From Patescibacteria group bacterium (GTDB taxonomy: Bacteria > Patescibacteriota > Minisyncoccia > Phycocordibacterales > SBAW01): a stretch of 61,654 bases of DNA. This document shows, one piece after another, positions 1 through 61,654 of the stretch. Numbering within the stretch: the first letter of the stretch is position 1; each line of letters begins with the position of its first letter. Under the pieces are notes generated by a model that had not been told where the DNA came from, did not search any database, and was given only the letters and a program-made list of their open reading frames with translations. The stretch spans positions 1-61,654 of the forward strand of contig JAIEMM010000007.1 of NCBI GenBank assembly GCA_019752125.1, in the 5' to 3' direction. The position numbers were made by a program, and so were the translations under genes.

Positions 1-2
1 TT

Positions 3-746
3 AAAAACCACCCTATGGTTAGAGCTTCCGCAGAGGAGTCTGCTACAGCATCGTCGACATTGTACATAGTTATCACTAGTGACAAAGGTCTTGCAGGTTC
101 TCTTAACTCAGGCGTTCTTCGCAAGATCTACGCAGAAATGCTCGCAGATCCCGAGCAAGGTCGAGGGACTCAGGTTATTGCGGTAGGTAAGAAGGCGAAT
201 GACTTTTTCACTACGCGCAATATCCCTGTTACCGCATTCCATGCAAATAACGACAAGATCACTCCAGAACTTATTGATGAGATTACACTTGAAGCACTCA
301 ATCGTTTCACTATGGGCGCAGTTGGTACAGTAAAAATTGCGTATCAGAATTTTATTTCGACGCTTGAACAAAAGCCTGTCATTCATACGGTATTACCACT
401 TTCAGTGGGTGAGCTTCAAAACGTTGTGGAAGGAATCACGCCAACAAAAGGTGTATTTTCAGAAAAGTCAGATATACACGCACCTGCAGAGTATTCGATA
501 GAGCTCGATGGAGAAGATATACTCAGCGCGCTCGCACCTAAACTTGTGTCCATTTTCGTGTACCATGCACTACTCGAGTCTCATGCGTCGGAACATTCCG
601 CCCGCATGGTGTCGATGAAGTCAGCATCGGACAAGGCAGGAGAGATGGAGCACAAGCTGACACTGCAATTTAACAAAGCACGACAGGCAGCAATTACGAG
701 AGAGGTGAGTGAAATTATCGGCGGTATGGAGGCAATGGCAAATTAA
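3..746 (+). CDS. atpG: F0F1 ATP synthase subunit gamma (5' truncated by window edge)
   Basis: ITSDKGLAGSLN and C-terminal SEHSARMVSMKSASD...KARQAAITREVSEI motifs; frame open to window start; directly upstream of atpD. Confidence 0.97.
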   Translation, partial: KNHPMVRASAEESATASSTLYIVITSDKGLAGSLNSGVLRKIYAEMLADPEQGRGTQVIAVGKKANDFFTTRNIPVTAFHANNDKITPELIDEITLEALNRFTMGAVGTVKIAYQNFISTLEQKPVIHTVLPLSVGELQNVVEGITPTKGVFSEKSDIHAPAEYSIELDGEDILSALAPKLVSIFVYHALLESHASEHSARMVSMKSASDKAGEMEHKLTLQFNKARQAAITREVSEIIGGMEAMAN

Positions 747-759
747 TAAACGGGAATAA

Positions 760-2132
<1,373 letters not shown>

Positions 2133-2133
<1 letters not shown>

Positions 2134-2369
2134 TGAAATTAGTTATTGCAAAAGTTGATGAAAATGTGTTCGATGGCGAGGCCATCTCTGTTACTGTGCC
2201 CGGAAGCCAGGGAGAGATGACTATACTCGGCCACCACGAACCACTTATTACAACGCTTAAGGCGGGGACTATTGTTATTAAACAACTCGCCGATGTGGAA
2301 CCTATCCAGATCCCTATCCAGGGCGGCATGCTCGAAGTCCGCACAGAGGGCGCAACCATCCTTCTATAA
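2133..2369 (+). CDS. atpC: ATP synthase epsilon, short form (N-terminal beta-sandwich only, 78 aa)
   Basis: VTVPGSQGEMTILGHHEPLIT motif; start overlaps atpD stop. Confidence 0.9.
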
Positions 2370-2372
2370 AGT

Positions 2373-2395
2373 TGAGCAAGGTTCGACCTTGCTCA
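2373..2395. repeat. Perfect 10-bp hairpin (TGAGCAAGGT-TCG-ACCTTGCTCA), same family as in-frame copy in mnmA
   Basis: Direct reading; its reverse complement matches 15429-15445 at 15/17 nt. Confidence 0.75.
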
Positions 2396-2499
2396 TAGCT
2401 ATACACAGGTTGCGCCTGAGCTCATCTTTGTTATAAAGAAAATAGTTGCGTAGCGTTGTGCGTACGTGCCAGATCTTTAGTTTAGTAAGGGGACGTGTT

Positions 2500-2760
2500 A
2501 TGGCTCGGGTTCAAGCTTATTGTGCAGGATGCAGCGAAGCATTCGGAATGACTGCTCGTCGCAGCCACTACAACGGTCTTCAGTTCCACCACGTGGACTA
2601 CCAGAGTAAATGCTTGGAGGATTACAAGAAAAAACATCCTCCTCTGACCATCCGTCAACGAGTTGGTGGCTTTGTTCTCGCACTGCTCCCAGCGTTTCTT
2701 CAGCCATCCGAAGAAGAGAACAGTTCGACAACAGAAGTCATGCACGCCGCTGACGACTGA
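2500..2760 (+). CDS. Small hypothetical protein (86 aa), CxxC plus His/Cys possible Zn site and C-terminal hydrophobic stretch; accessory cassette
   Basis: ATG at 2500 preceded by SD AAGGGGA (2487-2493); followed by terminator. Confidence 0.65.
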   Translation: MARVQAYCAGCSEAFGMTARRSHYNGLQFHHVDYQSKCLEDYKKKHPPLTIRQRVGGFVLALLPAFLQPSEEENSSTTEVMHAADD

Positions 2761-2784
2761 CTCATCTTGTGCTGTATGCTACAG

Positions 2785-2812
2785 GGCGCCTGCGAAAGCG
2801 GACGCCTTTTTT
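2785..2812 (+). terminator. Intrinsic terminator
   Basis: GGCGCCTGC-GAAA-GCGGACGCC hairpin followed by T6. Confidence 0.75.
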
Positions 2813-2831
2813 CTTATGTTAAAATTTTTAC

Positions 2832-3812
2832 ATGACCTTTGCGATTTTAATGTCGCTCATTACTCTCGGCTTGTATTGTGTACAACAGCTGGGTGTCACT
2901 CTTGCTGTTGGTGCTGAAACAATATTGCTTGTTGCGTATCTTCAAGCGGTTCGTGATGGTGTTGTTGATGAAGAAGAAAAAGGGTTTGCCCGCGCAGTAC
3001 GAAGCGTTAAAGATTTCGGTTTGTTTTTCATAATCATTTCTGGAGGAGCTCTAGTGGCTAATCAGTTTTTTACCGGTCAGCTTAATGACTTTCTTTCAAT
3101 CACCGTGCTCTTTAAATGGAGCTTGATAGGTATCGGGCTTTTCTTAGGATTTGTTCGCGGTTCTGGTCTTATAACAGGATTGATACAAGGTCTTTCTGCG
3201 GGAACATGGTACGCGCTTTTTGCCGTCCATATCTTAGCGCCTGAAGCGCCTTGGGAGCAGCTCGTCATATTTTATGGGATCTGGCTTGTCGGATTTTGCA
3301 TGTGTTGGACCGTTCTTGTATTTTCATTACGAAATAAAAAAGCTGCGTATGTGGCCCCTGCGCGCCCGGTAGCTGCAAGTGCTGTGCCAAAGGCTGCTGT
3401 GGTAATTACTCCGGACAGGGTGAAGTCTACGCAGGAAACAGTCGTAGCCGAGCCTGCGCAAGCTCGTCCGATCGGTTCTGTCGAACCGCGGCCCGATCTT
3501 GCTCCGGCATCCGCGACATTTATTTCTCCGGTTACGATGACTATGCCGAAGCAGAACCCGGCTGCGGAGCCGAAGACCGACGCAGAGGGTTCTGCGCAGG
3601 CAAAACCACAACCTTCTATTCCGACTATTCCGACTCCTCCGACGCCGCCGTCTATGCCTATAGCGGCATCTATACCTCCTCCTGTTCCGCCACCTCCACC
3701 GCCAAAGGTTCCAGTGTCTGCTCCTACAACACCTCCGCCGCCAGCCTCATGGTTGCACGTGATGCCAAAAACACCTGAAGAGCTCGCAAAACGTAAGGAG
3801 CAGACGTCATAA
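2832..3812 (+). CDS. Hypothetical multi-pass membrane protein with long Pro/Ala-rich C-terminal tail
   Basis: About 5 hydrophobic segments in first 165 aa, then low-complexity Pro-rich tail; TGnTAAAAT 6 nt before ATG. Confidence 0.8.
   Translation: MTFAILMSLITLGLYCVQQLGVTLAVGAETILLVAYLQAVRDGVVDEEEKGFARAVRSVKDFGLFFIIISGGALVANQFFTGQLNDFLSITVLFKWSLIGIGLFLGFVRGSGLITGLIQGLSAGTWYALFAVHILAPEAPWEQLVIFYGIWLVGFCMCWTVLVFSLRNKKAAYVAPARPVAASAVPKAAVVITPDRVKSTQETVVAEPAQARPIGSVEPRPDLAPASATFISPVTMTMPKQNPAAEPKTDAEGSAQAKPQPSIPTIPTPPTPPSMPIAASIPPPVPPPPPPKVPVSAPTTPPPPASWLHVMPKTPEELAKRKEQTS
3547..3600. repeat. Palindromic element (45-nt stem-loop plus flanks), copy 1, within CDS
   Basis: Core 3559-3581 identical to 36829-36851; closing 9-bp stem GCAGAACCC/GGGTTCTGC. 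Confidence 0.85.
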
Positions 3813-3817
3813 TCAAC

Positions 3818-4432
3818 ATGCATTTTTTTAAAGACGCACCAAAAAAGAACATCGTTATCTTGCTCGGACACCCTGATACTTCACAAACGCTCTGTGGTGA
3901 GCTTGCGTTGTTGTATGAAAGTGCAGCAAAAAAGGCAGGGCATGAGGTGAAACGTTTTAATCTTGGCGAAATGAATTTCGATCCCATCATGCATAAGGGA
4001 TATAAGGAGATACAACAGCTCGAGCCCGATCTTGTTAAATTTCAAGACGCTATTCGTTGGAGCAATCATTTCGTCGTCATATATCCAAACTGGTGGTGCA
4101 CCATGCCAGCGCTTTTAAAAGGTTTGTTCGATCGCGTATGGCTGCCAGGGTTTTGTTTCCACATGATTAAAAACGCAGAGGGCAAACAAAAGATGGGCTG
4201 GCATAAATTATTGAAAGGTAGAACGGCGCGTGTTGTTGTTACCTCCGGTTCTCATCCAATGCTTATCTATTTGTTCTTTGGTGACTATACAAATGAAATA
4301 AAAAGGGGGATTCTGTGGTTTGCTGGGTTTAAAACAAAACTTACTAAGTTTGGTCCTGCAGAACATGCTCCTGAATGGAAACTCAACGAGTGGCGACGCA
4401 CAATTGCACGGCTAGGGAGACTGGGGGAATAG
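3818..4432 (+). CDS. NAD(P)H-dependent oxidoreductase, flavodoxin-like fold (quinone reductase family)
   Basis: ILLGHP...S, YPNWWCTMPALLKGLFDRV, LLKGRTARVVVT motifs. Confidence 0.9.
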   Translation: MHFFKDAPKKNIVILLGHPDTSQTLCGELALLYESAAKKAGHEVKRFNLGEMNFDPIMHKGYKEIQQLEPDLVKFQDAIRWSNHFVVIYPNWWCTMPALLKGLFDRVWLPGFCFHMIKNAEGKQKMGWHKLLKGRTARVVVTSGSHPMLIYLFFGDYTNEIKRGILWFAGFKTKLTKFGPAEHAPEWKLNEWRRTIARLGRLGE

Positions 4433-4537
4433 GGTATCGACAAAGCAGCTTTTTGTGCAATACTTGACCGCGTTGTGTTCTTTTGAGTACGTGTAAACTT
4501 TTGCTACCCTTTTCAAAACCATTTCTGGAGATGCCAA

Positions 4538-5245
4538 ATGCTACGGTTTTTATGTGGGCTCGCGCTCGCGTTCCTTCTGGGAGCGTGTGTGAGCGAAGGT
4601 AGTGGCGGGTACGTTGCGACCTCTGCTCCGTCGGCTGCCCTCTCGTCTGGCGACATCTGCGACGACGACGAATGCGCCGTCATGGTGGCTGACCGCCCCA
4701 ACGAAGTGCTCTATTTCGGCCGTGGGCCCATGTGGGGCACGCCGCTCTACGCGATCGCCTGGGAACCCGGCTACAGTATCCCGTGGGGTCTCCGGTACTA
4801 CAATCGCTGGAACGGTGTCGTCGTCAACAGAACTGTTTTCCAGACGGTCGCCGTCGACCGCGGGTGGAATCGCTCGGTCTTCGCTGCCAACGTTGCGCCG
4901 CGCGGCGTCCATCCGTTCCGCGGCAATACTGCGGTGCGGCTGCCGAACGGCACTTCGGTCGCGTACAACAACCGTCGCGATCACATCAGGCCGGTCACCG
5001 GTTTGCCGTCTCGGCCTCCGGTGCATGCCGGTGTTGCTCCGCCGTCGCGGCCTCCGGTCCATACTGGTGTGACGCCCCGACCGCCGCAACACACGGCTCC
5101 GCCTGTGCGTACGGCGCCCCCGCCGTCGCGGCCTCCGGTGCAGCACGTTTCCACTCCGCCGCCCCGGGTCTATGCGCCTCCGCCTCGGCCTGCGCCGGCC
5201 CCTCAGCGCAGGAGCTGTGGCGGGCGCGGCGAGCCCAGGTGCTAA
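4538..5245 (+). CDS. GC-rich hypothetical lipoprotein with Pro/Arg-rich repetitive tail; accessory cassette
   Basis: Lipobox-like LLGAC at residue 17; SD GGAG upstream; about 67% GC in sampled line 4621-4680; three 21-nt PSRPPV(H/Q) repeats at 5005, 5041, 5122. Confidence 0.75.
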   Translation: MLRFLCGLALAFLLGACVSEGSGGYVATSAPSAALSSGDICDDDECAVMVADRPNEVLYFGRGPMWGTPLYAIAWEPGYSIPWGLRYYNRWNGVVVNRTVFQTVAVDRGWNRSVFAANVAPRGVHPFRGNTAVRLPNGTSVAYNNRRDHIRPVTGLPSRPPVHAGVAPPSRPPVHTGVTPRPPQHTAPPVRTAPPPSRPPVQHVSTPPPRVYAPPPRPAPAPQRRSCGGRGEPRC

Positions 5246-5266
5246 GCAGCGCCTGAAAACTGTTCC

Positions 5267-5300
5267 AAAACGCGTCCTTGCGGGACGCGTTTTTTCTTTT
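5267..5300 (+). terminator. Intrinsic terminator (possibly bidirectional)
   Basis: AAAACGCGTCC-TTGCG-GGACGCGTTTT plus T-run. Confidence 0.85.
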
Positions 5301-5353
5301 CATAGACTAAACAGGGTTGTTATTGTATAACGAGGTGGAAAGGAGTACCTCGT

Positions 5354-5647
5354 ATGAATCTGAAGGTGTTTGCTGCTCTCGCGCTAGCGATGCTGTCTGT
5401 TGCCGCGTGTGGAATCCCACCGCTTTATACCACTCGCGTGGTTGCGGTTGCTTCTCCGCCGATTGTTGAGGTCGCCGGCGACTACTACTATCCGCTCAAC
5501 TGCTACGAGTTCGGGTGTGCACACCGTGTCGTCGTGGTGGGTGGCCGTCGCGGCTACTATATCGGACCAAGATTCTACCCATATGTTGGACGCGTCTACT
5601 ATCACGGCTACGGCCCATGGCGCCGTCCTGTATGGGTCTACATCTGA
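5354..5647 (+). CDS. Small hypothetical lipoprotein, Tyr/Gly/Arg-rich; accessory cassette
   Basis: Signal peptide ending VAAC; SD GGAAAGGAG; TAGACT-17-TATAAC promoter candidate. Confidence 0.7.
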   Translation: MNLKVFAALALAMLSVAACGIPPLYTTRVVAVASPPIVEVAGDYYYPLNCYEFGCAHRVVVVGGRRGYYIGPRFYPYVGRVYYHGYGPWRRPVWVYI

Positions 5648-5663
5648 AGCTCATTATCTGCCC

Positions 5664-5696
5664 CCGCCCGAGTTTCTCTCGGGCGGTTTTCTTTTT
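5664..5696 (+). terminator. Intrinsic terminator
   Basis: CCGCCCGAG-TTTCT-CTCGGGCGG plus T-rich tail. Confidence 0.85.
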
Positions 5697-5722
5697 GTAA
5701 AAATAGAATGTATAGTCTTGTA

Positions 5723-6823
5723 ATGGGTTTAGCTATAGGAATCGTAGGGCTCCCCAACGTGGGGAAGTCGACTCTTTTTAACGCGCTTACTAAAAAGAGC
5801 GTGCTCGCGGCCAATTATCCGTTTGCGACCATCGACCCTTCAGTGGGCGTCGTTTCTGTGCCTGACGAGCGGGTAGACAAACTTGCAGCATTTTCAAACT
5901 CGGAGAAAGTAGTTCCTGCGGCTGTTGAATTTGTTGACATTGCTGGCCTTGTAAAAGGTGCCTCAGAGGGTGAGGGGTTGGGCAACAAATTTCTTTCACA
6001 CATTCGTGAGGTAGATGCTATCGCACACGTTGTGCGTATGTTTGATAACACCAACATTATGCACGTAGATGGAGAGGTAAACCCACTTCGCGATATTGAA
6101 ACTATTAATCTTGAACTTATTTTGGCCGACTTGGAGACAGTGCAGAAGCGTCTCGAGTCATTGACGCGTGATGTTAAACAAGGAAAGAAAGAATCTATCC
6201 TTGAAGAAGCGGCTGTGCAGAAAGCATATACCGTTCTAAAAGAGGGGAATATGGCACGTGAAGCCGAATACACTCCGGAGGAAAAAGAAGCAATGAAAGG
6301 CCTGCACTTACTTTCAATGAAACCAATGCTCTATGTATTGAACAAAGAGGCGGGCGGCCACAACATCGATGAATTAAACGACGGACGTTTTGAACGTCTT
6401 CAAGAGTTCCTCACGAAGACTGCGGCATCATATGTAATAGTTGATGCAAATGTTGAAAGCGAGCTTCGTGAGCTCCACACAGACGACAAAGCTTCGTTCC
6501 GTCAGGAATACGGTGTTTTTGATGATGGCGTAAACGAACTTATTAAGGCGGGGTATCAGCTCCTTGGCCTTATGAGCTTCTTTACTACCGGCCCAGGCGA
6601 AACTCGCGCGTGGACTATCCCTGTCGGCTCTACTGCACCAGAAGCTGGCGCCGCTATCCATACAGATTTCTTCAACAAGTTTATCCGCGCAGAGGTAATT
6701 GCGTGGGACACGCTTATCGAAGCTGGTTCCTATGCAAAGGCTCGCGAAAAAGGCCTCGTTCGAACAGAAGGTAAGGAATACATCGTGAAGAACGGCGATG
6801 TGATAGAATTTTTACACAGCTAA
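5723..6823 (+). CDS. ychF: Redox-regulated ATPase YchF (Obg family)
   Basis: GIVGLPNVGKSTLFNALT, DIAGLVKGAS.GEGLGNKFL, C-terminal TGS domain. Confidence 0.98.
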   Translation: MGLAIGIVGLPNVGKSTLFNALTKKSVLAANYPFATIDPSVGVVSVPDERVDKLAAFSNSEKVVPAAVEFVDIAGLVKGASEGEGLGNKFLSHIREVDAIAHVVRMFDNTNIMHVDGEVNPLRDIETINLELILADLETVQKRLESLTRDVKQGKKESILEEAAVQKAYTVLKEGNMAREAEYTPEEKEAMKGLHLLSMKPMLYVLNKEAGGHNIDELNDGRFERLQEFLTKTAASYVIVDANVESELRELHTDDKASFRQEYGVFDDGVNELIKAGYQLLGLMSFFTTGPGETRAWTIPVGSTAPEAGAAIHTDFFNKFIRAEVIAWDTLIEAGSYAKAREKGLVRTEGKEYIVKNGDVIEFLHS

Positions 6824-6843
6824 TTATCCACTCATCTATATAT

Positions 6844-7785
6844 ATGCCAGCAAAAACAACTCCTAAAGATTTCTTTCTCTGGGCAGGGGCAATGGTTTCT
6901 CTCTTTGGCAGTATTGCTGCCTTTATCGGTCTCGTGTTCGATTATATAAACTACGCTTTTCCGGACCCGCTCGCATACTACGTAAGCAATCCATATGAAA
7001 ATGGCGTCGCGTACGAAATGTCATCATTGATTATTCTCGGCGCGCTTTGCTTGGTTTTGATGCGCGTCATTCATAGCACTATCAAGAAAGATCCGACGCG
7101 CGCAGACGTTTGGGTGCGACGTTGGGCACTTTTCCTTACACTCTTTGTCGCAGGCGCCGCTATTGCTATCGACCTTATCGTTCTACTGACCTCGTTCTTG
7201 AACGGTGAGTCGCTCACGACAGCATTTTTGCTCAAAGTTCTTGTTGTGCTCCTCGTCGCAGCAGCTGGCTTTATGCACTTTTTGGCAGACCTTCGCGGCT
7301 ACTGGAATGCAAACCCTACACTCTCAATTCGAGTAAGCGTTGGTGTTGGTATTCTCGTTATCCTTACTATCCTCGCAGGGTTCTTTATTCTCGGGACTCC
7401 TCAGCAGGCACGGCAGATGCGTTTGGACATGCAGCGTGTGAGCGACTTGCAAACCTTACAGGGTGAAATAACAAACTATTATCAACAAAAACAAGCTCTG
7501 CCAAGTTCGCTTGCGGAGCTGAATGACCCCTTGCTCTACAATACAGTTCCAGTCGATCCGGAAACTAATCAGCCCTACGAATACTCAAAAACTGCAAGCT
7601 TAGGATTTGAATTGTGCGCTACATTCAAGGCCGCAAGCAGTGGCAACACACCTTCGCGTACAATGCCAGTGAAAGTAGGTGGCGTTTCTCAGGCGGATAA
7701 CTGGGTACACACGGCAGGTCGCTCTTGCTTCGTGCGTTCGATTGACCCTGATTTTTTCCCTCCACCAACAAAAAACACTCAGTAA
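6844..7785 (+). CDS. CPR-type membrane protein (DUF5671-like N-terminus) with C-terminal pilin/GspG-like domain
   Basis: KDFFLWAGAMVSL start, several TM segments, then TM + RLDMQRVSDLQTLQGEITNYY...DPETNQPYEY...ELCATF. Confidence 0.7.
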   Translation: MPAKTTPKDFFLWAGAMVSLFGSIAAFIGLVFDYINYAFPDPLAYYVSNPYENGVAYEMSSLIILGALCLVLMRVIHSTIKKDPTRADVWVRRWALFLTLFVAGAAIAIDLIVLLTSFLNGESLTTAFLLKVLVVLLVAAAGFMHFLADLRGYWNANPTLSIRVSVGVGILVILTILAGFFILGTPQQARQMRLDMQRVSDLQTLQGEITNYYQQKQALPSSLAELNDPLLYNTVPVDPETNQPYEYSKTASLGFELCATFKAASSGNTPSRTMPVKVGGVSQADNWVHTAGRSCFVRSIDPDFFPPPTKNTQ

Positions 7786-7812
7786 TGCTACGGATGGGCG
7801 CAGTATGACCAC

Positions 7813-10647
7813 ATGGAAAAATACAATCACAAGGAGATAGAAAAGAAGTGGCAGAAGCGATGGGAAGAATCGCAGTTGTATAAAACATCGGAAGATCCGA
7901 ACAAACCAAAAACCTATGTGCTCGACATGTTTCCGTACCCGTCAGGGGAAGGGTTGCATGTTGGCCACCCAAAAGGGTATATCGCAACTGATATTTACTC
8001 ACGTTTCAAGCGTATGCAAGGTCACAACGTACTCCACCCAATGGGATGGGATGCCTTTGGCCTGCCTGCAGAAAACTTCGCAATCAAGAACAAAATCCAT
8101 CCTCGCATTGCAGTTGAGAAAAACATCGCAACGTTCAAAGATCAATTGTCACACATTGGTTTTAACTACGACTGGTCTCGCGAGATAAATACGACTGATC
8201 CTGAATACTATAAATGGACGCAATGGATCTTCCTCCAGCTCTATAAGAAGGGCTTGGCGTATCAGTCAAATGAACCAATCAATTGGTGCCCTTCGTGTAT
8301 GACAGGTCTCGCGAATGAAGACTTGGATGGCAATGTGTGTGAACGCTGCGGCAGCGAAGTTGAAAAACGCGCGCTCCCACAGTGGGTGCTCAAAATCACT
8401 GCCTATGCAGACCGCATGCTTACCGACTTGGACGCGCTCGACTGGCCAGAACATATCAAAACCGCGCAGCGCAACTGGATAGGTAAGAGCGAAGGATCAG
8501 AGATTGAATTTGCGATCGCTGGCAGCGATAAAAAGGTAAAAGTATTTACCACCCGCGCTGACACATTATTTGGCGCAACATTTTTGGTGCTTGCTCCTGA
8601 ACACCCCCTACTTCGCCAAGGCTTCGCAGGGCAAGCTCTCGAAAATCAAAAAGAAGTTGATGAATATATTGCCAAAGCTGCTGCAAAAACAGAAATTGAA
8701 CGTACGAATGTTGAGAAAGAAAAGACTGGCGTAGAACTTAAGGGTGTTAAGGCAATCAATCCCGTAAACAATACAGAAATCCCAATATATGTTGCCGATT
8801 ATGTGTTAACTGGATACGGCACCGGCGCCATTATGGCCGTACCTGCTCACGACGACCGCGACGCTGCATTTGCAAAAAAGTTTGGAATCGAAATACGTGA
8901 CGTTATCTCACAAAAGTTTGATCTTGAAGGAATGCATGCTGAGCGCCCGGATGTCGAAACAATCACTCGTATAGTAGTCGATCCTATCCTTAGAGATAAA
9001 GATAATAATTTTTATCTTATAAAAGAGGGGTCGGAACACGTTCATTTTGCGGGTGGTGGTGTCGAAGAAGGAGAAACTGATGAAGAAGCCCTTGCTCGAG
9101 AAATCACAGAAGAAACAGGATTCACTGATTTTACAATTGGTAGAAAAATACTCCCAAATTCATCTGTTTGGGGTTATCGACATACAAAAAATAAAAACCA
9201 ACGTTCTGTAGGTTACGCGTACGAAGTCGTACTACATTCGGACACTAGGGTACATTCGGAAGTCGAGGATGGAAAACATGAGCTCGTAAAAGTCTCAAAA
9301 GATAAAGTGCTGGAGACTATTACGTGGCCGCATCATAGGTATTTGTTCGAGCAATACTTGGATGAGAAATTCTTTACTGATGATGGAATTCTTATAAATT
9401 CTGGTAATTTTGACGGCCTAACTTCGAAAGAGGCAAGAGTAAAAATTACAGAAGCTGTTGGAGGCAAGATGACTTCAACGTACAAGATTAAAGATTGGGT
9501 ATTTAGCCGTCAGCGATATTGGGGAGAACCTATTCCGATCATTCATTGTCCTAAGGATGGTGCAGTAGCTGTTCCAGATGACCAGCTTCCCGTAACACTT
9601 CCAGAAGTAGAGTCGTATGAACCATCTGGAACGGGCGAGTCTCCACTCGTAAATATTACTGAGTGGGTTAATACGACCTGCCCAACGTGCGGCGGCCCTG
9701 CAAAACGCGAAACAAACACCATGCCTCAGTGGGCAGGTTCTTCGTGGTACTACCTTCGCTTCATGGATCCGAATAACAGCAAGGCGCTTGTTGCACAAGA
9801 CAAAGAGAAATACTGGGCACCTGTGGATGTATACGTCGGCGGCGACCACGCAGTGCGTCATCTTATTTACGCGCGCTTCTGGCACAAGTTCCTCTACGAC
9901 ATCGGCTCAGTTTCTACTATCGAACCATTCGCACGTCTTGAATTCCTCGGATTTATCTTGGCAGAAGACGGTCGCAAGATGAGTAAACGCTACGGCAACG
10001 TCATCGACCCAACTGATGTAGTTGCAACGTATGGTGCAGATGCATTTCGTACCTACGAAATGTTTATGGGGCCGTTTGAAAATACCGTTGCGTGGAGCAC
10101 TTCTTCTATCACCGGCACTGCGCGCTTTATTGAACGTGTATATAAAATTGAACCAGGTTCTACAGAGGTAAAATCTCTCAACCCAATTCTTCATCAAACT
10201 ATCAAGAAAGTTACGGAAGATATTGAAGCATTCAAATTTAATACAGCCATCAGTCAAATGATGATACTTCTGAATGCTATTGAGAAAGAGGCATCTGTAG
10301 GTAAAGAACAATGGGAAAATTTCTTGAGAATACTTGCGCCATTCGCTCCTCATGTAACTGATGAACTCTGGGAAAAACTTGGTCACACAGAATCAATTCA
10401 TCTTTCGACCTGGCCAGTATATGATCCTGCAAAAACAGTTGCCGATACTGTAACGGTCGCAATTCAGGTAAATGGGGTCACAAGGGGATCTATAGATTTA
10501 CCAAAGAATGTTCTTCAGCAAGACGCACTTCTGGAAGCAAAGAAAGTTGTTGAAAAATGGCTTACACAGGAGGTAATTCGAGAAATATACGTACCTGGTA
10601 GGATAATTAACTTTGTTATGGTGTCTCCCCACACCACGGCTTTGTAG
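7813..10647 (+). CDS. leuS: Leucine--tRNA ligase with inserted NUDIX domain
   Basis: MFPYPSGEGLHVGH (HIGH), FTTRADTLFG, GTGAIMAVPAHDDRD editing motif, KMSKR. Confidence 0.98.
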   Translation: MEKYNHKEIEKKWQKRWEESQLYKTSEDPNKPKTYVLDMFPYPSGEGLHVGHPKGYIATDIYSRFKRMQGHNVLHPMGWDAFGLPAENFAIKNKIHPRIAVEKNIATFKDQLSHIGFNYDWSREINTTDPEYYKWTQWIFLQLYKKGLAYQSNEPINWCPSCMTGLANEDLDGNVCERCGSEVEKRALPQWVLKITAYADRMLTDLDALDWPEHIKTAQRNWIGKSEGSEIEFAIAGSDKKVKVFTTRADTLFGATFLVLAPEHPLLRQGFAGQALENQKEVDEYIAKAAAKTEIERTNVEKEKTGVELKGVKAINPVNNTEIPIYVADYVLTGYGTGAIMAVPAHDDRDAAFAKKFGIEIRDVISQKFDLEGMHAERPDVETITRIVVDPILRDKDNNFYLIKEGSEHVHFAGGGVEEGETDEEALAREITEETGFTDFTIGRKILPNSSVWGYRHTKNKNQRSVGYAYEVVLHSDTRVHSEVEDGKHELVKVSKDKVLETITWPHHRYLFEQYLDEKFFTDDGILINSGNFDGLTSKEARVKITEAVGGKMTSTYKIKDWVFSRQRYWGEPIPIIHCPKDGAVAVPDDQLPVTLPEVESYEPSGTGESPLVNITEWVNTTCPTCGGPAKRETNTMPQWAGSSWYYLRFMDPNNSKALVAQDKEKYWAPVDVYVGGDHAVRHLIYARFWHKFLYDIGSVSTIEPFARLEFLGFILAEDGRKMSKRYGNVIDPTDVVATYGADAFRTYEMFMGPFENTVAWSTSSITGTARFIERVYKIEPGSTEVKSLNPILHQTIKKVTEDIEAFKFNTAISQMMILLNAIEKEASVGKEQWENFLRILAPFAPHVTDELWEKLGHTESIHLSTWPVYDPAKTVADTVTVAIQVNGVTRGSIDLPKNVLQQDALLEAKKVVEKWLTQEVIREIYVPGRIINFVMVSPHTTAL
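8606..8635. repeat. 30-nt palindromic element in frame in leuS (LRQGFAGQA)
   Basis: 20/30 nt identical to 24597-24626, with compensatory stem changes. Confidence 0.7.
8915..9370 (+). other. NUDIX hydrolase domain inserted in LeuRS (boundaries approximate)
   Basis: Exact Nudix box G-x5-E-x7-REITEETGF at 9055-9123, between IRDVIS and the LeuRS FTDDGILINSG segment. Confidence 0.9.
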
Positions 10648-10662
10648 TAAAAATAGGGGAAT

Positions 10663-10691
10663 TTGACCAATAGGATAGGGTGTGATATATT
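10663..10691 (+). promoter_or_regulatory. sigma70-type promoter
   Basis: TTGACC-17 nt-TATATT with TG extension. Confidence 0.75.
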
Positions 10692-10708
10692 AGAACACAC
10701 GTAAATAT

Positions 10709-11764
10709 ATGCCGACAGTAAGCCAAAAAACAGCCGACAAGACAGGCTTTAAGCCAAAAGCTATCGCTAAAAAGCTCCTCAGCTCTCTCCCAGAGCGTTC
10801 TCGTGTTGTGCTCGAGCAGCGCTTTGGTTTGGGCGCAAATCCTGAACGCGTTACGCTTGAAGCTATTGGCCAGAAGTATGGCATTACCCGTGAGCGCGTG
10901 CGCCAGATTGAAAACCACGCTCTTGCTGCTCTTAAAAAATCTCCAGCTTTTATTGAAGCAGGTGCTGCGTTTCAGGAACTTGAACGCATCATCGATTCTC
11001 TTGGTGGTATTGTCTGTGAAGACGATCTTTTGAACTTCATCACGAAGGATGCCTCGATGCAGAATCATATCTACTTCTTGCTCGTACTTGGCGACCCATT
11101 TAAATTCCGCAAAGAAGACAATGAAGTAAATCGTTGCTGGTATGTTGACCCAGATCTTGCAAAACAGGTTGAGTCGTCACTCAGAACGCTGTACGCAGGT
11201 CTTTCGGACGAAGATCTTATCCCAGAAGGTGAAATGATTGATCGTTTCTTGAAAGAACTCCAGACTATCAACGACAAGCATCGCAACGATGAGATTTTGA
11301 AGCGCTGGTTGGCTATCTCGAAGAATATTGGCAAGAATCCGCTTGGCGAATGGGGTCACTCAGCATCTCCAAATGTTAAAACTAAAGGCGTTCGTGACTA
11401 CGCATATCTCGCAGTAAAGAAACACGGATCCCCACTACACTTCCGCGAAGTCGCTCAGCTTATTGAGAAAACGTTTGGTCGCGCAGCTCACGTTGCAACA
11501 ACCCACAACGAACTTATTAAAGACGACCGTTTCGTTCTTGTTGGCCGCGGTATGTATGCGCTTAAGGAATGGGGATACACATCGGGCGTTGTACGCGACG
11601 TTGTACGCGAAATTCTTCGCTCAAACGGACCTCTCACAAAAGATGAAATTATCGAAAAGGTGATGAAGGAGCGCCATGTTAAACCAGGCACCATCGTTGT
11701 AAACCTCCAGAATCAGAAATACTTCAAGCGAGGCAAAGACGGACGATTTTCTCTAGTTAAATAG
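10709..11764 (+). CDS. DNA-binding protein: sigma70 region-4-like HTH plus C-terminal winged HTH(s) (HARE-HTH / RNAP delta-like)
   Basis: RFGL...TLEAIGQKYGITRERVRQIE; PLHFREVAQLI...HNELIKDDRFVLVGRGMYALKEWG. Confidence 0.75.
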   Translation: MPTVSQKTADKTGFKPKAIAKKLLSSLPERSRVVLEQRFGLGANPERVTLEAIGQKYGITRERVRQIENHALAALKKSPAFIEAGAAFQELERIIDSLGGIVCEDDLLNFITKDASMQNHIYFLLVLGDPFKFRKEDNEVNRCWYVDPDLAKQVESSLRTLYAGLSDEDLIPEGEMIDRFLKELQTINDKHRNDEILKRWLAISKNIGKNPLGEWGHSASPNVKTKGVRDYAYLAVKKHGSPLHFREVAQLIEKTFGRAAHVATTHNELIKDDRFVLVGRGMYALKEWGYTSGVVRDVVREILRSNGPLTKDEIIEKVMKERHVKPGTIVVNLQNQKYFKRGKDGRFSLVK

Positions 11765-11772
11765 CTCCCGCA

Positions 11773-11800
11773 AAAAACTCCCGAAGTAAGGGAGTTTTTT
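11773..11800. terminator. Bidirectional intrinsic terminator
   Basis: AAAAACTCCC-GAAGTAA-GGGAGTTTTT between convergent genes. Confidence 0.85.
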
Positions 11801-11807
11801 GTTTCGA

Positions 11808-12185
11808 CTAGTGCCCGCCACCACCACCTGTAAACAGCTGTTTTTTTATAAAGATAAAAACCCAAAGAAGTATGCCGACTCCGGCAAACCAGTATCCAAG
11901 GGTTGTTTGGGTGCCGTCGTTAAATCCAAACCACGACGCCATCGTACGGACGATCTCCCATACATAAAAGAGTGCAAAAAGCATAAGGACGCCATGCACT
12001 TGGCGCGTAAGGGCATGCTCTAAGTGTTCTTCGTGTGCGTCCATTTTAAAAATGTTACCGACACTTCCCAGCCATCCGCGCAGAAAAAGAAGAAACGCAA
12101 GAGCTGCTAGAAAAGCAAATAACGCTTCAACGTAATGAAATGGGGTAGCGAGTACTTTATCCCAAAAATCAGCAAACCAGATCAT
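11808..12185 (-). CDS. Hypothetical membrane protein (3 TM)
   Basis: Three hydrophobic segments; divergent from 12210 with overlapping -10 boxes. Confidence 0.7.
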   Translation of the reverse strand: MIWFADFWDKVLATPFHYVEALFAFLAALAFLLFLRGWLGSVGNIFKMDAHEEHLEHALTRQVHGVLMLFALFYVWEIVRTMASWFGFNDGTQTTLGYWFAGVGILLWVFIFIKKQLFTGGGGGH

Positions 12186-12209
12186 AGGCTTTGCGGTATA
12201 CTATAGCAT

Positions 12210-13577
12210 ATGATCCTGCATCACGAGGCAGAGAAGGTCCGGGAATTTATGGACGCATGGCATCTCGAAGAGAGTGTCTTTATGCCGATCGCCCTCCTCT
12301 TACTCATTTGGTATGCGGCAGTGTATGATCCGGCAACTATTCCAGCAACACTCGCTATGGTGGTCGCGCTTTCTCCTATATGGCTTCCACTTTTTTTAGG
12401 GATCAGCCTGTATGTCACTTGGATACACTACGTGCGCTATAAATTTTGGTTCTCACGAGAAAAAGGGTTGCTCGAGATACAGCTGCCAGCCGAAGTAACA
12501 AAGTCACCGGCCGCAATGGAGGTGTTCCTTGACTCTATATGGACAACAGGAGGTGAAACAACATTTCTCGACCGTGTTTTGAGAGGAGGTTATAAATCAA
12601 CGTGGTCGCTTGAAATTGCATCGAACGAAGGCCGTATAAGTTTTTATCTCCATGGGCTTAAGGCATGGCATCCAGCAATTGAAGCTCGTCTGTACGGGCA
12701 GTTTCCTGAAGCTCGAGTAATTGCTGTGGACGATTACGTCAGTAAAATACCTTTTAACTTAGACGAATACGAAATTTGGGGCGCAGAATACATGAAGAAG
12801 GATCCGCAAGCTTCTCCCATAAGAACCTACGTGGACTTTGAGCTTGATAAGAACACTGATACGCCAGAAACGAAAGTCGACCCACTGACTAATATTTTGG
12901 AATTAATGAACAATGTGGGCAAAGACCAGTATTTGTGGTATCAGCTGATTCTTAAGGCACACAACACGTTTGAATGGTATGGCTTCCCAGAAAAAGAAAG
13001 TCAGTATGTCGAAAAAGGTAAAAAACACATAGCAAAAATTATGGAAGGAGCAGCTACTCGAAGCAAAGGAGTGCAAGCGGCCGTAAAAGAAGAGGGTACA
13101 AACACTGCTTCTCCAACAATGTCATTAACAGAAGGTGAGCGCGATATTGTGAAAGGTATTGAGCATTCGCTTACTAAAAACCCATTTGAAGTTGGTATAC
13201 GCGTACTCTACATAGCAAAGAAAGATAAATTTCACGGTATTTGGGGCGCGTACCTCTTCCGCATGTTTCAAGTATTTAAATCAGCTGGAAACGGCATTGG
13301 TGGTAAGGGTGGGCGCGGAATGGTCCGGTTTGACTATCCATGGGAAGACTTTATGGGTATTCGCGAGAAAGTTGTAAAAAACTTACTCTTCTTCCACTAT
13401 AAGTATCGAGCGTATTTTGGTGTGCCGTATGACCAAGTGCCTTCGATTATGACCACAGAAGAAGTCGCAACGCTCTGGCACTTCCCGTACTCAAACGTTC
13501 AAACGCCTGGCCTTAACCGTGTGCCATCGAGAACTTCGCAGGCGCCTACAAACTTACCGACTCTGCCAGGTCAATAA
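12210..13577 (+). CDS. CPR conserved membrane-anchored protein resembling the N-terminal region of CPR VirD4/TraD-associated proteins
   Basis: 2 N-terminal TM; LLEIQLP, WSLEIAS, PIRTY, DPLTNILE, EEVATLWHFP motifs recalled from this family; no Walker A. Confidence 0.55.
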   Translation: MILHHEAEKVREFMDAWHLEESVFMPIALLLLIWYAAVYDPATIPATLAMVVALSPIWLPLFLGISLYVTWIHYVRYKFWFSREKGLLEIQLPAEVTKSPAAMEVFLDSIWTTGGETTFLDRVLRGGYKSTWSLEIASNEGRISFYLHGLKAWHPAIEARLYGQFPEARVIAVDDYVSKIPFNLDEYEIWGAEYMKKDPQASPIRTYVDFELDKNTDTPETKVDPLTNILELMNNVGKDQYLWYQLILKAHNTFEWYGFPEKESQYVEKGKKHIAKIMEGAATRSKGVQAAVKEEGTNTASPTMSLTEGERDIVKGIEHSLTKNPFEVGIRVLYIAKKDKFHGIWGAYLFRMFQVFKSAGNGIGGKGGRGMVRFDYPWEDFMGIREKVVKNLLFFHYKYRAYFGVPYDQVPSIMTTEEVATLWHFPYSNVQTPGLNRVPSRTSQAPTNLPTLPGQ

Positions 13578-13578
13578 T

Positions 13579-14529
13579 ATGGGATTCTATGTACGAGCCG
13601 CATTGATAGGCGGCATTATTTTCAGTTTTCTCGTGTATCTTTTTCTATTCTCTGCGCCGCGCTCTTTCCCGCAGCAACTTCTTCTCCCAGTTCACAGTGG
13701 GGAAACGGGGTATGAAATTGCATCTGCGTTGAAAGCTAGTGATGCGATACGTTCGCAGCTTGTATTTCGCGCACTGCTAAGACTTTCTGGCTCAAGTAGC
13801 CATGTTATTGCCGGCACATATTATTTTCCACATCCGCAAAACGTTTTTACTATTGTGTGGCGTCTGCAAACTGCAAACTTTGGTGTAGAGCCTATTAAAG
13901 TAACCATACCAGAAGGTAATGACGTGGCACGTATGAGCGCCATACTTGAGCAAGCGCTGCCAACTTTCGACTCGGGCACATTTTTGACCATCGCAAAACC
14001 ACAGGAAGGCTATCTTTTCCCAGACACGTACTTCCTCTATCCTGGTCAAAGTATGTCAGACATAGTCAAAGCTATGCGAGATAATTTTACGGCGCACATA
14101 CAGGATACGGTTGTACAGCAAACGCTTACCGCCTCAGGAAGATCTCAAACTGACCTTGTCATAATGGCATCGCTTCTTGAAAAAGAAGCGCCAGATACGG
14201 CGAACCGTCAGATTATCTCCGGGATTTTATGGAAGCGCCTTAGCCTCGGAATGCCGCTACAAGTAGATGCAGTATTTCCTTTTATTACTGGCAAACCAAT
14301 TGATGCTATTTTGCAGAGTGACTACAAAATCGATTCTCCGTACAATACCTATCTATACAAAGGGCTGCCTCGAGGGCCCATAACAAACCCAGGGTTAGAT
14401 GCCATTATTGCGGCCGCAACACCAACCACAACGCCGTATCTCTACTACCTGTCAGACAAGAAGGGGGTATTTCATTACAGCAAAACTTTTAACGAACAAC
14501 TCGCCAACCAAAGAAAATATTTGAAGTAA
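13579..14529 (+). CDS. mltG: Endolytic transglycosylase MltG
   Basis: EGYLFPDTY, MASLLEKE, GMPLQVDA, SPYNTYLYKGLPRGPITNPG. Confidence 0.95.
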   Translation: MGFYVRAALIGGIIFSFLVYLFLFSAPRSFPQQLLLPVHSGETGYEIASALKASDAIRSQLVFRALLRLSGSSSHVIAGTYYFPHPQNVFTIVWRLQTANFGVEPIKVTIPEGNDVARMSAILEQALPTFDSGTFLTIAKPQEGYLFPDTYFLYPGQSMSDIVKAMRDNFTAHIQDTVVQQTLTASGRSQTDLVIMASLLEKEAPDTANRQIISGILWKRLSLGMPLQVDAVFPFITGKPIDAILQSDYKIDSPYNTYLYKGLPRGPITNPGLDAIIAAATPTTTPYLYYLSDKKGVFHYSKTFNEQLANQRKYLK

Positions 14530-14555
14530 TCTAAATAAATGGTACTGTCCGTAGT

Positions 14556-15617
14556 ATGTTTGGGAAGAATAAGGGAAAAGTATTTGTAGGCCTCTCGGGG
14601 GGTGTAGATTCCGCTGTTTCTGCGGCTCTTTTGCAGTCGCAAGGATACGACGTAACAGGCGTATTTATTAGGATTGCCTTGCCCGGATACCCATGTTCAG
14701 CGGGAGCTGATCGTATTGATGCAATGCGCGTTGCTACCCACCTTCAGATTCCATTTTTGGAAATCGACCTATCTGAGTCATACGCAAAAGAAGTGTTCGC
14801 CTCATCCCTTAGTGGATTTAAAAAGGGGAGGACGCCTAACCCAGACACTCTCTGCAACCGTGAAATAAAATTCGGTGCATTTTTTAATTTCGCAATGGAG
14901 CAAGGTGCAGATTTTGTTGCCACAGGACATTATGCGCAGACAAAAGACGGGTTGCTCTATGCAGGAAAAGACCCCTCAAAAGATCAAAGCTATTTTCTGT
15001 GGATGGTGAAGAAGGAAATACTTGAGAAAACTATATTTCCTGTTGGTAATTTGGAGAAAACAGAGGTGCGTGCACTCGCGGAGAAATTCAAACTTCCAAA
15101 TGCTCGCCGCAAAGACAGTCAGGGATTGTGCTTCTTGGGAGAGGTTTCTATAGAAGATATGCTCCATAAAGAATTGAGTCCTGTGCCCGGCGATGTCCTT
15201 TCGGAAACTGGGGAAGTGATTGGCCGTCATGAGGGCACGCCTCTCTATACGCTTGGGCAAAGACATGGTTTTACACTTTCCTCACAGACACCCGACACAA
15301 AAGCCCACTTTGTTATTGAAAAAGATATTGAATTCAACACCATTACTGTCTCAACAGAGCGGTTCCCTCATGGTGTAACAAAAACAGACGTTACGCTTAT
15401 AGAAACTAATTGGATAGGGGAATTACAGGCGAGGTCGGACCTTGCCGCCCAATACCGTTACCACCAAACGCTTATCCCAGTGGAGATTGTAGGGGAAACA
15501 CACGTAGTACTTGGGCAACCTCACTACATGCCGCTAGGTCAATCACTCGTTTTATATACAAAAGAAGGCAGATGTCTTGGTGGAGGTATTGTTGACAAGT
15601 CAGATCTCACTGCATAG
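14556..15617 (+). CDS. mnmA: tRNA 2-thiouridine synthase MnmA
   Basis: SGGVDS, TPNPDTLCNREIKF, ATGHYA, KDSQGLCF. Confidence 0.97.
   Translation: MFGKNKGKVFVGLSGGVDSAVSAALLQSQGYDVTGVFIRIALPGYPCSAGADRIDAMRVATHLQIPFLEIDLSESYAKEVFASSLSGFKKGRTPNPDTLCNREIKFGAFFNFAMEQGADFVATGHYAQTKDGLLYAGKDPSKDQSYFLWMVKKEILEKTIFPVGNLEKTEVRALAEKFKLPNARRKDSQGLCFLGEVSIEDMLHKELSPVPGDVLSETGEVIGRHEGTPLYTLGQRHGFTLSSQTPDTKAHFVIEKDIEFNTITVSTERFPHGVTKTDVTLIETNWIGELQARSDLAAQYRYHQTLIPVEIVGETHVVLGQPHYMPLGQSLVLYTKEGRCLGGGIVDKSDLTA
15429..15445. repeat. Short palindrome within mnmA CDS (ARSDLA)
   Basis: GCGAGGT-CGG-ACCTTGC; 15/17 match to reverse complement of 2376-2392. Confidence 0.6.
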
Positions 15618-15637
15618 CTGAAGGCTATACTTAGCCT

Positions 15638-16045
15638 GTGAGACAAAGAAAGGCGGCTCTCTTAATACTTGTACTTCTCGCCATCCTTGTTCTTGGGGCG
15701 TGGGGTCTTTTAACATTGCAAACTAAACAACAGGCCCCTACCACAGTTACGATTGATCTTCCGTTAATACTCCACCATTCAGTGCGGGATGGCGTTCATT
15801 CGTATAGCGGAACTATCTCACTACCCAATGCATGTAACACTCTTTCAAATGGGATATCGACAAAGGGCGTAGATCCTTCCCACCTCACCATCCAACTATC
15901 TGAAGGGAGCGTACCGTGTCCGAGCGCAGTAAAAACAGCAGTCGAGTTTCTTGTTTCGTTCACGGATGGCAGGACAGCACCTGTTGTTGACGCCGTGACC
16001 TTCAACGGAATGGAAGTACCTTTTACCCTTACGGAAAACCAGTAG
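15638..16045 (+). CDS. Hypothetical exported / membrane-anchored protein
   Basis: N-terminal TM, beta-rich domain with two Cys; TATACT 6 nt before GTG. Confidence 0.7.
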   Translation: MRQRKAALLILVLLAILVLGAWGLLTLQTKQQAPTTVTIDLPLILHHSVRDGVHSYSGTISLPNACNTLSNGISTKGVDPSHLTIQLSEGSVPCPSAVKTAVEFLVSFTDGRTAPVVDAVTFNGMEVPFTLTENQ

Positions 16046-16046
16046 T

Positions 16047-16880
16047 ATGCCGATAAAAGTTGCAAAAGCAGATGGCACGACTGAAAATTTTGACTCACTC
16101 AAACTTCGTTCATCTCTCCACAAAGCAGGAGCTAGCGAGGAGATCACTGTCCGTATCGTAGATGAAATATCCAAAGGGTTATACGATGGTATCCCAACAG
16201 AAGAGATATATAGACGTGCATTTGCGTTACTGCGCGGACATCGCCGAGACACAGCCTCACATTATTCGTTGAAACGTGCGATTCTTGAATTTGGACCATC
16301 TGGTTTTCCATTTGAAACGTACCTTGCTGCGTTATTTAAGGCAGAAGGATATACCGATGTAAAAACCGGCCAGATTATACAAGGCGGCTGTGTCGAGCAT
16401 GAGGTGGATGTCAGTATGAAAAAAGACGCCAAGAAATTTTTTGTCGAAGCAAAATTTCATAACAGCCCAGCTATAAAAAGTGATCTAAAAGTGTCTCTGT
16501 ATGTAAAAGCTCGGATCGATGATTTGAAAGCAGTGATGGGTGGAGAAACTATTATGGGAATGATAGTGACGAATACAAAGTTCACCACGAAGGCAATACA
16601 GTACGCGACCTGTGAGGGGCTAGAGCTTATGAGCTGGGGATATCCTCGTGGCCACAATCTCCATACTCGTATCGAGGCAGCAAAACTTTACCCTGTAACG
16701 GCACTTACCAGCCTTTCAAAAACTCAAAAAACAGCCTTGTTAACACAGAAAATAGTCCTCTGCAGCGAATTGAAGGACCGTACAGACGCTTTGTTGGCGG
16801 CTGGAATGGCCGCTAAAAAGATAGAGCAGGTGTTACATGAAGCCGCCCTATTGTGCGCTTCGGGGAAAGAGCTATCATAG
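16047..16880 (+). CDS. ATP-cone domain plus Mrr-like PD-(D/E)XK restriction endonuclease domain protein
   Basis: IKVAKADGTTENFDSLKLRSSL..AGA (ATP cone); EHEVDV...VEAKFH and IVTNTKFTTKAIQYA (Mrr_cat-like). Confidence 0.8.
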   Translation: MPIKVAKADGTTENFDSLKLRSSLHKAGASEEITVRIVDEISKGLYDGIPTEEIYRRAFALLRGHRRDTASHYSLKRAILEFGPSGFPFETYLAALFKAEGYTDVKTGQIIQGGCVEHEVDVSMKKDAKKFFVEAKFHNSPAIKSDLKVSLYVKARIDDLKAVMGGETIMGMIVTNTKFTTKAIQYATCEGLELMSWGYPRGHNLHTRIEAAKLYPVTALTSLSKTQKTALLTQKIVLCSELKDRTDALLAAGMAAKKIEQVLHEAALLCASGKELS

Positions 16881-16912
16881 AGCTATACTTTTTAATCAAT
16901 AAATAGCGGCGT

Positions 16913-17575
16913 ATGGATGAATCACAGAATTCTGGAAAGAAACCTCAGCTCTCTTGGGCACAGCCTGTTAGTTCAATTAAACCTACACAGATGAAGTCTT
17001 CGCAGAACCCGCCGATCGGTTCTGGGGAAACGCGGACGAATTCTGCTTCGGCACCTGCTCGCAGCGACCACACTATGCGAAATCTTATTATCGCAATAGT
17101 CGCAATACTCGTTGTAATGGGTATTGCGTGGGCTATAACAGGAAACAAAAAAGATTCAGACGCAGTATCAGACACAACCCCTTCAAAAACAGCAGGGAAA
17201 CCCTCAAGCGCTGCAGTTTCAGGAACACCATCTTCTACTGCGCAAGCTTCGTTCCCAAGTGGCCCACTTGTTATCACTTCGCCACAAAATGCAGGTCTTG
17301 AAATTGCTGTTTCAAATGTAGCAGTACAGGTACCAACATGGGTTGTTATTTACGAAAATTATAACGGACAGCCTGGCAATGTGCTTGGCGCGGCACTCTT
17401 CACAAAAGACCGCTCAAGCGGTGCCGTAGATTTGCTCCGCGGCACATTGCCTGGACAGAGCTACTTTGCAGGCGAGGCACGTGATGATGGCGACCACATG
17501 TTCTCCATGGCAAACGACCCAGCAACACGTGACGCAAACGGTAACCCTATAACCCTTAAGTTCGAAACAAAATGA
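16913..17575 (+). CDS. Hypothetical single-TM protein with Ser/Pro linker and C-terminal beta domain
   Basis: TM at about residues 58-76; WVVIYE...PGNVLGAALF motif. Confidence 0.7.
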   Translation: MDESQNSGKKPQLSWAQPVSSIKPTQMKSSQNPPIGSGETRTNSASAPARSDHTMRNLIIAIVAILVVMGIAWAITGNKKDSDAVSDTTPSKTAGKPSSAAVSGTPSSTAQASFPSGPLVITSPQNAGLEIAVSNVAVQVPTWVVIYENYNGQPGNVLGAALFTKDRSSGAVDLLRGTLPGQSYFAGEARDDGDHMFSMANDPATRDANGNPITLKFETK

Positions 17576-18036
17576 AAATAGACCCAATTAGTGCACTGGA
17601 GATCACATATTCGAGCAGGCTTTTGGTAGCAGCATTGCTTGGTATGGCTGTGGGGCTTGAACGCTCTCTTGCAGGGAAACATGCCGGCATGCGGACGTAT
17701 GCTATGGTTTCGCTCGGTTCTGCACTGTTTGTTGCTCTTGGAACACTTGCGTCGTATGAACTGTCGATCTTTTCAGGGATCAATCCGCTCGCAATCGCGG
17801 GCTCTGTCGTAGTTGGCATCGGCTTTATCGGCAGCGGTCTTGCAGCGTTTAAGGGCGACCATATTGAAGTAACTACCGCATCAGGAATTTGGGTTGTGGC
17901 AGCGGTGGGTATGACGGCCGGTTTCGGGCTCTACATACTTGCCGTTGCTGGAACAGTTGTTTCGCTACTGATATTCAGCGTCTTCTCTCGATTAGAGCGT
18001 GTTATGCGTATCCGTTACGGTACTGAGGTTAAATAA
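17572..18036 (+). CDS. MgtC/SapB family membrane protein
   Basis: GLERS...AGMRTYAMVSLGSALF, GIGFIGSG, TTASGIWVVAAVG. Confidence 0.93.
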   Translation: MKIDPISALEITYSSRLLVAALLGMAVGLERSLAGKHAGMRTYAMVSLGSALFVALGTLASYELSIFSGINPLAIAGSVVVGIGFIGSGLAAFKGDHIEVTTASGIWVVAAVGMTAGFGLYILAVAGTVVSLLIFSVFSRLERVMRIRYGTEVK

Positions 18037-18050
18037 TGTAGAATGGTTGA

Positions 18051-18881
18051 ATGAGTTCGTTCTACAAACCAAATCGAAGGCCCGATTATAATTATGGAGG
18101 TCCAAAATGGACGCTTTCTCGTTCAAAAATTGACCTCTTTATGGAGTGTAGTCGGTGTTTTTACATCGACAACAAACTTGGTGTTGCGCGCCCACCTGGT
18201 TTTCCATTTAACTTAAACTCAGCAGTAGACGCATTGCTAAAAAAAGAGCTCGATACGCATCGTGTAAACGGTACCCAGCATCCACTTGCAAAAGAGTATG
18301 GCCTTGATGCAATTCCACTCGCTCATGCAAAAATGGACGAGTGGCGCAACGCGCTCAGCCAAGGAGTGAAGTACGTACACCCAGCGACAGGCCTTACAGT
18401 ACGTGGAGGTGTTGACGATATCTGGGTAAACAAAGACGGCGAGCTTATCGTTATTGACTACAAAGCGACGAGCAAAGATGGAAAGATAGAATCTCTCGAT
18501 GAAGATTGGCATCGCGGATATAAGCGCCAGTTGGAAATATACCAATGGTTGCTTCGCATGAACGGATTCAAAGTATCCGATACGGGGTATTGGTTCTATG
18601 CAAACGCAACAAAAGACCGCGAAGCGTTTGATGCACGCCTCGACTTTGAGCTTACGCTTGTCCCATACACAGGTTCAACAGACTGGGTTGAAGATGTTCT
18701 GATACGCCTCAAGGCATGTCTCGACAGCGATGCATTGCCTCCAGCAGGGGAAGAGTGCGACTACTGCCGGTATCGTGAGGCTGCAGGGAAGGCTCTTATA
18801 AAATTCATTCCTTTAAAATCAAAAAAAATTGCTAAAGAAGAACCCGAATATGAGACACCTGAAAACTCCACCCTCTTCTGA
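18051..18881 (+). CDS. Stand-alone PD-(D/E)XK nuclease (AddB/Cas4-like)
   Basis: LSRSKIDLFMECSRCFY, GGVDDIW, IVIDYKAT, QLEIYQWLL, ECDYC. Confidence 0.85.
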   Translation: MSSFYKPNRRPDYNYGGPKWTLSRSKIDLFMECSRCFYIDNKLGVARPPGFPFNLNSAVDALLKKELDTHRVNGTQHPLAKEYGLDAIPLAHAKMDEWRNALSQGVKYVHPATGLTVRGGVDDIWVNKDGELIVIDYKATSKDGKIESLDEDWHRGYKRQLEIYQWLLRMNGFKVSDTGYWFYANATKDREAFDARLDFELTLVPYTGSTDWVEDVLIRLKACLDSDALPPAGEECDYCRYREAAGKALIKFIPLKSKKIAKEEPEYETPENSTLF

Positions 18882-19152
18882 TTTTGCTAAGAAAGTCCGC
18901 GCCCTTGTGTCCACCATTCCGAAAGGAAAGACGATGACTTATGGGCAGGTTGCTGCGAAAGCAGGTAAACCAGGTGCTGCGCGCGCAGTGGGATACATAA
19001 TGTCAATGAACTATGACCCGAAGGTGCCGTGCCATCGCGTTATCCGCGCTGATGGAAAAGTCGGTGACTATAATCGCGGCGGGGCTATGCGCAAAATGAA
19101 ACTACTCAAAGAGGAAGGCGCACTAAAAACTACGAAGCAAAAAAATAAATGA
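18850..19152 (+). CDS. MGMT family alkylated-DNA repair protein (single domain, active Cys retained)
   Basis: IPKGKTMTYGQVA...ARAVG and PCHRV. Confidence 0.9.
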   Translation: MRHLKTPPSSDFAKKVRALVSTIPKGKTMTYGQVAAKAGKPGAARAVGYIMSMNYDPKVPCHRVIRADGKVGDYNRGGAMRKMKLLKEEGALKTTKQKNK

Positions 19153-19592
19153 AAATTTTAATAATTTCCCCAGGAAAAATACACGACCCATTATTGGCAG
19201 ATGCGATAAGTGAATATGAAAAACGTTTACAGAACCGTCTTCCAATAGAGTGGAGTTTTCCTAAACCAGGAAGCAAAGAAGCTGAGGCAGAGGCCATCAT
19301 AAAGCTACTAAAGAAAGACGATTTCGTTGTCTTGCTTGATGAACGCGGCAAAGATATCGACACTCCTGGTGTGGCAACGTTGCTCGATAAACATCTCCAA
19401 GGGGGCACTAAACGTATGGTATGTATCATCGGCGGAGCCTTTGGTGTAGATAAAACCCTACAAGACTGGGCAAATTTAACGATCAGACTTTCGTCTCTTG
19501 TGTTTCCGCACATGCTCGTGCGACTGATTATTACAGAACAGCTGTATCGCGGTATCTCAATACTCGACGGTAAAAAATACCATCACGCTTAA
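19149..19592 (+). CDS. rlmH: 23S rRNA pseudouridine-1915 N3-methyltransferase
   Basis: LDERGK, IIGGAFG, LSSLVFPHMLVRLIITEQLYR, YHH. Confidence 0.95.
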   Translation: MKILIISPGKIHDPLLADAISEYEKRLQNRLPIEWSFPKPGSKEAEAEAIIKLLKKDDFVVLLDERGKDIDTPGVATLLDKHLQGGTKRMVCIIGGAFGVDKTLQDWANLTIRLSSLVFPHMLVRLIITEQLYRGISILDGKKYHHA

Positions 19593-20275
19593 GAAACCCA
19601 GTCTATTTCTGTGCGATTGTTTTGTTTTAAATATTCGTTTGCGAGTTTGAAGTGGTTGCAACCAAGAAAACCTCTGTGTGCTGAAAGTGGGGAAGGGTGT
19701 ACAGATTTTAAAATTTTGTGTTTTGAAGAATCTATCTCCAATTCTTTCTTACTTGCAAACGCACCCCACAGCATAAAAACAATATTCTCCTCTTTCGCAG
19801 AGAGTGCTTTAATCACCGCATCTGTAAACATATGCCAACCATACTTTGCGTGTGAGTTTGCAAGACCACTCTTTACCGTAAGAGAAGCATTGAGCAGAAG
19901 CACGCCCTGCTTTGCCCAGCGAGTTAAGTCAGAATCTCTATTTATAGACGTGCCGTACTCGAGCTCTATCTCTTTAAAAATATTTAGCAGCGATGGAGGA
20001 ATTTTGTTCGCACTTTCTGTTGAGAAAGAGAGGCCGTGTGCCACACCTGGTGTGTGGTACGGATCCTGTCCTAAAATAACTACTTTTGTATCTTCTGGGT
20101 CAAAGTAGTCGAATGCGCGAAATATTTTCGATGGATGAGGGAAGACTTCTCCATGCAAATACTCCTCCCGCACTTTGGCAGAAAGCTCTTTGAAGTACGT
20201 TTTTTCAAATTCCTCTTCGACGAGTGTCTTCCAAGCTGGAGGTATCTTTACGTTCGAATGTTCCGAAGCGCTCAT
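19589..20275 (-). CDS. ung: Uracil-DNA glycosylase (family 1)
   Basis: VILGQDPYH, GVLLLNASLTV, HPSPLS; start set at 20275 with TATACT 7 nt upstream. Confidence 0.97.
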   Translation of the reverse strand: MSASEHSNVKIPPAWKTLVEEEFEKTYFKELSAKVREEYLHGEVFPHPSKIFRAFDYFDPEDTKVVILGQDPYHTPGVAHGLSFSTESANKIPPSLLNIFKEIELEYGTSINRDSDLTRWAKQGVLLLNASLTVKSGLANSHAKYGWHMFTDAVIKALSAKEENIVFMLWGAFASKKELEIDSSKHKILKSVHPSPLSAHRGFLGCNHFKLANEYLKQNNRTEIDWVS

Positions 20276-20431
20276 ATGTTCAAGTATACAATCGTTGCAT
20301 CTTTGTAAGATTTGTGGTTTTATATATTTCTGCTTTTGCAAAGGAGAGCACAGTTGTCTCAGCTTACTGCGTATCTGGTCCCGTGGCGCCTGAAAGTCGC
20401 CCCACCTCCTGGTAAACCAGGAAACGGTTCA

Positions 20432-20590
20432 TTGCCGATAGAAGCAAGTTCTACTGAGGATGCGAGAAATCGCGTCAGGGCAGCTGTGAGACACAACTAC
20501 AAGCTCACAAGCGTTGAGGATATCACGATCAGCGGAACCATCCTGACCCTCACAAAAGACGAAGCCAAGAAGTTCTTTCCTCATCGCTAG
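20432..20590 (+). CDS. Small hypothetical protein (about 52 aa, TTG start uncertain); accessory cassette
   Basis: AGGAAA upstream; stop followed immediately by terminator. Confidence 0.45.
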   Translation: MPIEASSTEDARNRVRAAVRHNYKLTSVEDITISGTILTLTKDEAKKFFPHR

Positions 20591-20614
20591 CACCACATGT
20601 CGTGGTGCTTTTTT
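20591..20614 (+). terminator. Intrinsic terminator
   Basis: CACCAC-ATGTC-GTGGTG plus T6. Confidence 0.65.
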
Positions 20615-22555
20615 CTACCAAATCTTGGCGCGCTTGTTCGGTTCGCGATAGAGCTTATCGCCCTTTTTAATACCGTACGTTTCGTAGAATGGTTCGAAGT
20701 TAGAAAGCGGCGCATTGATGCGGAACGGCGCATCTGCGTGGGGGTCAGTAAGTGCGCGCATCTTGCGGACTTCTGGACGGGCAATAGTACGCTCCATCTG
20801 AGCAAAGGCTAAGAAGAAACGCATCTCTGGCGAGAGGCCGCCCACAATTTTTCTTCCAGTTTTAGAGAGATGTTTCTGATACGCATCCCAGCCGATAACA
20901 AGCCCGCCCAAATCGGCAATATTTTCTCCTAAGGTAAGTTGGCCGCTCATATTGACGCCCGGCTGCACTTCGTATGCATCAGCCTGCTCCACAACCAACG
21001 TGCTCTTTTGTTCGAATTTCTTTTTATCACCAGCAGTCCACCAGTTTTTCATATTGCCATTGATATCGAATTTTGCACCATTGTCATCAAAGGCGTGCGT
21101 CATCTCGTGACCAATAACAGTACCGATACCTGCATAGTTCAGTGCGTCATCTGCGGAAAGGTCAAAGAATGGCCACTGCAGAATCGCAGCAGGAAACGCT
21201 ATGTCGTTGAGTGTCTGGCTGCAGTACGCGTTAACAGTCTGAGGCGACATAAACCATTCGTCACGGTCGACTTTGTTTTTTTGAAGTTTACGCAAGGACT
21301 TTGCGTATGCGTGTGCATGAACGCGTTCAATGTTACCCAAATAATCATCAGGTTTTATTACAACACCTTTGTATGTATCCCATTTTTTTGGATATCCGAT
21401 CTTGCGGCTAATTGCGCGCAGTTTCTTTATTGCTTTCTTTTTTGTTGCAGGACTCATCCAGTCGAGTTTTTTCATTCGATCTTCGTACACATCGAACAAG
21501 TCGCTTACAAGCGCATCCATTTTTTTCTTGGAAGAAGCAGGGAAGTATTGTGCTACATAGAGCTTGCCGAATGGTTCACCCAAAGCGCCGTTTGCAGCGT
21601 TGAGTGCGCGGCGCCATAGAGGTTTCATCTTTTTAGTGCCGTACATCACCTGGTTGTAGAAACGGAAATTTTCTTTAACAAACGGCTCTGACAAGCTTCC
21701 TGCAAAGTCATTTATAAGATGCCATTCGAGATATACTTTCCAGTCTTCAAGCGGCACTTCTTTAAGCATTTTAAGAACTTCAGCAAAAAACTCAGGCTGT
21801 CCGACAATAATGTTTTGAACATTCTTTGCGCCAATACGTGCAAAATATTCTTTCCAGAATGGAGTCGGACGTACTTTGTGGTAGACCTTTTCAGGGTCGC
21901 GCGTATCCTCTTTTTTCATTGAAGCTTTTGCGAGGCGAGTTTCTATACGCATTACAACTTCCTGGGCACGAGCGATATCCTTTTTTGTAAAACCGGCAAG
22001 CTTCAAGAGCTTCTCGATATGGACTATATACGCATCACGCACACGCGTTTGTTCAGGTCCGTTCTTCAAATAGTAATCGCGTTCAGGCAGGCTCAAGCCA
22101 CCTTGCCATAGATGCATGATGTAGGCAGTGCTATTTTTTGCATCCTGGTCGATAAAGAAATTCCACACACCAGAAACTCCTTCTTTATGGAGATACGCAA
22201 GAGTTTTAAGAAGTTCGTCATACGAAGAAATGTCGGAGATTTTTTTGCGGAAAGGGAGCAGGGGCTTTATACCAAGGGCGTTACGGCGTGGCATATCGAT
22301 TGCTGCGCGATAATAGTCGGCAATCATTTGCTCAGCACTTCCTTTTGGGTGTGCTTTCTTCTTCAACAGCCCATCCATAATAGTTTTGAGATTCTTTTCA
22401 GTCTCAATACGCAGTGTAGTAAAGCTACCCCATGTAGCTTCTTCGGGTGGAATTTTTGCCTTCTTTACCCATCCGCCATTGGCATAGTGGTAAAAATCGT
22501 CTTGCGGGCGAACGCTGATATCTATATTTTTTGCATCAAATCCCCAGTTTTTCAT
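20615..22555 (-). CDS. pepO: M13 family metalloendopeptidase (PepO/neprilysin-like)
   Basis: PQDDFYHYANGGW, VNAY, HEMTHAFD, GENIADLGG. Confidence 0.95.
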   Translation of the reverse strand: MKNWGFDAKNIDISVRPQDDFYHYANGGWVKKAKIPPEEATWGSFTTLRIETEKNLKTIMDGLLKKKAHPKGSAEQMIADYYRAAIDMPRRNALGIKPLLPFRKKISDISSYDELLKTLAYLHKEGVSGVWNFFIDQDAKNSTAYIMHLWQGGLSLPERDYYLKNGPEQTRVRDAYIVHIEKLLKLAGFTKKDIARAQEVVMRIETRLAKASMKKEDTRDPEKVYHKVRPTPFWKEYFARIGAKNVQNIIVGQPEFFAEVLKMLKEVPLEDWKVYLEWHLINDFAGSLSEPFVKENFRFYNQVMYGTKKMKPLWRRALNAANGALGEPFGKLYVAQYFPASSKKKMDALVSDLFDVYEDRMKKLDWMSPATKKKAIKKLRAISRKIGYPKKWDTYKGVVIKPDDYLGNIERVHAHAYAKSLRKLQKNKVDRDEWFMSPQTVNAYCSQTLNDIAFPAAILQWPFFDLSADDALNYAGIGTVIGHEMTHAFDDNGAKFDINGNMKNWWTAGDKKKFEQKSTLVVEQADAYEVQPGVNMSGQLTLGENIADLGGLVIGWDAYQKHLSKTGRKIVGGLSPEMRFFLAFAQMERTIARPEVRKMRALTDPHADAPFRINAPLSNFEPFYETYGIKKGDKLYREPNKRAKIW

Positions 22556-22604
22556 ATATGTTTTGATGATACCCTAAAGGCAAAGAAATTGGTAAGATAT
22601 CGAA

Positions 22605-24476
22605 ATGACCCTAAACGAGGTTAGAACAAAATACTTAGAATTCTATAAAGCACGCGGACATGCCATTATTCCGTCATCCTCCCTCGTACCTCAGAACGAC
22701 CCAACAACGCTTTTTACAGGTTCCGGCATGCAACCTTTGGTGCCGTATTTGCTGGGCAAAAATCATCCAGCAGGTAGTCGTGTCGTAGACTCTCAGAAAT
22801 GCTTCCGTTCGATGGACATAGAAGAGGTTGGAGACAACCGTCACACAACATTCTTCGAGATGCTCGGTAATTGGTCTTTGGGGGACTATTTCAAACAAGA
22901 ACAGCTCCCATGGATCTTTGAATTCCTCACAGATGAGATTGGTCTCGACCCAGAAAAACTTTTTGTTACCGCATTTATCGGCGACGAGAAAAATAATGTT
23001 CCAAAAGACGTAGAGGCTGGAGAAATTTGGCAGAAACTTTTTGCTGGCAAAAATATTGACGCAAAGATAGTTGATATAGGTTCAGAAGAAGATGGCTACC
23101 AGAAAGGCATGCAAGGCGGCCGCATCTTCTACTACGAAGCAAAGAAAAACTGGTGGTCACGCGCAGGAACTCCAGACAAAATGCCCGCAGGAGAGCCAGG
23201 AGGCCCAGATTCTGAGGTTTTTTATGACTTCGGTACACCACACGACACAAAGTGGGGCCCAGAATGCCACCCAAACTGTGATTGCGGCCGTTTCCTCGAG
23301 ATTGGCAACTCCGTATTTATGCAGTACATCAAAAAAGAAGACGGAACCTTCGGTCTTCTTCCTAAACAAAACGTAGACTTCGGCGGCGGTTTGGAACGCA
23401 TTATGATGGCTGCCTCAGGTAATCCAGATATTATTTTGGCAAACCACGGCCCCATTGTTGAATATCTAGAGAAAATCTCAGGTAAAAAATACGAAGACAA
23501 CATCCGTGCGTTCAGAATTATTGCTGACCATATGAAGGCCGCAGTATTTTTGATCGGTGATGGAGTCCGTCCAAGCGCAAGCGACCAAGGATATTATGTT
23601 CGTCGTCTTATACGTCGAAGTGTGCGTTATGCAGATAAGCTCGGAATTGCTCAGAGCGGTTTTGCGAACGTCGTTAAACCTATCGTCGCAATGTATAAAG
23701 ATCAGTATCCGGAACTGAACGAAAAAATTGAGATGATTGAAAGCACTATTTCGACTGAAGAAGAGAAGTTCCACAAGTCACTCTCGCGAGGTATGAAAGA
23801 ATTGGAGCGCTTCATTGGCGTAGGCACTGTCTCTGCCGAAGATGCATTCCAACTTGTAACCACATTCGGCTTCCCACTGGAACTTATTATTGAAGAAGCG
23901 GGGGAGAAGGGTATTAAACAAATCGACATTGAGGGCTTTAAAGAACTTTTGAAGCAGCATCAGGACCTTTCGCGCTCTGGCTCTGAACAAAAATTCAAAG
24001 GAGGCTTGGCAGATACGAATGAAAAAACTGTTCGCCTCCACACAGCGCACCATATATTGCTGAAAGCTCTTCAGGTTGTGCTTGGACCAGAAGTACACCA
24101 ACGCGGATCAAATATTACGCAGGAACGTTTGCGCATAGACTTTAATTACGGTCAAAAAATGACCGACGAACAGAAAAAAGAAGTTGAGCGCATCGTAAAT
24201 GAAAAAATTCAAGAGGATATTCCTGTTATCCGTACTGAAATGTCACTTGAAGAGGCTGATAAGCTCGGCGCAGAACATGAGTTTGGCGCAAAATATCCAG
24301 AACGTGTGTCCGTCTATTCAGTTGGTCCGCTCGACAGCGCTTTCTCTATAGAATTCTGTGGAGGCCCACACGTTGAACACACCGGAGAACTCCTTAAATC
24401 TGGCGCACGTTTCAAAATCCAAAAAGAAGAAGCTGTTTCTGCAGGTGTCCGTCGTATAAAAGCAGTGTTGGAGTAA
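22605..24476 (+). CDS. alaS: Alanine--tRNA ligase, short form lacking C-Ala domain
   Basis: DPTTLFTGSGMQP, RHTTFFEMLGNWSLGDYFK, GGGLER, editing HTAHH and EFCGGPH. Confidence 0.97.
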   Translation: MTLNEVRTKYLEFYKARGHAIIPSSSLVPQNDPTTLFTGSGMQPLVPYLLGKNHPAGSRVVDSQKCFRSMDIEEVGDNRHTTFFEMLGNWSLGDYFKQEQLPWIFEFLTDEIGLDPEKLFVTAFIGDEKNNVPKDVEAGEIWQKLFAGKNIDAKIVDIGSEEDGYQKGMQGGRIFYYEAKKNWWSRAGTPDKMPAGEPGGPDSEVFYDFGTPHDTKWGPECHPNCDCGRFLEIGNSVFMQYIKKEDGTFGLLPKQNVDFGGGLERIMMAASGNPDIILANHGPIVEYLEKISGKKYEDNIRAFRIIADHMKAAVFLIGDGVRPSASDQGYYVRRLIRRSVRYADKLGIAQSGFANVVKPIVAMYKDQYPELNEKIEMIESTISTEEEKFHKSLSRGMKELERFIGVGTVSAEDAFQLVTTFGFPLELIIEEAGEKGIKQIDIEGFKELLKQHQDLSRSGSEQKFKGGLADTNEKTVRLHTAHHILLKALQVVLGPEVHQRGSNITQERLRIDFNYGQKMTDEQKKEVERIVNEKIQEDIPVIRTEMSLEEADKLGAEHEFGAKYPERVSVYSVGPLDSAFSIEFCGGPHVEHTGELLKSGARFKIQKEEAVSAGVRRIKAVLE

Positions 24477-24498
24477 AAAGCGTTATATACTTATCTCC

Positions 24499-25509
24499 AT
24501 GGCAGGGCTGTTTTCGAAGCAGGCTCCTATGGGTATAGGAAAGACCGTTCTTCTCGTTGATATTGAGAACGGTTCTGTTGGCTGTGCGTTGGTGCACCTG
24601 CCTTCGCTGAAGCTGCGGCAGGCAAGTCTGTCTACTGGCAAAGAGCTTCCAAAACTTTTTGCAGAGACGCGAGTTGCCTTGCCAATGATGCGTACGCTCG
24701 ACCTCGAGAAGCTTATGAAGGAAACCGATACTGCCCTTCGCGAAGCGCTTACGCACACTAGCGTTACGGCAGCTCGTATGCGCACCCATGCAAAGCTTTC
24801 ACATATCGGAGCAATACACTCAAGTGCCGTATTTATTTCAGCACCTTGGACTGCCGCACGTACTCAAAACGGCGAACTAGACTGGGAAATCGAATCTGAA
24901 CTCCAAAGCCATATTAGCCGTGCAATTGCCGATACTTTTGGCGATATAGCTATTTCTTTTTACGCCACAAGCGCTGCGGTAGCCCACGCTACAGGCCATT
25001 TATTTGAAACTGCCCCACATCTCTTACTGACTACAATGACAGGAGAGGTCACAGAACTTAGTGTGCTTGAAGATGGCAAACTGACTGCACGAGCAACTAT
25101 TCCTTTCGGTAAACATTTTTTTCTGCGTACACTTTCAAGCCATGCAGGGCTTAGTTACCCAGAGGCTCACTCAGCGCTACGTCTTGCGCGAGGCTCGAAC
25201 ATAGAAACTCCTGTGGAAGAGGCTCTGTATGCCGCAGGTACTCAATTTGCTAGTAACTTTGCAACTGCGGCACAAGAGCTCCATGCGGACAACTCGCCTC
25301 ATGGCATTTTAGTTGTTGCCCAAGAACCAATGGGCGAATGGCTTGTGCAAATGCTTGTAGGACAGGAGGCCCTTACAAAAAGTTTCTCTCAAGGCACCAC
25401 TGTACAGGCTCTCCATACCCACCATGTTATGCCGTATCTCTCAGCCCACGCAGCAAAGCCAGATATCGTCTTTATGGTAGAGGCGCTGTTTATTAATCGA
25501 ATGATATAA
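24499..25509 (+). CDS. Hypothetical actin-fold (FtsA/PilM-like) protein
   Basis: LLVDIENGSV phosphate-1-like motif; ATIPFGKHFFLR..SSHAGLSYPEAHS segment resembling the FtsA/PilM IPFGG motif and following helix. Confidence 0.6.
   Translation: MAGLFSKQAPMGIGKTVLLVDIENGSVGCALVHLPSLKLRQASLSTGKELPKLFAETRVALPMMRTLDLEKLMKETDTALREALTHTSVTAARMRTHAKLSHIGAIHSSAVFISAPWTAARTQNGELDWEIESELQSHISRAIADTFGDIAISFYATSAAVAHATGHLFETAPHLLLTTMTGEVTELSVLEDGKLTARATIPFGKHFFLRTLSSHAGLSYPEAHSALRLARGSNIETPVEEALYAAGTQFASNFATAAQELHADNSPHGILVVAQEPMGEWLVQMLVGQEALTKSFSQGTTVQALHTHHVMPYLSAHAAKPDIVFMVEALFINRMI
24597..24626. repeat. 30-nt palindromic element within CDS (LPSLKLRQAS)
   Basis: CCTGCC/GGCAGG stem; homologous to 8606-8635 but read in another frame. 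Confidence 0.7.
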
Positions 25510-25516
25510 TACTCGT

Positions 25517-26785
25517 ATGCGTGATATGAATCCTCGTAACTCTATTCGTGATATCCCAGTCTCAAGTAGCGGGCATCGTCGCAACAGCCACCAGCAAGAA
25601 CGCTTCGAAGAAGATATCCCACTTCCTCGCCGTCGCAAAGGTTCGCGCCGGTTCCTCTGGATAATGCTTGGCATTATCGTCATTTGTGCTGCTGCTGGTT
25701 TACTTCTTGCAACCTTGTTTGAAGGGGCGACAATCACTATCACGCCAAAAATGCAGAGCATAACGCCACCTGCAAATATTGTCGCACTTCCAAATGCCGG
25801 GGGAGGTAGCCTTGGGTACCAAACTATCGCTCTTTCACAATCTGCAACAACGACAGTAAATGCTACGGGCACGTCCCATGTATCAAAAGCGGCAAGTGGC
25901 GTTATAACTATTTCAAATGTTTTTAGTACTGCCCCCCAATCACTTGTTGCAAATACCCGTTTTGCAGCAGGTGACGGTAAGATCTACAAAATACACAGCG
26001 CTATCACCATTCCAGGAGCAAAGAAAAGTACGAGCGGAACTCTCACGGCAGGCACCATAACCACTACCGTGTACGCCGATGTGGCAGGCCCAGACTACAA
26101 TCGTCCGAACGCCACCACATTTACCATTCCGGGCTTCAAGGGCGGGGACAAATACATAAAAATAACAGCTCAAGCTGCTGCAGGCGCTATCCAAGGAGGT
26201 TTTGTTGGCGATCAACCAAGCATCTCAGAAGTTGATATGAAAAATGCGCAAGCAACTCTCCAAAAGACTCTTGATGCGTCCCTTCGAAGCTCAGTCGGAA
26301 CTCAGATTCCTAACGGCTTTATGCCAGTACAAGGCTCTCTCGCCGTAGACTACTCTGACATTTCTCAATCTAAAGGAGAGGGAACAGTAGTAAATCTCTC
26401 ACAGACCGCCCATGCCTCAATGGCCATGGTAAACGCATCGAGTCTTGCAAGTGTATTGGCTAGACTTTTGGTCACAGGATATAGCGGTGAAGCGGTTGAA
26501 TTTGCCTCACCAAACCCTCTTATCCTCCAGGTCTCAACATCTACAGGAAACGTCACTACGGGCCCTTTAAACCTGCTTCTACAAGGCAATCCGACCCTCG
26601 TATGGCAGTTCGACAAGCAGGCTCTAAAGGCAGCGCTCCTTGGGAAAGATAAAAATGCCTTCGAGGAGGTTATTTCGACCTTCGCTCCTGCCATAGAAAA
26701 AGCGAAAGCCAGCATCCGCCCGTTCTGGAAGGGTCATTTCCCGACAGACGAGTCCAAACTTGGCGTTGTTATTGACGCTCAATAA
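25517..26785 (+). CDS. Single-TM protein with baseplate J/gp47-like extracellular domain
   Basis: Basic N-terminus and TM, then ASGVITISN, LVANTRF, ITIPG, VYADVAGPDYN, GG motifs; TGATATAAT 6 nt before ATG. Confidence 0.6.
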   Translation: MRDMNPRNSIRDIPVSSSGHRRNSHQQERFEEDIPLPRRRKGSRRFLWIMLGIIVICAAAGLLLATLFEGATITITPKMQSITPPANIVALPNAGGGSLGYQTIALSQSATTTVNATGTSHVSKAASGVITISNVFSTAPQSLVANTRFAAGDGKIYKIHSAITIPGAKKSTSGTLTAGTITTTVYADVAGPDYNRPNATTFTIPGFKGGDKYIKITAQAAAGAIQGGFVGDQPSISEVDMKNAQATLQKTLDASLRSSVGTQIPNGFMPVQGSLAVDYSDISQSKGEGTVVNLSQTAHASMAMVNASSLASVLARLLVTGYSGEAVEFASPNPLILQVSTSTGNVTTGPLNLLLQGNPTLVWQFDKQALKAALLGKDKNAFEEVISTFAPAIEKAKASIRPFWKGHFPTDESKLGVVIDAQ

Positions 26786-26819
26786 GGTTTCTGCTATTAT
26801 CGTAGTCACCGCTTTGGTA

Positions 26820-27029
26820 ATGGAAACACACGCACCAGAAGTACAAGGGGTTGTCGAAGAGGCCCTCCCTAATACCCTGTTTCGTGTCTCTCTTGAATCG
26901 GGGGAGGTAATACTTTCATATCTTGCTGGAAAAATGCGACTTCATCGCATAAAAGTTCTAGTAGGGGATAAGGTAATGCTCAAACTCGACCCTTACGGTG
27001 GGAAGGCTCGTATCACACGACGTCTGTAG
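26820..27029 (+). CDS. infA: Translation initiation factor IF-1
   Basis: [35 protein letters not shown]. Confidence 0.96.
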
Positions 27030-27033
27030 AATA

Positions 27034-27147
27034 ATGAAAATAAAAGCATCACTTAAAGTACGTTGTGCGAACTGCAAGATGCTCCGCCGAAAAGGGCGGG
27101 TGTATGTTATCTGCAGCAACCCACGTCATAAGCAGAAACAAGGATAA
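27034..27147 (+). CDS. rpmJ: 50S ribosomal protein L36
   Basis: Manual translation [37 protein letters not shown] (below ORF-track cutoff). Confidence 0.98.
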
Positions 27148-27151
27148 TCAT

Positions 27152-27529
27152 ATGCGTATCGCAGGTATTACACTTCCAAATAAACACACGAGCTATGCGC
27201 TCACCGCACTCTACGGTATTGGTCTTTCTCGTGCACAGAAAATTTGTAAGGACGCAAAGGTAGATCCTGTAAAAAAAGCTGATGAGCTTACTGCTGATGA
27301 AGAGGGTCGCATCCGCGCTATCGTTGAAACGCTTAAACTTGAAGGAGATCTCAAACGCGAGGTCGCCGGCAACATCAAGCGTTTGAAAGATATAGGTGCG
27401 TACCGAGGACTCCGTCACTCAAAACGCATGCCAGTTCGTGGTCAGCGCACAAAGACAAATTCCCGCACAGTTCGTGGCAACGTTCGCAAGACCATGGGCT
27501 CGGGTCGCCGTAAGGTTGAAAAGACCTAA
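27152..27529 (+). CDS. rpsM: 30S ribosomal protein S13
   Basis: MRIAGITLP, ALTALYGIG, YRGLRH...PVRGQRTKTN. Confidence 0.98.
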   Translation: MRIAGITLPNKHTSYALTALYGIGLSRAQKICKDAKVDPVKKADELTADEEGRIRAIVETLKLEGDLKREVAGNIKRLKDIGAYRGLRHSKRMPVRGQRTKTNSRTVRGNVRKTMGSGRRKVEKT

Positions 27530-27565
27530 AATTTATTGTATAAGTAGACTTTATTCGAATTCCAA

Positions 27566-27994
27566 ATGGGTAAGAAACGAATCGTCAAAAAAGGAGGTAG
27601 TGATGACAGCGGTAGCCGCGGTTCTTCATCGCGCGCATCACGTCGCAAGATGGATTCAGGCCTGTTGTATGTTGAAGCTACCTACAACAACACCAAAGTC
27701 TCCATTACAGATGAGAAGGGTAACGTTGTTGCCTGGTCTTCGTCTGGCTCGCTAGGTTTTGCAGGTGCGAAGAAGGGTACTCCTTTTGCAGCAGCAAAGG
27801 TTGGTGAACTTTTGGCGGACAAGGGTGCGTTGATGGGTCTTAAGAGCGTTTCGGTAGTTGTGTCTGGCGTTGGAGCTGGCCGTGAATCTGCGATCCGTTC
27901 GTTCGCAAGCAAGGGTATAGCTATTAACAGCATCAAGGATACGACACCGGTTCCGCACAACGGACCACGTGCCCCTAAGCCTCGTCGCGTATAA
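27566..27994 (+). CDS. rpsK: 30S ribosomal protein S11
   Basis: ATYNNT, KKGTPFAA, GAGRESAIR, DTTPVPHNG. Confidence 0.98.
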   Translation: MGKKRIVKKGGSDDSGSRGSSSRASRRKMDSGLLYVEATYNNTKVSITDEKGNVVAWSSSGSLGFAGAKKGTPFAAAKVGELLADKGALMGLKSVSVVVSGVGAGRESAIRSFASKGIAINSIKDTTPVPHNGPRAPKPRRV

Positions 27995-28003
27995 ACAATA
28001 TTT

Positions 28004-28615
28004 ATGTTAGTTGGACCAAAATACAAAATCTGCAAACGTCTGGGGGCTAGCGTTTTCGAAAAATGCCAGACCCAAAAGTTCCAGCTCGCGGAAGCGCGCG
28101 CTCCTCGTCGTACCCGCACCAAGCGTGGTGGAGGTGGAGACTTCGGAACTCAATTGCTTGAAAAGCAAAAGGCTCGCTTTACGTATGGTCTAACTGAAAG
28201 CCAATTCTCACGCTACGTGCATGAAGCTATGGAGAAGAAGGGTACAGAAACCATCTCAACTCTTATGGTTCGCCTTGAGTCTCGCCTCGACAACGTTATC
28301 TTCCGTTCAGGCATTGTTAAGACTCGCCGTGCCGCACGCCAGCTCGTATCTCACGGACACGTTACTGTTAACGGTCGCCGCCTCACCATTCCTTCGCACG
28401 CAGTACAGGTGAATGACGTTGTCGGTGTTCGCCCAGAAAGCCGTGGAAGCGCTTTGTTTGCAAACCGCGCAGAGCAGATGGTTGAACAGAAAACTCCGCA
28501 CTGGATGAAGATGGAGCAAGACGGTCTTACCTTCAAAGTAGTTGCAGCACCAAATGTCGCAGATACCGAAGCACCATTCAGCCCTGCCGTTATCATCCAA
28601 TTTTATAGCCGTTAA
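28004..28615 (+). CDS. rpsD: 30S ribosomal protein S4
   Basis: GPKYKICKRLG, QLLEKQK, LESRLDNV, ARQLVSHGH. Confidence 0.98.
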   Translation: MLVGPKYKICKRLGASVFEKCQTQKFQLAEARAPRRTRTKRGGGGDFGTQLLEKQKARFTYGLTESQFSRYVHEAMEKKGTETISTLMVRLESRLDNVIFRSGIVKTRRAARQLVSHGHVTVNGRRLTIPSHAVQVNDVVGVRPESRGSALFANRAEQMVEQKTPHWMKMEQDGLTFKVVAAPNVADTEAPFSPAVIIQFYSR

Positions 28616-28654
28616 GTGCGTTAATAATATTTAATTATCTAAGTAATTTTGCGT

Positions 28655-29620
28655 ATGATGGAATATTCAATCACATTGCCGAGTAAGCCTCGTATTATCT
28701 CGGAAGAGGAGCATTCTGGCGTCTACGAAATAGACGGTCTTTATCCTGGCTATGGCCACACCCTTGGCAACAGCCTCCGCCGCATCGTTCTTTCATCACT
28801 TCCAGGTGCTGCTATCACTTCAGTTAAAATCGAAGGCGTAGAGCACGAATTCTCCACAATGAACGGCGTACGCGAAGACGTTGTTACCATCCTTTTGAAC
28901 CTCCAGAAGCTCCGCTTCGAAATGCTCACCGGGGAGCCTCAGACTGTTACCATCTCTGCAAAGGGGCCAAAGAAAATTACTGCTGCAGACATGACTGTTC
29001 CTGGCCAGGTCCGTTTGCTCAATCCTAACGCCTACGTGTGCGAACTTACAGACAAGAATACCTCTTTTGAAGCAGAGTTCCGCATTGAACGCGGTCTTGG
29101 ATATGTTCCACGCGAAGCTCTTAAGAAGGATCGTGTTGAGATCGGTGAAATCTCAGTCAACGCAATCTTCTCTCCAATCCGCCGCGTAAACTACGAAGTA
29201 GAGAACATGCGCGTTGGCGACAGAACCGACTTTAACCGCCTCCGCATCGCAATTGAAACTGACGGCACCCTTACTCCACGCGCAGCTCTCGAGCAAGCAA
29301 TTGAAGTAATGATTACGCAGCTTAAGGCAATAGTAGGCTTCCGTGAGGAAGAATTGCCTTCAGCCGTATCACCAGTTCAGGCGCCGGTAGCAAATGGGGC
29401 AGTAGGAAGCGAGGCAAATGCAGAAGCGCTTAAAACACGCATCGAGGATCTCGACTTTTCGCCACGCACCATCGCAGCGCTTGAAAAGGCAAACATCCGC
29501 ACCGTTGGAGGTTTGGCACGCAAGAAAGAAGCTGATCTTTTGGAGATCGATGGTCTTGGACCAAAATCAATCCAGGAGATTAAACGCGCACTTGCAAACT
29601 TCGGTATTATCCTCAAGTAG
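28655..29620 (+). CDS. rpoA: DNA-directed RNA polymerase subunit alpha
   Basis: GYGHTLGNSLRRIVLSSLPGAAIT, FSPIRRVNY, alpha-CTD IEDLDFSPRT; exact start 28649 or 28655 uncertain. Confidence 0.98.
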   Translation: MMEYSITLPSKPRIISEEEHSGVYEIDGLYPGYGHTLGNSLRRIVLSSLPGAAITSVKIEGVEHEFSTMNGVREDVVTILLNLQKLRFEMLTGEPQTVTISAKGPKKITAADMTVPGQVRLLNPNAYVCELTDKNTSFEAEFRIERGLGYVPREALKKDRVEIGEISVNAIFSPIRRVNYEVENMRVGDRTDFNRLRIAIETDGTLTPRAALEQAIEVMITQLKAIVGFREEELPSAVSPVQAPVANGAVGSEANAEALKTRIEDLDFSPRTIAALEKANIRTVGGLARKKEADLLEIDGLGPKSIQEIKRALANFGIILK

Positions 29621-29640
29621 TTTATTTACGACCAAGCTTT

Positions 29641-29988
29641 ATGAGACACGGAAACAATGTAAGAAAATTCGGACGAGTGACCAATCAACGCAATGCGTTG
29701 CTCAAGGGTCTTGCTCGCAGCTTGGTCATCAAAGGGAAGATCAAAACCACAGAAGCTCGCGCAAAAGAAATTCGCCCGTTGGTAGAAAAACTTATTACCA
29801 AAGGTAAAAATGTAACACTTGCGAACCGCCGCATTCTTATCGCAGATTTGGGCAGCGTAGCAACAATGAATAAATTGATCCGCACCGCAGCTACCTATGA
29901 AGACCGCAAAGGTGGATACATCCGCATTACTAAAATGGGTCCTCGTAAGGGCGACGGCGCTGCAATGGCCGTAATTGAGTTTGTATAA
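29641..29988 (+). CDS. rplQ: 50S ribosomal protein L17
   Basis: MRHG, IKTTEARAKEIR, GGYIRI, RKGDGA. Confidence 0.98.
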   Translation: MRHGNNVRKFGRVTNQRNALLKGLARSLVIKGKIKTTEARAKEIRPLVEKLITKGKNVTLANRRILIADLGSVATMNKLIRTAATYEDRKGGYIRITKMGPRKGDGAAMAVIEFV

Positions 29989-29992
29989 TTTT

Positions 29993-30334
29993 ATGATTAC
30001 TATCGACGCACAAGACAAGACTCTCGGACGTGTAGCTTCTGCTGCAGCTAAGGCATTGCTCGGCAAGCACACAGCTTCGTTTGCTAAAAACATTGTCGAC
30101 CAGGCAGGCGTAACTATCGTAAATGCATCGAAAATAAAGATTTCGGGCAATAAGACAAAAGCAAAGACCTACGTCCGCTACTCTGGCTACCCAGGCGGTC
30201 AGAAAAAGGAAACGTACGAAATGCTTACAACACGCCGTGGTAAGGAAGAGGCAATTCGCCGCGCAGTTCTCGGCATGCTTCCAAAAAACCGCCTTCAGAC
30301 ACCTCGCATCAAGATGCTAAAAATCGAACAATAA
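29993..30334 (+). CDS. rplM: 50S ribosomal protein L13 (short, 113 aa)
   Basis: IDAQDKTLGRVAS, VTIVNASKI, YSGYPGG, AVLGMLPKN. Confidence 0.96.
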   Translation: MITIDAQDKTLGRVASAAAKALLGKHTASFAKNIVDQAGVTIVNASKIKISGNKTKAKTYVRYSGYPGGQKKETYEMLTTRRGKEEAIRRAVLGMLPKNRLQTPRIKMLKIEQ

Positions 30335-30335
30335 T

Positions 30336-30746
30336 ATGGCAACTACTCAGACTAAAGATACATACATTGAAACAGTCGGTCGCCGCAAGACCGCCATTGC
30401 GCGCGCACGCATCACTCCGTCGACAAAGACTTCTGTCACAATCAACGGTAAGGATATAAACGACTACTTCCCAACACAGGCACTTCGTGCAACAGCAATG
30501 GATGCCTTTTTGAAAGTCGCACTTGCTACACAGTTCACAACAACAGTTGTTGCATCTGGCGGCGGTATCGCAGGACAGGCTACTGCAGTTCGCCATGCTA
30601 TCGCTCGCGCACTTATCGAATATGATATAAATCTCCGCGGCGTCCTTAAGAAAGAAGGATTCCTCAAACGCGACCCACGCGCAAAGGAACGCAAGAAACC
30701 AGGTCTCGTCAAAGCTCGCAAGCGCAAGCAGTGGAGCAAACGCTAA
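30336..30746 (+). CDS. rpsI: 30S ribosomal protein S9
   Basis: GRRKTAIAR, GGGIAGQA, RDPRAKERKKPG...QWSKR. Confidence 0.98.
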   Translation: MATTQTKDTYIETVGRRKTAIARARITPSTKTSVTINGKDINDYFPTQALRATAMDAFLKVALATQFTTTVVASGGGIAGQATAVRHAIARALIEYDINLRGVLKKEGFLKRDPRAKERKKPGLVKARKRKQWSKR

Positions 30747-30763
30747 AGATATCAAAACAAATC

Positions 30764-30785
30764 ATCCCCGAGAGGGGATTTTTTG
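30764..30785 (+). terminator. Intrinsic terminator of ribosomal operon
   Basis: ATCCCC-GAGA-GGGGAT plus T-run. Confidence 0.75.
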
Positions 30786-30884
30786 TTGCTGTTTCTTTAC
30801 TGAGACTGTGTTAGGCTTTCGGCAGACGGGTATGAGGGAATCCTTCCCTTACCTTTGTCTGGCTTAACCGTGAAAGGAAAAGCC

Positions 30885-31241
30885 ATGAAACTTCCCGAAA
30901 ACACCAATGCGTACCTGTGGGGCGCCGCTGTCGGTGCCATTGCACTCGCTGTCGTCGGCTTCAGCTGGGGCGGCTGGGTCACCGGCGGCACATCGGCGAA
31001 GAACGCGGCGGCTGCGGCCAATGATGCAAAGGTCGCCGTTCTCGCGCCGATCTGTGCCGCTCGTTTCCGGGGCCAGGACAACTCTGCGGGCAAGATCGCC
31101 GAGCTCGCCAAGGCCAGCTCCTGGGACCGCGGTAACATCATCGAAAAGAGCGGCTTCGCCTTGATGCCGGGCAGCAAGACGAGCGACTCAGATGTCTCGC
31201 GTGCCTGCGCCGAGCTGTTGGTCAATCTGCCCAAGAGCTGA
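30885..31241 (+). CDS. GC-rich hypothetical membrane-anchored protein of proteobacterial appearance; accessory cassette
   Basis: SD GAAAGGAAA; WGAAVGAIALAVVGFSWGGWVTGG...LAPICAARF motif; structured leader; terminator. Confidence 0.8.
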   Translation: MKLPENTNAYLWGAAVGAIALAVVGFSWGGWVTGGTSAKNAAAAANDAKVAVLAPICAARFRGQDNSAGKIAELAKASSWDRGNIIEKSGFALMPGSKTSDSDVSRACAELLVNLPKS

Positions 31242-31263
31242 TCTGCTCAACGATTTCAAAACC

Positions 31264-31298
31264 CCCTGCGGCAAAAAAACCGCAGGGATTTTTCTTTT
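31264..31298 (+). terminator. Intrinsic terminator
   Basis: CCCTGCGG-loop-CCGCAGGG plus T-rich tail. Confidence 0.8.
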
Positions 31299-31349
31299 CC
31301 ATGGTGTTTTCTGTTACACTGTGAATCTATTTAATAACTCTTTACATCT

Positions 31350-31859
31350 ATGAACCCAGATTCAGTATACGAATTTACACTTCCTGTTTTTATTAAAATG
31401 CTTGGTGGCCTTAAGGGCGTACTTAAAAAAGCGGGGGAGCATGGCTTGGATGAAGCTACACTTTTGAACGATCGTTTGGCGCCGGACATGTTCCCACTCG
31501 TAAAGCAGGTACAGGTTGCCACAGATAATGCAAAAGGCGTTGCGGCACGCCTCTCTGGCAGCGAAGTTCCTAGTTATCCAGACACTGAAACAACATTGGC
31601 AGAACTTGATGCTCGCATTGATAAGACAATTGCGTATCTACAAAGCATCACAAAAGAATCCTTTGCAAACGCAGAGCAGGTACAGGTAACGTTCCCGTAT
31701 TTTCCAGGCAAATTTATGGCTGGGTTTGAGTATGCCCGCGAATATGCAATCCCGAACTTCTTTTTCCACGTCGCAACTGCGTACGCCATCATTCGCAAAA
31801 ACGGTGTGGCTATTGGGAAGGCAGATTACATGAACGGTTTGCCCCTCCAGGATTTATAA
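31350..31859 (+). CDS. DUF1993 family protein (DinB-like fold)
   Basis: RLAPDMFPLVKQVQVATD, PNFFFHVATAYAIIRKNGVAIGKADY. Confidence 0.9.
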   Translation: MNPDSVYEFTLPVFIKMLGGLKGVLKKAGEHGLDEATLLNDRLAPDMFPLVKQVQVATDNAKGVAARLSGSEVPSYPDTETTLAELDARIDKTIAYLQSITKESFANAEQVQVTFPYFPGKFMAGFEYAREYAIPNFFFHVATAYAIIRKNGVAIGKADYMNGLPLQDL

Positions 31860-32056
31860 AAAAGAGACTCCGCTTTGTGGGCGGAGTCATGTTCTGGTTG
31901 TTAAAGCTACAGCAAGTTTCTATCACTCTCCTCATCGTCACCTCAGGGTGTCCGTCTGGTCCCGGTGAGGACGCTACAGGACACAACACTTCCGGCCGTT
32001 ATTGGGAATCTATGTAATAGAAGACTGGAACGCTGAATTCTTTAAGAACCTGAACA
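31860..32056 (-). ncRNA. Candidate rod-shaped ncRNA of about 195 nt (6S-like)
   Basis: TTGACA-17-TACCGT promoter (32090-32062), four nested long-range stems, terminator 31866-31888; no convincing ORF. Confidence 0.45.
31866..31888. terminator. Intrinsic terminator (U-tract on - strand)
   Basis: GACTCCGC-TTTGTGG-GCGGAGTC. Confidence 0.8.
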
Positions 32057-32129
32057 AAAATACGGTACAGTAGGGCAATGTATATGTCAATAAAGTTGAC
32101 TCCTAGCTTTTTTTGTGTAAAATGGTGCA

Positions 32130-32609
32130 ATGTTGAGCGACTCTGATGAAGAATTTATACAAGAAGACGAAGACCAGAGCCCAGCCGCCATCAAAAAACT
32201 CCGAGAAAAACTAGCGACGGCAATAAAGGAGAAACAAGAATACTTGGATGGCTGGCAGCGGGCCCGAGCGGACTTCGCAAACTTCAAAAAAGAGGAGGCT
32301 CTGATGCTTGCGCAGAAAGAAGACCGCATCAAAGCAGAATTTGTAGAAGCGCTTCTTCCGACCCTCGACTCTTTTGAGATGGCGCTCAAGCATAGCCCTT
32401 CAGATGAGCTCAAGTTAGTAGAAAAACAATTACTCGGTTCATTGCAGAAGATGGGAGTAGAGCGGTTCGGGGCACAAGGAGAACCATACGACCATTACAA
32501 ACACGAAGCATTGGCCCAACAAGGAGATGGCGAAACAGTGAAGTCAGTTGAACGTAGCGGATATAAAACAGGAGAAATAATTATTAGACCAGCACAAGTG
32601 ATTATCTAG
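32130..32609 (+). CDS. grpE: Nucleotide exchange factor GrpE
   Basis: [45 protein letters not shown]; TTGACT-16-TAAAAT ending 6 nt before ATG. Confidence 0.95.
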
Positions 32610-32641
32610 ATAATCACTTAAATAAAAAGAATAATCTAAAT

Positions 32642-34543
32642 ATGGCAAAAATACTTGGAATCGACTTGGGTACAACAAACTCTGCAATGGCAATTATGCG
32701 CGGAGGGGAGCCTCAGATTATTGAAAACGCAGAAGGCGCACGCACTACCCCCTCTGTTGTTGCCGCCTCTAAGACAGGGGAGCGCTTGGTTGGTCTTATT
32801 GCACGCCGCCAAGCGGTAACTAATCCTAAGAACACGGTCTACCAGATCAAACGCTTTATCGGCCACAACTTTGAAGAAGAATTTGTCCAGAAAGACAAAT
32901 CGGCTGTTCCATTTGAAATGCGTAAGACTGCCAACGGAGGCATTGAAGTAGAGATGGGCGGTCAATGGTCTCGCCCGGAAGAAATTTCTGCGATGATCTT
33001 GGGTAAGCTTAAAGCTGATGCGGAAAAACGCCTTGGCGAAACTATTACAGAAGCAGTTATCACTGTTCCTGCGTACTTTAACGACGCACAGCGCGCAGCA
33101 ACTCGCGACGCAGGTAAAATTGCCGGCCTCGATGTTAAGCGCATCATTAACGAGCCAACAGCCGCAGCGCTTGCATACGGATTCAACAAAAAGAAAGATG
33201 AGAAAGTTGTAGTCTTCGACTTCGGCGGCGGCACCTTCGATATTTCTGTGCTTGAAGTCGTTATGGCAGAAGGCAATGAAGGCTCTATTGAAGTACGTTC
33301 AACCGACGGCGACGCACACTTGGGCGGTAAGGATATCGACCAGAAAATTATCGACTGGATTGCAACAGAGTTCCAAAAGGAAAGCGGTATTGATGTCCGC
33401 AACGACCCACTCGCGCGCCAGCGCCTCGACGAAGCAGCTGAGAAGGCAAAAATTGAACTTTCGACTGCTATTGAAACTGAAATAAACATTCCGTTTATTA
33501 CCTCCGACTCTTCTGGCCCTCGTCATCTTTTGCTTAAGATGACTCGCGCAAAGCTTGAAGAGCTTTCTCAGGAATTCATTGACCGCGCACTTATGATCAC
33601 AAAGCGCGCAATGGAGGCATCGCCGTTTAAGGTAGCTGACATTAACGAAGTCATTCTCGTTGGTGGCCAGACCCGCATGCCAGCACTCCAAGCTGCCGTT
33701 GAAAAGTATTTCGGCAAGAAGCCAAACATGTCTGTAAACCCAGACGAAGTAGTCGCTATCGGCGCCGCAATCCAGGGAGGTATCCTCGGTGGAGATGTAC
33801 GCGACGTGCTTCTTCTCGATGTTATTCCACTCTCACTTGGTATTGAAACCATGGGCGGCGTTGCAACGAAGATCATTGAACGCAACACAACAATCCCTAC
33901 CAGCCGCTCACAGGTATTTTCAACTGCGGCGGACAACCAGACATCAGTAGAAATTCACATCTCACAAGGGGAGCGCGCAATGGCAGCAGACAACAAGTCT
34001 CTTGGACGCTTTGTTCTTGATGGAATTCCACCAGCACCGCGCGGCATGCCACAGGTTGAAGTTACCTTCGATGTAGACGCAAACGGCATTCTCTCTGTAA
34101 AAGCAAAAGATAAAGCAACCAATAAAGAGCAGTCTATCCGCATCGAAGCATCATCTGGCCTTTCAGATGCTGATATTGAAAAGATGCGTAAAGATGCGGA
34201 GGCAAATGCAGATTCTGATAAGCAGAAAGCAGAACTTGTAGAGGCTAAAAATATGGCAGAACAATCTGTCTACTCTGCAAAGAAAGCACTCGATGACAAC
34301 AAAGACAAACTTCCCGCAGAACTCGCCACTTCAATAAATGAAAAAATTGCTACAGTTGAAGCAAAGAAGGGTGGAGAAAATGCCGCTGAGATAAAAACAG
34401 CAGTCGAAGAACTCTCGAAAGAATTATCGAAAGTATACGAGGCGGTTCAAAAGACTTCAGGCAATAATCCGCCAGCAGGGGAACAAACTCCACCGCAGGA
34501 AAATCCTGAAACACCTCCAACAAGCAACACTGACCAAGCATAG
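32642..34543 (+). CDS. dnaK: Chaperone DnaK
   Basis: [40 protein letters not shown]. Confidence 0.99.
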
Positions 34544-34562
34544 TAGCTATTACTTCTTGAAT

Positions 34563-34599
34563 AAAAAGAAATCCCCCAACCAGTTGCCCGGTTGGGGGA
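34563..34599 (-). terminator. Intrinsic terminator
   Basis: TCCCCCAACC/GGTTGGGGGA 10-bp stem with T-rich tail on - strand. Confidence 0.8.
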
Positions 34600-34616
34600 A
34601 GGGGGAGGGCTGGGTA

Positions 34617-34904
34617 CTAGACCCATTCCAGAAAGTGAAGCCGCCGCATCTGCCGCTCCAAGAAGCGAAAAATGCGGTGGATGATGAAGACCGTGATTGC
34701 ACACGCGACAACTGGGCCGAAGGTCAGCACCAGCTTGTCGCACAGCGGGATAAGGAAACCCTTGTGTTCGACACAGAAGATTTCCCACTGCCAGAAGCCG
34801 TAGTAAAGTTCTACCCAAACCATAGCGATTGTGGATAGAATTTGCAGAAGTGCGCTGAGGCACTCGATTGTTGAGCGCGTAGCTGTTTTTAGCGAACGAA
34901 TCAT
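34617..34904 (-). CDS. Small hypothetical membrane protein (95 aa); accessory cassette
   Basis: TTGACA-17-CATTGT promoter (34962-34934), SD GAGGAAAGGG, hydrophobic segments, terminator. Confidence 0.6.
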   Translation of the reverse strand: MIRSLKTATRSTIECLSALLQILSTIAMVWVELYYGFWQWEIFCVEHKGFLIPLCDKLVLTFGPVVACAITVFIIHRIFRFLERQMRRLHFLEWV

Positions 34905-34983
34905 GTCAAAAACCCTTTCCTCTATCTGGGGATACAATGTCAGTAATTAGACAAACTGTCAAGTTGTGGTATTGTGAATATCC

Positions 34984-36813
34984 ATGAAAGATAAAGCTCG
35001 AAAACGAAGCCTGAATAAAGCTGTATTGAAAATATACTGGCAACATACGCGCAAATATCCAGTTGCGGTAGGCCTGACTATTTTTGGTGTGATATTGACC
35101 CAAGCATGTTTTCTTGCGGCGCCTTTGTACATGCGAAAGTTTTTCAACCTACTCGCCTCAAACGCACCGACTGATGCCGCTGCACATCAATTGTTTGCCA
35201 TGCTTGCGATCGTAGCAGGCATATATTTGTTAGAGGTTGCCGGTCGCCGTATTGAAATGTTCAGTAACATTTACATGCAGGTACGTGTGATGCCCGCACT
35301 TATGGAGACAGCGTTCCAGCATCTCATGCGTCACTCGTATAACTTCTTTATCTCAAACTTTGCAGGCTCTTTGACCAGCAGGGTCAATCGTTTTGGCCGA
35401 GCATTTGAAGGCATCTTCGACAACATCGTCATCAGTTTTATGCCAACAGCGTTCTTCGTCACTGGCAGCGTTGTTGTGCTTTTCCTACATAACAAAATTC
35501 TCGGCACAGCGCTCGGAGTGTGGGCTGTTACTTTCGTATTATTCCAACTATGGGTATCAAAACTACGCCAACCTATACGTTCAGCACGTGCTGCAGCAGA
35601 AACAAAAATAACTGCAGTGCTTGCGGATTCAATTTCAAATCAAAATACAATTTCACTGTTCTCTGGCACCACACATGAACAGGGAATTTTCCACGATGTG
35701 GTGCAAGCGTGGGCCAAAATTACTTCACGATACTGGACAATAGATAGCTTGATATGGATGTGTATCGGTTTATTTATAACGGTTATAGAAATTGGCCTCC
35801 TGGCTGGAGCGGTACATTTTTGGCGTCTTGGACTCATGACTGTGGGGGATTTCGTCCTTATTCAGGCATATCTCATTACCACCTTTGATCGCCTTGTCGC
35901 TATCAATCGTGAACTGCGTGCATTCTTCTCTAACTTTGCTGACGCTGCGGAAATGGTTGAAATATTGGAAACACCTCACGAAGTTGCTGATATTCCAGGG
36001 GCCAAAAAACTCAAAACAACTGAAGGAAAAATTGAATTTAAGGATGCGTATTTTTATTTTAAAGAAGATGTTCCGGTCCTCGACAATCTAAACCTCACGA
36101 TCGCATCGCACCAAAAAGTAGCCTTGGTTGGCCCTTCAGGCGCAGGCAAATCAACTATCACCAAACTCCTGCTTCGTTTCTTCGATATAAAAGAGGGGAG
36201 CATAGAGATAGATGGGCAAAATATTGCGGACGTAACCCAGGATAGCTTGCGCGAAGCAATTTCGTTTGTCCCACAAGAACCCGTGCTCTTCCACCGCACC
36301 CTTCGAGAAAATATCGCCTACGGTAAGCGTGATGCAACAGATGAAGAGGTGTATGAGGCGGCAAAGAAAGCACACTGCCATGAATTTATTTCAGGCCTTA
36401 AAGATGGGTACGACACATACGTAGGGGAGCGCGGCGTGAAGCTCTCTGGCGGTGAACGCCAACGTGTTGCTATCGCTCGTGCAATCTTGAAGAACTCGCC
36501 GATTCTTATTTTGGACGAAGCAACTTCAAGTCTGGATTCAGAATCAGAAGCATTGATCCAAGACGCTCTCCAAACTCTTATGAAAGGCAAGACAGTGATT
36601 GTTATTGCGCACCGCCTTTCAACCATCATGAACATGGACAGAATTGTCGTAGTAGAAAATGGCACAATTGCCGCCGAGGGAACCCACACAGAATTGCTTG
36701 AGAAAAAAGGTCTATATCAAAAACTTTGGAGTATCCAAGCTGGAGGCTTTATCCCCGACGATGGGACTGGAGTTGAAGAGGTCGAGGAAGAAGACGCTGA
36801 GGTGACCGAGTAA
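34984..36813 (+). CDS. ABC transporter, fused permease/ATP-binding (MsbA/ABCB-type exporter)
   Basis: TM domain; GPSGAGKST, LSGGERQR, ILDEATSSLD, IAHRLST. Confidence 0.95.
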   Translation: MKDKARKRSLNKAVLKIYWQHTRKYPVAVGLTIFGVILTQACFLAAPLYMRKFFNLLASNAPTDAAAHQLFAMLAIVAGIYLLEVAGRRIEMFSNIYMQVRVMPALMETAFQHLMRHSYNFFISNFAGSLTSRVNRFGRAFEGIFDNIVISFMPTAFFVTGSVVVLFLHNKILGTALGVWAVTFVLFQLWVSKLRQPIRSARAAAETKITAVLADSISNQNTISLFSGTTHEQGIFHDVVQAWAKITSRYWTIDSLIWMCIGLFITVIEIGLLAGAVHFWRLGLMTVGDFVLIQAYLITTFDRLVAINRELRAFFSNFADAAEMVEILETPHEVADIPGAKKLKTTEGKIEFKDAYFYFKEDVPVLDNLNLTIASHQKVALVGPSGAGKSTITKLLLRFFDIKEGSIEIDGQNIADVTQDSLREAISFVPQEPVLFHRTLRENIAYGKRDATDEEVYEAAKKAHCHEFISGLKDGYDTYVGERGVKLSGGERQRVAIARAILKNSPILILDEATSSLDSESEALIQDALQTLMKGKTVIVIAHRLSTIMNMDRIVVVENGTIAAEGTHTELLEKKGLYQKLWSIQAGGFIPDDGTGVEEVEEEDAEVTE

Positions 36814-36816
36814 CGA

Positions 36817-36870
36817 CGAAGGCAACGTCGGCTGCGGAGCCGAAGACCGACACAGAGACGTTGCCGCAGG
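36817..36870. repeat. Palindromic element (45-nt stem-loop plus flanks), copy 2, intergenic
   Basis: Same core as 3547-3600; closing stem GGCAACGTC/GACGTTGCC. Confidence 0.85.
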
Positions 36871-36966
36871 AGCTCAGGAAGAGGTTTTTGTTGCAGCATC
36901 CGTTCATGTAGTCCCATATATGGGACCGTTTGCGATACGTGGGAAAGTTGTTAGAATGGGTCTAAG

Positions 36967-38043
36967 ATGGCTGCTAAAAACTACTACGATATACTAGGAA
37001 TCCAGAAGAGCGCAACCAAAGACGAGATCAAGAAGGCGTTCCATAAACTCGCGCACAAACTCCACCCCGACAAAGCGAGCGGTGATGCAGATAAATTTAA
37101 AGAAGTAAGTGAAGCGTACTCAATCTTGAGCGATGAAAAGAAGCGCGCAGAGTACGACTCGTACGGCCGTGTTTTTGGAGGTGGTGGCGCCCCAGGCGGT
37201 GGTGGGTTTAACGCAGGCGGGTTCGACTTCTCACAATTTCAAGATGCATTCCAGGGAGGTTTTGCCGGATTCGATTTTGGCGACATCTTTGGCGAAGCCT
37301 TCGGTGGTGGAGGCAGACAGCGCCTCGGCCGCGATATTTCTATCGACCTCGAACTTTCATTTAAAGAAAGTGTTTTCGGTGTAAAACGCACCGTACTTCT
37401 TGCAAAAACAGCTCAGTGCGAAACATGCAAAGGTTCGGGTGCAGAGCCAGGTAGCAAAATGGAGACGTGCAAATACTGCAACGGTAGCGGCAAACTCCAC
37501 GAAACAACAAACTCATTTTTTGGCCAGATAACGATGCAGAGTCCATGCCGCCACTGCCACGCAAGTGGTAAGGTCCCAGATCAGAAATGTCACACCTGCC
37601 GCGGGGAGGGTGTCTACAAAAAACAAGAAGAGATCGACATCGTCGTACCTCCAGGTATTGAAGGTGGCGAGATGATCCGCCTCACAGGCGCAGGCGAAGC
37701 TGTGCAAGGAGGCTCTTCAGGCGACCTATACGTCAAAGTCCATGTACAAAACGACCCACGTTTTAAGAAAGACGGACAGAACCTCATAACAGAGCTTTCT
37801 ATCAAACTCTCGGATGCGCTTTTAGGTAGCGAATATAAAGTTCAATCGCTCGACGGTGATGAAAATCTTTCAATTCCACCTGGCGTAAACCATGGCGAAC
37901 TTTTGAAAATAAAAGGCAAAGGTGTAGCTAGCACTCAAGGCAAACGTGGCGACCTTATTGTTCGTATCAAAATAAATCTCCCATCAAAAATCTCCCGCAC
38001 TGCAAAAAATTTGATCGAGAAGCTCAAAGAAGAGGGGATATAA
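36967..38043 (+). CDS. dnaJ: Chaperone DnaJ
   Basis: J-domain HPD, G/F-rich linker, four CxxCxGxG-type repeats. Confidence 0.98.
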   Translation: MAAKNYYDILGIQKSATKDEIKKAFHKLAHKLHPDKASGDADKFKEVSEAYSILSDEKKRAEYDSYGRVFGGGGAPGGGGFNAGGFDFSQFQDAFQGGFAGFDFGDIFGEAFGGGGRQRLGRDISIDLELSFKESVFGVKRTVLLAKTAQCETCKGSGAEPGSKMETCKYCNGSGKLHETTNSFFGQITMQSPCRHCHASGKVPDQKCHTCRGEGVYKKQEEIDIVVPPGIEGGEMIRLTGAGEAVQGGSSGDLYVKVHVQNDPRFKKDGQNLITELSIKLSDALLGSEYKVQSLDGDENLSIPPGVNHGELLKIKGKGVASTQGKRGDLIVRIKINLPSKISRTAKNLIEKLKEEGI

Positions 38044-38095
38044 AAAAAATAAAACCCGCATCCAAATTGATGCGGGTCCTTCTAAAATAGTTCTA

Positions 38096-38193
38096 TTAGC
38101 CCTGAGGCTCAGTGATTACGTCGATAGCGTCGGCGTAATCCTTTGCGGCCGCCAGCTTTCGAGTGCTTCGGTAGCCGTTCTCGGTTCAGCCAT
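38096..38193 (-). pseudogene. Mini-ORF cassette with apparent 1-nt frameshift (25 aa as read, 32 aa if restored)
   Basis: TTGACA-17-TAAATT promoter, SD GAAAGGG, terminator 38042-38077; -1 frame gives KLAAAKDYADAIDVITEPQG*. Confidence 0.4.
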
Positions 38194-38317
38194 GACTAGC
38201 CCTTTCATTGCTAGGGTGTGAAGATCAATACAAAAACAATTTACATATTTAATGCTGTTTTGTCAAGTATCTTTAAGCGAAGAAATATCAGAATTTTCTT
38301 GCTATAGTATCTTCATA

Positions 38318-39262
38318 ATGTCAGAAAAAAAGAGACTTTTAACAGGCCTACAATCTAGCGGTGCGCTACATATTGGAAACTATTTTGGTGCGCTTAAGCC
38401 TTTTCTAAATACATACGAAGAGTACGAGAGCTTTTTGATGATCGCAGACTATCACGCGCTTACATCTCTCAAGAACCCTGAGGAACTGAGGCAGAATATT
38501 TATAACGTTGTTCGTGATTATCTAGCCGTTGGTGTTGACCCATCTAAGGCAGTTATCTTCCAGCAGTCTCGTGTTCAAGAACACACAGAACTTGCATGGA
38601 TTTTTGATTGTTTGGTTACCGTCCCGTTTTTGGAACTCGGCCACGCATATAAAGACAAAGTAGCGAAAGGTTTGGAAGCAAACGCAGGGTTGTTTACATA
38701 CCCAATGCTTATGGCGGCAGACATTCTTTTGTATGACACAGATGTCGTGCCAGTAGGGGAAGACCAGCGCCAGCATATTGAATACGCTCGCGAAGCTGCT
38801 AAAAAGTTTAACAACGCATTCGGTCAGACGTTTAAAGAACCTGAAGAAAAAATCCAGAAAGAGATCGCTGTTGTGCCTGGTATTGACGGCAAGAAGATGA
38901 GCAAGAGCTACGGCAATACTATTCCGCTCTTTGGCACAAAAGAAGAAGTATCAAAAGCTGTTATGAGCATCGTTACAGACTCTTCAGGCGAGAGGCCAGA
39001 AAATGTATATGCAATCCATGCACTCTTCCGTTCAGAATCTGAGCTTGGTCCCATATATGAGACCAATGCAGGCAAGTACAAAGTACTTAAAGAGATGCTG
39101 ATTGAAGATATCGAGGCAGTTATTGCACCAATGCGCGAAAAGCGAAATTCTATTACTGACGAGGATGTTAAGAAAGTCATAGAAGAAGGCAGTGCACAAG
39201 CAAAAACTATCGCATCTGCAAAGATGTCAGATGTTCGAAAGAAAGTCGGAGTAAGCCTATAA
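38318..39262 (+). CDS. trpS: Tryptophan--tRNA ligase
   Basis: TGLQSSGALHIGNYFGA, YPMLMAADIL, VPVGEDQRQH, KMSKS. Confidence 0.98.
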   Translation: MSEKKRLLTGLQSSGALHIGNYFGALKPFLNTYEEYESFLMIADYHALTSLKNPEELRQNIYNVVRDYLAVGVDPSKAVIFQQSRVQEHTELAWIFDCLVTVPFLELGHAYKDKVAKGLEANAGLFTYPMLMAADILLYDTDVVPVGEDQRQHIEYAREAAKKFNNAFGQTFKEPEEKIQKEIAVVPGIDGKKMSKSYGNTIPLFGTKEEVSKAVMSIVTDSSGERPENVYAIHALFRSESELGPIYETNAGKYKVLKEMLIEDIEAVIAPMREKRNSITDEDVKKVIEEGSAQAKTIASAKMSDVRKKVGVSL

Positions 39263-39318
39263 AACAGAATCGCTCACCGGGGAGGTCGATGAGCGACTCC
39301 GTTGGTGAGCGATAAGGC

Positions 39319-39537
39319 TTAGTAGACCTGGAAATTGCCGATCTCGTCGAATCTTCTGGCCGCCTCGTTGGCGGGAGCGATGTTCCAGCCGTCGGGCAGA
39401 GTGTCGCCAAAGGCAAGGCCTGAATGGCCCGGAGCTTTGACGAAGATATAGATCCCGTCGGGCTTGCGGCGACGGACAACTCCGCCTTGATCGGTACCCC
39501 ACACAGGGTAGGGATATTCTGCGTTCTGATCGGCCAT
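39319..39537 (-). CDS. Small hypothetical protein (72 aa); accessory cassette
   Basis: TTGACG-18-TATAAT promoter (39615-39586), SD AAGGAGG, long hairpin 39267-39311 downstream. Confidence 0.7.
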   Translation of the reverse strand: MADQNAEYPYPVWGTDQGGVVRRRKPDGIYIFVKAPGHSGLAFGDTLPDGWNIAPANEAARRFDEIGNFQVY

Positions 39538-39666
39538 ATTGGCCTCCTTCTATTTTGTTGAGGGGAACTAGCGAACTACTCGTATATTATATACCACGAA
39601 AGAGTGTTTCGTCAAGTTTATATAAACGAAGCCAGGTAACACTTTTTCTGCTATATTGTGGATAAT

Positions 39667-41004
39667 ATGCAACGGACACTTATAGGCGATTTGGGCGCGC
39701 ACAAAGGAGAAGAGGTAACCATTAAGGGCTGGGTCAGCGTGCGCCGCGACCAGGGCAAGATGGTGTTTTTTGATTTTCGCGATCGCTCGGGAACTGTACA
39801 GGGTGTCGTGCTTCCTCCGCCAGCTGGCGGACTCGCAACTATGGAGATTGCAAAAGAAATTCGCAACGAATATGTCGTTTCAGTAGATGGCAAAGTAAAT
39901 GCCCGCCCAGAAAAAAACGTTAACTCAAAAGTTCAGAACGGTGACATTGAACTTGAAGTAATGGGCATTACTATTTTGGCAAAAGCAGAGCCGCTTCCAT
40001 TCGATATGTCAGTAGATGGCTACAATCTCGACCTCACAACTGAACTCGACCATCGCGCACTTACACTCCGCCACCCACGCCTCCAGGCTATCTTTAAAGT
40101 GCAGGCCGTTATCATCGACTCGTTCCGTGAATACATGAAGTCTCAGGACTTTATGGAATTCCAAGCACCTGCAATTACACCAGCAACCGCAGAAGGCGGA
40201 GCAGAAGTATTCCAAGTTCAATACTTCGACAAGAAAGCATACCTCACACAGTCGCCACAGCTCTACAAGCAAATTGTGATGACTGCGTTTGAACGCGTGT
40301 TCTCAGTAAACAAAGTATTCCGCGCAGAACCATCTGCAACCACGCGCCATATTACAGAAATCGTTTCTCTCGATGCCGAAATGGCATTTATCGAATCGTG
40401 GACGGATGTACGTGATATGTCTGAAGAGACAGTACGTTTTGTACTCCAGCAGGTAGAAAAGAAATGCGCCCGCGAACTCGAAGTGTTGGGTGCAGTACTT
40501 CCAACAATGATAGAAAAGACTCCAACATATTCTCTTACTGAAGCGTTTGCAAAACTCGGTGTTCCAGAAGATAAAGATCTTAATCCAGAACAAGAACGTA
40601 AGCTGTGCGAAATAGTAAAAGAAGAAACTGGTTCTGACTTTGTATATGTCTACGGCTATCCAACAATGAAGAAGCCGTTTTACGTATATCCAAACCCAGA
40701 GAATCCAGAATTTAACGAAGGTATGGACCTTCTATGCCGCGGTGTTGAATGGCTCTCAGGCGGCCGCCGCGTAAACGACTACGCACAGCTTATGCAACAT
40801 GTCGAAAAGTGGGGGATGGATCCTAAGAAAATCGAAATGTTCCTCGAAGCCTTCCGCTATGGCGCACCACCCGAAGGCGGCTTTGCTTTGGGTGCTGAAC
40901 GCATGACCATGCAGATCCTCGGCCTCAAAAACATCCGTGAAGCAACTCTCTTCCCACGCGACATGAACCGCATCGACTTGCCGCTTTCAGAGACTGAGAT
41001 TTAA
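39667..41004 (+). CDS. aspS: Aspartate--tRNA ligase, archaeal-type (likely non-discriminating)
   Basis: OB fold GWVSVRRDQGK, EGGAEVF, QSPQLYKQ, FRAE, GGFALGAER, FPRD; about 445 aa without GAD domain. Confidence 0.93.
   Translation: MQRTLIGDLGAHKGEEVTIKGWVSVRRDQGKMVFFDFRDRSGTVQGVVLPPPAGGLATMEIAKEIRNEYVVSVDGKVNARPEKNVNSKVQNGDIELEVMGITILAKAEPLPFDMSVDGYNLDLTTELDHRALTLRHPRLQAIFKVQAVIIDSFREYMKSQDFMEFQAPAITPATAEGGAEVFQVQYFDKKAYLTQSPQLYKQIVMTAFERVFSVNKVFRAEPSATTRHITEIVSLDAEMAFIESWTDVRDMSEETVRFVLQQVEKKCARELEVLGAVLPTMIEKTPTYSLTEAFAKLGVPEDKDLNPEQERKLCEIVKEETGSDFVYVYGYPTMKKPFYVYPNPENPEFNEGMDLLCRGVEWLSGGRRVNDYAQLMQHVEKWGMDPKKIEMFLEAFRYGAPPEGGFALGAERMTMQILGLKNIREATLFPRDMNRIDLPLSETEI
39816..39831. repeat. 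Perfect 16-bp palindrome TCCGCCAGCTGGCGGA in aspS (PPAGG)
   Basis: Identical copies at 41124 and 43449. Confidence 0.9.
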
Positions 41005-41019
41005 GCCTATAATTAGGCT

Positions 41020-42450
41020 ATGAAATTCCAAACGACTCCTGCAAAGGATGCTATTACTGTTGATTTTATTGAAGGCTCGCTGAATCGTTTTGATGGAAAA
41101 ACTCTCTCTATCGGATATGGTAATCCGCCAGCTGGCGGAAAGCCGCTTAACCGTCGCAAATTTGTTTTGTTTACCCGTAAAGTTGTCTCAACCGCAAAAC
41201 AGAATAAACTAAAAACTATTTCTGTTGATTTTAAGAGTCTGAAATCAATCGCTCCAAAAGATTTCTCTGATGCAGAGGTTGCAAAAGTAGCTGCTACATC
41301 GTTTGTAATGGCGGACTACGAACACAATACATATAAGCGCAAACCAAAGGACGGCTTCGCACGTGTTGAAGTGGTGTGTTTATTGAACGCATCTAAAGAA
41401 GCTATTGAAGGTGCGAAGAAGGGCCACTGGATAGCAGAGGAAGTAAATGCCTGCCGCGAGTTGGCAAACACTCCGGGCGGTGACTTAACTCCGAAACAAT
41501 TTTCTGCACTCGCAAAGAAAACTATTAAGGGTGCAGATACTAAAGTTACTGTACTTGGCCGCAAAGAAATGGAGAAACTCGGCATGGGTGGAGTTGTCGG
41601 CATTGGCAAAGGCTCAGACAATGAGCCGCAGTTTGTTGCCGTTGAATATTGGGGGGCCAGCCCCTCGACAGGCTCGGGGCGATTAAAACCTGTGGTTTTA
41701 ATCGGTAAAGGCGTAACGTTTGACTCAGGAGGCCTTAACTTGAAACCAGGCGACCACATGTACGAGATGCACATGGACATGTCGGGCGGGGCAGCAGTGC
41801 TCTATACCGTTGCGCTCGTAGCAAAACTTAAATTGAAAGCAAACGTTGTCGGCCTTATCCCAACTGTAGAAAATATGCCAGGCCAGCACGCAGTCCGCCC
41901 AGGCGACATGCTCAAGTCTATGTCTGGCCGCCACATTGAAGTACTTAACACAGACGCAGAAGGTCGCGTTATCTTGGCAGACGGTATTACCTACGCGAAG
42001 AAATACAACCCTGCAGTTGTTGTAGATGTTGCAACACTCACTGGTGCGGCACTCACAGCTCTCGGTACCCAGTGTTCAGCAGTAATGACTAACGACCAAA
42101 AGCTTGAAGACACACTTCGCGCGCTTGGAGAAGAGTCTGGCGACTATGTCTGGCCATTCCCAGTCTGGGAAGAATACGAAGCAATGACTAAAGGAATCTT
42201 CGGCGATGTTCCAAACATCTCAACAGACGGAAATAGCCGCTATGGAGGGGTTATTGCAGGAGGCATGTTCCTACATGAATTTGCGAAGGATTTGGACTGC
42301 CCATGGGCCCACATAGACATGGCCCCTCGTATGACATCAACTCCAGGCGAACACCTCGCTAAAGGCGCTGTAGGGGCTCCTGTGCGTCTTCTTTTGGCTC
42401 TTGTAGAACGCTACGCCCTCGGCCATAGCCCTACGGGCGAGGCAAAATAA
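41020..42450 (+). CDS. pepA: Leucyl aminopeptidase (M17)
   Basis: GKGVTFDSGG, MHMDMSGGAAV, NTDAEGR, DVATLTGA. Confidence 0.96.
   Translation: MKFQTTPAKDAITVDFIEGSLNRFDGKTLSIGYGNPPAGGKPLNRRKFVLFTRKVVSTAKQNKLKTISVDFKSLKSIAPKDFSDAEVAKVAATSFVMADYEHNTYKRKPKDGFARVEVVCLLNASKEAIEGAKKGHWIAEEVNACRELANTPGGDLTPKQFSALAKKTIKGADTKVTVLGRKEMEKLGMGGVVGIGKGSDNEPQFVAVEYWGASPSTGSGRLKPVVLIGKGVTFDSGGLNLKPGDHMYEMHMDMSGGAAVLYTVALVAKLKLKANVVGLIPTVENMPGQHAVRPGDMLKSMSGRHIEVLNTDAEGRVILADGITYAKKYNPAVVVDVATLTGAALTALGTQCSAVMTNDQKLEDTLRALGEESGDYVWPFPVWEEYEAMTKGIFGDVPNISTDGNSRYGGVIAGGMFLHEFAKDLDCPWAHIDMAPRMTSTPGEHLAKGAVGAPVRLLLALVERYALGHSPTGEAK
41124..41139. repeat. 16-bp palindrome copy in pepA (PPAGG)
   Basis: Identical to 39816-39831. 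Confidence 0.9.
41660..41680. repeat. 21-nt hairpin within pepA CDS (SPSTGSGR)
   Basis: GCCCC/GGGGC and CGA/TCG stems in a loop just before the conserved KPVVLIGKG. Confidence 0.55.
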
Positions 42451-42454
42451 AGAA

Positions 42455-42482
42455 GGCGCCCGACGGTAAAACCGTGGGCGCC
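42455..42482. terminator. Hairpin between convergent genes (likely terminator)
   Basis: GGCGCCC-G-ACGG-TAAAA-CCGT-GGGCGCC. Confidence 0.7.
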
Positions 42483-42486
42483 CAAC

Positions 42487-42672
42487 TTAACGAGGATATT
42501 CTTTCTCGATTTCGGCTATTGCTTCGCAGTACGAGCAAAGCTTTTTACCGATTTCAATTTTTTCGTGGCAGCTTTCGCAGCGCACATCATCATCGTTGAA
42601 TTCTTCAAGTTCGGTGTGCTCCGGTTCGTCTTCAACGTCCCAAAGCGTTCCGCTGCAATACAACGTAGTCAT
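42487..42672 (-). CDS. Small acidic zinc-finger-like protein (CxxC...CxxC, 61 aa); accessory cassette
   Basis: CESC/CSYC; SD AGGAGAAGG; TTGACA-17-TATACT promoter (42839-42811). Confidence 0.7.
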   Translation of the reverse strand: MTTLYCSGTLWDVEDEPEHTELEEFNDDDVRCESCHEKIEIGKKLCSYCEAIAEIEKEYPR

Positions 42673-42870
42673 GACCTTCTCCTATATTGGGTTGAACCAA
42701 AATAGAAGCCTACCCGCTTTCTGCACGCACGCAGGGGCAAAGGGTAGAGGATCGGCTCTCGGTCCTGATAGCCCACACAGACCGAAAGATATTTAAAGAA
42801 CGTAAGCTTGAGTATATCTTAAATATTCTATTTTGTCAATAGCCATCTACATAAGGTAAAGTATAAGGGA

Positions 42871-43614
42871 ATGCCGATAAACGTAAAAACTGATGTATTT
42901 GAAGGGCCGCTGGACCTACTTCTTGAGCTTATAGAAAAGCGCAAGCTGCTTATTAACGATGTCTCACTCGCGTCGGTTACTGATGAATACATCGCGCGAA
43001 TCTCAGGGAATGAATTGCCTGTAGGGGAGACAGCTGAGTTCGTTGCACTCGCTGCAACACTGCTTCTTATTAAATCCCGCTCGCTTCTGCCAACTCTCGA
43101 GCTTTCTCCGGATGAGTCAAAAGATATTAAGGAACTTGAATACCGCTTAGCGGTGTACCAACTTATCAAAGAGGCGGCGAGAGGTGTTAGTAGTTCACTA
43201 GAAAACGCTCCGCTCTACGAAGGCAACCCGCCTGCAGTTGAACCAATGTTTTTATTTGATACATCTGCAACATTGGAGTCGCTTCGTGCATCTATTCAAA
43301 AGGTTATAGAAGAATTCCCTGTACAAATTTCTCTACCAAAAGTAGCAGTGAAGAAAATTGTTTCTATTGAAGAAATGATCCAGAAAATGGCGGGCAGAGT
43401 GTCATCTGCATTCAGTGTTTCTTTTAAGGAATTCTCCGGGTTAAACAATCCGCCAGCTGGCGGAAGGGGTGAACATATTAAACATGAAATAATTGTGAGT
43501 TTTCTAGCACTCTTAGAGTTAGTGAAGCAGGGTATAATTAAAGCACATCAGGGCGATCACTTTAGCGACATCACGCTTGAGTCCGATGCTGTATCTACAC
43601 CAACCTATGAATGA
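42871..43614 (+). CDS. scpA: Segregation and condensation protein A (kleisin)
   Basis: FEGPLDLLLELI, AATLLLIKSRSLLP, IIVSFLALLELVK. Confidence 0.95.
   Translation: MPINVKTDVFEGPLDLLLELIEKRKLLINDVSLASVTDEYIARISGNELPVGETAEFVALAATLLLIKSRSLLPTLELSPDESKDIKELEYRLAVYQLIKEAARGVSSSLENAPLYEGNPPAVEPMFLFDTSATLESLRASIQKVIEEFPVQISLPKVAVKKIVSIEEMIQKMAGRVSSAFSVSFKEFSGLNNPPAGGRGEHIKHEIIVSFLALLELVKQGIIKAHQGDHFSDITLESDAVSTPTYE
43449..43464. repeat. 16-bp palindrome copy in scpA (PPAGG)
   Basis: Identical to 39816-39831. Confidence 0.9.
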
Positions 43615-44149
43615 TCTCCAGAGTAAAATTGAAGGGCTACTGTTTGCGCTCGGAAGGCCTGTTTCCTATACAGAACTAGCTAAAATTCTACAAACGGATG
43701 TTGGCACTGTGGCTGAGGCCGTATCTGTCCTTAAAAAAGAGCGGCAAGGCGGCATTGTACTTGTTGACGATGGAAACATGCTTGAACTCCGCACATCACA
43801 AGCCGCCGCTGCGGTTATTGAACAAATTCGCCGCGATGAATATTCTCGCGAGATAGGGAAGGCAGGTTTGGAAACACTTGCAACTGTTATGTATCGCGGA
43901 CCATTATCCCGAAGTGAAATAGATTTTATCCGTGGCGTTAATTCATCCCAAACTCTCCGCACACTTTTGATGCGAGGGCTCGTGCGCCGCATTCCAAACC
44001 CTCGCGATGAACGCTCCTTCCTCTATGAGGTAACAACTGAAGTACTCGCTCAGCTCGGGTTACAAGATCCCCGCGATTTGCCAGACTATACAGACGTGAA
44101 AGAAAAATTATCCGCCCTTGAAGAGTCGTACCGTAATGCAAACGCATAA
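43607..44149 (+). CDS. scpB: Segregation and condensation protein B
   Basis: IEGLLFA, GLETLATVMY..P.SRSEIDFIRGVNS, LY..T..L...GL. Confidence 0.95.
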   Translation: MNDLQSKIEGLLFALGRPVSYTELAKILQTDVGTVAEAVSVLKKERQGGIVLVDDGNMLELRTSQAAAAVIEQIRRDEYSREIGKAGLETLATVMYRGPLSRSEIDFIRGVNSSQTLRTLLMRGLVRRIPNPRDERSFLYEVTTEVLAQLGLQDPRDLPDYTDVKEKLSALEESYRNANA

Positions 44150-45077
44150 CACACATTCTTTTGCATCAGCTGTGGGCGCACTAAGCCTTGTTGCCGTGGC
44201 ATTTGTAAGTGGTGTAGGTGCTGTTTCTCTACTAAACACCATCAATACAAATAGTTCCAATGCCGCGTCAGTTGCGCAAGCATTTTCCAGACCCCTTTCT
44301 GTAGATCCATCTACGCTCACTGCAAAAGCAGCCATAGTGTATGACCCGCAGACACATCGTGTACTGTACGAAAAAAATGGACACGCACTACTACCGCTTG
44401 CGTCGCTTACCAAACTCGTAACTGCAACAGCTATTTTGGACCGAGTAGTGGGCAACCCGACTATAACCATCATTAAAGATGACCTTGTGCAAAATGGTGC
44501 AGAATCTGATGCAGACTTTGCAGCAGGGGACAGGATAAAACTGCATGACCTACTTGAAATAGGCCTCATTGCATCATCAAACAACGCCATCCAGGCTGCA
44601 GCAAGAATGCTCGGGACAAACTACACTGACATTCTTCAGGCAACTGTCTTTGGTTTGGGTATTTCAGATATGGAATTCAATAACGGAACAGGTCTTGATG
44701 TAAACACCTCTACCGCAGGTGCGTACGGCTCGGCATACGACATAGCTCTTATCGCGGCCAACTTCGCCACACAACATCCAGAATATTTTAATCTTACCCA
44801 AAAGCCAGACGTCACCATTCCGGTTGGCTTTGGAGGGACCATACGCGCGCACGCAACTAATCTTCCTCTGCAAGATATGCCTGGCCTTAAAGGCGCAAAA
44901 ACGGGATACACTGAACTAGCAGGCGGCAATATCGTAGCGTTGTTTGATATTGAAGTCGGGCATCCAATTGTTATTGCAGTTCTTGGCTCCACCCAAACGG
45001 CCCGCTTCATCGATACGGAAATTCTTCTAGCCGCCACTCGTGCCAGCTTACACGCACCAGAAACACACACACAATGA
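44136..45077 (+). CDS. D-alanyl-D-alanine carboxypeptidase (peptidase S11)
   Basis: LPLASLTK (SxxK), SSNNA (SxN), AKTGYT (KTG). Confidence 0.92.
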   Translation: MQTHNTHSFASAVGALSLVAVAFVSGVGAVSLLNTINTNSSNAASVAQAFSRPLSVDPSTLTAKAAIVYDPQTHRVLYEKNGHALLPLASLTKLVTATAILDRVVGNPTITIIKDDLVQNGAESDADFAAGDRIKLHDLLEIGLIASSNNAIQAAARMLGTNYTDILQATVFGLGISDMEFNNGTGLDVNTSTAGAYGSAYDIALIAANFATQHPEYFNLTQKPDVTIPVGFGGTIRAHATNLPLQDMPGLKGAKTGYTELAGGNIVALFDIEVGHPIVIAVLGSTQTARFIDTEILLAATRASLHAPETHTQ

Positions 45078-46129
45078 TTACCTCAGATATAATCCGAGTT
45101 TTTGTTCCCGCAATGATCACGTTTTTAGTGGGCATCGGCATTACACCCTTTGTCACTCATTTTTTATACAAATGGAAGATGTGGAAACCTAAAGCAGGAA
45201 AGGTTGCCTTTGATGGAAAACCTGCAGAGGTTTTTAACCAACTCCATGAGGCACGCGAAACTGGCACACCACGTTTTGGCGGAGTCATCGTGTGGGGGAG
45301 TGTGCTTCTCTGCGCACTCTTTCTTTCTGTGCTCTCATTTATAGCCCCTGAATCCTTCGGCGGACTTACATTTATCAGTCGTAGCCAGACATGGCTACCG
45401 TTTACTGCACTGGTCGCCGGAGCACTCGTCGGATTCTTTGATGATTTATTCGAAGTGCGTGGCACAGGTGGTTTAAAATTGCGCGTTCGCCTTCTTGTTG
45501 TTGCAATTATTGCCGCATTTTGTGCACTATGGTTCTACGAAAAACTAGGGGTATCTTCTATCTCATTCCCGTTTATAGGAACACCCTTACATCTGGGGGT
45601 GTGGTTTATGCTCTTCTTTGTCTTCACCGCACTCTTTATGTACGCCGGGGGTGTTATCGATGGCATAGATGGTTTGGCTGGTGGGATATTCTGCACCATG
45701 TTTGCAGCCTACGCAGGTATCGCATTTTTTCAGCACCAATACGACATTGCGGCACTCGGGGCTGCTATCGCCGGCGCATTGCTCGCATTCTTATGGTTCA
45801 ATATCCCACCAGCACGTTTCTACTTATCTGAAACGGGTACTATGGGGCTTACGTTAGCGCTTGTTGTCATTGCATTCTTAACTGACATGCACGGTGGAGG
45901 GAAAGGAATTATGGTGCTTCCTATTATTGCGCTTCCTTTGGTAGCAACCGTTGCCTCAAACATCCTCCAAATTATTTGGAAAAAAGTATTTAAGAAAAAA
46001 CTATTACGCATCGCACCGCTCCATCACCACTTTGAAGCCCTGGGTTGGCCCGCATACAAAGTAACCATGCGCTACTGGATCGTGGGCGTAGTCTGCGCAC
46101 TTATTGGCATGACCATTGCTCTTTTCTGA
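45074..46129 (+). CDS. mraY: Phospho-N-acetylmuramoyl-pentapeptide transferase
   Basis: GTPRFGG, GFFDD, DGIDGLA, APLHHHFEALGW. Confidence 0.95.
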   Translation: MITSDIIRVFVPAMITFLVGIGITPFVTHFLYKWKMWKPKAGKVAFDGKPAEVFNQLHEARETGTPRFGGVIVWGSVLLCALFLSVLSFIAPESFGGLTFISRSQTWLPFTALVAGALVGFFDDLFEVRGTGGLKLRVRLLVVAIIAAFCALWFYEKLGVSSISFPFIGTPLHLGVWFMLFFVFTALFMYAGGVIDGIDGLAGGIFCTMFAAYAGIAFFQHQYDIAALGAAIAGALLAFLWFNIPPARFYLSETGTMGLTLALVVIAFLTDMHGGGKGIMVLPIIALPLVATVASNILQIIWKKVFKKKLLRIAPLHHHFEALGWPAYKVTMRYWIVGVVCALIGMTIALF

Positions 46130-47223
46130 TGAAGAACCGAATCGACACTCCATTCTTTTTCACAACTGGAGCACTTGTTGTGTGCGGCCTACTGATATTT
46201 ACTTCAGCCGCACTTGGGCAACTTGCACGCGACGGCGCTTCGTTTACGTCTGTAGCCGTAAGCCAGCTCCTACTTGGCTTTGTATGTGGCAGCATTCTGC
46301 TTGTATTTTTTTCACGCCTAGACTACAGAATATTAAAACCCTATACGCCATATATTTTTGCTTTCGCGTTTTTTCTCACACTTCTTACCTTTGTTCCTCA
46401 TATCGGGCTGTCTCTTAAAGGCGCGTCCCGCTGGATAGTCATCGGGGGCTTCTCAGTCCAACCGGAAGAGGTTCTCAAGCTCGCAACTGTGCTGTTTCTT
46501 GCAGCTGTATATTCAACACGAGCAAAAACTGTTCAAACACTTAAGGGTGGGATTGTGCCACTTATACTTATCACCGGAAGCGTTGCCGCAGTTCTTATAG
46601 CACAACCAAACACCGCAGGCGTGATTATTATCGGCATGGCAAGTGCAGCCATACTTTTTGCTGCGGGCGGCCGCGTCTTACATCTATGTATGCTTGCCGC
46701 AGTGGGCGTGTGTGCAATAGTTGGCGCAGCGTTTGTATACCCTCACGTCGCATCACGCATTGAAACATATCTACACCATTCATCTGACCCACAAGGAGCT
46801 GGCTACCAAGTGGAGCAGTCGCTTATCGCTATCGGTTCTGGAGGCTTAACCGGACGTGGCTTCGGGCAAAGTATAGAAAAGTTTTCATATCTTCCAGAAC
46901 CTATAGGGGACTCTATTTTTGCCGTTGCAGGTGAAGAATTCGGCTTCATCGGGAGCAGCCTGCTTGTTATGCTCTTTGCGCTTTTCACTATGTTGGGCCT
47001 ACGTATAGCCGCCCGGGCACAGGACCCCTTCGGTGGACTGCTCGTCGTTGGACTTGTTATACTCATTGCGGGGCAATCTTTTTTCAACATTGCTTCATCG
47101 CTCGCACTCGTTCCACTGGTCGGCGTCCCGCTTATTTTCGTATCCCACGGTGGCACAGCGCTGGCGTTGGCACTTGCAGAAGTAGGTCTCATACTCAGCG
47201 TTTCAAGGCATATGCGCTCTTAA
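46129..47223 (+). CDS. ftsW: SEDS family peptidoglycan polymerase FtsW
   Basis: GASRWI, SVQPEEVLK, GYQVEQSLIAIGSGG, LPEPIGDSIF, SHGG. Confidence 0.92.
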   Translation: MKNRIDTPFFFTTGALVVCGLLIFTSAALGQLARDGASFTSVAVSQLLLGFVCGSILLVFFSRLDYRILKPYTPYIFAFAFFLTLLTFVPHIGLSLKGASRWIVIGGFSVQPEEVLKLATVLFLAAVYSTRAKTVQTLKGGIVPLILITGSVAAVLIAQPNTAGVIIIGMASAAILFAAGGRVLHLCMLAAVGVCAIVGAAFVYPHVASRIETYLHHSSDPQGAGYQVEQSLIAIGSGGLTGRGFGQSIEKFSYLPEPIGDSIFAVAGEEFGFIGSSLLVMLFALFTMLGLRIAARAQDPFGGLLVVGLVILIAGQSFFNIASSLALVPLVGVPLIFVSHGGTALALALAEVGLILSVSRHMRS

Positions 47224-47230
47224 ATTAACT

Positions 47231-48358
47231 ATGAAAATCCTTTTTACCGGCGGAGTAACCGGAGGTCATTTTTACCCAATCATCGCAGTCGCTGAAGCGC
47301 TCCACGACCGTGTGCGCGAGGAGAAAATTCTTGACCCAAAGTTATATTTTGCGTCTCCGAACCCCTACGATAAAGAAATGTTACTTGCGAACGATATCGC
47401 GTTCGTGCCTACATCAGCAGGGAAGCTGCGTCGCTATTTTTCAATATTAAATTTTTTTGATTATTTCAAGACCGCGTGGGGTATCACAGAATCAGTCCTA
47501 CGCACCTTCTTCTTATATCCTGACGTAGTGTTTGGGAAAGGTGGATACGGAAGTTTTCCGACATTGCTCGCAGCGCGCCTGTTCCGCATCCCAGTGGTTA
47601 TACATGAGTCAGACGCTGCGCCCGGCCGCGTAAATATGTGGGCGGGTAAGTTCGCAACAAAAATTGCAATTTCATACCCTGAAGCCGCAGACTATTTCCC
47701 TAAAGACAAAGTTGCCTTCACTGGCAACCCTGTTCGCAAATCACTCATGCTTCCTGCGCGCGAAGGAATGCACGAATTTTTAAAACTTGAACGAGATGTT
47801 CCTGTTATCTACGTTACGGGGGGCTCGCAAGGTGCTGAGGCGGTGAACGAAGCAATCCTCGCGGCACTGCCAGAACTCGTAAAACACTATCAGATCATTC
47901 ATCAAGCAGGAGAACTTAATATCAAAGAAGTGACACAGCGTGCCCGAGTTGCGCTTGCAGATTCAGCCCATAAAGACCGCTACAAGCCCTACGCATACCT
48001 CAACGACCAAGCCTTGCGTATGACAGCAGGCATCGCGCAACTCGTGATTTCGCGCGCAGGTTCTACTATTTTTGAGATTGCGCTCTGGGGCATCCCGTCC
48101 ATCATCATTCCTATACCAGAACCTATTTCGCATGACCAAAAGACAAATGCCTTCGCCTATGCGCGCTCGGGCGCGGCAACAGTCATTGAACAAGCGAACC
48201 TTACGCCACATCTGCTTGTGTCAGAAATTACACGCATTTTAGGCAATGAACAGCTCCGCTCGTCGATGAGCGCCGCTGCCAGGGGGTTTGCGCGTGCTGA
48301 CTCTGCGCGGCTTGTTGCAGACGCATTATTGAATATCGGCCTTTCCCATGAGCAATAA
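47231..48358 (+). CDS. murG: UDP-GlcNAc:lipid I transferase
   Basis: GGVTGGHFYP, GGYGSFP, HESD, GNPVR, GGSQGA. Confidence 0.96.
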   Translation: MKILFTGGVTGGHFYPIIAVAEALHDRVREEKILDPKLYFASPNPYDKEMLLANDIAFVPTSAGKLRRYFSILNFFDYFKTAWGITESVLRTFFLYPDVVFGKGGYGSFPTLLAARLFRIPVVIHESDAAPGRVNMWAGKFATKIAISYPEAADYFPKDKVAFTGNPVRKSLMLPAREGMHEFLKLERDVPVIYVTGGSQGAEAVNEAILAALPELVKHYQIIHQAGELNIKEVTQRARVALADSAHKDRYKPYAYLNDQALRMTAGIAQLVISRAGSTIFEIALWGIPSIIIPIPEPISHDQKTNAFAYARSGAATVIEQANLTPHLLVSEITRILGNEQLRSSMSAAARGFARADSARLVADALLNIGLSHEQ

Positions 48359-49676
48359 TGTAGTAACTCGTGTAGCGCCTTCGCCTACAGGCCAGATGCA
48401 TATTGGCACAGTCCGTACGGCTTTGTTTAATTATATTTTTGCTAAACAAAACGGAGGCACATATCTTGTCCGCATAGAAGACACCGACAAAGAACGCAAT
48501 AGGGAAGAGTGGGTTGATGATATCTGGCAGGATTTCCAGTGGTGTGCACTTACACCAGATAAAAAATATCGACAGTCAGAACACGTCGGACGCCACAAAG
48601 AATTACTTCATTCTCTTGTTAATTCAGACAAGGCCTACGTTTCTAAAGAACCAAAAAAAGACGATGCTTCACAAACGGTAGAGGTTGTTCGACTACGAAA
48701 CCCAGGCGGGAAGGTAACGTTTACCGATCTTATCCGTGGGGAAGTGACAATTGATACGACAGAGCTGGGAGACTTTGTTATTGCCCGTTCTATAGATGAC
48801 CCTCTCTACCACTTCGCAGTAGTGGCTGACGACGGCGACGCCGGAGTGACTCACGTTATCCGTGGAGATGATCATATTTCAAATACACCAAGACAGATTT
48901 TGATTTTGGAAGCACTCGGTTTCCAGCGCCCTGTGTACGCGCACCTTCCGCTGATTCTTGCACCAGACCGCTCCAAACTTTCAAAGCGCAAACATGGCGC
49001 ATCGCTAGAAAATTATCGCGGACAGGGTTTTTTGCCTGAAGCAATACTCAACTACCTCGCACTGCTTGGATGGAACCCTGGCACAGAAAAAGAGTTGTTT
49101 ACACTTGATGAGTTAATCAAAGAGTTTTCGCTTGAGCGCGTTCATAAAGCTGGCGCTGTGTTTGATATTGAAAAAATGAAATGGTTTAACCACGAGTATA
49201 CAAAAATGCTTTCGCTCGAAGAGTACGAAAAGCAACTCTCTGTCTTTATTGAATCGCGCGGAGAAACCGTACCTCCATACATGCCAGCTATATGTACAGA
49301 GCTTCGTAATAGGGCTCAAACGTATGGTGAAGCCGCCAACTTTTTAATAGATGGCGAATTTTCTTTTATGGAAGAAACTATCCCCACTCCCACTACAGAC
49401 CTTCTATTAAAAGGAGCTAAGGCCAGCGCAGAAGCGGTTAAGACACATTTGCAGGCGGTACTGGAGTTACTCGGCAACCAAGAAGGTTTTACGGCAGACT
49501 CAGTGAAGGAACTTGTGTTCCCCTACGCCACAGAAAAGGGGAGGGCTTCAGTACTATGGCCTATGCGCGTAGCTTTGAGTGGAAAAGAAAAATCACCTGA
49601 CCCCTTCACGCTCGCAGGACTTCTTGGGAAAGAGAGAACACTTGAACGCATTGAGAAAGCCTTCCAATTGCTTTAA
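48348..49676 (+). CDS. gltX: Glutamate--tRNA ligase
   Basis: RVAPSPTGQMHIG, RIEDTD, IRGDDH, KLSKR. Confidence 0.97.
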   Translation: MSNNVVTRVAPSPTGQMHIGTVRTALFNYIFAKQNGGTYLVRIEDTDKERNREEWVDDIWQDFQWCALTPDKKYRQSEHVGRHKELLHSLVNSDKAYVSKEPKKDDASQTVEVVRLRNPGGKVTFTDLIRGEVTIDTTELGDFVIARSIDDPLYHFAVVADDGDAGVTHVIRGDDHISNTPRQILILEALGFQRPVYAHLPLILAPDRSKLSKRKHGASLENYRGQGFLPEAILNYLALLGWNPGTEKELFTLDELIKEFSLERVHKAGAVFDIEKMKWFNHEYTKMLSLEEYEKQLSVFIESRGETVPPYMPAICTELRNRAQTYGEAANFLIDGEFSFMEETIPTPTTDLLLKGAKASAEAVKTHLQAVLELLGNQEGFTADSVKELVFPYATEKGRASVLWPMRVALSGKEKSPDPFTLAGLLGKERTLERIEKAFQLL

Positions 49677-49685
49677 AGTAGAGTA

Positions 49686-50924
49686 ATGCTCTCACTGTTT
49701 GCTTCTTTGCTACTTTTGTTTGCCCCTATAGCTCACGCTCAGACACCGAGCGATGTGCAGGCGCAGATAGATACCAATACTACGCAGATACAACAACTGC
49801 AAGCAGAAATTGCACAACTGCAAAAGCAACTCGATGCAACCTCCAAACAAAAGCAGACTCTCCAAAATGCAATCAACGAAATTGCTCTTAACATCAAGAA
49901 GATAAATACGACCATTACGCTTACTAATGCGCAGATCGTCCAAAAAGACAAAGAGATAAATCGTCTCTCCGGAAGTATCTCAACTACAACGGACGAGATA
50001 GGGGTAGTCGCGGATGAAATTGGAAGTTCACTCCAGCAGTTAAACATGCTCGACAATGAACCACTGGCTCTTGTCATTTTAAGCGGTGCAGATATTTCAT
50101 CAGTGTTCGATACAGAAAATGCACTCGAGTCAATTCGAAGCGGCCTTCAAAACAGAACAACAGAACTTCAGCATCTGAAAAGCAATCTCGTTAGCACAAA
50201 AAATACAACAACGCAGCAGCGTGCACAGCTAGCGACGCTCAAACAAAATCTCGCGCAACAGAAAACCAGCTTAGGATTGGCCCAGCAATCACAAACGCAA
50301 CTTCTCGCACAGACTAAAAACCAAGAGAGTTCATACCAAGCACTTATTGCACAGAAAAAAGCAGAAGAGGCGGCCTTTGAAGCAGAGCTGGTGAAGCTTG
50401 CGCAAGGACTCGGTACGGCTGATGTTTCAAGCGCAGCTGCAGCTAGACGTGGAATATTGAAATGGCCCCTCGACAACGTTGCCATCACGCAATATTTTGG
50501 GAACACTTCGTTCGCCCAATCTGGTGCATACAGTGGCCAAGGCCACAATGGTATAGACTTCCGCGCACCAATCGGTACGCCAATTAAAACAGCTCTTACT
50601 GGAACAGTGCAGGAAATAAACTTGGGCGCCGTTAAGAACTGTCAGTACGGAAAATGGGTGCTTATAAAACACGACAACGGTTTGACCTCGCTGTATGCCC
50701 ACCTTTCGTCCATTACAGTAAATAAAGGGGACAGAGTGCTAACAGGACAGGTGATAGGGTATGCAGGCGATACAGGCTACGCAACTGGCCCTCACCTCCA
50801 CCTCACAGTATATGTATCGAGCGCAGTCAGTTTTAAAACCTATACATGCAACAGCGGTAAAACTGCATATATTCCCATCGCACCTCTCAACGCGTACTTA
50901 AACCCTCTCTCGTATTTGCCATAA
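49686..50924 (+). CDS. Secreted coiled-coil protein with M23 peptidase domain (EnvC/CwlO-like)
   Basis: Signal peptide, long coiled coil, HNGIDF, YAHL, TGPHLH. Confidence 0.93.
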   Translation: MLSLFASLLLLFAPIAHAQTPSDVQAQIDTNTTQIQQLQAEIAQLQKQLDATSKQKQTLQNAINEIALNIKKINTTITLTNAQIVQKDKEINRLSGSISTTTDEIGVVADEIGSSLQQLNMLDNEPLALVILSGADISSVFDTENALESIRSGLQNRTTELQHLKSNLVSTKNTTTQQRAQLATLKQNLAQQKTSLGLAQQSQTQLLAQTKNQESSYQALIAQKKAEEAAFEAELVKLAQGLGTADVSSAAAARRGILKWPLDNVAITQYFGNTSFAQSGAYSGQGHNGIDFRAPIGTPIKTALTGTVQEINLGAVKNCQYGKWVLIKHDNGLTSLYAHLSSITVNKGDRVLTGQVIGYAGDTGYATGPHLHLTVYVSSAVSFKTYTCNSGKTAYIPIAPLNAYLNPLSYLP

Positions 50925-50993
50925 AAAAATACTATATACTTATGGGTGAGCGGTGGTGGTCGAGCCGCATAAATCTCTAACATATTTTACACT

Positions 50994-51215
50994 ATGAAAG
51001 TAGTACATATGGTTGCGTTTATTCTTCTCGTGGTCGGCGGCTTGAACTGGGGCCTCGTTGGTCTTGGCAACTTCGCTGGTAGCGATTGGAATATCGTGAA
51101 CATGCTCCTTGGCTCATGGCCAATGGTTGAACAGGCTGTCTATGTCCTTGTAGGCGTCTCAGCAGTATGGCTTCTCATCGGTCACAAGAAAGCCTGCAGA
51201 GAGTGCTCAATGTAG
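50994..51215 (+). CDS. DUF378 family small membrane protein
   Basis: LLVVGGLNWGLVG...VYVLVGVSA. Confidence 0.9.
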   Translation: MKVVHMVAFILLVVGGLNWGLVGLGNFAGSDWNIVNMLLGSWPMVEQAVYVLVGVSAVWLLIGHKKACRECSM

Positions 51216-51232
51216 TAGGCCAGTTTTTTAGT

Positions 51233-51261
51233 AAAAATCCCCGCCTTTGGTGGGGATTTTT
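51233..51261. terminator. Bidirectional-type terminator
   Basis: AAAAATCCCCGCC-TTT-GGTGGGGATTTTT. Confidence 0.8.
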
Positions 51262-51285
51262 ACGTATATGCTATACTCTTCATCT

Positions 51286-52035
51286 ATGAGCACGAACGCT
51301 ATATCTATTAAGAATCTACGTAAGACCTATAAGACGGGCACGCAGGCGCTCAAGGGAGTCGACCTCGACATCGAGGCGGGCGATTTCTTTGCACTCTTGG
51401 GGCCTAACGGGGCAGGGAAGACCACTATTATCAGCATCATTACCAGCCTCACCAGAAAGACCGAGGGCGAGGCTAAAGTGTTTGATATATCGATAGACGA
51501 GGACCCTGACCAAGCAAAAACCTACATTGGTCTTGTGCCGCAGGAGTTTAACTTCAATATTTTTGAAAAAGTAATCGATATCGTAACCACCCAAGCTGGG
51601 TACTACGGTATCCCACGCAAAATTGCGATTGAGCGTGCAGATGAAATTCTTAAAGCACTCGGTCTGTGGGACAAGCGCAACACTATGGCGCAGCAGCTTT
51701 CAGGAGGTATGAAGCGCCGCCTTATGATCGCTCGCGCGCTCGTCCACAAACCAAAACTTCTTATTCTCGATGAGCCGACCGCGGGTGTCGACATTGAAAT
51801 GCGTTTGGGTATGTGGGACTATCTTCGCCGCATAAACAAAGAGGGCACGACCATCATCCTTACCACTCACTACTTGGAAGAAGCAGAGCAGCTTTGCCGC
51901 ACGGTTGCCATCATAAACAAAGGGGAAGTGAAGTTGCATAAACCTATGAAAGAGCTTTTGGAAGGAGATGGAGGAGAGAAGCTTGAAGATGTATACCTTG
52001 GAATTATTCAGGAAGATAACAAAGACAACAAATAG
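51286..52035 (+). CDS. ABC-2 type transporter ATP-binding protein (YadG-like)
   Basis: GPNGAGKTT, LSGGMKRR, LDEPT; TGCTATACT 8 nt before ATG 51286. Confidence 0.93.
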   Translation: MSTNAISIKNLRKTYKTGTQALKGVDLDIEAGDFFALLGPNGAGKTTIISIITSLTRKTEGEAKVFDISIDEDPDQAKTYIGLVPQEFNFNIFEKVIDIVTTQAGYYGIPRKIAIERADEILKALGLWDKRNTMAQQLSGGMKRRLMIARALVHKPKLLILDEPTAGVDIEMRLGMWDYLRRINKEGTTIILTTHYLEEAEQLCRTVAIINKGEVKLHKPMKELLEGDGGEKLEDVYLGIIQEDNKDNK

Positions 52036-52036
52036 T

Positions 52037-52810
52037 ATGACAGGATCTCAAATGTGGACCTCGTACTACACGATGGCCCGAAAAGAATTTGTGCGCATGA
52101 TACGTATCTGGTCGCAGACCCTTCTTCCACCTATCGTCACAACAAGTCTCTACTTTGTAGTGTTTGGCTCCTTCATCGGCTCCCAACTTGCTGAAATTAA
52201 TGGTTTCAGCTACATGCAGTTTATCGTGCCAGGCCTCATCATGATGTCGATGATCACCAGCTCATACATGAACACGGTGTCGACCTTCTATTTTGCAAAA
52301 TGGCAGCGCACGCTGGATGAAGTTCTTGTATCACCAACACCAAATTGGATTGTTATCGCAGGCTTTATCAGCGGGGGAATGATGCGTGGACTTATGGTGG
52401 GAGCCTTAGTGCTTCTTGTGTCACTCTTCTTTACGCACCTTGCGATCCACAGCGTGGTTATACTCGTGCTTGCAGGCATCCTTACAACAATGCTGTTCTC
52501 ACTTGCCGGCCTTGTAAACGGCATATTTGCAAAAGGCTTTGACGGTATCTCTATTGTTCCAACATTCGTTCTCACCCCGCTTACATACCTGGGTGGCGTA
52601 TTCTACTCAGTAAACCAATTCTCAGATTTCTGGCGCACGGTATCGCTGTTCAACCCGATTCTCTACATGATCAACGCCTTCCGTTACGGCTTCCTTGGCA
52701 TTAGTGATGTATCGATTGCCTTTAGCTTCTCAATGCTTGTGACAGCCAACGTAGTGCTCCTTGCACTCACGGCGTACTTGTTTAAGAAAGGGTGGGGCTT
52801 CAAGAACTAA
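52037..52810 (+). CDS. ABC-2 type transporter permease (YadH-like)
   Basis: QTLLPP, YMQFIVPGLIMM, PLTYLGGVFYS, NPILYMINAFRYG. Confidence 0.93.
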   Translation: MTGSQMWTSYYTMARKEFVRMIRIWSQTLLPPIVTTSLYFVVFGSFIGSQLAEINGFSYMQFIVPGLIMMSMITSSYMNTVSTFYFAKWQRTLDEVLVSPTPNWIVIAGFISGGMMRGLMVGALVLLVSLFFTHLAIHSVVILVLAGILTTMLFSLAGLVNGIFAKGFDGISIVPTFVLTPLTYLGGVFYSVNQFSDFWRTVSLFNPILYMINAFRYGFLGISDVSIAFSFSMLVTANVVLLALTAYLFKKGWGFKN

Positions 52811-53475
52811 AAAAGTTTTTGTGGCTTCTTGCCTCGCTTCCACTCAGTAAATTTGAGTGTATTGCGTTCAAGAGGGGAGGTCTTGCGTAAGCGTCTACGC
52901 GCGCTGTTTGCAATGATAGAAATGTGGGGCGACTCATCTAACTCTTCAGCAACGAAATCAAGATGCCCTTCCTTCCCCTCTGAGACAACCCATTGCTCTG
53001 GCTTATATCGACGTAGGTCGAATGGTTTTGAAAATGCCTTTAGGGTTTTGACGCCGTCATCTAGATAGTATTCGTGAAAATATGACATCGCGAGCTCTCG
53101 CGGGGTTTTATACACAGCATCGCGCCAACGCAACACAGCATGGTTAGTTTTACTTATTGCACCCCACCCGCCCTTTTCTTGAAAGAGGGTGACAACGTGG
53201 TCGTCGTCGTGCGCAAGCGTCTGCAGATCTAAAAGAAGAGGCTTGTGGCCATGGTAGGCGAGAGCGGCGGCGGCAAACAGCGCGCCTTCCATACAGTGAG
53301 CCACTCTTTCCCTTAGCATCTGACGAGGGGAACGGAGCGTGTCTCCGCGGGGTTCAAAATTTATAGGTAGGCTGTCGAGATAATCCTGTATCTTTTGAGG
53401 AGTATCCAATCGAGAAAAAACCTTGTGCTCCTCCTTCGTTAACAATTTCTTCAGGTTCTTTGTATACACTTTCAT
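52807..53475 (-). CDS. Hypothetical protein, transglutaminase-like (Cys-His)
   Basis: AHCMEGALFAAAAL, DDDHVV, WGAISKTNH. Confidence 0.75.
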   Translation of the reverse strand: MKVYTKNLKKLLTKEEHKVFSRLDTPQKIQDYLDSLPINFEPRGDTLRSPRQMLRERVAHCMEGALFAAAALAYHGHKPLLLDLQTLAHDDDHVVTLFQEKGGWGAISKTNHAVLRWRDAVYKTPRELAMSYFHEYYLDDGVKTLKAFSKPFDLRRYKPEQWVVSEGKEGHLDFVAEELDESPHISIIANSARRRLRKTSPLERNTLKFTEWKRGKKPQKLF

Positions 53476-53534
53476 ATGTACCAGCTCATCCGTTTAGAGT
53501 CGTATTTATATTTAACCACATTTAGTTACCATCT

Positions 53535-53690
53535 ATGTTATATACCATTGCAATCGTCTTATTGATCTTGTGGCTACTGGGTATCGTCTCGTCGTACACC
53601 ATTGGCGGGTTTATTAACATCCTGCTTGTTGTCGCCGTAATCCTCGTCCTTATCCGCCTTATCCGCGGAGAGAAACCGTTCAATATATAA
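53535..53690 (+). CDS. lmo0937-family small membrane protein (51 aa)
   Basis: Manual translation MLYTIAIVLLILWLLGIVSSYTIGGFINILLVVAVILVLIRLIRGEKPFNI. Confidence 0.85.
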   Translation: MLYTIAIVLLILWLLGIVSSYTIGGFINILLVVAVILVLIRLIRGEKPFNI

Positions 53691-53724
53691 AAAAACCGTT
53701 CACCTCGGGGGAGGGAACGGCTTT
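53691..53724. terminator. Bidirectional terminator
   Basis: CCGTTC...GAACGG stem with A-run before and T-run after, between convergent ORFs. Confidence 0.7.
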
Positions 53725-53738
53725 GAATACTGTCGAGG

Positions 53739-54233
53739 CTACCCACGCTCGTACGAAGAGAGCGCGTACGAAGAGGGCATAAAACGAAACGCGCTACCAG
53801 CCTTGATGGAATCCTGGCACCTGCGAACATCTTCCACCGCCAACCGACGCCCGAGAGGGTCGATCGCCTTGCTGCCGCTGACCTTGTTCCAGATGAGAGC
53901 TTTCGCCTTGTCGGCCTCGTCCCCAAAGAGCTGGATGATGGTGCCCTCCACCTTCATCTTGGAGACGTTCACCTGGTTGTAGCTGCCGTAGAGAGTGACC
54001 TCCTGCGTGGCGGCAAAGAGCTGGATCATCTCCGGATCTGCCGTGCAGAATATGACTTCTTGGGTCGCACCATCCTTCTCGCTGAAGGCGATAATGGCGC
54101 AGTGCCGTAAAAAGTCTTGACTCTCTTCTGGTTCGAAAGGATGTGCGTCGCCACGAGCCTTGAAGAACATGCTCCAGATGTGGGGCAAGTGTTTTACCCC
54201 ATTGTGCACGCTGAGAGGCTTGTACTGAGACAT
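53739..54233 (-). CDS. GC-rich hypothetical protein (164 aa); accessory cassette
   Basis: SD AAGGGAG before ATG 54233; GC-rich codon usage. Confidence 0.75.
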   Translation of the reverse strand: MSQYKPLSVHNGVKHLPHIWSMFFKARGDAHPFEPEESQDFLRHCAIIAFSEKDGATQEVIFCTADPEMIQLFAATQEVTLYGSYNQVNVSKMKVEGTIIQLFGDEADKAKALIWNKVSGSKAIDPLGRRLAVEDVRRCQDSIKAGSAFRFMPSSYALSSYERG

Positions 54234-54310
54234 TTTTCTCCCCTTTTTTGTAAGAACTTCCTGCACAAATTACCATACTCTCTCCGCAAATCAACAGAGA
54301 AGAGAAAAGA

Positions 54311-54336
54311 AAAAGCCACTCTTTCGAGGGGCTTTT
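54311..54336. terminator. Bidirectional terminator
   Basis: AAAAGCC-A-CTC-TTTC-GAG-G-GGCTTTT. Confidence 0.75.
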
Positions 54337-54359
54337 GATTGGGTAGGGGATCTAGTCGC

Positions 54360-54530
54360 TTATGGGTGCGTATGCACCTTCGGATAGCGCCAGTTTATAA
54401 CCATGCCCAACACGTAGATCAAGGCGACCGCCAAGGGTCCCCACCATCCGAACGCGTTGTAGGCCATGATGGCCAACAGCAAAATGAAGCCGTGGGCCAT
54501 CGTCACAGTCCCAATCCTTATGCCACCCAT
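54360..54530 (-). CDS. Small membrane protein (56 aa); accessory cassette
   Basis: Manual translation MGGIRIGTVTMAHGFILLLAIMAYNAFGWWGPLAVALIYVLGMVINWRYPKVHTHP; SD GGGAGAG. Confidence 0.65.
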   Translation of the reverse strand: MGGIRIGTVTMAHGFILLLAIMAYNAFGWWGPLAVALIYVLGMVINWRYPKVHTHP

Positions 54531-54828
54531 TTCGCTCTCCCAAGTTACGTTGAAGAAGTTAGGTAATATACTCTCAACAAGTCCTAAAGAACTATATCAC
54601 GTTTTTTAATTTTAGCAATACACCCAAGGCATATTAGTAGGGAAGGGCTTCCCTGTTTTTTTGGAGAAAAAATTTTCAACAAATTTTTATAGTTTTTTAT
54701 CAAACCAAACGGTAGGGATATCAGAAATAATTCTCAGACAGGTGCAGGGAAGAGAACAGGGACACAAAGTACAAGTCGTGATTCAACGGATCCAAGCCCA
54801 AGGGGATACTGAATTTTAATATAGGTAT

Positions 54829-54856
54829 ACGTCGCACAATATACCTTTTGCGACGC
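54829..54856. other. Candidate chromosome dimer resolution (dif-like) site, 11-6-11
   Basis: ACGTCGCACAA-TATACC-TTTTGCGACGC; arms 9/11 inverted; in gene-free gap at the orientation switch; KOPS polarity. Confidence 0.65.
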
Positions 54857-55002
54857 TTATTAGGCTCAATATAGAGGGGGCCTGGCTTAAGCCCTGTTTG
54901 AGCCGCTGGCTTTCAATTAATCCTTCCCCGCCCTATAGTTACTTTAGATTTGTCTCTTAGAATTATTTTATTTTTATTTAATTTACTCTCCTCTTTTCAC
55001 TT

Positions 55003-55353
55003 ATGAACAGGAACTTGGCTGTCTTGATACTTTTAGTCGCCGGACTGGTTTTGTACGGATTCGCCAATACTCCAACTCAGCCCAATACTCAGACAGCCTC
55101 TGTAGGCTCTTATAACGAGTCCGTTGTCACAAACCCGACCTCTGACACCCGTACGGATACCCAAACAGATGCCGAGGACAGTCCTCGGTGTAATCCAAAC
55201 TATTCTGGTTGTCTAAAATCTGACGCGAGTGATTATGACTGTGCAGAAGGTTCTGGAGATGGTCCGTACTACACGGGCCCGGTTCGTGTCATCGGCTACG
55301 ACCAATACGGACTCGACAGAGACCACGACGGCTGGGCCTGCGAAAAAAATTAA
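55003..55353 (+). CDS. Exported protein with C-terminal Excalibur-like Ca-binding / Cys domain
   Basis: Signal/TM, Thr-rich linker, CNPNYSGC...DYDC...GLDRDHDGWACE. Confidence 0.8.
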   Translation: MNRNLAVLILLVAGLVLYGFANTPTQPNTQTASVGSYNESVVTNPTSDTRTDTQTDAEDSPRCNPNYSGCLKSDASDYDCAEGSGDGPYYTGPVRVIGYDQYGLDRDHDGWACEKN

Positions 55354-55361
55354 CCAGACAA

Positions 55362-55380
55362 GGGGATTGACGACTTCCCT
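55362..55380 (+). promoter_or_regulatory. 19-nt promoter repeat copy 1 (contains -35 TTGACG)
   Basis: GGGGATTGACGACTTCCCT identical to 55548-55566; -10 TAATTT 16 nt after -35. Confidence 0.75.
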
Positions 55381-55423
55381 GTTCGTGGTAATTTGATTCT
55401 AGTAATTAACTGAGGAGGGTTCT

Positions 55424-55504
55424 GTGGGTCCTGACCATCTTTTGATTTGTGGGGCGGTAGTCGTCGCAATCCTTATCATAATCGCTCGTGCCCGTGAGTC
55501 TTAG
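55424..55504 (+). CDS. 26-aa hydrophobic peptide; accessory cassette
   Basis: SD GAGGAGG; GTG start; MGPDHLLICGAVVVAILIIIARARES; terminator 55507-55534. Confidence 0.55.
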   Translation: MGPDHLLICGAVVVAILIIIARARES

Positions 55505-55547
55505 CCGGCCGCCTTCTCCAGGCGGTCTTTTTTTATGTGGCCATGCG

Positions 55548-55566
55548 GGGGATTGACGACTTCCCT
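55548..55566 (+). promoter_or_regulatory. 19-nt promoter repeat copy 2
   Basis: Identical to 55362-55380; -10 TATTGT 16 nt after -35. Confidence 0.75.
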
Positions 55567-55613
55567 TTCTGTAGTATTGTGTTTTGGCACCATGTAACTG
55601 GAGGGCAAGACAA

Positions 55614-56015
55614 ATGAGCACGTTCAAGAATATCGAAGACATCGTGAAGGCGGATTTCAAGAAGGGTCTGAAGCTTCTGGACCGGGTCATGCCGGGCTGG
55701 CGCGCCAAGGTCAAGAAGCCCGTCAGCATCAGCGACGCCGCATCCTGCCCCATCGCCCAGATCACGGGCTCGAACTTCTTCCACGCCGACCTGGGGAAGT
55801 TCGGCTTCGACCCCGACACCGTCGCCCAGTTCAAGGACGTCTCGCTGAAAGGTTCCGACAGGGTTGCCCGCCAAGAGTGGGCGTCCCAGTTCGGCTTCTC
55901 GACCGGTGAACGGCACCAGAAGAACGAAAGAGGCCACTGGTGCCTGAGCACGCTGGGCTACGCGACGGAGATGTTCAACAAACTCTGGAACACGGAACTC
56001 GGCTTCACCGCCTAG
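55614..56015 (+). CDS. GC-rich hypothetical protein (133 aa), phage-like; accessory cassette
   Basis: SD GGAGG; about 63% GC in sampled line 55741-55800; LLDRVMPGW...C..AQ..G motif. Confidence 0.75.
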   Translation: MSTFKNIEDIVKADFKKGLKLLDRVMPGWRAKVKKPVSISDAASCPIAQITGSNFFHADLGKFGFDPDTVAQFKDVSLKGSDRVARQEWASQFGFSTGERHQKNERGHWCLSTLGYATEMFNKLWNTELGFTA

Positions 56016-56034
56016 ATCGCGTCCCAACAGCCAC

Positions 56035-56067
56035 AAAGGCTTCTCTTTCGAGAAGCCTTTTTCTTTT
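56035..56067. terminator. Bidirectional terminator
   Basis: AAAGGCTTCTC-TTTC-GAGAAGCCTTT. Confidence 0.85.
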
Positions 56068-56094
56068 ATAAAAACAGGGAACTGACTCCCCTAT

Positions 56095-56388
56095 CTACCA
56101 AAAAAGATTTCCGGAGGAATAGAATAAAGATATGATGACATACGGCGCGACTATCACCACACTCTGTAGAGCACTCAAGCTCTTTCTTTTCAAACAAAGC
56201 CAAACTAGGCCTGCAGAAATACCGCAGATCGCTATCAATACAAGATCTATTAAACCGATGACCATATACGAAGTGCTCATGGCACTGTACGCAAGGGCAA
56301 GAACAGCACCTGGTGCAAGTATGTACACTATATAAACCACAACAATACTGTGGACGGCGGCAAGAAAGGTTAAAATCCATTTAGACAT
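56095..56388 (-). CDS. Small 3-TM membrane protein (97 aa)
   Basis: MSKWILTFLAAV...; TATAAT 6 nt before ATG. Confidence 0.65.
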   Translation of the reverse strand: MSKWILTFLAAVHSIVVVYIVYILAPGAVLALAYSAMSTSYMVIGLIDLVLIAICGISAGLVWLCLKRKSLSALQSVVIVAPYVIISLFYSSGNLFW

Positions 56389-56460
56389 AGGATGATTATA
56401 AGGCACTAGTGTAAAAATCTCAGCTATTGACGAGATTAGAATATATGTTAGTGTGCGGCG

Positions 56461-56582
56461 AGTCCTGAGGTGAATCTGCTGCCCCAAACAGCCGAGACTA
56501 ATCTGACCTGTTCCTTTCCATTTCCACGTTCCTGGAGCAAGTTGGTGTCCCTTAGTCTTCACCTCAGGACAACTTCTTTTTT
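56461..56582 (+). ncRNA. Candidate structured small RNA of about 120 nt
   Basis: TTGACG-16-TAGTGT promoter (56427-56454); 13-bp closing stem 56462-56474/56558-56570; inner stem AGACTAA/TTAGTCT; 3' U-tract. Confidence 0.55.
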
Positions 56583-56640
56583 GTGATATCGTAGGCATGC
56601 ACCAAGAGTATCCTTAAGAGATACAAACGGAGGGCTGGAG

Positions 56641-56793
56641 ATGTCCAATTCATCAGAGGGTTCCAACAACCGCTATTTCCTGCACGGTTCCAGTTCGCAG
56701 GATTTGTGGCTGAAGAGGAGCGAGTCGTGGCTGTTCAGTCTGGCCGTGCTCGGTATCACCGCTCTGGTCTCGCTGATCATCCATCAGCTTTAG
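56641..56793 (+). CDS. 50-aa peptide with C-terminal TM; accessory cassette
   Basis: SD GGAGG; manual translation MSNSSEGSNNRYFLHGSSSQDLWLKRSESWLFSLAVLGITALVSLIIHQL; terminator 56792-56848. Confidence 0.6.
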   Translation: MSNSSEGSNNRYFLHGSSSQDLWLKRSESWLFSLAVLGITALVSLIIHQL

Positions 56794-56896
56794 ACCGCCC
56801 AGGTTTTCAATACAAAAGCCGCCCCTCATCAGGGCGGTCTTTCTTTTTATGTCTGTCCCAGGTAGTGTATTCAAAGTCTGTTCCCTGGGGGGTGTC

Positions 56897-57046
56897 ATGG
56901 TTCGATTTGCAGCACTCTGCCTATTTCTGCTGCTACTCAACTTCAACTTCTACTATGTTGTGAGCCAGGCCGGAGTGAGGAGAAACGCCACCGTCACCGG
57001 CAATTTTCCAGAGATTCTCGCGGCTATCATCGTGATCCTTTACTAG
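56897..57046 (+). CDS. 49-aa two-TM peptide; accessory cassette
   Basis: G-rich SD; MVRFAALCLFLLLLNF...EILAAIIVILY; terminator CTGCCA/TGGCAG at 57047-57068. Confidence 0.55.
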   Translation: MVRFAALCLFLLLLNFNFYYVVSQAGVRRNATVTGNFPEILAAIIVILY

Positions 57047-57066
57047 CTGCCATTTTTGGCAGTTTT

Positions 57067-57504
57067 TTATTTTCCAGCAGTGGCTAGAAGTTTGGCGTTT
57101 TGAGTTTTACCCCAGCACGGCTTGGACGAGTTCCAAGGAGTAGTTCCTTCTTTTTCATATAAGTAACGAGCGTAGGCCATATTTCCTTCAAGGGTATATA
57201 TGTCGTACCCAAGCTTCTTTGATGTGGCTAGGTGAAAGTCTTCGTTGACCTGCATTACACCGACGTCGCGGTTATTCTGCTTGCCACGATATATCTCCCC
57301 TTCTTTGTCGAATTGGCGGAAGTGAGATTCGCACTTAGAAATATCCACCATAACGGGGATATCGTAGAAGTACGCTTCTACCTGGTCGCGGATGGTCTGT
57401 GCCTGCGGAGCAATCCCCAAAGTCGGTACAGAAGGGGTTGTCGAGGCAGGGGTGGCACCTAGCGCTGATGAGAGCGCCAGAGCGAGGCCAAGAGCATAAG
57501 GCAT
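57067..57504 (-). CDS. Exported lysozyme-like / SLT transglycosylase-fold protein
   Basis: Signal peptide; ISKCES (catalytic Glu), DVGVMQVN, NMAYARYLY..EG..PW...CW. Confidence 0.8.
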   Translation of the reverse strand: MPYALGLALALSSALGATPASTTPSVPTLGIAPQAQTIRDQVEAYFYDIPVMVDISKCESHFRQFDKEGEIYRGKQNNRDVGVMQVNEDFHLATSKKLGYDIYTLEGNMAYARYLYEKEGTTPWNSSKPCWGKTQNAKLLATAGK

Positions 57505-57698
57505 GAATGAATTTCCATATAACGATAATTACTAAACCCGGGAACGAAAAAGGCCGGCTCGACCGCCGACTTAAAGACTATGATGCCCGTTTCAAAAGAG
57601 TCGGTCAATCGAAGAGCTTGACAAGCCCATCTATATACCCTTGTCTCCAAAAAACCCTTATTTTACAACGTATTTAAACAAGCACCGTAGCCCAAATA

Positions 57699-58301
57699 TT
57701 AAAGCCAGGGAATTTCGTACTGGTCAAACTCTGGAAGCAGTTTTTTGTCGTAGAGCAGGCGAGAAATGACTTCCGCATGGCTTTTTGCACCCGTTAGGGC
57801 GTTGTGAGGCTTAGGTTCTTCTGGAATACCGCAATAATTAAGCACCGCATCCAGGTTGAGCTTGGAGTGATGTTTCTCAGGATCAACTGGGGGAGTCAGT
57901 CCCCTCTTTATCATGTGCATGTAACACAAGGTGTGGGTGTCGATAGTACGGTGAGCAAAGGGCCAGTCGGTATGACCTGCGCGCTGCGCCCCAGCAGCTA
58001 GAAAGTCGCGGTCGTAGGAAACGTTCTGGCCTGCCAAAGTCCTTTCCTCGAGAGTTTCGGCCCAGACCTTAAATTTATGGATCAAATCGGCCTCAGACTG
58101 CTTGGCAGGGTCAGTTGCTTGTTCCCTGCTAAAGCCATTTACCTGTAAAGCCTCCTCTTCTATATGGGCCCCATCCCAAACGCGGCATTCTTCATAAAAT
58201 TGGTTCTCCGGGTGGTCCAAATCTAAGGCCCCCACGCTTAAAATCGAGTTCTTCTGGGCATCCAAGCCGCTACCTTCAACATCTACGATAAGCATTGCCA
58301 T
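57699..58301 (-). CDS. DEDDh 3'-5' exonuclease (DnaQ-like)
   Basis: IVDVEGSG, AGQNVSYDRDFL, HNALTGA (Exo I-III; last Asp appears replaced). Confidence 0.85.
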   Translation of the reverse strand: MAMLIVDVEGSGLDAQKNSILSVGALDLDHPENQFYEECRVWDGAHIEEEALQVNGFSREQATDPAKQSEADLIHKFKVWAETLEERTLAGQNVSYDRDFLAAGAQRAGHTDWPFAHRTIDTHTLCYMHMIKRGLTPPVDPEKHHSKLNLDAVLNYCGIPEEPKPHNALTGAKSHAEVISRLLYDKKLLPEFDQYEIPWL

Positions 58302-58333
58302 AGTTTAACCTATCTGGTACTATCTTTCTACAT

Positions 58334-58609
58334 ATGGCATCAAAGAAGGCGGGCGGAACAGCGAAAAACCTAAACGACTCAAATGCAAAATATTTGGGCG
58401 TTAAACTCTATGCAGGTCAACCAGCAAAGGTTGGCGACATTATCGTACGTCAGCGCGGCACCGCAATGGTCCCTGGTAAGAATGTAGGCCTTGGTAAAGA
58501 CCACACTCTCTTCGCGCTTATCAACGGCGTTGTCGGTTTCCGCAATGTCCGCAAGATAAACTTCAACGGCAAGAAGGCCGTTCGTTCAGCGGTAGACGTT
58601 ATCGCTTAA
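58334..58609 (+). CDS. rpmA: 50S ribosomal protein L27
   Basis: [31 protein letters not shown]. Confidence 0.97.
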
Positions 58610-59019
58610 CTTCTAGCCCATCTCTGGGCGAGAAACACAGACAGCGGAACCAGTGTTGTTAACTGGAGCAATGGAGAAAGGCCTACGTGAAAAAGCGTGG
58701 GCATTGCTGTTGTATAGGCCCATGTATGCAGAGCCATTGCTTTATATTCAACCAGCAACGCAACAACAAACCCGCCAACTCCCAAAGCAGCGTAGTGGCG
58801 TATATACCAAGGTCCGACCTCGCCAGAACATAGAACCACAAACGTGGTAATCAACACTGTATACAACACATCTCCAGAGGTAGCCCAGAGAATGAGTGGC
58901 CAGCCACTCCCCAACTGCTCATACCCTGTATAGAGAGGCAGGTGCAGATACTCCCAAACCAGGTTAAAGGCAAAGGACAGAGCAACAACGGCTGCTATAA
59001 ATTTACTTGCTATGCGCAT
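58606..59019 (-). CDS. Hypothetical membrane protein (4 TM)
   Basis: [12 protein letters not shown]...GD; VEYKA..W.Y..MP...GLSPLLQ. Confidence 0.75.
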
Positions 59020-59386
59020 CGAGTTTTTTCTCGATAGAGTCTAGGCGAGCGATCAATATCTTGAGATCTACTGTTTCTGAGCGCAACTCTTCTTCTGTCT
59101 TTTCAACTACTTTCTTCTCGTGTTTAAGGCCTGAAAGAATGATGTTGTCACCGATAAAGAATGAGACGAAGAGCCCTGTAGGGAGCATGATAAGAGCTCC
59201 TATGAGCAACGACGGTAGTCCGAAGAGTGAAGGATAGTATTCTGCAGTCTCCCACACACCCTTCCAGAACAGCACGATGCCTACGCCGCCAATAAAAGAA
59301 TAAATTAGTGGCCTACGGCTCAGACGACCTCGAACATGATCTTCCAACTTATCGAAAAAATGATTGACTCTCTGATATGCATTCAT
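59003..59386 (-). CDS. Hypothetical membrane protein (2 TM plus coiled coil)
   Basis: DKLEDHVRGRLSRRPLIYSFIGGVGIVLFWKGVW. Confidence 0.75.
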   Translation of the reverse strand: MNAYQRVNHFFDKLEDHVRGRLSRRPLIYSFIGGVGIVLFWKGVWETAEYYPSLFGLPSLLIGALIMLPTGLFVSFFIGDNIILSGLKHEKKVVEKTEEELRSETVDLKILIARLDSIEKKLDAHSK

Positions 59387-59403
59387 AGGTAGCTCTAGTA
59401 TAC

Positions 59404-59850
59404 CTATATTCCAGCCGTAATGGTGAGGACCATTTCCACACCCACATTCTTTCCCATAACCTTAAACATGTGTTCTCCTGTCGTTTTTATAGGGCCCGTA
59501 AGCTCAATGGAACCTTCTGAGATCTGGAGCGCATGCTGACCTAAAATAGCCTTTGCAATATCCTTTTCAGTAATACCCTTAAACAGCCCGCCTTTTTCTG
59601 TAGCTTTTGCTGAAATAGAGATGGTTTTGCCTTTAAGTGACAAAACTTTTTTGTTAACGACCTCATCTTCTTTTCTTTGAGCTTCTCGAGCGGCCTCGTT
59701 TTGAGCCTCTATCTGTTTTACTTTCTCGTCAGTAGCAGGTTCAGCAAATTTATTCTTAAAAAGAAAATTTACCGCGTACCCATCGGCTACGTTTTTAATC
59801 TCGTGTCGCTGCCCAACGCCACGTACATCTTTAAGGAGAATTACTTTCAT
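59404..59850 (-). CDS. rplI: 50S ribosomal protein L9
   Basis: [37 protein letters not shown]. Confidence 0.96.
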
Positions 59851-59851
59851 A

Positions 59852-61063
59852 TTAGTTCGAGAGATAGAGGATAGCCGCGTTCAACTGAGCGTCATCTCCA
59901 GCCTGGACGGCTGCGCGGGTTGTCGTCGCATGGATATCAGGTTGCAAACCACCGTCTGAGATGGAGTTTCCGTTTGGAGTCAGCCAACGAGCAATAGTAA
60001 CTTTGAGTTGTGCCCCGCCGCCTAAGTCCATAAGCTCCTGTACTGAGCCTTTGCCGAAGGTGCGCGTTCCAACAAGTTTGGCTACACCGTGTTGCTGAAG
60101 AGCGCCTGCAAGGATTTCTGACGCCGAAGCAGAACCCTGGTCTACCAATACAGCCATCTTAAAGTTCTTGTTCCCTGCAAACACGTTATAGCCTAGGCTA
60201 CGATGAGAGACATTTTCTTGTTTGCCTTTAAAATCTTCTGTAACAATAACGTCCCCCGTGGGCAAGAAATAACTTGCCATTTGAACAGCTGCATCGAGGT
60301 AGCCGCCCGGGTCGCCACGTAGGTCGAGAATAAGTTTTGTGTCACCCGACTGTATAAACTGACGCAATGCGTCGCGGAAGAGATTAACTGAGTTTTCTGA
60401 GAAGCTATAGAGTGTGATTTTAAATATGCCGCCATTCAACTTCTCCGTATCGATAATAGGGATGTTGATAGTCTGGCGCGTAAGATTAACTGTAAAAGGT
60501 TTGCCTGTACCGCGCACAAGCGTAAGGGAGACTGGCGTACCGATAGGTCCACGGATTGTTTTTACTGCCTGGTCAGACGTCATCATTTCCGATGACGTTG
60601 CGCCGATAGCAACGATAATGTCCCCAGTTTGAATGTCAGCCGCTGCTGCAGGGGTTCCCTTGAGGGCAGAGACGGCAACAAGCTGACCTTTGGAATTATT
60701 ATCGATCTGCAAACCGATACCACCAAAGGAACCGCTAATATCTTGCTGGAATATCTGCGCGTCAGATGGAGGAAAAAAGACAGTGTATGGGTCGCCAAAG
60801 CTTGATGTTAGCCCTGCGATTGCTCCGTAGAGTTGTTCTTGTGCAGTAGGAAATGAGCTTGAGGCATGAGTAACGACGAAATTTTTATTGAGAAGTTGGT
60901 ATGCTGCCCAAAATTGGGTCATATCTACATCTTCTGGTTGCACGCCCGTTACAGCATATGTAACTGCCGCCGACACGCTTTGCTGATGTATGACTGTTCC
61001 AAGATAGAACGCTGCCATCAACGCCAATACCACTCCTGCTGCCTTCCATTTCTGTGTCGTCAT
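59852..61063 (-). CDS. ctpA: S41 family carboxyl-terminal processing protease
   Basis: [36 protein letters not shown]. Confidence 0.95.
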
Positions 61064-61125
61064 ATATGCCCACAGTATAGCACTTTAGTAATAATTGGAA
61101 AAAATTTTGATGCTATAGTTTATAC

Positions 61126-61654
61126 ATGATCACACGATACGTGCAGAGAAATCTCACGTGGATAGACTGCGCCTCCCCTACCGCGGCTGAGGTTCGCAGC
61201 TTGATGCACGAGTTCGACATTGACCCTCTTATTGCAGAAGAGCTCCTCCTCCCTTCCTACAAGCCCAAAGTAGAGAAAATGGGCAACCTTATTTATGTTA
61301 TTTTGCACTTCCCTACGCTGCGCAATGGTCGGCAGACGCCTGAACAGGAAATCGATTTTATTATCGGCAAACATTTTCTTATAACAACGCGATACGAAAA
61401 TATTGATCCTTTCCACACTTTTGCAAAAATATTTGAAGTTGAGGCTCTGCTCAAGAAAGAAGCGCATGCTACCCACGGAGGCCATCTATTTGTTGCACTG
61501 GTGCGAAATTTATACCAAGCAATAGAAACCGGCTGCACTACAATGCATCGCCGCCTTCGCGACATTGAAGAGCGTGTTTTCAGCGGGGACGAACGCCGTA
61601 TGGTTGCAGAACTTTCTCAAGTAGGCCGCACCATCCACGACTTCCGCCAGTCGA
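61126..61654 (+). CDS. corA: CorA family Mg2+ transporter (3' truncated by window edge)
   Basis: Manual translation MITRY...TWIDCASPT...FDIDPLIAEELL.PSYKPKVE...VILHFP; frame open to window end. Confidence 0.8.
   Translation, partial: MITRYVQRNLTWIDCASPTAAEVRSLMHEFDIDPLIAEELLLPSYKPKVEKMGNLIYVILHFPTLRNGRQTPEQEIDFIIGKHFLITTRYENIDPFHTFAKIFEVEALLKKEAHATHGGHLFVALVRNLYQAIETGCTTMHRRLRDIEERVFSGDERRMVAELSQVGRTIHDFRQS

Follow-up and report, generated by a model that had tools for sequence, protein, structure and literature searches.

A 16-nt hairpin in three housekeeping genes of a Patescibacteria bacterium as a possible mobile element of extremely small size

The hairpin and its host genes

The stretch of Patescibacteria DNA analysed here, 61.7 kb in length and hereafter called the window, contains the same 16-nt word, TCCGCCAGCTGGCGGA, in three neighbouring genes, which raises the question of how one palindrome came to be written into each of them. 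The three occurrences, starting at 39816, 41124 and 43449, are exact and lie at codon offset 2 in 3/3 cases, reading T|CCG CCA GCT GGC GGA, that is, PPAGG; the first-pass annotation, which had described the copies in this frame together with a 13/16 variant in the dnaK tail, was correct on both points. The features are the following:

34468..34483, strand not applicable: 13/16 match to the hairpin, possibly a decayed copy; DnaK C-terminal tail
39658..41004, + strand: host gene 1, non-discriminating aspartyl-tRNA synthetase (class II AspRS); Pfam PF00152 (4e-79) and PF01336, source names
39816..39831, strand not applicable: copy 1, 16-nt perfect palindrome/hairpin, exact match; AspRS OB-fold domain, P54-G58
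41020..42450, + strand: host gene 2, M17 leucyl aminopeptidase (PepA); Pfam PF00883 (5e-106), source names
41124..41139, strand not applicable: copy 2, exact match; M17 aminopeptidase N-terminal domain, N36 PPAGG K42
42871..43614, + strand: host gene 3, ScpA (kleisin of SMC-ScpAB); Pfam PF02616 (1e-17), source names
43449..43464, strand not applicable: copy 3, exact match; ScpA inter-domain linker, N193 PPAGG R199

The hosts had been presented as three unrelated essential proteins; they are indeed unrelated, but PepA is not necessarily essential, and the gene labelled aspS does code for an AspRS, yet of the archaeal-type non-discriminating form (source names: nondiscriminating aspartyl-tRNA synthetase / aspartate--tRNA(Asn) ligase). 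The M17 aminopeptidase of the window has two more lineage-specific inserts besides the hairpin copy.

The palindrome comprises a stem, TCCGCC/GGCGGA, and an AGCT loop, and folds as DNA with -5.9 kcal/mol (z = -3). By chance, 0.13 matches with up to 3 mismatches are expected in the window, and four or more were reached in 0/100 shuffles; the generic CCGCC-N4-GGCGG pattern recovers the same three sites in the window and nothing further. The dnaK variant, AAT CCG CCA GCa GGg GaA (PPAGE), has the same frame as the intact copies and is likewise preceded by AAT, with 2/3 changes synonymous; it lies in a low-complexity tail whose length differs among relatives. From its sequence, it is plausible but unproven that it is a decayed copy; if real, it would imply that copies are able to drift, a point that counts against the explanation preferred below.

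Empty and filled alleles

Nearly all orthologues lack the insert (AspRS 118/120, PepA 117/120, other ScpA 116/119), and each copy is absent from close relatives; the net gain is 4 aa (+12 nt) in 3/3 host proteins. At the AspRS site, 118/120 orthologues, one of them 96% identical, have LPSSAAIETAKE, versus LPPPAGGLATMEIAKE in the window. In PepA, orthologues read GYG-xx-K(P/S)L, while GYG-N-PPAG-G-K/R stands in the window and in three further sequences; in ScpA, the nearest empty alleles are GLN-KK-QGEH (AAT AAA AAA CAG) and the filled site of the window is AAC AAT CCG CCA GCT GGC GGA AGG. In both PepA and ScpA, 16 nt came in and 4 nt went out, namely the third base of one codon and the whole following codon, with the gain of Pro-Pro-Ala-Gly and the conversion of the following residue to Gly; the 16-for-4 rule fits less cleanly to AspRS, which gained 4 aa as well. 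No target-site duplication was found at the insertion sites, where 3-4 target bases were lost instead, and this pattern led us to discard a MITE or classical transposon, for which terminal inverted repeats and a target-site duplication are expected. Around the hairpin neither a flank consensus nor a target motif was found, extended palindromes being a minority. The idea of a 12-nt payload entering a 4-nt palindromic target was also rejected, as the empty sites have nothing in common with the outer 4 nt.

Conservation of the element is at the level of nucleotides. The exact 16-mer occupies 7/7 filled orthologue sites, while synonymous sites in the flanks differ; the four filled PepA sequences, the window included, share the same 16 nt with adjoining codons that differ synonymously, and between the window and L003 the AspRS gene shows synonymous changes in 43/68 same-residue flanking codons versus 0/5 element codons (p ~0.007). 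The inserts fall in predicted coil or in the alignment columns most variable in length: the AspRS copy is in a coil (52-58) between a strand (45-51) and a helix (59-67) of the AlphaFold model (local pLDDT ~78-89), and the ScpA copy is in a predicted coil (189-199) of a low-confidence model (pLDDT 51), used for secondary-structure context only. The proposal of a DNA-level spread into tolerant loops, advanced in the first-pass annotation, is thus borne out by the 4-aa indels in the orthologue alignments, by PPAGG orthologues using identical 16 nt rather than varied codons, and by the structural setting of the sites. The insert is found in independent assemblies and in low-coverage Logan contigs from four drinking-water runs, all of these contigs having the insert and none the empty allele; an assembly artefact is therefore excluded, although the contigs are uninformative about excision. 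As part of an overall explanation to which we assign a probability of about 0.5, the three copies would be separate DNA-level insertions of one GC-rich hairpin and not a protein motif.

Distribution across genomes

Among the 120 loci from a 16-mer scan of species genomes, 41 were from Patescibacteria and 33 from Bacteroidota, the two groups in which the hairpin family is mainly found. About half of the Patescibacteria copies are in-frame in ORFs, and in ORFs of at least 150 aa the PPAGG frame was used 22 times versus 3 for the other frames; Bacteroidota copies are mostly non-coding. High-GC genomes have the exact 16-mer within normal coding sequence, read in the RQLA frame. Most of the 55 matches in viral contigs are of this high-GC coding kind too, and no phage "home" for the hairpin was found among them. 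A literature search by sequence with the core of the 16-mer (the 14-nt string CCGCCAGCTGGCGG) returned no match. At L058, L068, L072 and L128, CGTCATTGCGAG-type sequence flanks the 16-mer.

Density is low: all three copies of the 61.7-kb window are inside 3.6 kb, and syntenic stretches of 12-16 kb in relatives hold 0-2. Three uniform points would fall so close together with p ~0.01, and the clustering had been read as local hopping within the genome; local hopping is only one possible reading, however, since relatives independently gained inserts in these same loops of PepA and ScpA, and a hotspot (regional or at the level of the loop) or a filter of tolerance accounts for the cluster equally well.

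A home copy beside a GIY-YIG nuclease gene

The window holds no GIY-YIG nuclease gene and no tRNA; elsewhere the hairpin is associated with both. A tblastn search with the L065 GIY-YIG protein yielded 80 metagenomic loci encoding relatives (57-70% identity), and in 76/80 of them a hairpin lies upstream of the nuclease gene, 16-65 nt from the tblastn match, a distance counted from the match, which starts a few residues inside the protein; in a few loci an additional hairpin is directly downstream. The protein (83-88 aa) is a single-domain GIY-YIG enzyme, matching only PF01541 (5.5e-14), and no closer name than generic GIY-YIG was found in NCBIfam or PDB. In ~68/80 loci a tRNA-Asn adjoins the 3' end of the gene. 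The gene has this intact tRNA-Asn on one side and, on the other, a duplicate of the tRNA's 5' part. The duplicated piece, or decoy, corresponds to the 5' part of the local tRNA-Asn with the hairpin replacing 3 D-loop bases (~38 distinct loci). Nested copies, in which a hairpin sits inside the loop of one inserted before it, occur at L198, L199, L212, L221 and L251.

Seen from the hairpin, a GIY-YIG gene is nearby in only 3 of ~120 loci; the link between hairpin and nuclease is therefore one-directional, and it would also agree with a hairpin that merely serves the cassette in regulation or structure.

Recurrent gain, shared ancestry or a selected signal

The ScpA linker received four independent inserts at adjacent, shifted codons; the tree requires 4 changes, and supported branches force at least 3 of these. 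The main competitor of repeated insertion holds that each gene was hit once, anciently, and that the scatter comes mainly from homologous recombination, through natural transformation, of filled and empty alleles. Patescibacteria are generally regarded as competent, and in PepA the supported branches are compatible with a single origin of the insert. AspRS carriers lie in two well-separated clades (support 96-100), and forcing them together costs 91 lnL (p-AU 0.052), which speaks for repeated insertion; carriers in both clades have, besides PPAGG, the extra residues LAT in common with different codons, a pattern that agrees better with old shared ancestry and conservation at the DNA level than with two new insertions. 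However, the four ScpA inserts sit at different codon positions and so cannot be one allele, the nested cassette copies represent repeated de novo insertion, and recombination explains neither the origin of the first copies nor their presence in unrelated genes; we give this alternative roughly one chance in five.

Somewhat less probable is that the 16-mer is a DNA signal beneficial to the host, such as a protein binding site or a tag for uptake, segregation or recombination, kept by purifying selection and only incidentally genic. The perfect conservation of 16 nt beside synonymous flanking sites near saturation, and the occurrence of the identical word across phyla, would agree with it, as would the invariant stems of the cassette copies: among 72 distinct cassette-locus copies, chosen for intact stems, the loop is AGCT in 53 and the rest include GGCT, AGCC, AACT, AGTT and GGCC, and a scan that tolerated up to 2 mismatches at any position, irrespective of the stem, likewise placed nearly all changes in the 4-nt loop. 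Yet changes limited to the four central bases suit a folded hairpin better than a site that a dimer would recognise in duplex DNA, and the low, patchy density, with close relatives managing without each copy, is at odds with a useful signal. A binding site would come from point mutation, but here clean replacements of 3-4 nt by 16 nt were repeated independently at adjacent codons; parS-type and uptake-signal-type sites were set aside on the same ground, since substitution in pre-existing sequence, along with genome-wide density or clustering near the origin, is expected of them and the observed replacements add sequence.

Very unlikely, in our judgement, is a REP-like element moved by an HUH tyrosine transposase of the RAYT or IS200/IS605 type. 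HUH enzymes work on single-stranded DNA hairpins and insert without target duplication, as would be required here; against this, the 16-mer has neither a GTAG or CGTC head nor an oriented flank, and no RAYT was present at any hairpin locus examined, the conserved neighbour being the GIY-YIG gene. Chance, convergence on a protein motif and artefacts of assembly or sequencing are already refuted for the window by the three exact copies against an expectation of 0.13, by the identical codons in unrelated genes and by the independent assemblies and runs, notwithstanding the ordinary RQLA-frame occurrences in high-GC genomes and viral contigs.

Proposed mechanism

The explanation that we prefer, at the even odds given above, is that of DNA-level hairpin insertions having their home copy at the GIY-YIG/tRNA-Asn cassette and following a route similar to that of the Ssn nucleases. 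By analogy with these, the cassette nuclease would recognise the hairpin when the DNA is single-stranded; where an exposed loop or a single-stranded stretch is broken, the break would then be closed with a copy of the hairpin, coming either from a released hairpin oligonucleotide or from a short copied patch. Selection would presumably leave only the insertions that are in frame, in flexible loops and reading PPAGG, and hairpin-carrying alleles may also pass between related lineages by homologous recombination. The first-pass annotation knew of no mobilising mechanism; a candidate mobilising or partner enzyme, the small GIY-YIG nuclease, can now be named, its role being proposed by analogy. 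GIY-YIG enzymes hydrolyse DNA and we know of no joining activity among them, which counts against nuclease-driven insertion.

A bolder joint version appears doubtful to us. It would make the 16-nt hairpin the smallest known mobile DNA unit: an Ssn-like nuclease of ~85 aa, located at tRNA-Asn, would cut exposed single-stranded DNA loops, and the break would be plugged with a copy of the hairpin that the enzyme itself recognises (16 nt gained, 3-4 nt lost), a hydrolytic "cut and plug" unlike all known transposition chemistries, writing PPAG loops into essential proteins and extending the helix tips of RNA genes in Patescibacteria and Bacteroidota.

If the nuclease link holds, the range of Ssn/hairpin-repeat systems would come to include the Candidate Phyla Radiation, a nuclease/hairpin pair would remodel essential proteins, beyond intergenic DNA, and the lower size limit of dispersed elements would fall to 16 nt (net +12 nt). 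The copies would then provide a natural map of the loops, in AspRS, PepA, ScpA and numerous further proteins, that tolerate the insertion of four residues, as well as a simple marker of strain-level turnover and recombination in uncultivated bacteria, and the spread of short palindromes would become testable with two components, a small protein and a 16-nt oligonucleotide.

Comparison with known systems

The free-standing GIY-YIG homing endonucleases of the Seg type (e.g., phage T4 SegB) also have a GIY-YIG gene at a tRNA gene, with a strain-variable presence; unlike the cassette protein, they contain a DNA-binding domain, and what they spread by homing is their own gene; to our knowledge they do not place a short hairpin at other genomic sites. 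REP/REPIN-RAYT systems likewise combine short dispersed hairpin repeats with an enzyme gene of their own, present in a single copy and flanked by the repeat, but REPs are extragenic, 20-40 nt long, tagged by GTAG/CGTC and served by an HUH tyrosine enzyme rather than by GIY-YIG; of their hallmarks, a GTAG/CGTC head and a flanked HUH gene, no conserved head was found here and the conserved neighbour is the GIY-YIG gene.

The likeness to the Rickettsia palindromic elements (RPEs), drawn in the first-pass annotation, is fair as far as the outcome is concerned: in both cases a palindromic repeat lies in frame in unrelated housekeeping genes, is absent from orthologues and is read through as an extra surface peptide, with no associated transposase known. 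RPEs are palindromic repeats of ~100-150 bp with a family-specific consensus (Ogata et al. 2000/2002, summarised in PMC10969869). Their copies are diverged, in contrast with a hairpin of 16 nt (net +12 nt) that is letter-perfect, lacks conserved flanks, belongs to another phylum and has a conserved home beside a nuclease gene.

A closer published analogue, and the closest overall, is provided by the Ssn nucleases and the hairpin repeats (SRM) that accompany them (Chenal et al., Nat Commun 2025, PMC11893778). Ssn enzymes (~90 aa, cd10448 clade) are single-domain GIY-YIG nucleases that cut only single-stranded DNA, beside the hairpin, and bind hairpin repeats flanking their own gene and dispersed in the genome, the SRM being the NTS/dRS3 of Neisseria (PMC11893778). 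SRMs are imperfect, 20-50 nt long and described by the motif HGTCWY-N0-2-YYVSBRH-N0-5-WNVSBRG-N0-2-RNCYNB, whose 5' head gives orientation (PMC11893778), whereas the present element is a 16-nt perfect palindrome; the published motif had 0 matches in the window, and 0/301 hairpin instances lay inside a match. NTS are almost never genic (2%), unlike the Patescibacteria hairpin with its in-frame half, and neither the tRNA-Asn half-duplicate layout nor Patescibacteria feature in that paper (PMC11893778). What the two systems share is a single-domain GIY-YIG protein of very small size (94 aa in the Ssn example, ~85 aa here) and a hairpin-forming repeat that flanks the nuclease gene, here in most cassette loci, and is also dispersed; the authors noted the IS-like repeat-gene-repeat layout and considered that the enzyme may underlie repeat accumulation (PMC11893778).

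Copies of the Hairpin in the Window

The 61.7-kb window is one entire contig of a Patescibacteria genome (Paceibacteria/Adlerbacteria-like), with a GC content of about 47%. The first-pass annotation had claimed an identical palindrome at three positions, always read as PPAGG, and a 13/16 variant at a fourth; a search allowing up to 3 mismatches recovered precisely these four matches, against 0.13 expected by chance:

39816, + strand: 16-mer TCCGCCAGCTGGCGGA, exact match, in the AspRS ORF
41124, + strand: 16-mer TCCGCCAGCTGGCGGA, exact match, in the ORF of the M17 aminopeptidase (PepA)
43449, + strand: 16-mer TCCGCCAGCTGGCGGA, exact match, in the ScpA ORF
34468: 13/16 variant of the 16-mer, found with up to 3 mismatches

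The three exact copies, which are also the only occurrences of the pattern CCGCC-N4-GGCGG in the window, have the same codon offset and the translation PPAGG each time. The host at 39816 is a non-discriminating class II aspartyl-tRNA synthetase.

Replacement of Short Segments in Orthologous Genes

At the insertion sites, 3-4 nt have been cleanly replaced by 16 nt. The AspRS empty form, LP-SSAA-IETAKE, is present in 118 of the 120 closest orthologues, including one that is 96% identical, whereas the window has LP-PPAGGLAT-MEIAKE. In the PepA alignment, orthologues have GYG-xx-K, and the window and three others have GYG-N-PPAG-G-K/R; in ScpA, GLN-KK-QGEH of the nearest relatives corresponds to GLN-N-PPAG-G-RGEH in the window, and the PPAGG is displaced by one codon to either side in three other orthologues. 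Side-by-side comparison of the DNA of empty and filled relatives gave a rule for PepA and ScpA, by which codons X1 X2 become NNT CCG CCA GCT GGC GGA: 4 nt (the third base of X1 and the entire X2) are swapped for 16, lengthening the gene by 12 nt and the protein by 4 aa. AspRS likewise gained 4 aa and fits the rule more poorly, as SSAA became PPAGGLAT with additional substitutions. Absence of indels, which would have spoken against insertion, is thus not what the alignments display. Varied synonymous codons within the element were also looked for, and the exact 16 nt was found at 7/7 filled orthologue sites, while adjacent codons differ synonymously; between the window AspRS and that of L003, a locus of another genome, synonymous differences affect 43 of 68 same-residue flanking codons and 0 of 5 element codons. 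An assembly artefact is excluded, because the insert is carried by independent assemblies and is present at each site in Logan contigs of four drinking-water runs.

The proposal that a 12-nt payload completes a 16-nt hairpin was unsupported, the empty sites having nothing in common with the outer 4 nt.

Mapping onto predicted structures placed the AspRS insert in a coil of the OB-fold domain, which is well modelled, between strand 45-51 and helix 59-67, and the ScpA insert in a coil that a low-quality model (pLDDT 51) predicts between helices, within the most length-variable alignment columns. For PepA, the insert maps to a part of the N-terminal domain in which different insertions are present in other orthologues.

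Recurrent Insertion and Clustering

The same loops were hit recurrently. In trees built after deletion of the insert columns, the four ScpA carriers require four changes, of which supported branches force at least three; these changes, together with the shifted codons, indicate that the four ScpA inserts are independent hits within one short linker. A rival explanation ascribes the distribution of the 16-mer to pure recombination of alleles. The AspRS tree places its two carriers in different clades (SH-aLRT 96-100%), and a constraint uniting them lowers the log-likelihood by 91 units (p-AU 0.052); the carriers have three further residues (LAT) in common, written with different codons, which suggests either an old allele transferred by recombination or convergence. 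The PepA inserts may have a single origin, which is compatible with the tree.

The close spacing of the copies had been taken as a sign of local hopping. The clustering itself stands, since three uniform points would fall within 3.6 kb of the window with p ~0.01; hopping may be its cause, but relatives gained copies independently at these loops of PepA and ScpA, and a hotspot or a tolerance filter accounts for the clustering at least as well.

Distribution of the 16-mer Family

A scan of species-representative genomes gave at least 120 loci. Among the matches listed, at least 41 loci belong to Patescibacteria and at least 33 to Bacteroidota, the remainder being mostly high-GC genomes in which the 16-mer belongs to ordinary coding sequence, read in the frame giving RQLA. 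About half of the Patescibacteria copies among these matches lie within ORFs of at least 150 aa, where the frame is PPAGG in 22, SASWR in 2 and RQLA in 1; the listed Bacteroidota copies are mostly non-coding and often form the tip of longer hairpins. Comparison of the flanks of the 16-mer loci revealed no consensus and no target duplication. Viral contigs gave 55 matches, chance-like for the most part.

The 16-mer also tips CGTCATTGCGAG...GCAATC-type hairpins in Bacteroidota, at one Patescibacteria locus and in two viral contigs. Positions of these hairpins, by locus, are:

L058 (Mucilaginibacter isolate): 4259, 7030, 7142
L072: 2302
L068: 1254
L128: 8791
L142: 8338

One 16-mer copy of L058 lies ~120 nt from a GIY-YIG ORF.

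The tRNA-Asn/GIY-YIG Cassette

The position of the hairpin beside one nuclease family is constant. In L065, a Wolfebacteria locus, the initial ~26 nt of tRNA-Asn occur on either side of an 88-aa GIY-YIG gene (Pfam 5.5e-14), both times with the 16-mer in place of the D-loop bases AAT; the intact tRNA-Asn comes next, overlapping the end of the gene. Relatives of this nuclease (57-70% identity, tblastn) were surveyed in 80 metagenomic loci. The hairpin, with up to 2 mismatches, precedes the tblastn match by 16-65 nt in 76/80 loci, the match itself beginning a few residues into the protein; tRNA-Asn abuts the 3' end of the gene in ~68/80. In ~38 distinct loci the upstream piece is the 5' part of the local tRNA-Asn with exactly three D-loop bases replaced. 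Hairpin loops also receive nested copies: the cassette loci apparently devoid of a hairpin are nested forms, in which a second copy takes the place of three bases of the first copy's 4-nt loop. Tandem decoy tRNA-Asn pieces, and as many as seven copies of the hairpin in the 1 kb surrounding one cassette, were observed in L246 (about 1391-1470) and L259 (235-1170); in the former, the 16-mer is nested in another, CCCGC-armed hairpin.

The hairpin stems are constant. Of 72 distinct copies selected for having intact stems, 53 have the loop AGCT, other loops including GGCT, AGCC, AACT, AGTT and GGCC; in a scan allowing mismatches anywhere, changes again fell nearly all in the loop, a pattern more in keeping with a folded hairpin than with a duplex site. 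The folding energy of the 16-mer as DNA is -5.9 kcal/mol. A GIY-YIG gene is nearby in only 3 of the ~120 hairpin loci listed (L032, L058 and L065) and none was found in the 61.7-kb window; the link from hairpin to gene is therefore weak, as expected for dispersed copies.

Proposed Mechanism

Besides allele recombination, rival explanations regard the 16-mer as a selected DNA signal or as a sequence moved by an HUH transposase. In the mechanism preferred here, the cassette nuclease would recognize the hairpin in ssDNA, and a hairpin copy would close breaks in exposed loops; selection would then retain solely in-frame PPAGG insertions in flexible loops, and recombination may also carry filled alleles. 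GIY-YIG enzymes are hydrolases, and therefore the joining step would require a host activity.

Other Repeats and Hairpins in the Window

The pepA gene contains a 25-nt perfect hairpin, CGATTAAAACC TGT GGTTTTAATCG, at 41680-41704 (residues about 218-229), created by a lineage-specific 5-aa insert, GSGRL, whose last bases mirror the conserved downstream codons (KPVVLIG). It looks like a template-switch event that perfected a quasi-palindrome, a process distinct from that of the 16-mer; other orthologues have unrelated 12-26-aa inserts in this loop. At the PepA C-terminus (42421-42450), the extension LGHSPTGEAK is common only to the window and the 85%-identical orthologue P0122, the others terminating in ...ERYAK; beyond the stop codon, at 42455-42482, is a GGCGCCC/GGGCGCC hairpin.

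Another family of short palindromes, CAAGGTCCGACCTCGCC with core GGTCCGACC, has two members in opposite orientation, at 15428-15445 and 58808-58825. The 23-nt exact direct repeat CGGCTGCGGAGCCGAAGACCGAC is found at 3559-3581 and 36829-36851, one copy within an ORF and the second just past an ABC-transporter stop codon. Perfect palindromes at 32598-32617 (GTGATTATCTAGATAATCAC, at 25 nt from the start) and 36911-36926 (GTCCCATATATGGGAC) directly precede dnaK and dnaJ, respectively, and are candidate heat-shock operators, unlike CIRCE in appearance. The 18-nt direct repeat GGGGATTGACGACTTCCC, at two intergenic spots 186 nt apart (55362-55379 and 55548-55565), contains TTGACG and may therefore represent a duplicated promoter or operator.

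Comparison with Known Systems

The 16-mer core, as the 14-nt string CCGCCAGCTGGCGG, was not found in the literature searched by sequence. By analogy, the closest published system is Ssn, whose nucleases are single-domain GIY-YIG proteins of ~94 aa, binding hairpin repeats (NTS/SRM) that flank the ssn gene itself and are dispersed in the genome; cleavage occurs beside the hairpin and on ssDNA only, the authors remarked on the IS-like layout, and repeats of this type are enriched in symbionts, including Rickettsia (PMC11893778). The small enzyme, the hairpin flanking its gene and the dispersed copies are common to both systems, and the CGTCATTGCGAG...GCAATC-type hairpins at 16-mer loci resemble the head of published Ssn-related motifs. 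However, the published SRM motif matches 0/301 16-mer hairpin instances, SRMs, unlike the 16-mer, are oriented and seldom intragenic, and neither the tRNA-Asn layout nor Patescibacteria appear in that paper (PMC11893778). The likeness to Rickettsia palindromic elements, proposed in the first-pass annotation, holds for the outcome, in-frame palindromic inserts, but those elements are about ten times longer, and Ssn is the closer system.

Follow-up and report, generated by a model that had tools for sequence, protein, structure and literature searches.

A lineage-specific stretch of mini-genes around a probable dif site in a Candidatus Adlerbacteria-like bacterium

Phage genomes carry small accessory genes called morons; the concept is that of Juhala and Hendrix, and "The moron comes of age" (PMC3594210) reviews it. 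Each moron is transcribed independently, from its own promoter to its own terminator, and differs in GC content from its surroundings; it sits between conserved genes, and one relative may have it where another does not. Many morons encode small membrane proteins, and HK97 gp15 is a small inner-membrane exclusion protein (PMC3594210). Foreign DNA also gathers beside the chromosomal dif, as in the IMEX (CTXphi, TLC, GGI and Legionella LME-1), mobile elements whose own site copies or mimics that of the host (PMC5357621, PMC9765430). Once inserted, exactly at the crossover, such an element has dif at one end and a second dif-like site at the other; the dif mimic of Legionella LME-1 revealed the dif/XerL system (PMC9765430). 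Single-recombinase systems (XerS/difSL, XerH/difH, XerL/dif and archaeal XerA/dif) act at the terminus on a site whose two nearly palindromic arms frame a short asymmetric centre, and a recombinase gene adjoining the site is described as a hallmark of XerS/difSL and XerH/difH (PMC5357621). Small gene modules associated with Xer sites are described in Acinetobacter (PMC12907356); these pdif modules are each bounded by a pdif pair. In integron cassette arrays, a single chromosomal position holds a row of small units with one gene each, mostly orphans and of mixed origin.

Here we describe a 3.6-kb stretch of mini-genes flanking a dif-like site in 61,654 nt of DNA (the window) from an ultra-small, Candidatus Adlerbacteria-like bacterium. 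The stretch is real, and its content varies between related species. With a probability of about 0.6, we read it as a lineage-specific islet of stand-alone accessory mini-genes, grown on both sides of a probable dif at the terminus. The units are best read as moron-like accessory genes slotted in at the terminus; since each has a promoter-like box, usually a Shine–Dalgarno (SD) sequence, a single small ORF and a terminator, they would be cellular counterparts of phage morons. They share with morons the independent architecture, deviant GC, placement between conserved genes, presence or absence among relatives and frequent membrane products. Unlike morons, they occupy a CPR bacterial chromosome rather than a prophage, stand nine in a row by a dif-like site, and include no unit with a phage relative. 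Like the IMEX, the islet lies beside a dif-like site whose sequence is also borne by mobile elements, here phage contigs, whereas it has one site, joints elsewhere and no element backbone. The site has the arms, centre and, probably, the terminus location of the single-recombinase systems, and sister lineages have the recombinase gene directly adjoining it. However, its core is unrelated to published dif sites, and no xer gene is adjacent in the lineage of the window. No islet unit is bounded by a site copy, in contrast to the pdif modules. Integron arrays resemble the islet in their rows of mixed orphan units, whereas the islet lacks IntI, attI and attC and its units, each with a promoter of its own, occur in both orientations.

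The islet is bounded on the left by a 222-aa core gene (52807..53475, minus strand; homologues in 160 loci, no Pfam family) and on the right by a 145-aa core gene (57067..57504, minus strand), which has lytic-transglycosylase-like motifs, is conserved in 14 relatives and has a weak, IagB-like hit as its sole NCBIfam match. An earlier sequence-only reading had listed nine small ORFs, with most units pointing away from the site, six of them hydrophobic and nearly all insulated by terminators, and these observations were confirmed. All nine ORFs are present at the sizes given; left of the site, the two nearest units are encoded on the minus strand, and right of it the plus strand encodes five of the six; TM-like segments occur in the 51-, 56-, 26-, 97-, 50- and 49-aa products. 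Five ORFs are supported as genes by dN/dS of 0.11–0.40, a Pfam family or a confident predicted fold. Purifying selection, whose lack was to count against the small ORFs, is clear in four of the five that are shared with the closest relative, here called L001 (dN/dS 0.11–0.40, window versus L001), and weak in the 50-aa ORF.

The 51-aa membrane peptide (53535..53690, plus strand) belongs to the DUF5670/lmo0937 family (Pfam PF18919, E=1e-14; NCBIfam NF033488, E=1e-15) and is 84–88% identical at the amino acid level in L001 and another relative, L002 (dN/dS 0.11). The 164-aa soluble protein (53739..54233, minus strand; GC3 0.73) is absent from L001 and has 41 distant homologues among 1.84 billion representatives. 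Its AlphaFold2 model, built with an alignment (pLDDT 91), matched FMN/FAD-binding split-barrel proteins in Foldseek (E about 1e-4, TM 0.54–0.68), suggesting a split beta-barrel that would be PNPOx/flavin- or haem-binding-like. To the right of the site, the 116-aa secreted or anchored protein (55003..55353, plus strand) has an N-terminal TM/signal segment and a Cys-rich C terminus that is weakly Excalibur-like (Pfam PF05901, E=1e-3, below cut-off); it is 72–73% identical in L001 (dN/dS 0.27). The 133-aa soluble orphan (55614..56015, plus strand), with very GC-rich third codon positions (GC3 0.88), is about 60% identical in L001 (dN/dS 0.40) and has a single further homologue among 5.8 billion proteins. 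The 97-aa polytopic membrane protein (56095..56388, minus strand; TM segments) is 56% identical in L001 (dN/dS 0.28); TATAAT lies 7 nt ahead of the start codon, and the mRNA is probably leaderless.

The 56-, 26-, 50- and 49-aa ORFs are putative genes, unproven as such, and their support is an open frame, an SD, hydrophobicity and high GC3. The 56-aa ORF (54360..54530, minus strand; SD GGGAGAG; GC3 0.77) has two hydrophobic segments, occurs in the window only and has an ambiguous codon score; it is absent from the protein collection, in keeping with an ORF that gene calling overlooked. The 26-aa hydrophobic ORF (55424..55504, plus strand) has a GTG start and a strong SD, GAGGAGGG, and is likewise restricted to the window. 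The 50-aa ORF (56641..56793, plus strand; GC3 0.75) has a good SD and a C-terminal TM segment and is 51–55% identical in L001. The 49-aa hydrophobic ORF (56897..57046, plus strand) has the SD GGGGGG.

Terminator-like sites are concentrated in the islet, with 25 in 52500–58500 versus 7.0 ± 2.6 in shuffles; a stricter scan found 20 terminators in the whole window, five of these within 55.5–57.1 kb, beyond which hairpins with T-runs occur at 53.70, 54.32, 54.65 and 56.08 kb, and the density of terminator-like hairpins in the islet is about 10 times that of the rest of the window. Insulation is convincing in eight of the nine units; in the 116-aa unit the hairpin is weak (z −1.1). A bidirectional hairpin with A- and T-runs at 53694..53724 (−16.5 kcal/mol, z −3.3 on the plus strand; −19.0 kcal/mol, z −6.0 on the minus strand) serves both the 51-aa and the 164-aa unit. 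The terminator of the 56-aa unit (54305..54336, minus strand; −12.2 kcal/mol, z −4.1) is akin to that at 56035–56060 (repeat family D3, 77% identity), and the strong terminator of the 26-aa unit (55507..55534, plus strand) to that at 56818–56851 (family D2, 75% identity). Back-to-back terminators (56035..56091) separate the convergent 133-aa and 97-aa units, with an 11-bp stem on the plus strand at 56035–56060 and a minus-strand stem at 56091–56076. A two-way terminator follows the 50-aa ORF (56818..56838), and terminator scans place that of the 49-aa unit at 57045..57064 (plus strand). An orphan terminator lies at 54636..54664 (plus strand).

Promoter modules, like terminators, are related between units. 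Two copies, TTGACG-16-TAATTT before the 26-aa ORF (55362..55398, plus strand) and TTGACG-16-TATTGT before the 133-aa ORF (55548..55584, plus strand), form repeat family D1, with 19 nt identical and 81% identity over 37 nt; in L001, the homologous promoter of the first copy precedes a different ORF. Of the parts that the earlier description gave to these units, the SD is present in only six of the nine ORFs and absent from the 51- and 116-aa ORFs, and Sigma-70-like promoter matches were not enriched (6 found versus 5.7 expected). Upstream of the 50-aa ORF, a promoter, a long clamped hairpin and a U-tract (56427..56582, plus strand; fold z −3.4) constitute a candidate structured leader or attenuator, or an sRNA. 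Counterparts of this region fold with z −4.8 in L001 and z −2.65 in a further relative, L162; the clamp sequence has changed with pairing preserved, and the flanks are conserved. Elsewhere in the window, 50 kb from the site, 4538–5686 holds two GC-rich units that encode orphan lipoprotein-like products and end in strong terminators.

The dif-like site (54829..54856) has palindromic arms around an asymmetric AT-rich centre and contains a 24-nt core, GTCGCACAATATACCTTTTGCGAC (GTCGCACAATATAYCTTTTGCGAC), at 54831–54854. Among relatives, 22 distinct chromosomal loci each have a single copy of this core, exact or with one mismatch in 18 and with at most three mismatches in the remainder, and the 222-aa proteins of these relatives are merely 45–60% identical. 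In one relative (L016) both arms carry symmetric substitutions (TTCGCA..TGCGAA), and five lineages have the site in reversed orientation. It usually lies 35–80 nt upstream of the 222-aa gene and is intact in the window and L001 despite distances of 1.35 and 3.1 kb. Such conservation indicates that the palindromic core is almost certainly functional. Left of the site, coding sequence amounts to 44.4 kb on the plus versus 6.0 kb on the minus strand, and right of it to 0.35 versus 4.9 kb; this convergence is seen in most relatives too. The polarity of GGGNAGGG flips at the site (12:0 on the left side in the window; 36:3 left and 1:18 right over 16 relatives), a pattern confounded by gene-strand bias (GGGG 153 versus CCCC 61). 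In four relatives (L007, L015, L022 and L023), a Xer-type recombinase gene (Phage_integrase plus Phage_int_SAM_1) adjoins variant palindromes at the equivalent position. No xer gene was found within the window, E. coli dif has no match at up to three mismatches, and the site is not a terminator (z −1.6, U-tail absent). Together, the conservation, strand convergence, GGGNAGGG polarity, adjoining recombinase genes and occurrence of the core in phage contigs suggest that it is probably the chromosome's dif, served by a single Xer-type recombinase and marking the replication terminus. Less probably, it might act as an operator, since in most relatives it sits in the short divergent spacer upstream of the 222-aa gene.

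In 14 related species the flanking genes lie 140–650 bp apart, in the ancestral order 145-aa gene, usually a DoxX gene, site and 222-aa gene; this gap has widened to 3.6 kb in the window and to 5.6 kb in L001. Thus, the islet is lineage-specific, with 3.6–5.6 kb gained in the clade of the window, L001 and L002, and its ORFs are common only to the window, L001, L002 and L162. Between the window and L001, the islet is largely shared and its flanks are collinear; three segments have been swapped, inserted or deleted. The segment with the 164- and 56-aa ORFs (53690–54683) corresponds in L001 to 2.8 kb with a SIR2_2 gene, which L002 also has; its right-hand breakpoint is the orphan terminator, and the hairpin at this joint is a different one in L001. 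In place of the 26-aa unit, L001 has about 610 nt with an sRNA-like unit and a TM ORF of roughly 95 aa. The 49-aa unit, inserted directly behind the T-tract of the preceding two-way terminator, is an indel, and about 215 nt (56850–57066) are missing from L001. Units have therefore been replaced, inserted or deleted singly since the two lineages split. Three assemblies have the L001-type islet in identical form, so turnover is slow and separates species rather than strains. Gene content across relatives, proposed earlier as a check, is hence unstable rather than constant, and the notion of an accumulation and turnover zone around a conserved site was borne out.

How the units arrived is a separate matter, and one route would be Xer-assisted capture, in which site-bearing circles or phages integrate at dif through the host Xer, the second site decays, the backbone is lost and the cargo stays. 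In favour of this route, the site is probably genuine as a dif, DNA has been inserted to its left and its right, and the islet is the densest such cluster in the window. The identical 24-nt core occurs in 12 IMG/VR phage contigs; the four core-bearing contigs checked carry terminase, portal, RNR or DNA methyltransferase genes, and 11 of the 12 have no integrase beside the site within the stretch examined, the twelfth (L170) having a tyrosine integrase 480 nt away. One relative (L017) has a second, 23-nt site variant about 55 nt from the first, and the Legionella LME-1 dif mimic is a precedent (PMC9765430). However, neither another full site nor a half site was found in the window, or in the relatives' islets at the same spacing, in line with the earlier remark that no repeated dif was visible. 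Where the window and L001 differ, the joints come directly after ORF stops or terminator T-tracts, at least 100 nt from the site. Islet proteins have no relatives in viral contigs or PHROGs, and no phage gene remnants lie beside the chromosomal site in any locus. The similar stand-alone orphan units at 4538–5686 further imply that accumulation is not specific to dif. We therefore consider Xer-assisted capture a possible but rather unlikely origin of the islet.

Could the islet instead be one decayed island or prophage between the 145-aa and 222-aa genes, its small ORFs being surviving morons or fragments? The units do have moron architecture, with own promoter and terminator and deviant GC (PMC3594210), and the L001 and L002 islets contain the defence-like SIR2_2 gene. 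Against this, phage, integrase and transposase remnants are all absent, the uneven GC3 of the islet ORFs (0.44–0.88; 0.50–0.57 in core genes) argues for several sources, and the independent single-unit indels and swaps since the L001 split argue for piecemeal change, which makes a single island very improbable.

It is similarly hard to credit that the stretch is mostly non-genic spacer, with the 26-, 49-, 50- and 56-aa frames as chance ORFs in regulatory or RNA-coding DNA (leaders, sRNAs and terminators). The 56-aa ORF has no homologues in our searches, the 50-aa ORF has dN/dS of 0.69 and a spurious-like codon score, and the leader upstream of it is more conserved than the ORF itself, all of which fit such DNA. 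Yet each of the four frames has a correctly spaced SD, a TM-length hydrophobic segment and a dedicated terminator, and GC3 is 0.64–0.77 in the 56-, 50- and 49-aa ORFs. An integron-like zone, the part of the earlier interpretation that did not stand, is rejected because neither the islet nor the DNA next to it contains an integrase, attC-type repeats are absent and the units have their own promoter-like boxes. The suggestion of type I toxins found no support either, with no family matches, no demonstrated antisense RNA and a soluble split-barrel protein as the largest unit.

On the preferred reading, an islet of moron-like accessory genes, the spacer around dif at the terminus would be a permissive slot for such units, since core transcription units converge and end there. 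Genome-wide scattering of such units in Adlerbacteria could then pile them up at the terminus without polar damage. Xer recombination at the site, or site-bearing phages, may supply DNA, and the data require neither. The products, mostly small membrane or secreted proteins together with a soluble orphan and a protein whose split barrel is cofactor-binding-like, may serve fast-evolving envelope or niche accessory functions in these ultra-small bacteria.

The islet between the genes for a 222-aa protein (52807–53475, minus strand) and a 145-aa protein (57067–57504, minus strand) contains all nine small ORFs listed by the sequence-only reading, with the sizes it gave: from 53535 to 57046 they encode 51, 164, 56, 116, 26, 133, 97, 50, and 49 aa. 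Six hydrophobic peptides had been claimed, and six were computed among the products. The units lie on both strands, most of them pointing away from a dif-like palindrome at 54829–54856, as had been described; they carry their own −35/−10-like boxes and are insulated by terminators. The proposed promoter–Shine–Dalgarno–ORF–terminator organization stood for the terminators and, in six of the nine ORFs, for the Shine–Dalgarno sequence; enrichment of promoters was not found. Between 52500 and 58500, we counted 25 terminator-like sites against 7.0 ± 2.6 in shuffled sequences, and a stricter scan yielded 20 terminators across the whole window, five of them within 55.5–57.1 kb. Four additional islet hairpins with T-runs fold well (z of −3.3 to −6.0). 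Terminator insulation of nearly every unit was thus confirmed, eight of nine units having a good terminator and the 116-aa unit being the exception. Promoter-like matches numbered 6 against 5.7 expected; a TTGAnn-16/17-TAnnnT box is present at most units. The 51- and 116-aa ORFs lack a Shine–Dalgarno sequence, and the 97-aa ORF, with TATAAT 7 nt before its ATG, is probably leaderless. Two pairs of related terminators occur (55512/56824 and 54311/56035), and a 37-nt promoter module occurs in two copies (55362, 55548) that bracket the 26-aa unit.

The 51-aa ORF is a member of the DUF5670/lmo0937 family (E values of 1e-14 and 1e-15). In comparison with L001 (MEXB01000002), the one truly close relative on which the selection tests rest, dN/dS was 0.11 for the 51-aa ORF, 0.27 for 116 aa, 0.40 for 133 aa, 0.28 for 97 aa, and 0.69 for 50 aa, against 0.02–0.18 in the flanking core genes. 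Because of these values, we regard the islet ORFs common to L001 as coding and as evolving several-fold faster than the core. Purifying selection, proposed earlier as a check, is therefore seen in four ORFs (0.11–0.40) and is weak in the 50-aa ORF. The 133-aa ORF has one homolog beyond L001, encoded on a short contig that preserves the 133-97-50 arrangement; the 56-, 26-, and 49-aa ORFs have no comparator. For the 164-aa ORF, we found no close relative and 41 distant homologs among 1.84 billion representatives. An AlphaFold2 model built with the 41-homolog alignment reached a pLDDT of 91 (the single-sequence model, at 50, was uninformative), and Foldseek matched it to FMN/FAD/heme-binding split-barrel proteins (E about 1e-4, TM 0.54–0.68). 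The 164-aa product is soluble and is not a toxin peptide, and the N-terminus of the 116-aa protein carries an anchor or signal.

The islet ORFs fit native codon usage poorly, in a test that is weak for short hydrophobic or GC-rich ORFs and in which a core membrane protein scores equally low. GC3 spans 0.44–0.88 over the islet ORFs and is highest for those of 133 aa (0.88), 56 aa (0.77), 50 aa (0.75), and 164 aa (0.73), compared with 0.50–0.57 in core genes; such high and heterogeneous values fit foreign or cassette-type genes from several origins. The islet proteins had no match in PHROGs, PADLOC, or the viral contigs. We infer that the products are small membrane or secreted proteins plus a cofactor-binding-like split-barrel protein, with a SIR2-like protein in relatives, a set that appears typical of accessory envelope, niche, or defense cargo.

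The hydrophobic peptides of the islet gave no Pfam, NCBIfam, or PADLOC match to type I toxin families. Rfam gave nothing at gathering score and tRNAs were absent; Rfam matches at E up to 1 were at chance level and not significant. The sole hint of an antitoxin-like RNA is an orphan plus-strand terminator (54636–54664) beside the 56-aa ORF. A weak promoter-like box lies about 80 nt upstream of it; the resulting unit (54570–54664, plus strand) is divergent from the 56-aa ORF, barely overlaps the predicted mRNA 5′ end, and has an ordinary fold (z of 0.2). The noncoding block at 54665–55002 was also considered as a structured RNA, which its z values of −1.0 and −1.8 do not support. At 56427–56640, the order from 5′ to 3′ is a conserved promoter, a long clamped hairpin, a U-tract, a 60-nt stretch that barely varies, and then the Shine–Dalgarno sequence of the 50-aa ORF. 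Its counterparts are L001:4640–4950 (minus strand) and, in another relative that shares islet ORFs, L162:725–1020. The sequence of the clamp differs between the window and these two relatives with pairing kept; conservation is higher in the 60-nt stretch than in the 50-aa ORF itself. The element resembles either a structured leader or attenuator or else an sRNA. L001 also contains, between the 116-aa homolog and the next unit (6130–6330, minus strand), a promoter-like box and a strong terminator (CCGGCCGCC...GGCGGCC T-run) separated by ~150 nt in which no ORF is credible, possibly a small RNA unit.

The best relatives of the flanking 222-aa protein are in Candidatus Adlerbacteria and other Paceibacteria MAGs, with identities of 91% to L001 and 83% to L002; an exact-protein look-up of the two flanking genes returned no record. 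In 14 related species, the gap between the 145-aa and 222-aa genes is 140–650 bp; in at least seven of them it holds one DoxX-family gene, with the site immediately ahead of the 222-aa gene. In a second, Kaiserbacteria-like configuration, the gap contains a Band_7 gene and in some cases also a xer gene. None of the window's islet ORFs is present in these short-gap or Kaiserbacteria-like relatives. The islet measures 3.6 kb in the window and 5.6 kb in L001. Since the 51-, 116-, 133-, 97-, and 50-aa genes are common to both, the islet predates their split.

Outside the islet, the window and L001 are collinear over the comparable 13.6 kb. Within it, gene content is not stable across relatives, in line with the turnover that the earlier reading had suggested looking for. 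Three differences have arisen since the two genomes split. The segment at 53690–54683, with the 164- and 56-aa ORFs, is replaced in L001 by a 2.8-kb stretch that contains a 165-aa ORF and encodes a SIR2_2 protein. (The latter, at L001:7730–8968 on the minus strand, has a Pfam E value of 8e-7 and weak PADLOC SIR2 matches; its N-terminus is present in L002 at 3–257, minus strand.) The 26-aa unit corresponds to ~610 nt in L001, comprising an sRNA-like unit plus, downstream of a homologous promoter, a membrane ORF other than the 26-aa one. The 49-aa unit (~215 nt) is exclusive to the window. Three assemblies carry the L001-type islet without differences, and so the turnover is seen between species, not within the L001-type population. 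The sequencing runs found were shallow DNA assemblies from drinking water and groundwater, in which there were no joints or structural variants.

The breakpoints between the window and L001 (53690, 54683, 55383/55573, and 56850) follow stop codons or terminators. At the left joint, homology breaks off immediately past the 51-aa stop codon, where each genome has its own terminator; homology resumes at 54683, just past a terminator hairpin and T-run, the hairpins differing between the genomes. The 49-aa unit, which has a terminator of its own, lies directly after the T-tract of the terminator that precedes it. None of the joints falls at the dif-like site. Two more stand-alone orphan units occupy 4538–5686, with a flavodoxin-like gene on one side and ychF on the other, at a distance of 50 kb from the site; these lipoprotein-like ORFs of 235 and 97 aa (GC 0.68 and 0.57), each with a Shine–Dalgarno sequence and a strong terminator, match no Pfam family.

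The dif-like site is a 28-nt element (54829–54856; core GTCGCACAATATACCTTTTGCGAC) located between the 56-aa ORF (minus strand) and the 116-aa ORF (plus strand). It consists of two inverted arms around a short center (ACGTCGCAcAA/TATACC/TTtTGCGACGc). The core recurs in 22 distinct chromosomal loci, a single copy in each, and varies little apart from a Y at one central position; the 222-aa proteins at these loci are only 45–60% identical to that of the window. In relatives, it mostly lies 35–80 nt upstream of the 222-aa gene, and its orientation relative to that gene is flipped in five (L016, L033, L084, L094, and L095). Symmetric co-variation of the arms is seen in L016 and, among phage and chromosomal copies, at the outer positions. 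The flipped orientations and the symmetric arm changes in L016 are consistent with a DNA target of a dimeric protein and speak against a strand-specific RNA element. An RNA hairpin or terminator is ruled out by a z of −1.6, the lack of a U-tail, and the orientation flips in five lineages. Because the site is intact (50 nt identical between the window and L001) despite insertions that place it 1.35 and 3.1 kb from the 222-aa gene, its function is independent of that gene. Together with ~113 nt to its right (54829–54969), it is ~96% identical between the two genomes, as counted from the alignment, compared with 84% for the DNA to its left and about 82% for the 116-aa gene. The conserved segment may serve the site as accessory DNA, may contain the promoter or leader of the 116-aa gene, or may have been exchanged recently. 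A 14-nt inverted repeat around the site (54725/54955) is at chance level by a rough estimate. The element is not a classical XerCD dif, as it does not match the E. coli dif pattern at up to three mismatches. PWM scans found no second full or half site in the window, including the unit junctions, or in any relative's islet, confirming that no repeated dif site is visible. One relative, L017 (9850–9970; same as L087), is the only one with a duplicated site: two dif-like palindromes, GTCGCACAATATACATTTTCCGAC and a 23-nt variant, GTCGCACAATGGCTCTTTGCGAC, lie ~55 nt apart with a hairpin between them.

The site may lie at the replication terminus. Coding sequence to its left amounts to 44.4 kb on the plus strand and 6.0 kb on the minus strand, and to its right to 0.35 kb and 4.9 kb, respectively; most relatives show the same convergence. 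The E. coli KOPS consensus, GGGNAGGG, is distributed 12:0 left of the site in the window (1–54800). Over 16 relatives, the counts are 36:3 to the left of the site and 1:18 to its right, a bias that exceeds the general G-run bias of 2.5:1 and for which gene-strand bias is still a confounder. Three of the window copies lie inside islet terminator hairpins (53708, 54341, and 54640). The single copy of the site per window or locus sits where gene orientation converges and GGGNAGGG polarity flips.

Two Xer-like queries found no Xer-like recombinase gene in the 61.6-kb window by tblastn. In four relatives, an Xer-type recombinase gene (Phage_integrase plus Phage_int_SAM_1) stands divergent beside the 222-aa gene (L015:8887–9960; L007:8879–9960; L022:8741–9950; L023:8698–9900), and variant palindromes with different arms and a similar center (AACTGAGTATAATATCTCTAATACTCAGTT, AGTGAGTATAATCACTCTAACACTCACT, and TTCGCACAATATATGTAAARCGAA) lie between the two genes. 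Gene and site occur together in this module, like xerS/difSL; such adjacency has been described as a hallmark of the single-recombinase XerS/difSL and XerH/difH systems (PMC5357621).

An exact-pattern scan recovered the core in 12 IMG/VR viral contigs (L169–L180, of which L177 duplicates part of L169), where a rough estimate of chance expectation is well below one. Examples are L169:11621–11642, L178:9087–9108, and L170:3339–3360. A PHROGs scan covering the large ORFs of four contigs identified a large terminase and a tail-fiber-like protein in L169, a terminase and a portal in L178, a terminase-like protein and a DNA methyltransferase in L176, and a ribonucleotide reductase in L173. The site lies 0.6–1.5 kb from the terminase gene in L169/L177, L178, and L180. 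Only L170 shows its own integrase nearby, a tyrosine integrase 480 nt from the site. The chromosomal neighbors of the site are absent from all 12 contigs. These contigs are candidates for Xer-exploiting or dif-targeting phages of CPR bacteria. Taken together, the conservation of the palindrome, the convergence on it, the adjacency of a recombinase in four relatives, and the phage copies indicate that it is very probably a dif-type recombination site also used by mobile elements. The same reasoning from a mobile-element copy of the site revealed the Legionella dif/XerL system (PMC9765430). Among the papers recovered by full-text searches on Xer, dif, and IMEX, none describes a dif site of CPR bacteria.

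The best-supported reading of the islet is a permissive slot, at the terminus/dif spacer, for stand-alone moron-like accessory genes. Units would be gained, swapped, and lost singly there, by a process that would act at terminator-bounded joints and would not be restricted to the islet locus. Like morons, the units differ in presence between collinear relatives and deviate in base composition. [quoted passage not shown] A minority reading is that the units were captured by Xer recombination. The site is probably a dif, and phages carry it; however, the second site that would be expected is missing, and the joints are not at the crossover. The IMEX comparison diverges at the same points: an IMEX has dif at one end and another dif-like site, often a degenerate one, at the other and is joined at the dif crossover, whereas the islet has a single site and its joints elsewhere. 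IMEX also have a mobile form with a dif mimic; here, 12 phage contigs carry the exact core, and none of them has a gene in common with the islet. We consider it rather unlikely that the whole combination holds, in which the palindrome is the dif of a single-recombinase system of Paceibacteria (CPR), phages of these bacteria use it, and the self-expressed mini-genes of the islet are cargo that remained after repeated Xer captures; as part of it, tailed phages would integrate at the site or resolve on it through the recombinase of the host (L170 might instead use its own integrase). If true, this combination would give ultra-small genomes a platform at the terminus for acquiring genes without an integrase, with the 24-nt palindrome as a previously undescribed dif.

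Two other accounts are less likely. One is a single island in decay, to be set beside the several origins that GC3 suggests and the piecemeal differences from L001; the other is largely non-genic DNA. The integron-like resemblance proposed by the sequence-only reading is excluded, as all three of its defining features are lacking. No islet ORF has a Phage_integrase domain, and there is no IntI-type gene with attI; the absence of visible attC was upheld by a repeat search that gave related terminator hairpins and one promoter module only, with no element recurring at every unit junction; and integrons hold promoterless cassettes in one orientation behind a common Pc, whereas the islet units occupy both strands with their own boxes and terminators.

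The islet genes themselves appear as ordinary candidates for envelope or niche functions. Gene gain is poorly known in the tiny, densely packed genomes of CPR/Patescibacteria, and the islet is a concrete and datable case: a spacer of 140–650 bp in 14 species has become a 3.6–5.6-kb stack of self-contained orphan genes in one lineage, in which units have been exchanged after the divergence from the nearest relative. The site is a strong candidate, from its sequence and context, for the dif of the Adlerbacteria-like group, which makes chromosome-dimer resolution in CPR bacteria, and phages that may exploit Xer, directly testable.

Follow-up and report, generated by a model that had tools for sequence, protein, structure and literature searches.

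The dif site, the Xer recombinases and the translocase FtsK with its KOPS words are textbook biology. In the XerCD/dif system of E. coli and most bacteria, the site has 28 bp in an 11-6-11 layout (Kono et al. 2011, PMC3025954), and the E. coli sequence is GGTGCGCATAATGTATATTATGTTAAAT (PMC3025954). The single-recombinase systems XerS/difSL (streptococci, lactococci), XerH/difH (Helicobacter, Campylobacter) and XerA/dif (archaea) have sites with near-palindromic arms and a small fixed asymmetry, and integrative mobile elements exploiting Xer (IMEX) include the filamentous phages of vibrios and Xanthomonas, which insert at dif. The dif survey of 2011 covered 16 phyla and predates the genomics of the candidate phyla radiation (CPR) (PMC3025954); the 714 dif sites of the GRiD database come from that survey (PMC6251912, PMC3025954). 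An initial annotation of the DNA studied here had stated that no dif consensus is described for Parcubacteria, and none was found in the literature; a full-text search that included the letters of the site, with coverage that was not exhaustive, returned no description of a CPR dif.

The site lies in a 61.6-kb window, by which we mean the whole stretch of DNA that was analyzed. The host is a tiny, uncultured groundwater bacterium, Adlerbacteria-like and a member of the CPR, and the 28-mer is very probably the dif site at which its joined sister chromosomes would be separated when replication ends. We give a probability of about 0.88 to the reading that the 28-mer is the dif site at the junction of the two chromosome arms. 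The initial annotation had read it in the same way, as a dif site marking the terminus, and conservation, the lack of scattered copies in the loci examined and the arm junction seen in pooled loci support that reading.

Sequence and Layout of the Site

The site occupies positions 54829..54856 and reads GCGTCGCAAAA-GGTATA-TTGTGCGACGT on the − strand, letter for letter as first annotated in its 11-6-11 layout; the + strand of 54829-54856 is ACGTCGCACAATATACCTTTTGCGACGC. The left arm, GCGTCGCAAAA (54846..54856, − strand), is a putative recombinase half-site, with C or T at position 7 and an invariant inner AAAA throughout the group. The central 6 bp (54840..54845, − strand), GGTATA in the window and GATATA in the group consensus, would be the region of strand exchange by analogy with dif, the cleavage positions being those predicted from the known Xer mechanism. 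The right arm, TTGTGCGACGT (54829..54839, − strand), mirrors the left arm at 9 of 11 positions. Only one copy is present in the 61.6-kb window even when three mismatches are allowed (0 in 100 shuffled sequences), and the window contains no isolated half-site made up of an arm and the spacer.

Recomputation reproduced the identities first given for the comparison with E. coli dif, 7/11 in the XerC arm and 5/6 in the spacer, as well as the 9/11 mirroring of the first arm by the second. The right arm matches that of E. coli dif at 6/11 positions and the whole site at 18/28, the TATA-TT core included. The CPR site therefore has the 28-bp, 11-6-11 form of XerCD/dif but differs from it in its nearly identical arms, which are mirrored at 9/11 positions in the window and 10/11 in the group consensus as compared with 6/11 in E. 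coli. Because the arms are so nearly identical, separate XerC and XerD arms cannot be recognized, and the window site lacks a pair of distinct arms of the XerC/XerD type. Near-palindromic arms with a small fixed asymmetry are the form of the XerS, XerH and XerA sites; unlike difSL, which has 31 bp, the CPR site has 28 bp and a 6-bp center. Among the distinct sites listed from the genome-collection scan described below, consistent differences between the arms are confined to positions 7 and 9. Position 7 is occupied by C and T in equal shares and its mirror position is invariant, and positions 9 and 20 form a fixed asymmetry, with G20 in 115 of 115 distinct listed sites.

Conservation in Relatives and across the CPR

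The locus was compared with four syntenic relatives in which the gene order is kept: ScpA-ScpB, cell-wall genes, GltX, M23 peptidase and ABC transporter, continuing with a gene for a 222-aa protein, a variable stretch and then RNase T, L27, L9 and CorA. The 222-aa protein (52807..53475, − strand) matches no Pfam family but has more than 7900 homologues, and it serves as the synteny anchor for the terminus region. Where the homologue of this protein is 91, 67, 61 and 57% identical, the identity of the site is 28/28, 28/28, 26/28 and 22/28, respectively. The site lies inside the variable stretch in all four relatives, and the aligned 28-mer stands out as a block of identity amid diverged non-coding DNA. 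The 222-aa family (Paceibacterota) is usually found beside the terminus region, and its homologues, where named, belong to Adlerbacteria, Kaiserbacteria and Paceibacterota.

The genome collection was scanned with the pattern GTCGNAAAANNTATATNGTGCGAC, which has 20 fixed letters and for which about 1 chance match is expected in 596 Gb. It matched at least 120 contigs, all from separate assemblies and with one copy apiece. One conserved copy in relatives had been predicted, and this is what the syntenic loci and the at least 120 assemblies contain; scattered copies, which would have spoken against the annotation, are absent from the window and from every locus examined. The labels among the matches listed include Saccharibacteria, Paceibacterota, Nomura-, Kaiser-, Campbell-, Yonath-, Woese- and Berkelbacteria, Pacebacteria and Minisyncoccia. 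The listed loci range from 28 to 57% GC and the flanks of the site are unconserved. The consensus of the matches listed is ATGTCGYAAAA-GATATA-TTGTGCGACAT, to which the window site is identical at 24/28 positions; invariance at the 20 positions fixed by the pattern is partly by construction. All 115 distinct listed sites share the 11-6-11 layout, and position 19, which the pattern left free, is T in all listed sites. Near-invariance over a superphylum and over this range of base composition sets the CPR site apart from XerCD/dif. Complete CPR genomes with the site include CP174360.1 and CP060229.1. In two complete genomes the site is at ~0.68 and ~0.77 of the deposited coordinates, values that can be read only against the position of the origin.

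Nine of the contigs that carry the CPR site (L025, L028, L032, L043, L052, L066, L114, L124 and L125) have Pseudomonadales, Gammaproteobacteria or Bdellovibrionales labels. Five of these (L028, L066, L124 and L125, together with L114) also carry a CPR-type Xer close to the Xers of Pacebacteria and Woesebacteria. It is probable that the nine contigs were assigned to the wrong taxon or binned incorrectly.

A palindrome of this kind could also act after transcription, as an RNA hairpin that belongs to a small RNA or serves as a processing or termination signal. The predicted fold has an 8-bp stem with −14.3 kcal/mol and z = −2.5, and the C/U at position 7 lies opposite an invariant G, which is compatible with a G-U wobble; any palindrome, however, folds in this way. 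The outer pairs, which the pattern left free, are without covariation (pair 1/28 is complementary in 53 cases as compared with 53.0 expected, and pair 2/27 in 66 as compared with 59.5), a variant in L009 has uncompensated changes at positions 7 and 19, and the letters of the loop are as invariant as those of the stem. Compensatory changes keeping the stem were not found. The site has no Rfam match, and a scan of 53.0-56.5 kb with E up to 1 gave two chance-level hits, both elsewhere. The site is located where transcription converges and in unrelated gene contexts. The search of sequencing runs found the site region only as low-coverage DNA contigs, from drinking-water and groundwater metagenomes, and returned no RNA run that holds the site and no junctions at it. 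A function as RNA is very improbable on this evidence, and the dif reading is retained in what follows.

Local Surroundings in the Window

The gene-free gap reported around the site is present and measures ~460-470 nt, from a 56-aa ORF (54360-54530, − strand) to a 116-aa ORF (55003-55353, + strand). The nearest two ORFs face away from the site and make the gap divergent at the local level. Gene orientation had been annotated as converging here, and this is correct at large scale but not locally, where the two nearest ORFs diverge. Long ORFs are essentially all on the + strand up to 52810 and on the − strand across 52807-61485, the exception being the 116-aa ORF, for which an exact look-up of the protein returned no record. 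The large-scale switch of gene strand is at 52807..52810, 2 kb to the left of the site, where the ABC-2 permease gene (+ strand) meets the 222-aa gene (− strand) stop to stop. To the left of the site is a terminator-like hairpin with a T run (54636..54657, + strand), which holds the innermost GGGAAGGG copy and is present at this position in the three aligned relatives L001, L005 and L006 (3/3). A second terminator-like hairpin (54878..54894, − strand) is directly to the right of the site. Between them, the flank CCCTCTATATTGAGCCTAATAA (54857..54878, − strand) is kept in close Adlerbacteria relatives only and not group-wide.

The divergent gap raises the question of an operator or promoter element that acts locally on the small neighboring genes, and a TATATT box 12 nt upstream of the site (− strand), conserved in Adlerbacteria, would suit such an element. 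The flank with this box is kept among close relatives only, and the genes on either side differ in nearly all of the 120 listed genomes while the 28-mer is unchanged. The unrelated gene contexts exclude a local operator for practical purposes, and we give this explanation a negligible chance beside a dif site at the arm junction.

The stretch from the 222-aa gene to the site (53476-54828) differs from the corresponding part of the close relative L001 (L001:7730-8908). L001 has a 392-aa gene there that is absent from the window and has only a faint SIR2_2 Pfam hit. Since the stretch beside the site differs among close relatives, it acts as a variable slot of small self-contained genes. Elsewhere in the window, the leucyl-tRNA synthetase (7813-10647, + strand) contains an insertion, a NUDIX hydrolase domain at residues 387-512, that follows the editing domain, an architecture that is also found in a Kaiserbacteria relative (L010:113-3004).

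Junction of the Chromosome Arms

The 120 listed loci were oriented by the site and then pooled. To the left of the site, 305,670 coding bases are on the + strand and 46,868 on the − strand (87% +), and to the right 38,212 are on the + strand and 298,540 on the − strand (89% −); by majority the genes converge in 79 loci and diverge in 1. The pooled GC skew passes from +0.076 to −0.063 and the pooled AT skew from +0.089 to −0.104 between the two 500-bp bins that touch the site on its left and right, and the signs persist for ~7 kb on either side. The cumulative GC skew had been expected to peak near the site. An inversion at the site is found in the 120 pooled listed loci but not in the cumulative GC skew of the window itself, which peaks at 43,871, 11 kb from the site and within the cell-wall gene cluster; the AT skew of the window peaks at 52,087, 2.7 kb from the site. 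Because both peaks are off the site, the skew of a single window is a poor locator here, and the cumulative GC skew of the window was rejected as a means to locate the terminus. The cell-wall and transporter genes on the + strand between 44 and 52.8 kb have negative GC skew.

Accumulation of KOPS copies, as annotated, was verified: GGGNAGGG occurs 12 times on the + strand of the window and 0 times on the − strand, always to the left of the site, and copies at 53708, 54341 and 54640 are in the last 1.2 kb before it. The rightward polar G-rich words extend over 6881..54752 (+ strand), with ratios of + to − copies of 12:0 for GGGNAGGG and 19:3 for AGGGRAG, and the last + copy of AGGGRAG, at 54746, is 83 bp from the site. 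The leftward words occupy 55374..61314 (− strand), with 6 copies of AGGGRAG on the − strand and 0 on the + strand. The distribution of AGGGRAG in the window, 19:3 on the left and 0:6 on the right, has a Fisher p = 2e-4.

In the 120 listed loci the same polarity is found for AGGGRAG (207:16 on the left, 14:193 on the right) and for GGGNAGGG (69:2 on the left, 5:56 on the right), and an unbiased ranking of 7-mers in the listed loci has AGGGGAG (213:12) and AGGGAAG (187:18) on top. Within genes of the listed loci that face away from the site, 10 of 10 copies of GGGNAGGG are still aimed at the site, so the polarity is not a by-product of the coding strand; the density of GGGNAGGG is 0.118 per kb in both gene orientations. 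In the relative L005, AGGGRAG flips within a 271-bp interval that includes the site.

The 28-mer thus sits at an arm junction of the kind occupied by dif, as seen in the pooled gene strands and skews and, within the window, in the strand switch and the flip of the polar words. It resembles XerCD/dif in being a single copy, in the window and in each listed assembly, at a junction of skew and gene orientation, and in having G-rich polar octamers converge on it, as KOPS do on XerCD/dif; GGGNAGGG also works here. It differs in that the best polar word in the CPR is AGGGRAG. The words converge on the site, and we propose, by analogy, that they may be read by FtsK.

Xer Genes near the Site

With three Xer proteins as queries, tblastn detected no xer gene in the window or among the syntenic Adlerbacteria loci of 20 kb, and neither xer nor ftsK is present within 10 kb of the site in Adlerbacteria relatives or in the 61.6-kb window. 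By Pfam, the large ORFs of the window are all housekeeping genes, and neither FtsK nor an integrase is among them. The recombinase gene that stands beside the site in single-recombinase modules is therefore missing from the window and from its Adlerbacteria relatives, and in this respect the lineage of the window is unlike those systems. Such a gene is present in 10 of the 120 listed CPR loci, and also at the second type of site described below. In each of the 10 loci, the site and a single gene of the Xer family are 468-1246 bp apart, and the gene faces away from the site, an arrangement like that of the single-recombinase systems with one xer within ~1 kb.

Three of the site-adjacent Xers score ~250 bits with both the XerC and the XerD NCBIfam models, for which the cut-offs are 335 and 330 bits; the site-adjacent CPR Xers are below both. 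Equal scores with the two models, and below their cut-offs, distinguish these enzymes of other CPR lineages from the XerCD pair. For one site-adjacent CPR Xer the score with the archaeal XerA model, 225.6 bits, is above the cut-off of 220, which is a point of likeness to XerA/dif. That one recombinase serves the site, as the initial annotation suggested from the symmetric arms, has a chance that is close to even or just short of it.

The Nomurabacteria locus L057 encodes, ~440 bp away from the site, a 310-aa tyrosine recombinase (L057:1724-2656, + strand) that could be either an Xer peculiar to this lineage or the integrase of an element. The protein matches the archaeal XerA model best and belongs to a family of 19 members. 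It was considered as the enzyme of Paceibacterota and rejected because its family is limited to 19 proteins, and for the same reason it says nothing about Adlerbacteria.

The location exactly at the junction of gene direction, skew and polar words, together with the lack of an Xer gene near the site in the lineage of the window, would also suit a site bound by a different protein that organizes the terminus, either a fork-arrest protein of the Tus/RTP type or an organizer of the terminus domain. Known fork-arrest sites occur as several oriented copies and not as one palindrome, which argues against the former. The 11-6-11 layout and the identity of 18/28 to E. coli dif are those of an Xer site, an Xer gene is within 1.25 kb of the site in 10 listed loci, and the site is carried by filamentous-phage contigs in which no recombinase gene was detected (see below). 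We consider a terminus protein other than Xer improbable and continue with the site as a dif.

A Second Type of Site in Kaiserbacteria and Other Paceibacterota

Kaiserbacteria and other Paceibacterota have a different dif-like 28-mer, AYTGAGTRTTA-GAGATA-TTATACTCART, again with an 11-6-11 layout, which we designate the type-2 site (L010:9851-9878, L131:9946-9973, L132:9877-9904 and L160:9891-9918). It precedes a highly conserved Xer gene by 50-120 bp. The type-2 Xer family has 4503 homologues with E below 1e-20, and the best 120 of the 4503 are at least 71% identical. The module is at the terminus, in a position syntenic with that of the window site, and the polarity of AGGGRAG flips at the type-2 site as well. 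The Kaiserbacteria-type Xer was considered as an enzyme acting on the window-type site and was rejected, as the four loci with upstream DNA (4/4) all carry the type-2 28-mer.

No type-2-like site was found in the loci with the type-1 site (the window type), and no type-1 site in the type-2 loci; the two appear to be mutually exclusive. By analogy with XerS in streptococci, it looks as if one module of xer plus site may have been replaced by another. The replacement of XerCD by XerS is paralleled here by the presence of the type-2 module of xer plus site at the same terminus position in sister Paceibacterota.

Sites on Viral Contigs

The pattern of the site is also matched by 27 IMG/VR contigs. 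Three small ones, L138, L142 and L151 (with lengths of 3.9, 5.3 and 6.3 kb among them), contain the site together with a Zot-family ATPase above the Pfam cut-off. The Zot-family ATPase is a hallmark of filamentous phages, and a phage that has a dif-like site and lacks an integrase is a known signature of borrowing of the host Xer. When three Xer proteins were used as tblastn queries, a tyrosine recombinase was detected on only 1 of the 27 viral stretches, namely L134, whose own integrase is ~600 bp from the site, and thus on none of the three Zot contigs. L138, L142 and L151 are candidates for filamentous phages of CPR bacteria that may integrate at dif. The occurrence of the CPR site on filamentous phages in which no integrase gene was detected is a likeness to XerCD/dif. 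The Zot contigs, which carry the exact CPR site, resemble IMEX in this respect; unlike a locus with an integrated IMEX, the window has no second site or half-site.

If the 27 viral contigs, and in particular L134 with its own tyrosine integrase ~600 bp away, are taken together with the DNA beside the site that varies among close relatives (the faint SIR2_2 gene of L001 as compared with the window), the site might be viewed as mainly an attachment site for integrating elements, such as filamentous phages and islands, with no role in dimer resolution. Mobile elements, however, exploit pre-existing conserved sites of their hosts. A single copy in each genome at the arm junction, the near-invariance of the site over the superphylum and the convergence of polar words from both arms point to a host function. 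An integrated element would be marked by a second copy or a half-site, neither of which the window contains. A role confined to attachment is distinctly improbable. Both this role and a terminus protein other than Xer fit the Xer linkage and the one-copy pattern less well than a dif site does.

Proposed Mechanism and Implications

On the dif reading, the site would be the target of a tyrosine recombinase of the Xer family that turns chromosome dimers into monomers at cell division. By analogy with the known systems, a recombinase protomer would bind each 11-bp arm of two sister sites, and cleavage and exchange of strands would take place at the edges of the 6-bp center GGTATA, via a Holliday-junction intermediate. 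An FtsK-type translocase may read the polar words (AGGGRAG, overlapping GGGNAGGG) that are aimed at the site from both arms and would in this way bring the two sites together at the septum.

A broader reading joins five proposals, which we advance together and tentatively, at somewhat less than even odds. The whole CPR would share one near-invariant dif site, on which a single Xer distinct from both XerC and XerD would act; the asymmetry of the inner arms (Y7 and A9 as compared with C and C) would program the order of strand exchange; the CPR-specific polar word AGGGRAG would guide the translocase; some Paceibacterota would have replaced the dif system in place with the type-2 module of xer plus site; and filamentous phages of the CPR would integrate via the dif site.

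The CPR makes up a large part of bacterial diversity and is known almost only from metagenome-assembled genomes. A 28-bp landmark of the arm junction, together with a polar word, can be used to orient and check such assemblies and to find the terminus when base skew is weak. The site could be fed into growth-rate tools that rely on dif databases, and it is an aid in recognizing phages and islands that have integrated. For cultivable Saccharibacteria it suggests a natural place at which delivered DNA could dock. If the CPR does share one dif, genetic tools for bacteria that are hard to manipulate would have a universal docking site already in place. A site that hardly changes between 28 and 57% GC and is exchanged, together with its recombinase, for a second module at the same locus would be a clean case for the co-evolution of Xer and its site.

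Follow-up and report, generated by a model that had tools for sequence, protein, structure and literature searches.

The divergent intergenic region between a 97-aa membrane-protein gene on the - strand and a 50-aa ORF on the + strand probably holds a discrete sRNA gene on the + strand, which stands alone and encodes a structured non-coding RNA of about 120 nt. The window analysed, a stretch of 61,654 nt, is all of contig C5; the genome (G000) measures 702 kb and is 98.9% complete. The candidate RNA has a stable structure; its promoter, its topology and the loop of one of its hairpins (P2) are conserved across copies, the + strand is preferred, and there is no coding constraint on the region. 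We infer that it is transcribed as a discrete RNA. A sequence-only reading had proposed such an RNA on this strand, starting at about 56461 and ending at a U-tract, and the proposal now finds support in a syntenic RNA of another genome of the same genus (G035), in a second copy in that genome and in a block shared with a metagenome contig (X7). Judging from the sequences compared, the family appears to be small and fast-diverging, represented once here, twice in G035 and at least once in the unrelated metagenome sample of X7. Bacterial sRNA genes are a known kind; the family itself is new and has no Rfam match. The coordinates of the RNA, its parts and its neighbours are collected in Table 1.

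Table 1. Predicted RNA gene and adjoining features, in positions of the window.
Feature	Position	Strand	Remarks
Divergent 97-aa membrane-protein gene	56095..56388	-	Promoter 56423..56395 back to back with the RNA promoter; appears leaderless
A-rich stretch upstream of the -35	56413..56426	+	Left edge of the block common to the X7 contig; preceding flank unlike
-35 hexamer TTGACG	56427..56432	+	Identical in G035_A; TTGACA in G035_B
Extended -10 TGT-TAGTGT	56446..56454	+	TAATTT in X7 (56451 G>A, 56453 G>T); TGC-TATTTT in G035_A; TAACCT in G035_B
Predicted sRNA, about 120 nt (start and end inferred)	56461..56582	+	Fold z -4.61; 56461-56492 identical in X7
P1, 5' strand of the 13-bp clamp	56462..56474	+	Begins one base past the predicted transcript start
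P2, side hairpin with C-rich loop CCCCAAA (56482-56488)	56475..56495	+	Unchanged in X7
P3, long irregular arm with 19-nt pyrimidine-rich apical loop (56515-56533)	56496..56557	+	From the fold
P1, 3' strand of the clamp	56558..56570	+	From sequence and fold
AAC, then U-tract, presumed point of intrinsic termination	56571..56582	+	X7 keeps a T-run here (loose end)
Conserved leader of the small ORF	56583..56640	+	SD GGAGG; possible extended -10 TGA-TATCGT at 56584-56592
Gene of 50-aa tail-anchored small protein	56641..56793	+	YFLHGSS..W..SESW.F motif, then C-terminal membrane helix
Terminator after the small ORF	56818..56838	+	Terminator scan

All stems and motifs named in the earlier reading are present. 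GTCCTGAGGTGAA (56462-56474) pairs perfectly with TTCACCTCAGGAC (56558-56570) as a 13-bp clamp, with AACTTCTTTTTT following 3' of the clamp; the AGACTAA/TTAGTCT stem, the GCTG/CAGC side hairpin with its loop CCCCAAA and the pyrimidine tract GTTCCTTTCCATTTCCAC (56510-56527) were likewise recovered. The minimum free energy of 56461-56585 on the + strand is -41.6 kcal/mol against -26.3 +/- 3.3 kcal/mol for 200 dinucleotide shuffles, none of which reaches the native value (0/200; z -4.61), and the fold is a closed three-way junction of the clamp P1, the hairpin P2 and the long arm P3. The opposite strand also folds (-43.0 kcal/mol, z -3.31). Unpaired positions are strongly pyrimidine-rich, 29/38 in the window RNA and 22/27 in the syntenic copy of G035 (G035_A). 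By itself the clamp is not unique and proves little, because the 702-kb genome contains 10 perfect inverted repeats of at least 13 bp with a spacing of 50-150 nt. Among the listed long-range repeats, it is the only one with an upstream TTGAC promoter, and the element is single-copy in G000.

The promoter was read by eye as TTGACG, 16 nt and TGT-TAGTGT, the last an extended -10; a consensus promoter scanner left it uncalled because this -10 matches the consensus at only 3/6 bases. As a sigma-70-type promoter it would start transcription at about 56461, and the A-rich stretch upstream of the -35 may act as an UP element. In the layout we propose, the first transcribed bases would pair with the last bases of the RNA to form the 13-bp P1, P1 would close a three-way junction of the short 5' hairpin P2 (CCCCAAA) and the long irregular P3, and the U-tract directly 3' of P1 would end the transcript.

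Comparative evidence was obtained from G035, the only one of 79 other genomes of the genus in which the 97-aa membrane protein has a homologue (56% identity); the gene is arranged there as in the window. The G035 locus is syntenic: it contains a dif 28-mer, an Excalibur-domain protein, a 136/143-aa protein and the 97-aa homologue, the intergenic region, and also a small-ORF homologue, a transglycosylase-like protein and an exonuclease. When the two intergenic regions are compared, the divergent promoters align up to TTGACG and the flanks share about 83-87% identity, but there is hardly any alignment over the RNA body. Conserved flanks around a barely alignable body therefore point to selection on shape and not on sequence. 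G035_A has the promoter TTGACG-16-TATTTT with an upstream TG, called by the scanner at 9/12, and a 125-nt RNA with the P1/P2/P3 topology of the window RNA in a different sequence: a 12-bp P1 of its own, a P2 hairpin with the loop GCCC, and a long P3 arm, with UCCCC as apical loop. Its + strand folds at -61.5 kcal/mol (z -5.50) and its - strand at -52.8 kcal/mol (z -3.56), and a canonical + strand terminator hairpin, separate from P1, lies at 2008-2028 of the G035 locus (L026). When P1 of the window RNA and of G035_A were aligned with Infernal, 4/10 pairs had changed on both sides and none was broken.

The second G035 copy, G035_B (L026 457-566), lies 1.4 kb upstream of G035_A. It has its own promoter (TTGACA-17-TAACCT), a 10-bp P1 starting 6 nt after the -10, a P2 that reads CUUAUG-CCCCA-CAUAAG, a long arm and, like the window RNA, AAC after P1; a terminator hairpin is found at L026 ~573-600, and the next gene, for a ~95-aa membrane protein, has a promoter of its own (TTGACA-17-TAGTTT). 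The offset of P1 from the -10 is equal (6-7 nt) in all three genomic copies. Common to the copies are the promoter type, with TAnnnT kept in every -10, P1 at the predicted transcript start, the three-helix topology and termination soon after P1. The P2 loop reads UGCCCCA in the window, X7 and G035_B and GCCC in G035_A, on P2 stems that differ but still pair.

X7 is an 889-nt metagenome contig from another study, which matches the window only over 56413-56575 and is unlike it in both flanks. The shared block spans from upstream of the -35 to the T-run and carries 30 differences in 163 nt (~82% identity). Five changes cluster in 56451-56460, and the 32 nt that follow, up to 56492 (5' strand of P1 and P2), are unchanged. 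In P3, pairing survives three transitions (56505 G>A, 56506 A>G and 56536 A>G) as G-U or A-U, on the + strand only, and a 1x1 loop is displaced by one position through a paired shift at 56539/56540; the stability predicted for the arm is similar in X7 and in the window (-9.2 vs -9.9 kcal/mol). The 3' strand of P1 is out of sight in X7 because differences within ~31-36 nt of the block ends are unlisted. By a hand count, the 12 listed differences inside the RNA fall 4/4/4 on the codon positions of both overlapping ORF frames, and the region is therefore not coding. A 167-aa ORF on the minus strand over the RNA is not conserved in G035, and a coding ORF inside the RNA was dropped on these two grounds. 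The X7 flank before 56413 contains ACAGAGGACAGTCCTCTGT, whose core GAGGACAGTCCTC matches the 16-bp palindrome CCGAGGACAGTCCTCG; this palindrome occurs as a pair in G000 (contig C3 102-174).

Covariance models were built from single sequences, R1 from the window RNA, R2 from the G035 RNA and R3 from a further family copy. Each of them has its best cross-match exactly at another of the RNAs. R2 finds its best match in the window at 56462-56572 (12.4 bits, E 0.0079 in 401 nt), and R1 scores G035_B at 13.7 bits (E 0.007 in 6.4 kb) and G035_A at 8 bits. G035_B had first been scored by the G035 model, at 11.9 bits; the reverse strand of G035_A scores equal to a true member (11.9 bits). Since these cross-model scores are weak and a reverse strand scores as well, the homology of the family is argued mainly from position and architecture. 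The family comprises three full sequences and one partly visible, too few for formal covariation statistics; MAFFT gave no structural alignment of the three RNAs, and model-guided alignments drew in reverse strands.

In genome searches, R1 had matches in 0/79 genomes of the genus and 0/150 of the order, a search so insensitive that it excludes close homologues only, and the equally insensitive R2 and R3 searches returned only G035 itself among 79 genomes. With the E limit raised to 10, the two G035 copies still escaped R1, and the window RNA escaped R3. A pattern combining the promoter with TGCCCM matched 34 times across 80 genus genomes vs 3 times for a reversed control; when a clamp filter was applied to 30 retrieved loci, P1 at the transcript start and a P2 loop occurred together in none but the three known copies. 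A blastn search with 181 nt against 60 relatives yielded only short chance matches (E 0.006 or worse), the best of which (G060) is coding DNA, and there was no match among phages and plasmids. Pattern scans found the 5' block nowhere in the genome, metagenome and viral contig collections, the apical block nowhere in metagenome and viral contigs, the junction block in no genome contig and the gapped clamp in no viral contig. Among the sequencing runs listed, 8 DNA runs from 3 studies contain the stretch of the RNA gene and no RNA run does.

Rfam 15, whose models cover RsaE, 6S, SRP RNA, Y RNA, ribozymes and riboswitches among others, gave 0 matches in the whole window at gathering scores; at E up to 10, six weak matches fall in 56300-56900, none of them overlapping 56461-56582, and the G035 RNA bodies have no Rfam match. 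SRP RNA was ruled out (no match to RF00169 or RF01854, no Ffh/FtsY domains, element not conserved in the genus), and so was 6S RNA (no match to RF00013). A sponge of the CsrB/RsmZ type, built on GGA motifs of the minus strand, was rejected with a best CsrA match of 14.3 bits vs a cut-off of 27, and a retron msr-msd with no RVT_1 match in the genome; none of Hfq, CsrA and reverse transcriptase scores over cut-off in the genome. GTTRRRY is the core site motif of integron attC sites. No such core was read in the sequence, and attC and MITE were both rejected for an element that is single-copy in G000 and whose shared block is asymmetric. This block extends 49 nt past the 5' repeat and only 5 nt past the 3' repeat in X7, and because of that asymmetry and of the lack of a second G000 copy the element is not a MITE.

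As a separate observation, the entire order seems to lack the SRP pathway of protein targeting. As an SRP54-type GTPase domain is absent from G000, the genome has neither Ffh nor FtsY, and it has no Ffh M domain either. Across 100 genomes from 100 genera of the order, only P-loop fragments were matched (model positions 2-58 of 196, at most 25.5 bits), and the protein-domain controls were detected in 14/14 reference genomes. SRP RNA was not found in 41 genomes, nor by the large model in G000. Among the full-text matches listed, the passages available contain no statement that the SRP pathway is absent from the order.

The RNA region lies ~1.6 kb from a dif-like 28-base site (54829-54856). The dif 28-mer of G035 is identical (G035:C2:16097-16124, L076), and the dif-like site stands at the same upstream distance from the Excalibur-domain gene in both genomes. 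Because the site is identical and equally spaced, a variable island of small genes and RNA begins right at dif in both. We propose that the genomic copies belong to this dif-adjacent accessory island, where each would precede a small membrane-protein gene that has its own promoter. An integrated element between two dif sites was dropped, as no second site with at most 3 mismatches exists within the window. Six neighbouring proteins have no PHROGs, PADLOC or NCBIfam family and, against Pfam, only a weak sub-threshold Excalibur match. On the other side of the RNA promoter, the TATAAT of the 97-aa gene (56400-56395, - strand, within 56388-56423) is separated by 6 nt from the ATG at 56388, so that the gene looks leaderless; its G035 homologue has the identical TATAAT-to-ATG spacing (L026 ~1785-1803). 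A promoter module, GGGGATTGACGACTTCCCT, occurs twice in the window (55363-55381 and 55549-55567, 186 nt apart), before small island genes, with a mini-ORF of ~26 aa, its strong SD and a terminator (55415-55530) between the two copies. In G035, the membrane-protein gene that follows G035_B is preceded by a close variant, GGTTGACAGACTTCCCTTCC (L026 ~617-645).

Each genomic RNA copy lies just upstream of a small membrane-protein gene, for 50 aa in the window and for 55 and ~95 aa in G035. The 50-aa protein has homologues in G035 (48-50% identity; 55 aa, L026 2096-2263) and in P0001 (61%), and belongs to no Pfam, PHROGs, PADLOC or NCBIfam family. Only three sequences were seen among 1.8 billion representatives, with the hydrophilic motif well conserved before the helix. 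A profile of the small ORF gave no clear homologue in 78 other genus genomes (5 faint matches, E 0.014-0.049, were taken as chance) and, in 400 genomes of the order, only a spurious out-of-frame match inside dnaB. A word search for the ORF had no match, and a DNA search with its leader gave one chance match, in G083. This leader is 83% identical to that of G035 over 77 nt (E 2e-16). Its TGA-TATCGT might be an extended -10 promoter element, and the candidate, as TGnTATCGT, is conserved in the window and in G035_A, immediately 3' of the terminator.

This adjacency could be read differently, with the element as a cis-acting 5' leader or attenuator of the 50-aa ORF mRNA and with P1 and the U-tract as a possibly regulated terminator. 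RNA and small ORF are adjacent and co-oriented in G000 and G035, the scanner calls no consensus promoter between them, and the conservation of the small-ORF leader is unusual. However, G035_B is followed by a clear separate promoter for the next gene, the TGnTATCGT candidate stands after the terminator in the window and in G035_A, and G035_A presents two consecutive termination signals. The X7 sequence past the U-tract is unlike the window, the RNA body changes much too quickly to contain a ligand-binding core, and an alternative antiterminator pairing was looked for and not found. Since separate promoters follow the terminators and the body has no conserved core, we consider a leader or attenuator unlikely. 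It is far less probable still that there is no RNA gene at all, and that the region is an inverted repeat that is due to chance or belongs to the DNA level (as insulating terminator, mobile-element remnant or recombination hairpin) or the template of a minus-strand transcript. Perfect repeats of this length are not rare in the genome, the minus strand folds too and has four GGA motifs in its apical region, and the element is single-copy and narrowly distributed. Nevertheless, the same topology recurs at equal offset from a conserved promoter in three divergent sequences, the + strand of G035_A is 8.7 kcal/mol more stable than its - strand, the X7 transitions preserve pairs on the + strand only, and it is the + strand that carries the terminators. 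The GGA motifs have no CsrA to bind them, and a MITE does not agree with the asymmetry of the X7 block or with the lack of a second genome copy.

The stand-alone RNA could also form a type I toxin-antitoxin-like pair with its neighbour by blocking translation of the small membrane protein at the ribosome-binding site, close to what the sequence-only reading had suggested in calling it an antitoxin-like RNA for the 50-aa peptide. All three genomic copies are just upstream of small membrane-protein genes in an accessory island beside dif, and the best local duplexes between RNA and neighbour leader fall on the SD (GGAGGGC), at -16.7 kcal/mol in the window and -19.5 kcal/mol in G035. These energies are, however, reached by 18/40 shuffled RNAs for the window and by 14/40 for G035, and the two RNAs have no antisense word against the conserved leader in common at lengths of 5 nt and above. 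Moreover, the conserved hydrophilic N-terminal motif would be unusual for a simple pore-forming toxin, X7 has the RNA unit with a different downstream sequence, and there is no PADLOC or other family match. We regard such a pair as quite improbable.

As for targets of the discrete RNA, exact complements of the apical tract had been pointed out at SD sites of two leaders. The sites exist, TGGAAAGGA at 5336-5344 and GAAAGGAA at 30872-30879, and both are ordinary purine-rich ribosome-binding sites, but their numbers are near the chance level: counting the element itself, the 9-mer matches 3 times vs 0.65 expected (3/100 shuffles reach this), and the 8-mer 6 times vs 3.29 expected (14/100). The apical loop was then compared with 100 dinucleotide-shuffled loops over 864 crudely called translation-start regions. 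Its pairing minimum is -31.0 vs -29.8 +/- 2.1 (31/100 shuffles reach it), its mean -13.8 vs -13.6 (32/100), and its pairings at or below -12 number 547 vs 546 (48/100); only the top-10 mean, -28.3 vs -26.4, is marginal (3/100). The idea of a trans-acting anti-SD regulator working through the apical loop is thus not upheld, as pairing is no better than shuffled and the tract is not conserved in G035_A or G035_B. The sequence-only reading had itself named complementarity no better than shuffled as a result that would speak against it, and this is what was found; what it had named against the RNA itself was not. The P2 loop has complements of at least 6 nt in 35/864 of the crudely called start regions (4.05%) vs 3.63% of random windows, and two 9-mer matches among the 864; no target stands out. 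One P2-loop 9-mer complement lies across the ATG of a glycosyltransferase-like 321-aa ORF (C1 129772, - strand), which is also in the top five of the apical loop.

We hypothesize that the C-rich P2 loop would pair with G-rich ribosome-binding regions independently of Hfq, in the manner of RsaE/RoxS. A mechanism through a C-rich loop and without a chaperone is favoured because this loop, presented on a rigid scaffold, is the sole conserved sequence and because Hfq and CsrA are absent. The assignment as an Hfq-independent base-pairing regulator is offered tentatively, as one possible function. It is tempting to go further and to picture the dif island as carrying a new kind of two-gene cassette in which the fast-evolving three-way-junction RNA would silence the small membrane protein, an Hfq-independent, type-I-like addiction or defence module that could be swapped as a unit between genomes. 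Such a module would explain the diverged RNA body between conserved flanks, as well as the other flanks of X7, but we would bet against this picture, slightly more so than against a leader.

The reach of these results is limited because the family consists of three or four sequences without demonstrated function. On the other hand, a structured stand-alone RNA with comparative support is a concrete candidate for gene regulation in minimal cells in which neither Hfq nor CsrA was detected. Among the full-text matches listed, the available passages describe no regulatory RNA gene of the candidate phyla radiation. RNAs of the RsaE/RoxS type act through C-rich loops that pair with G-rich ribosome-binding sites. 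Like them, the window RNA is small and stably folded and would be Hfq-independent, with its own predicted promoter and terminator and with C runs in hairpin loops; the C-rich loops that characterise RsaE/RoxS are found as CCCCAAA in the window, CCCCA in G035_B, and GCCC plus the apical UCCCC in G035_A. These sRNAs of Firmicutes (PMC4409812, PMC6158497) are among the closest known systems. The window RNA itself matches neither RsaE nor another Rfam family in sequence or structure, and it differs in topology, as a closed three-way junction whose 5' end pairs with its 3' end, from a very narrow family with quick sequence turnover and no targets that stand out.

Riboswitch and attenuator leaders share with our locus the succession of promoter, P1-closed structured RNA, U-tract and downstream gene. 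They differ from it in that the window RNA has no conserved core or alternative fold, separate promoters lie downstream, and, within the reach of the searches, almost no relative has a member of its family. Type I toxin-antitoxin loci with a separate sRNA are exemplified by tisB/istR-1, zorO/orzO and shoB/ohsC. Compared with these, the arrangement in the window is tandem, not divergent or overlapping, and its complementarity is within chance; as in these loci, the sRNA gene adjoins a very small membrane-protein gene in accessory DNA. The link to small membrane proteins beside dif could provide a testable module.
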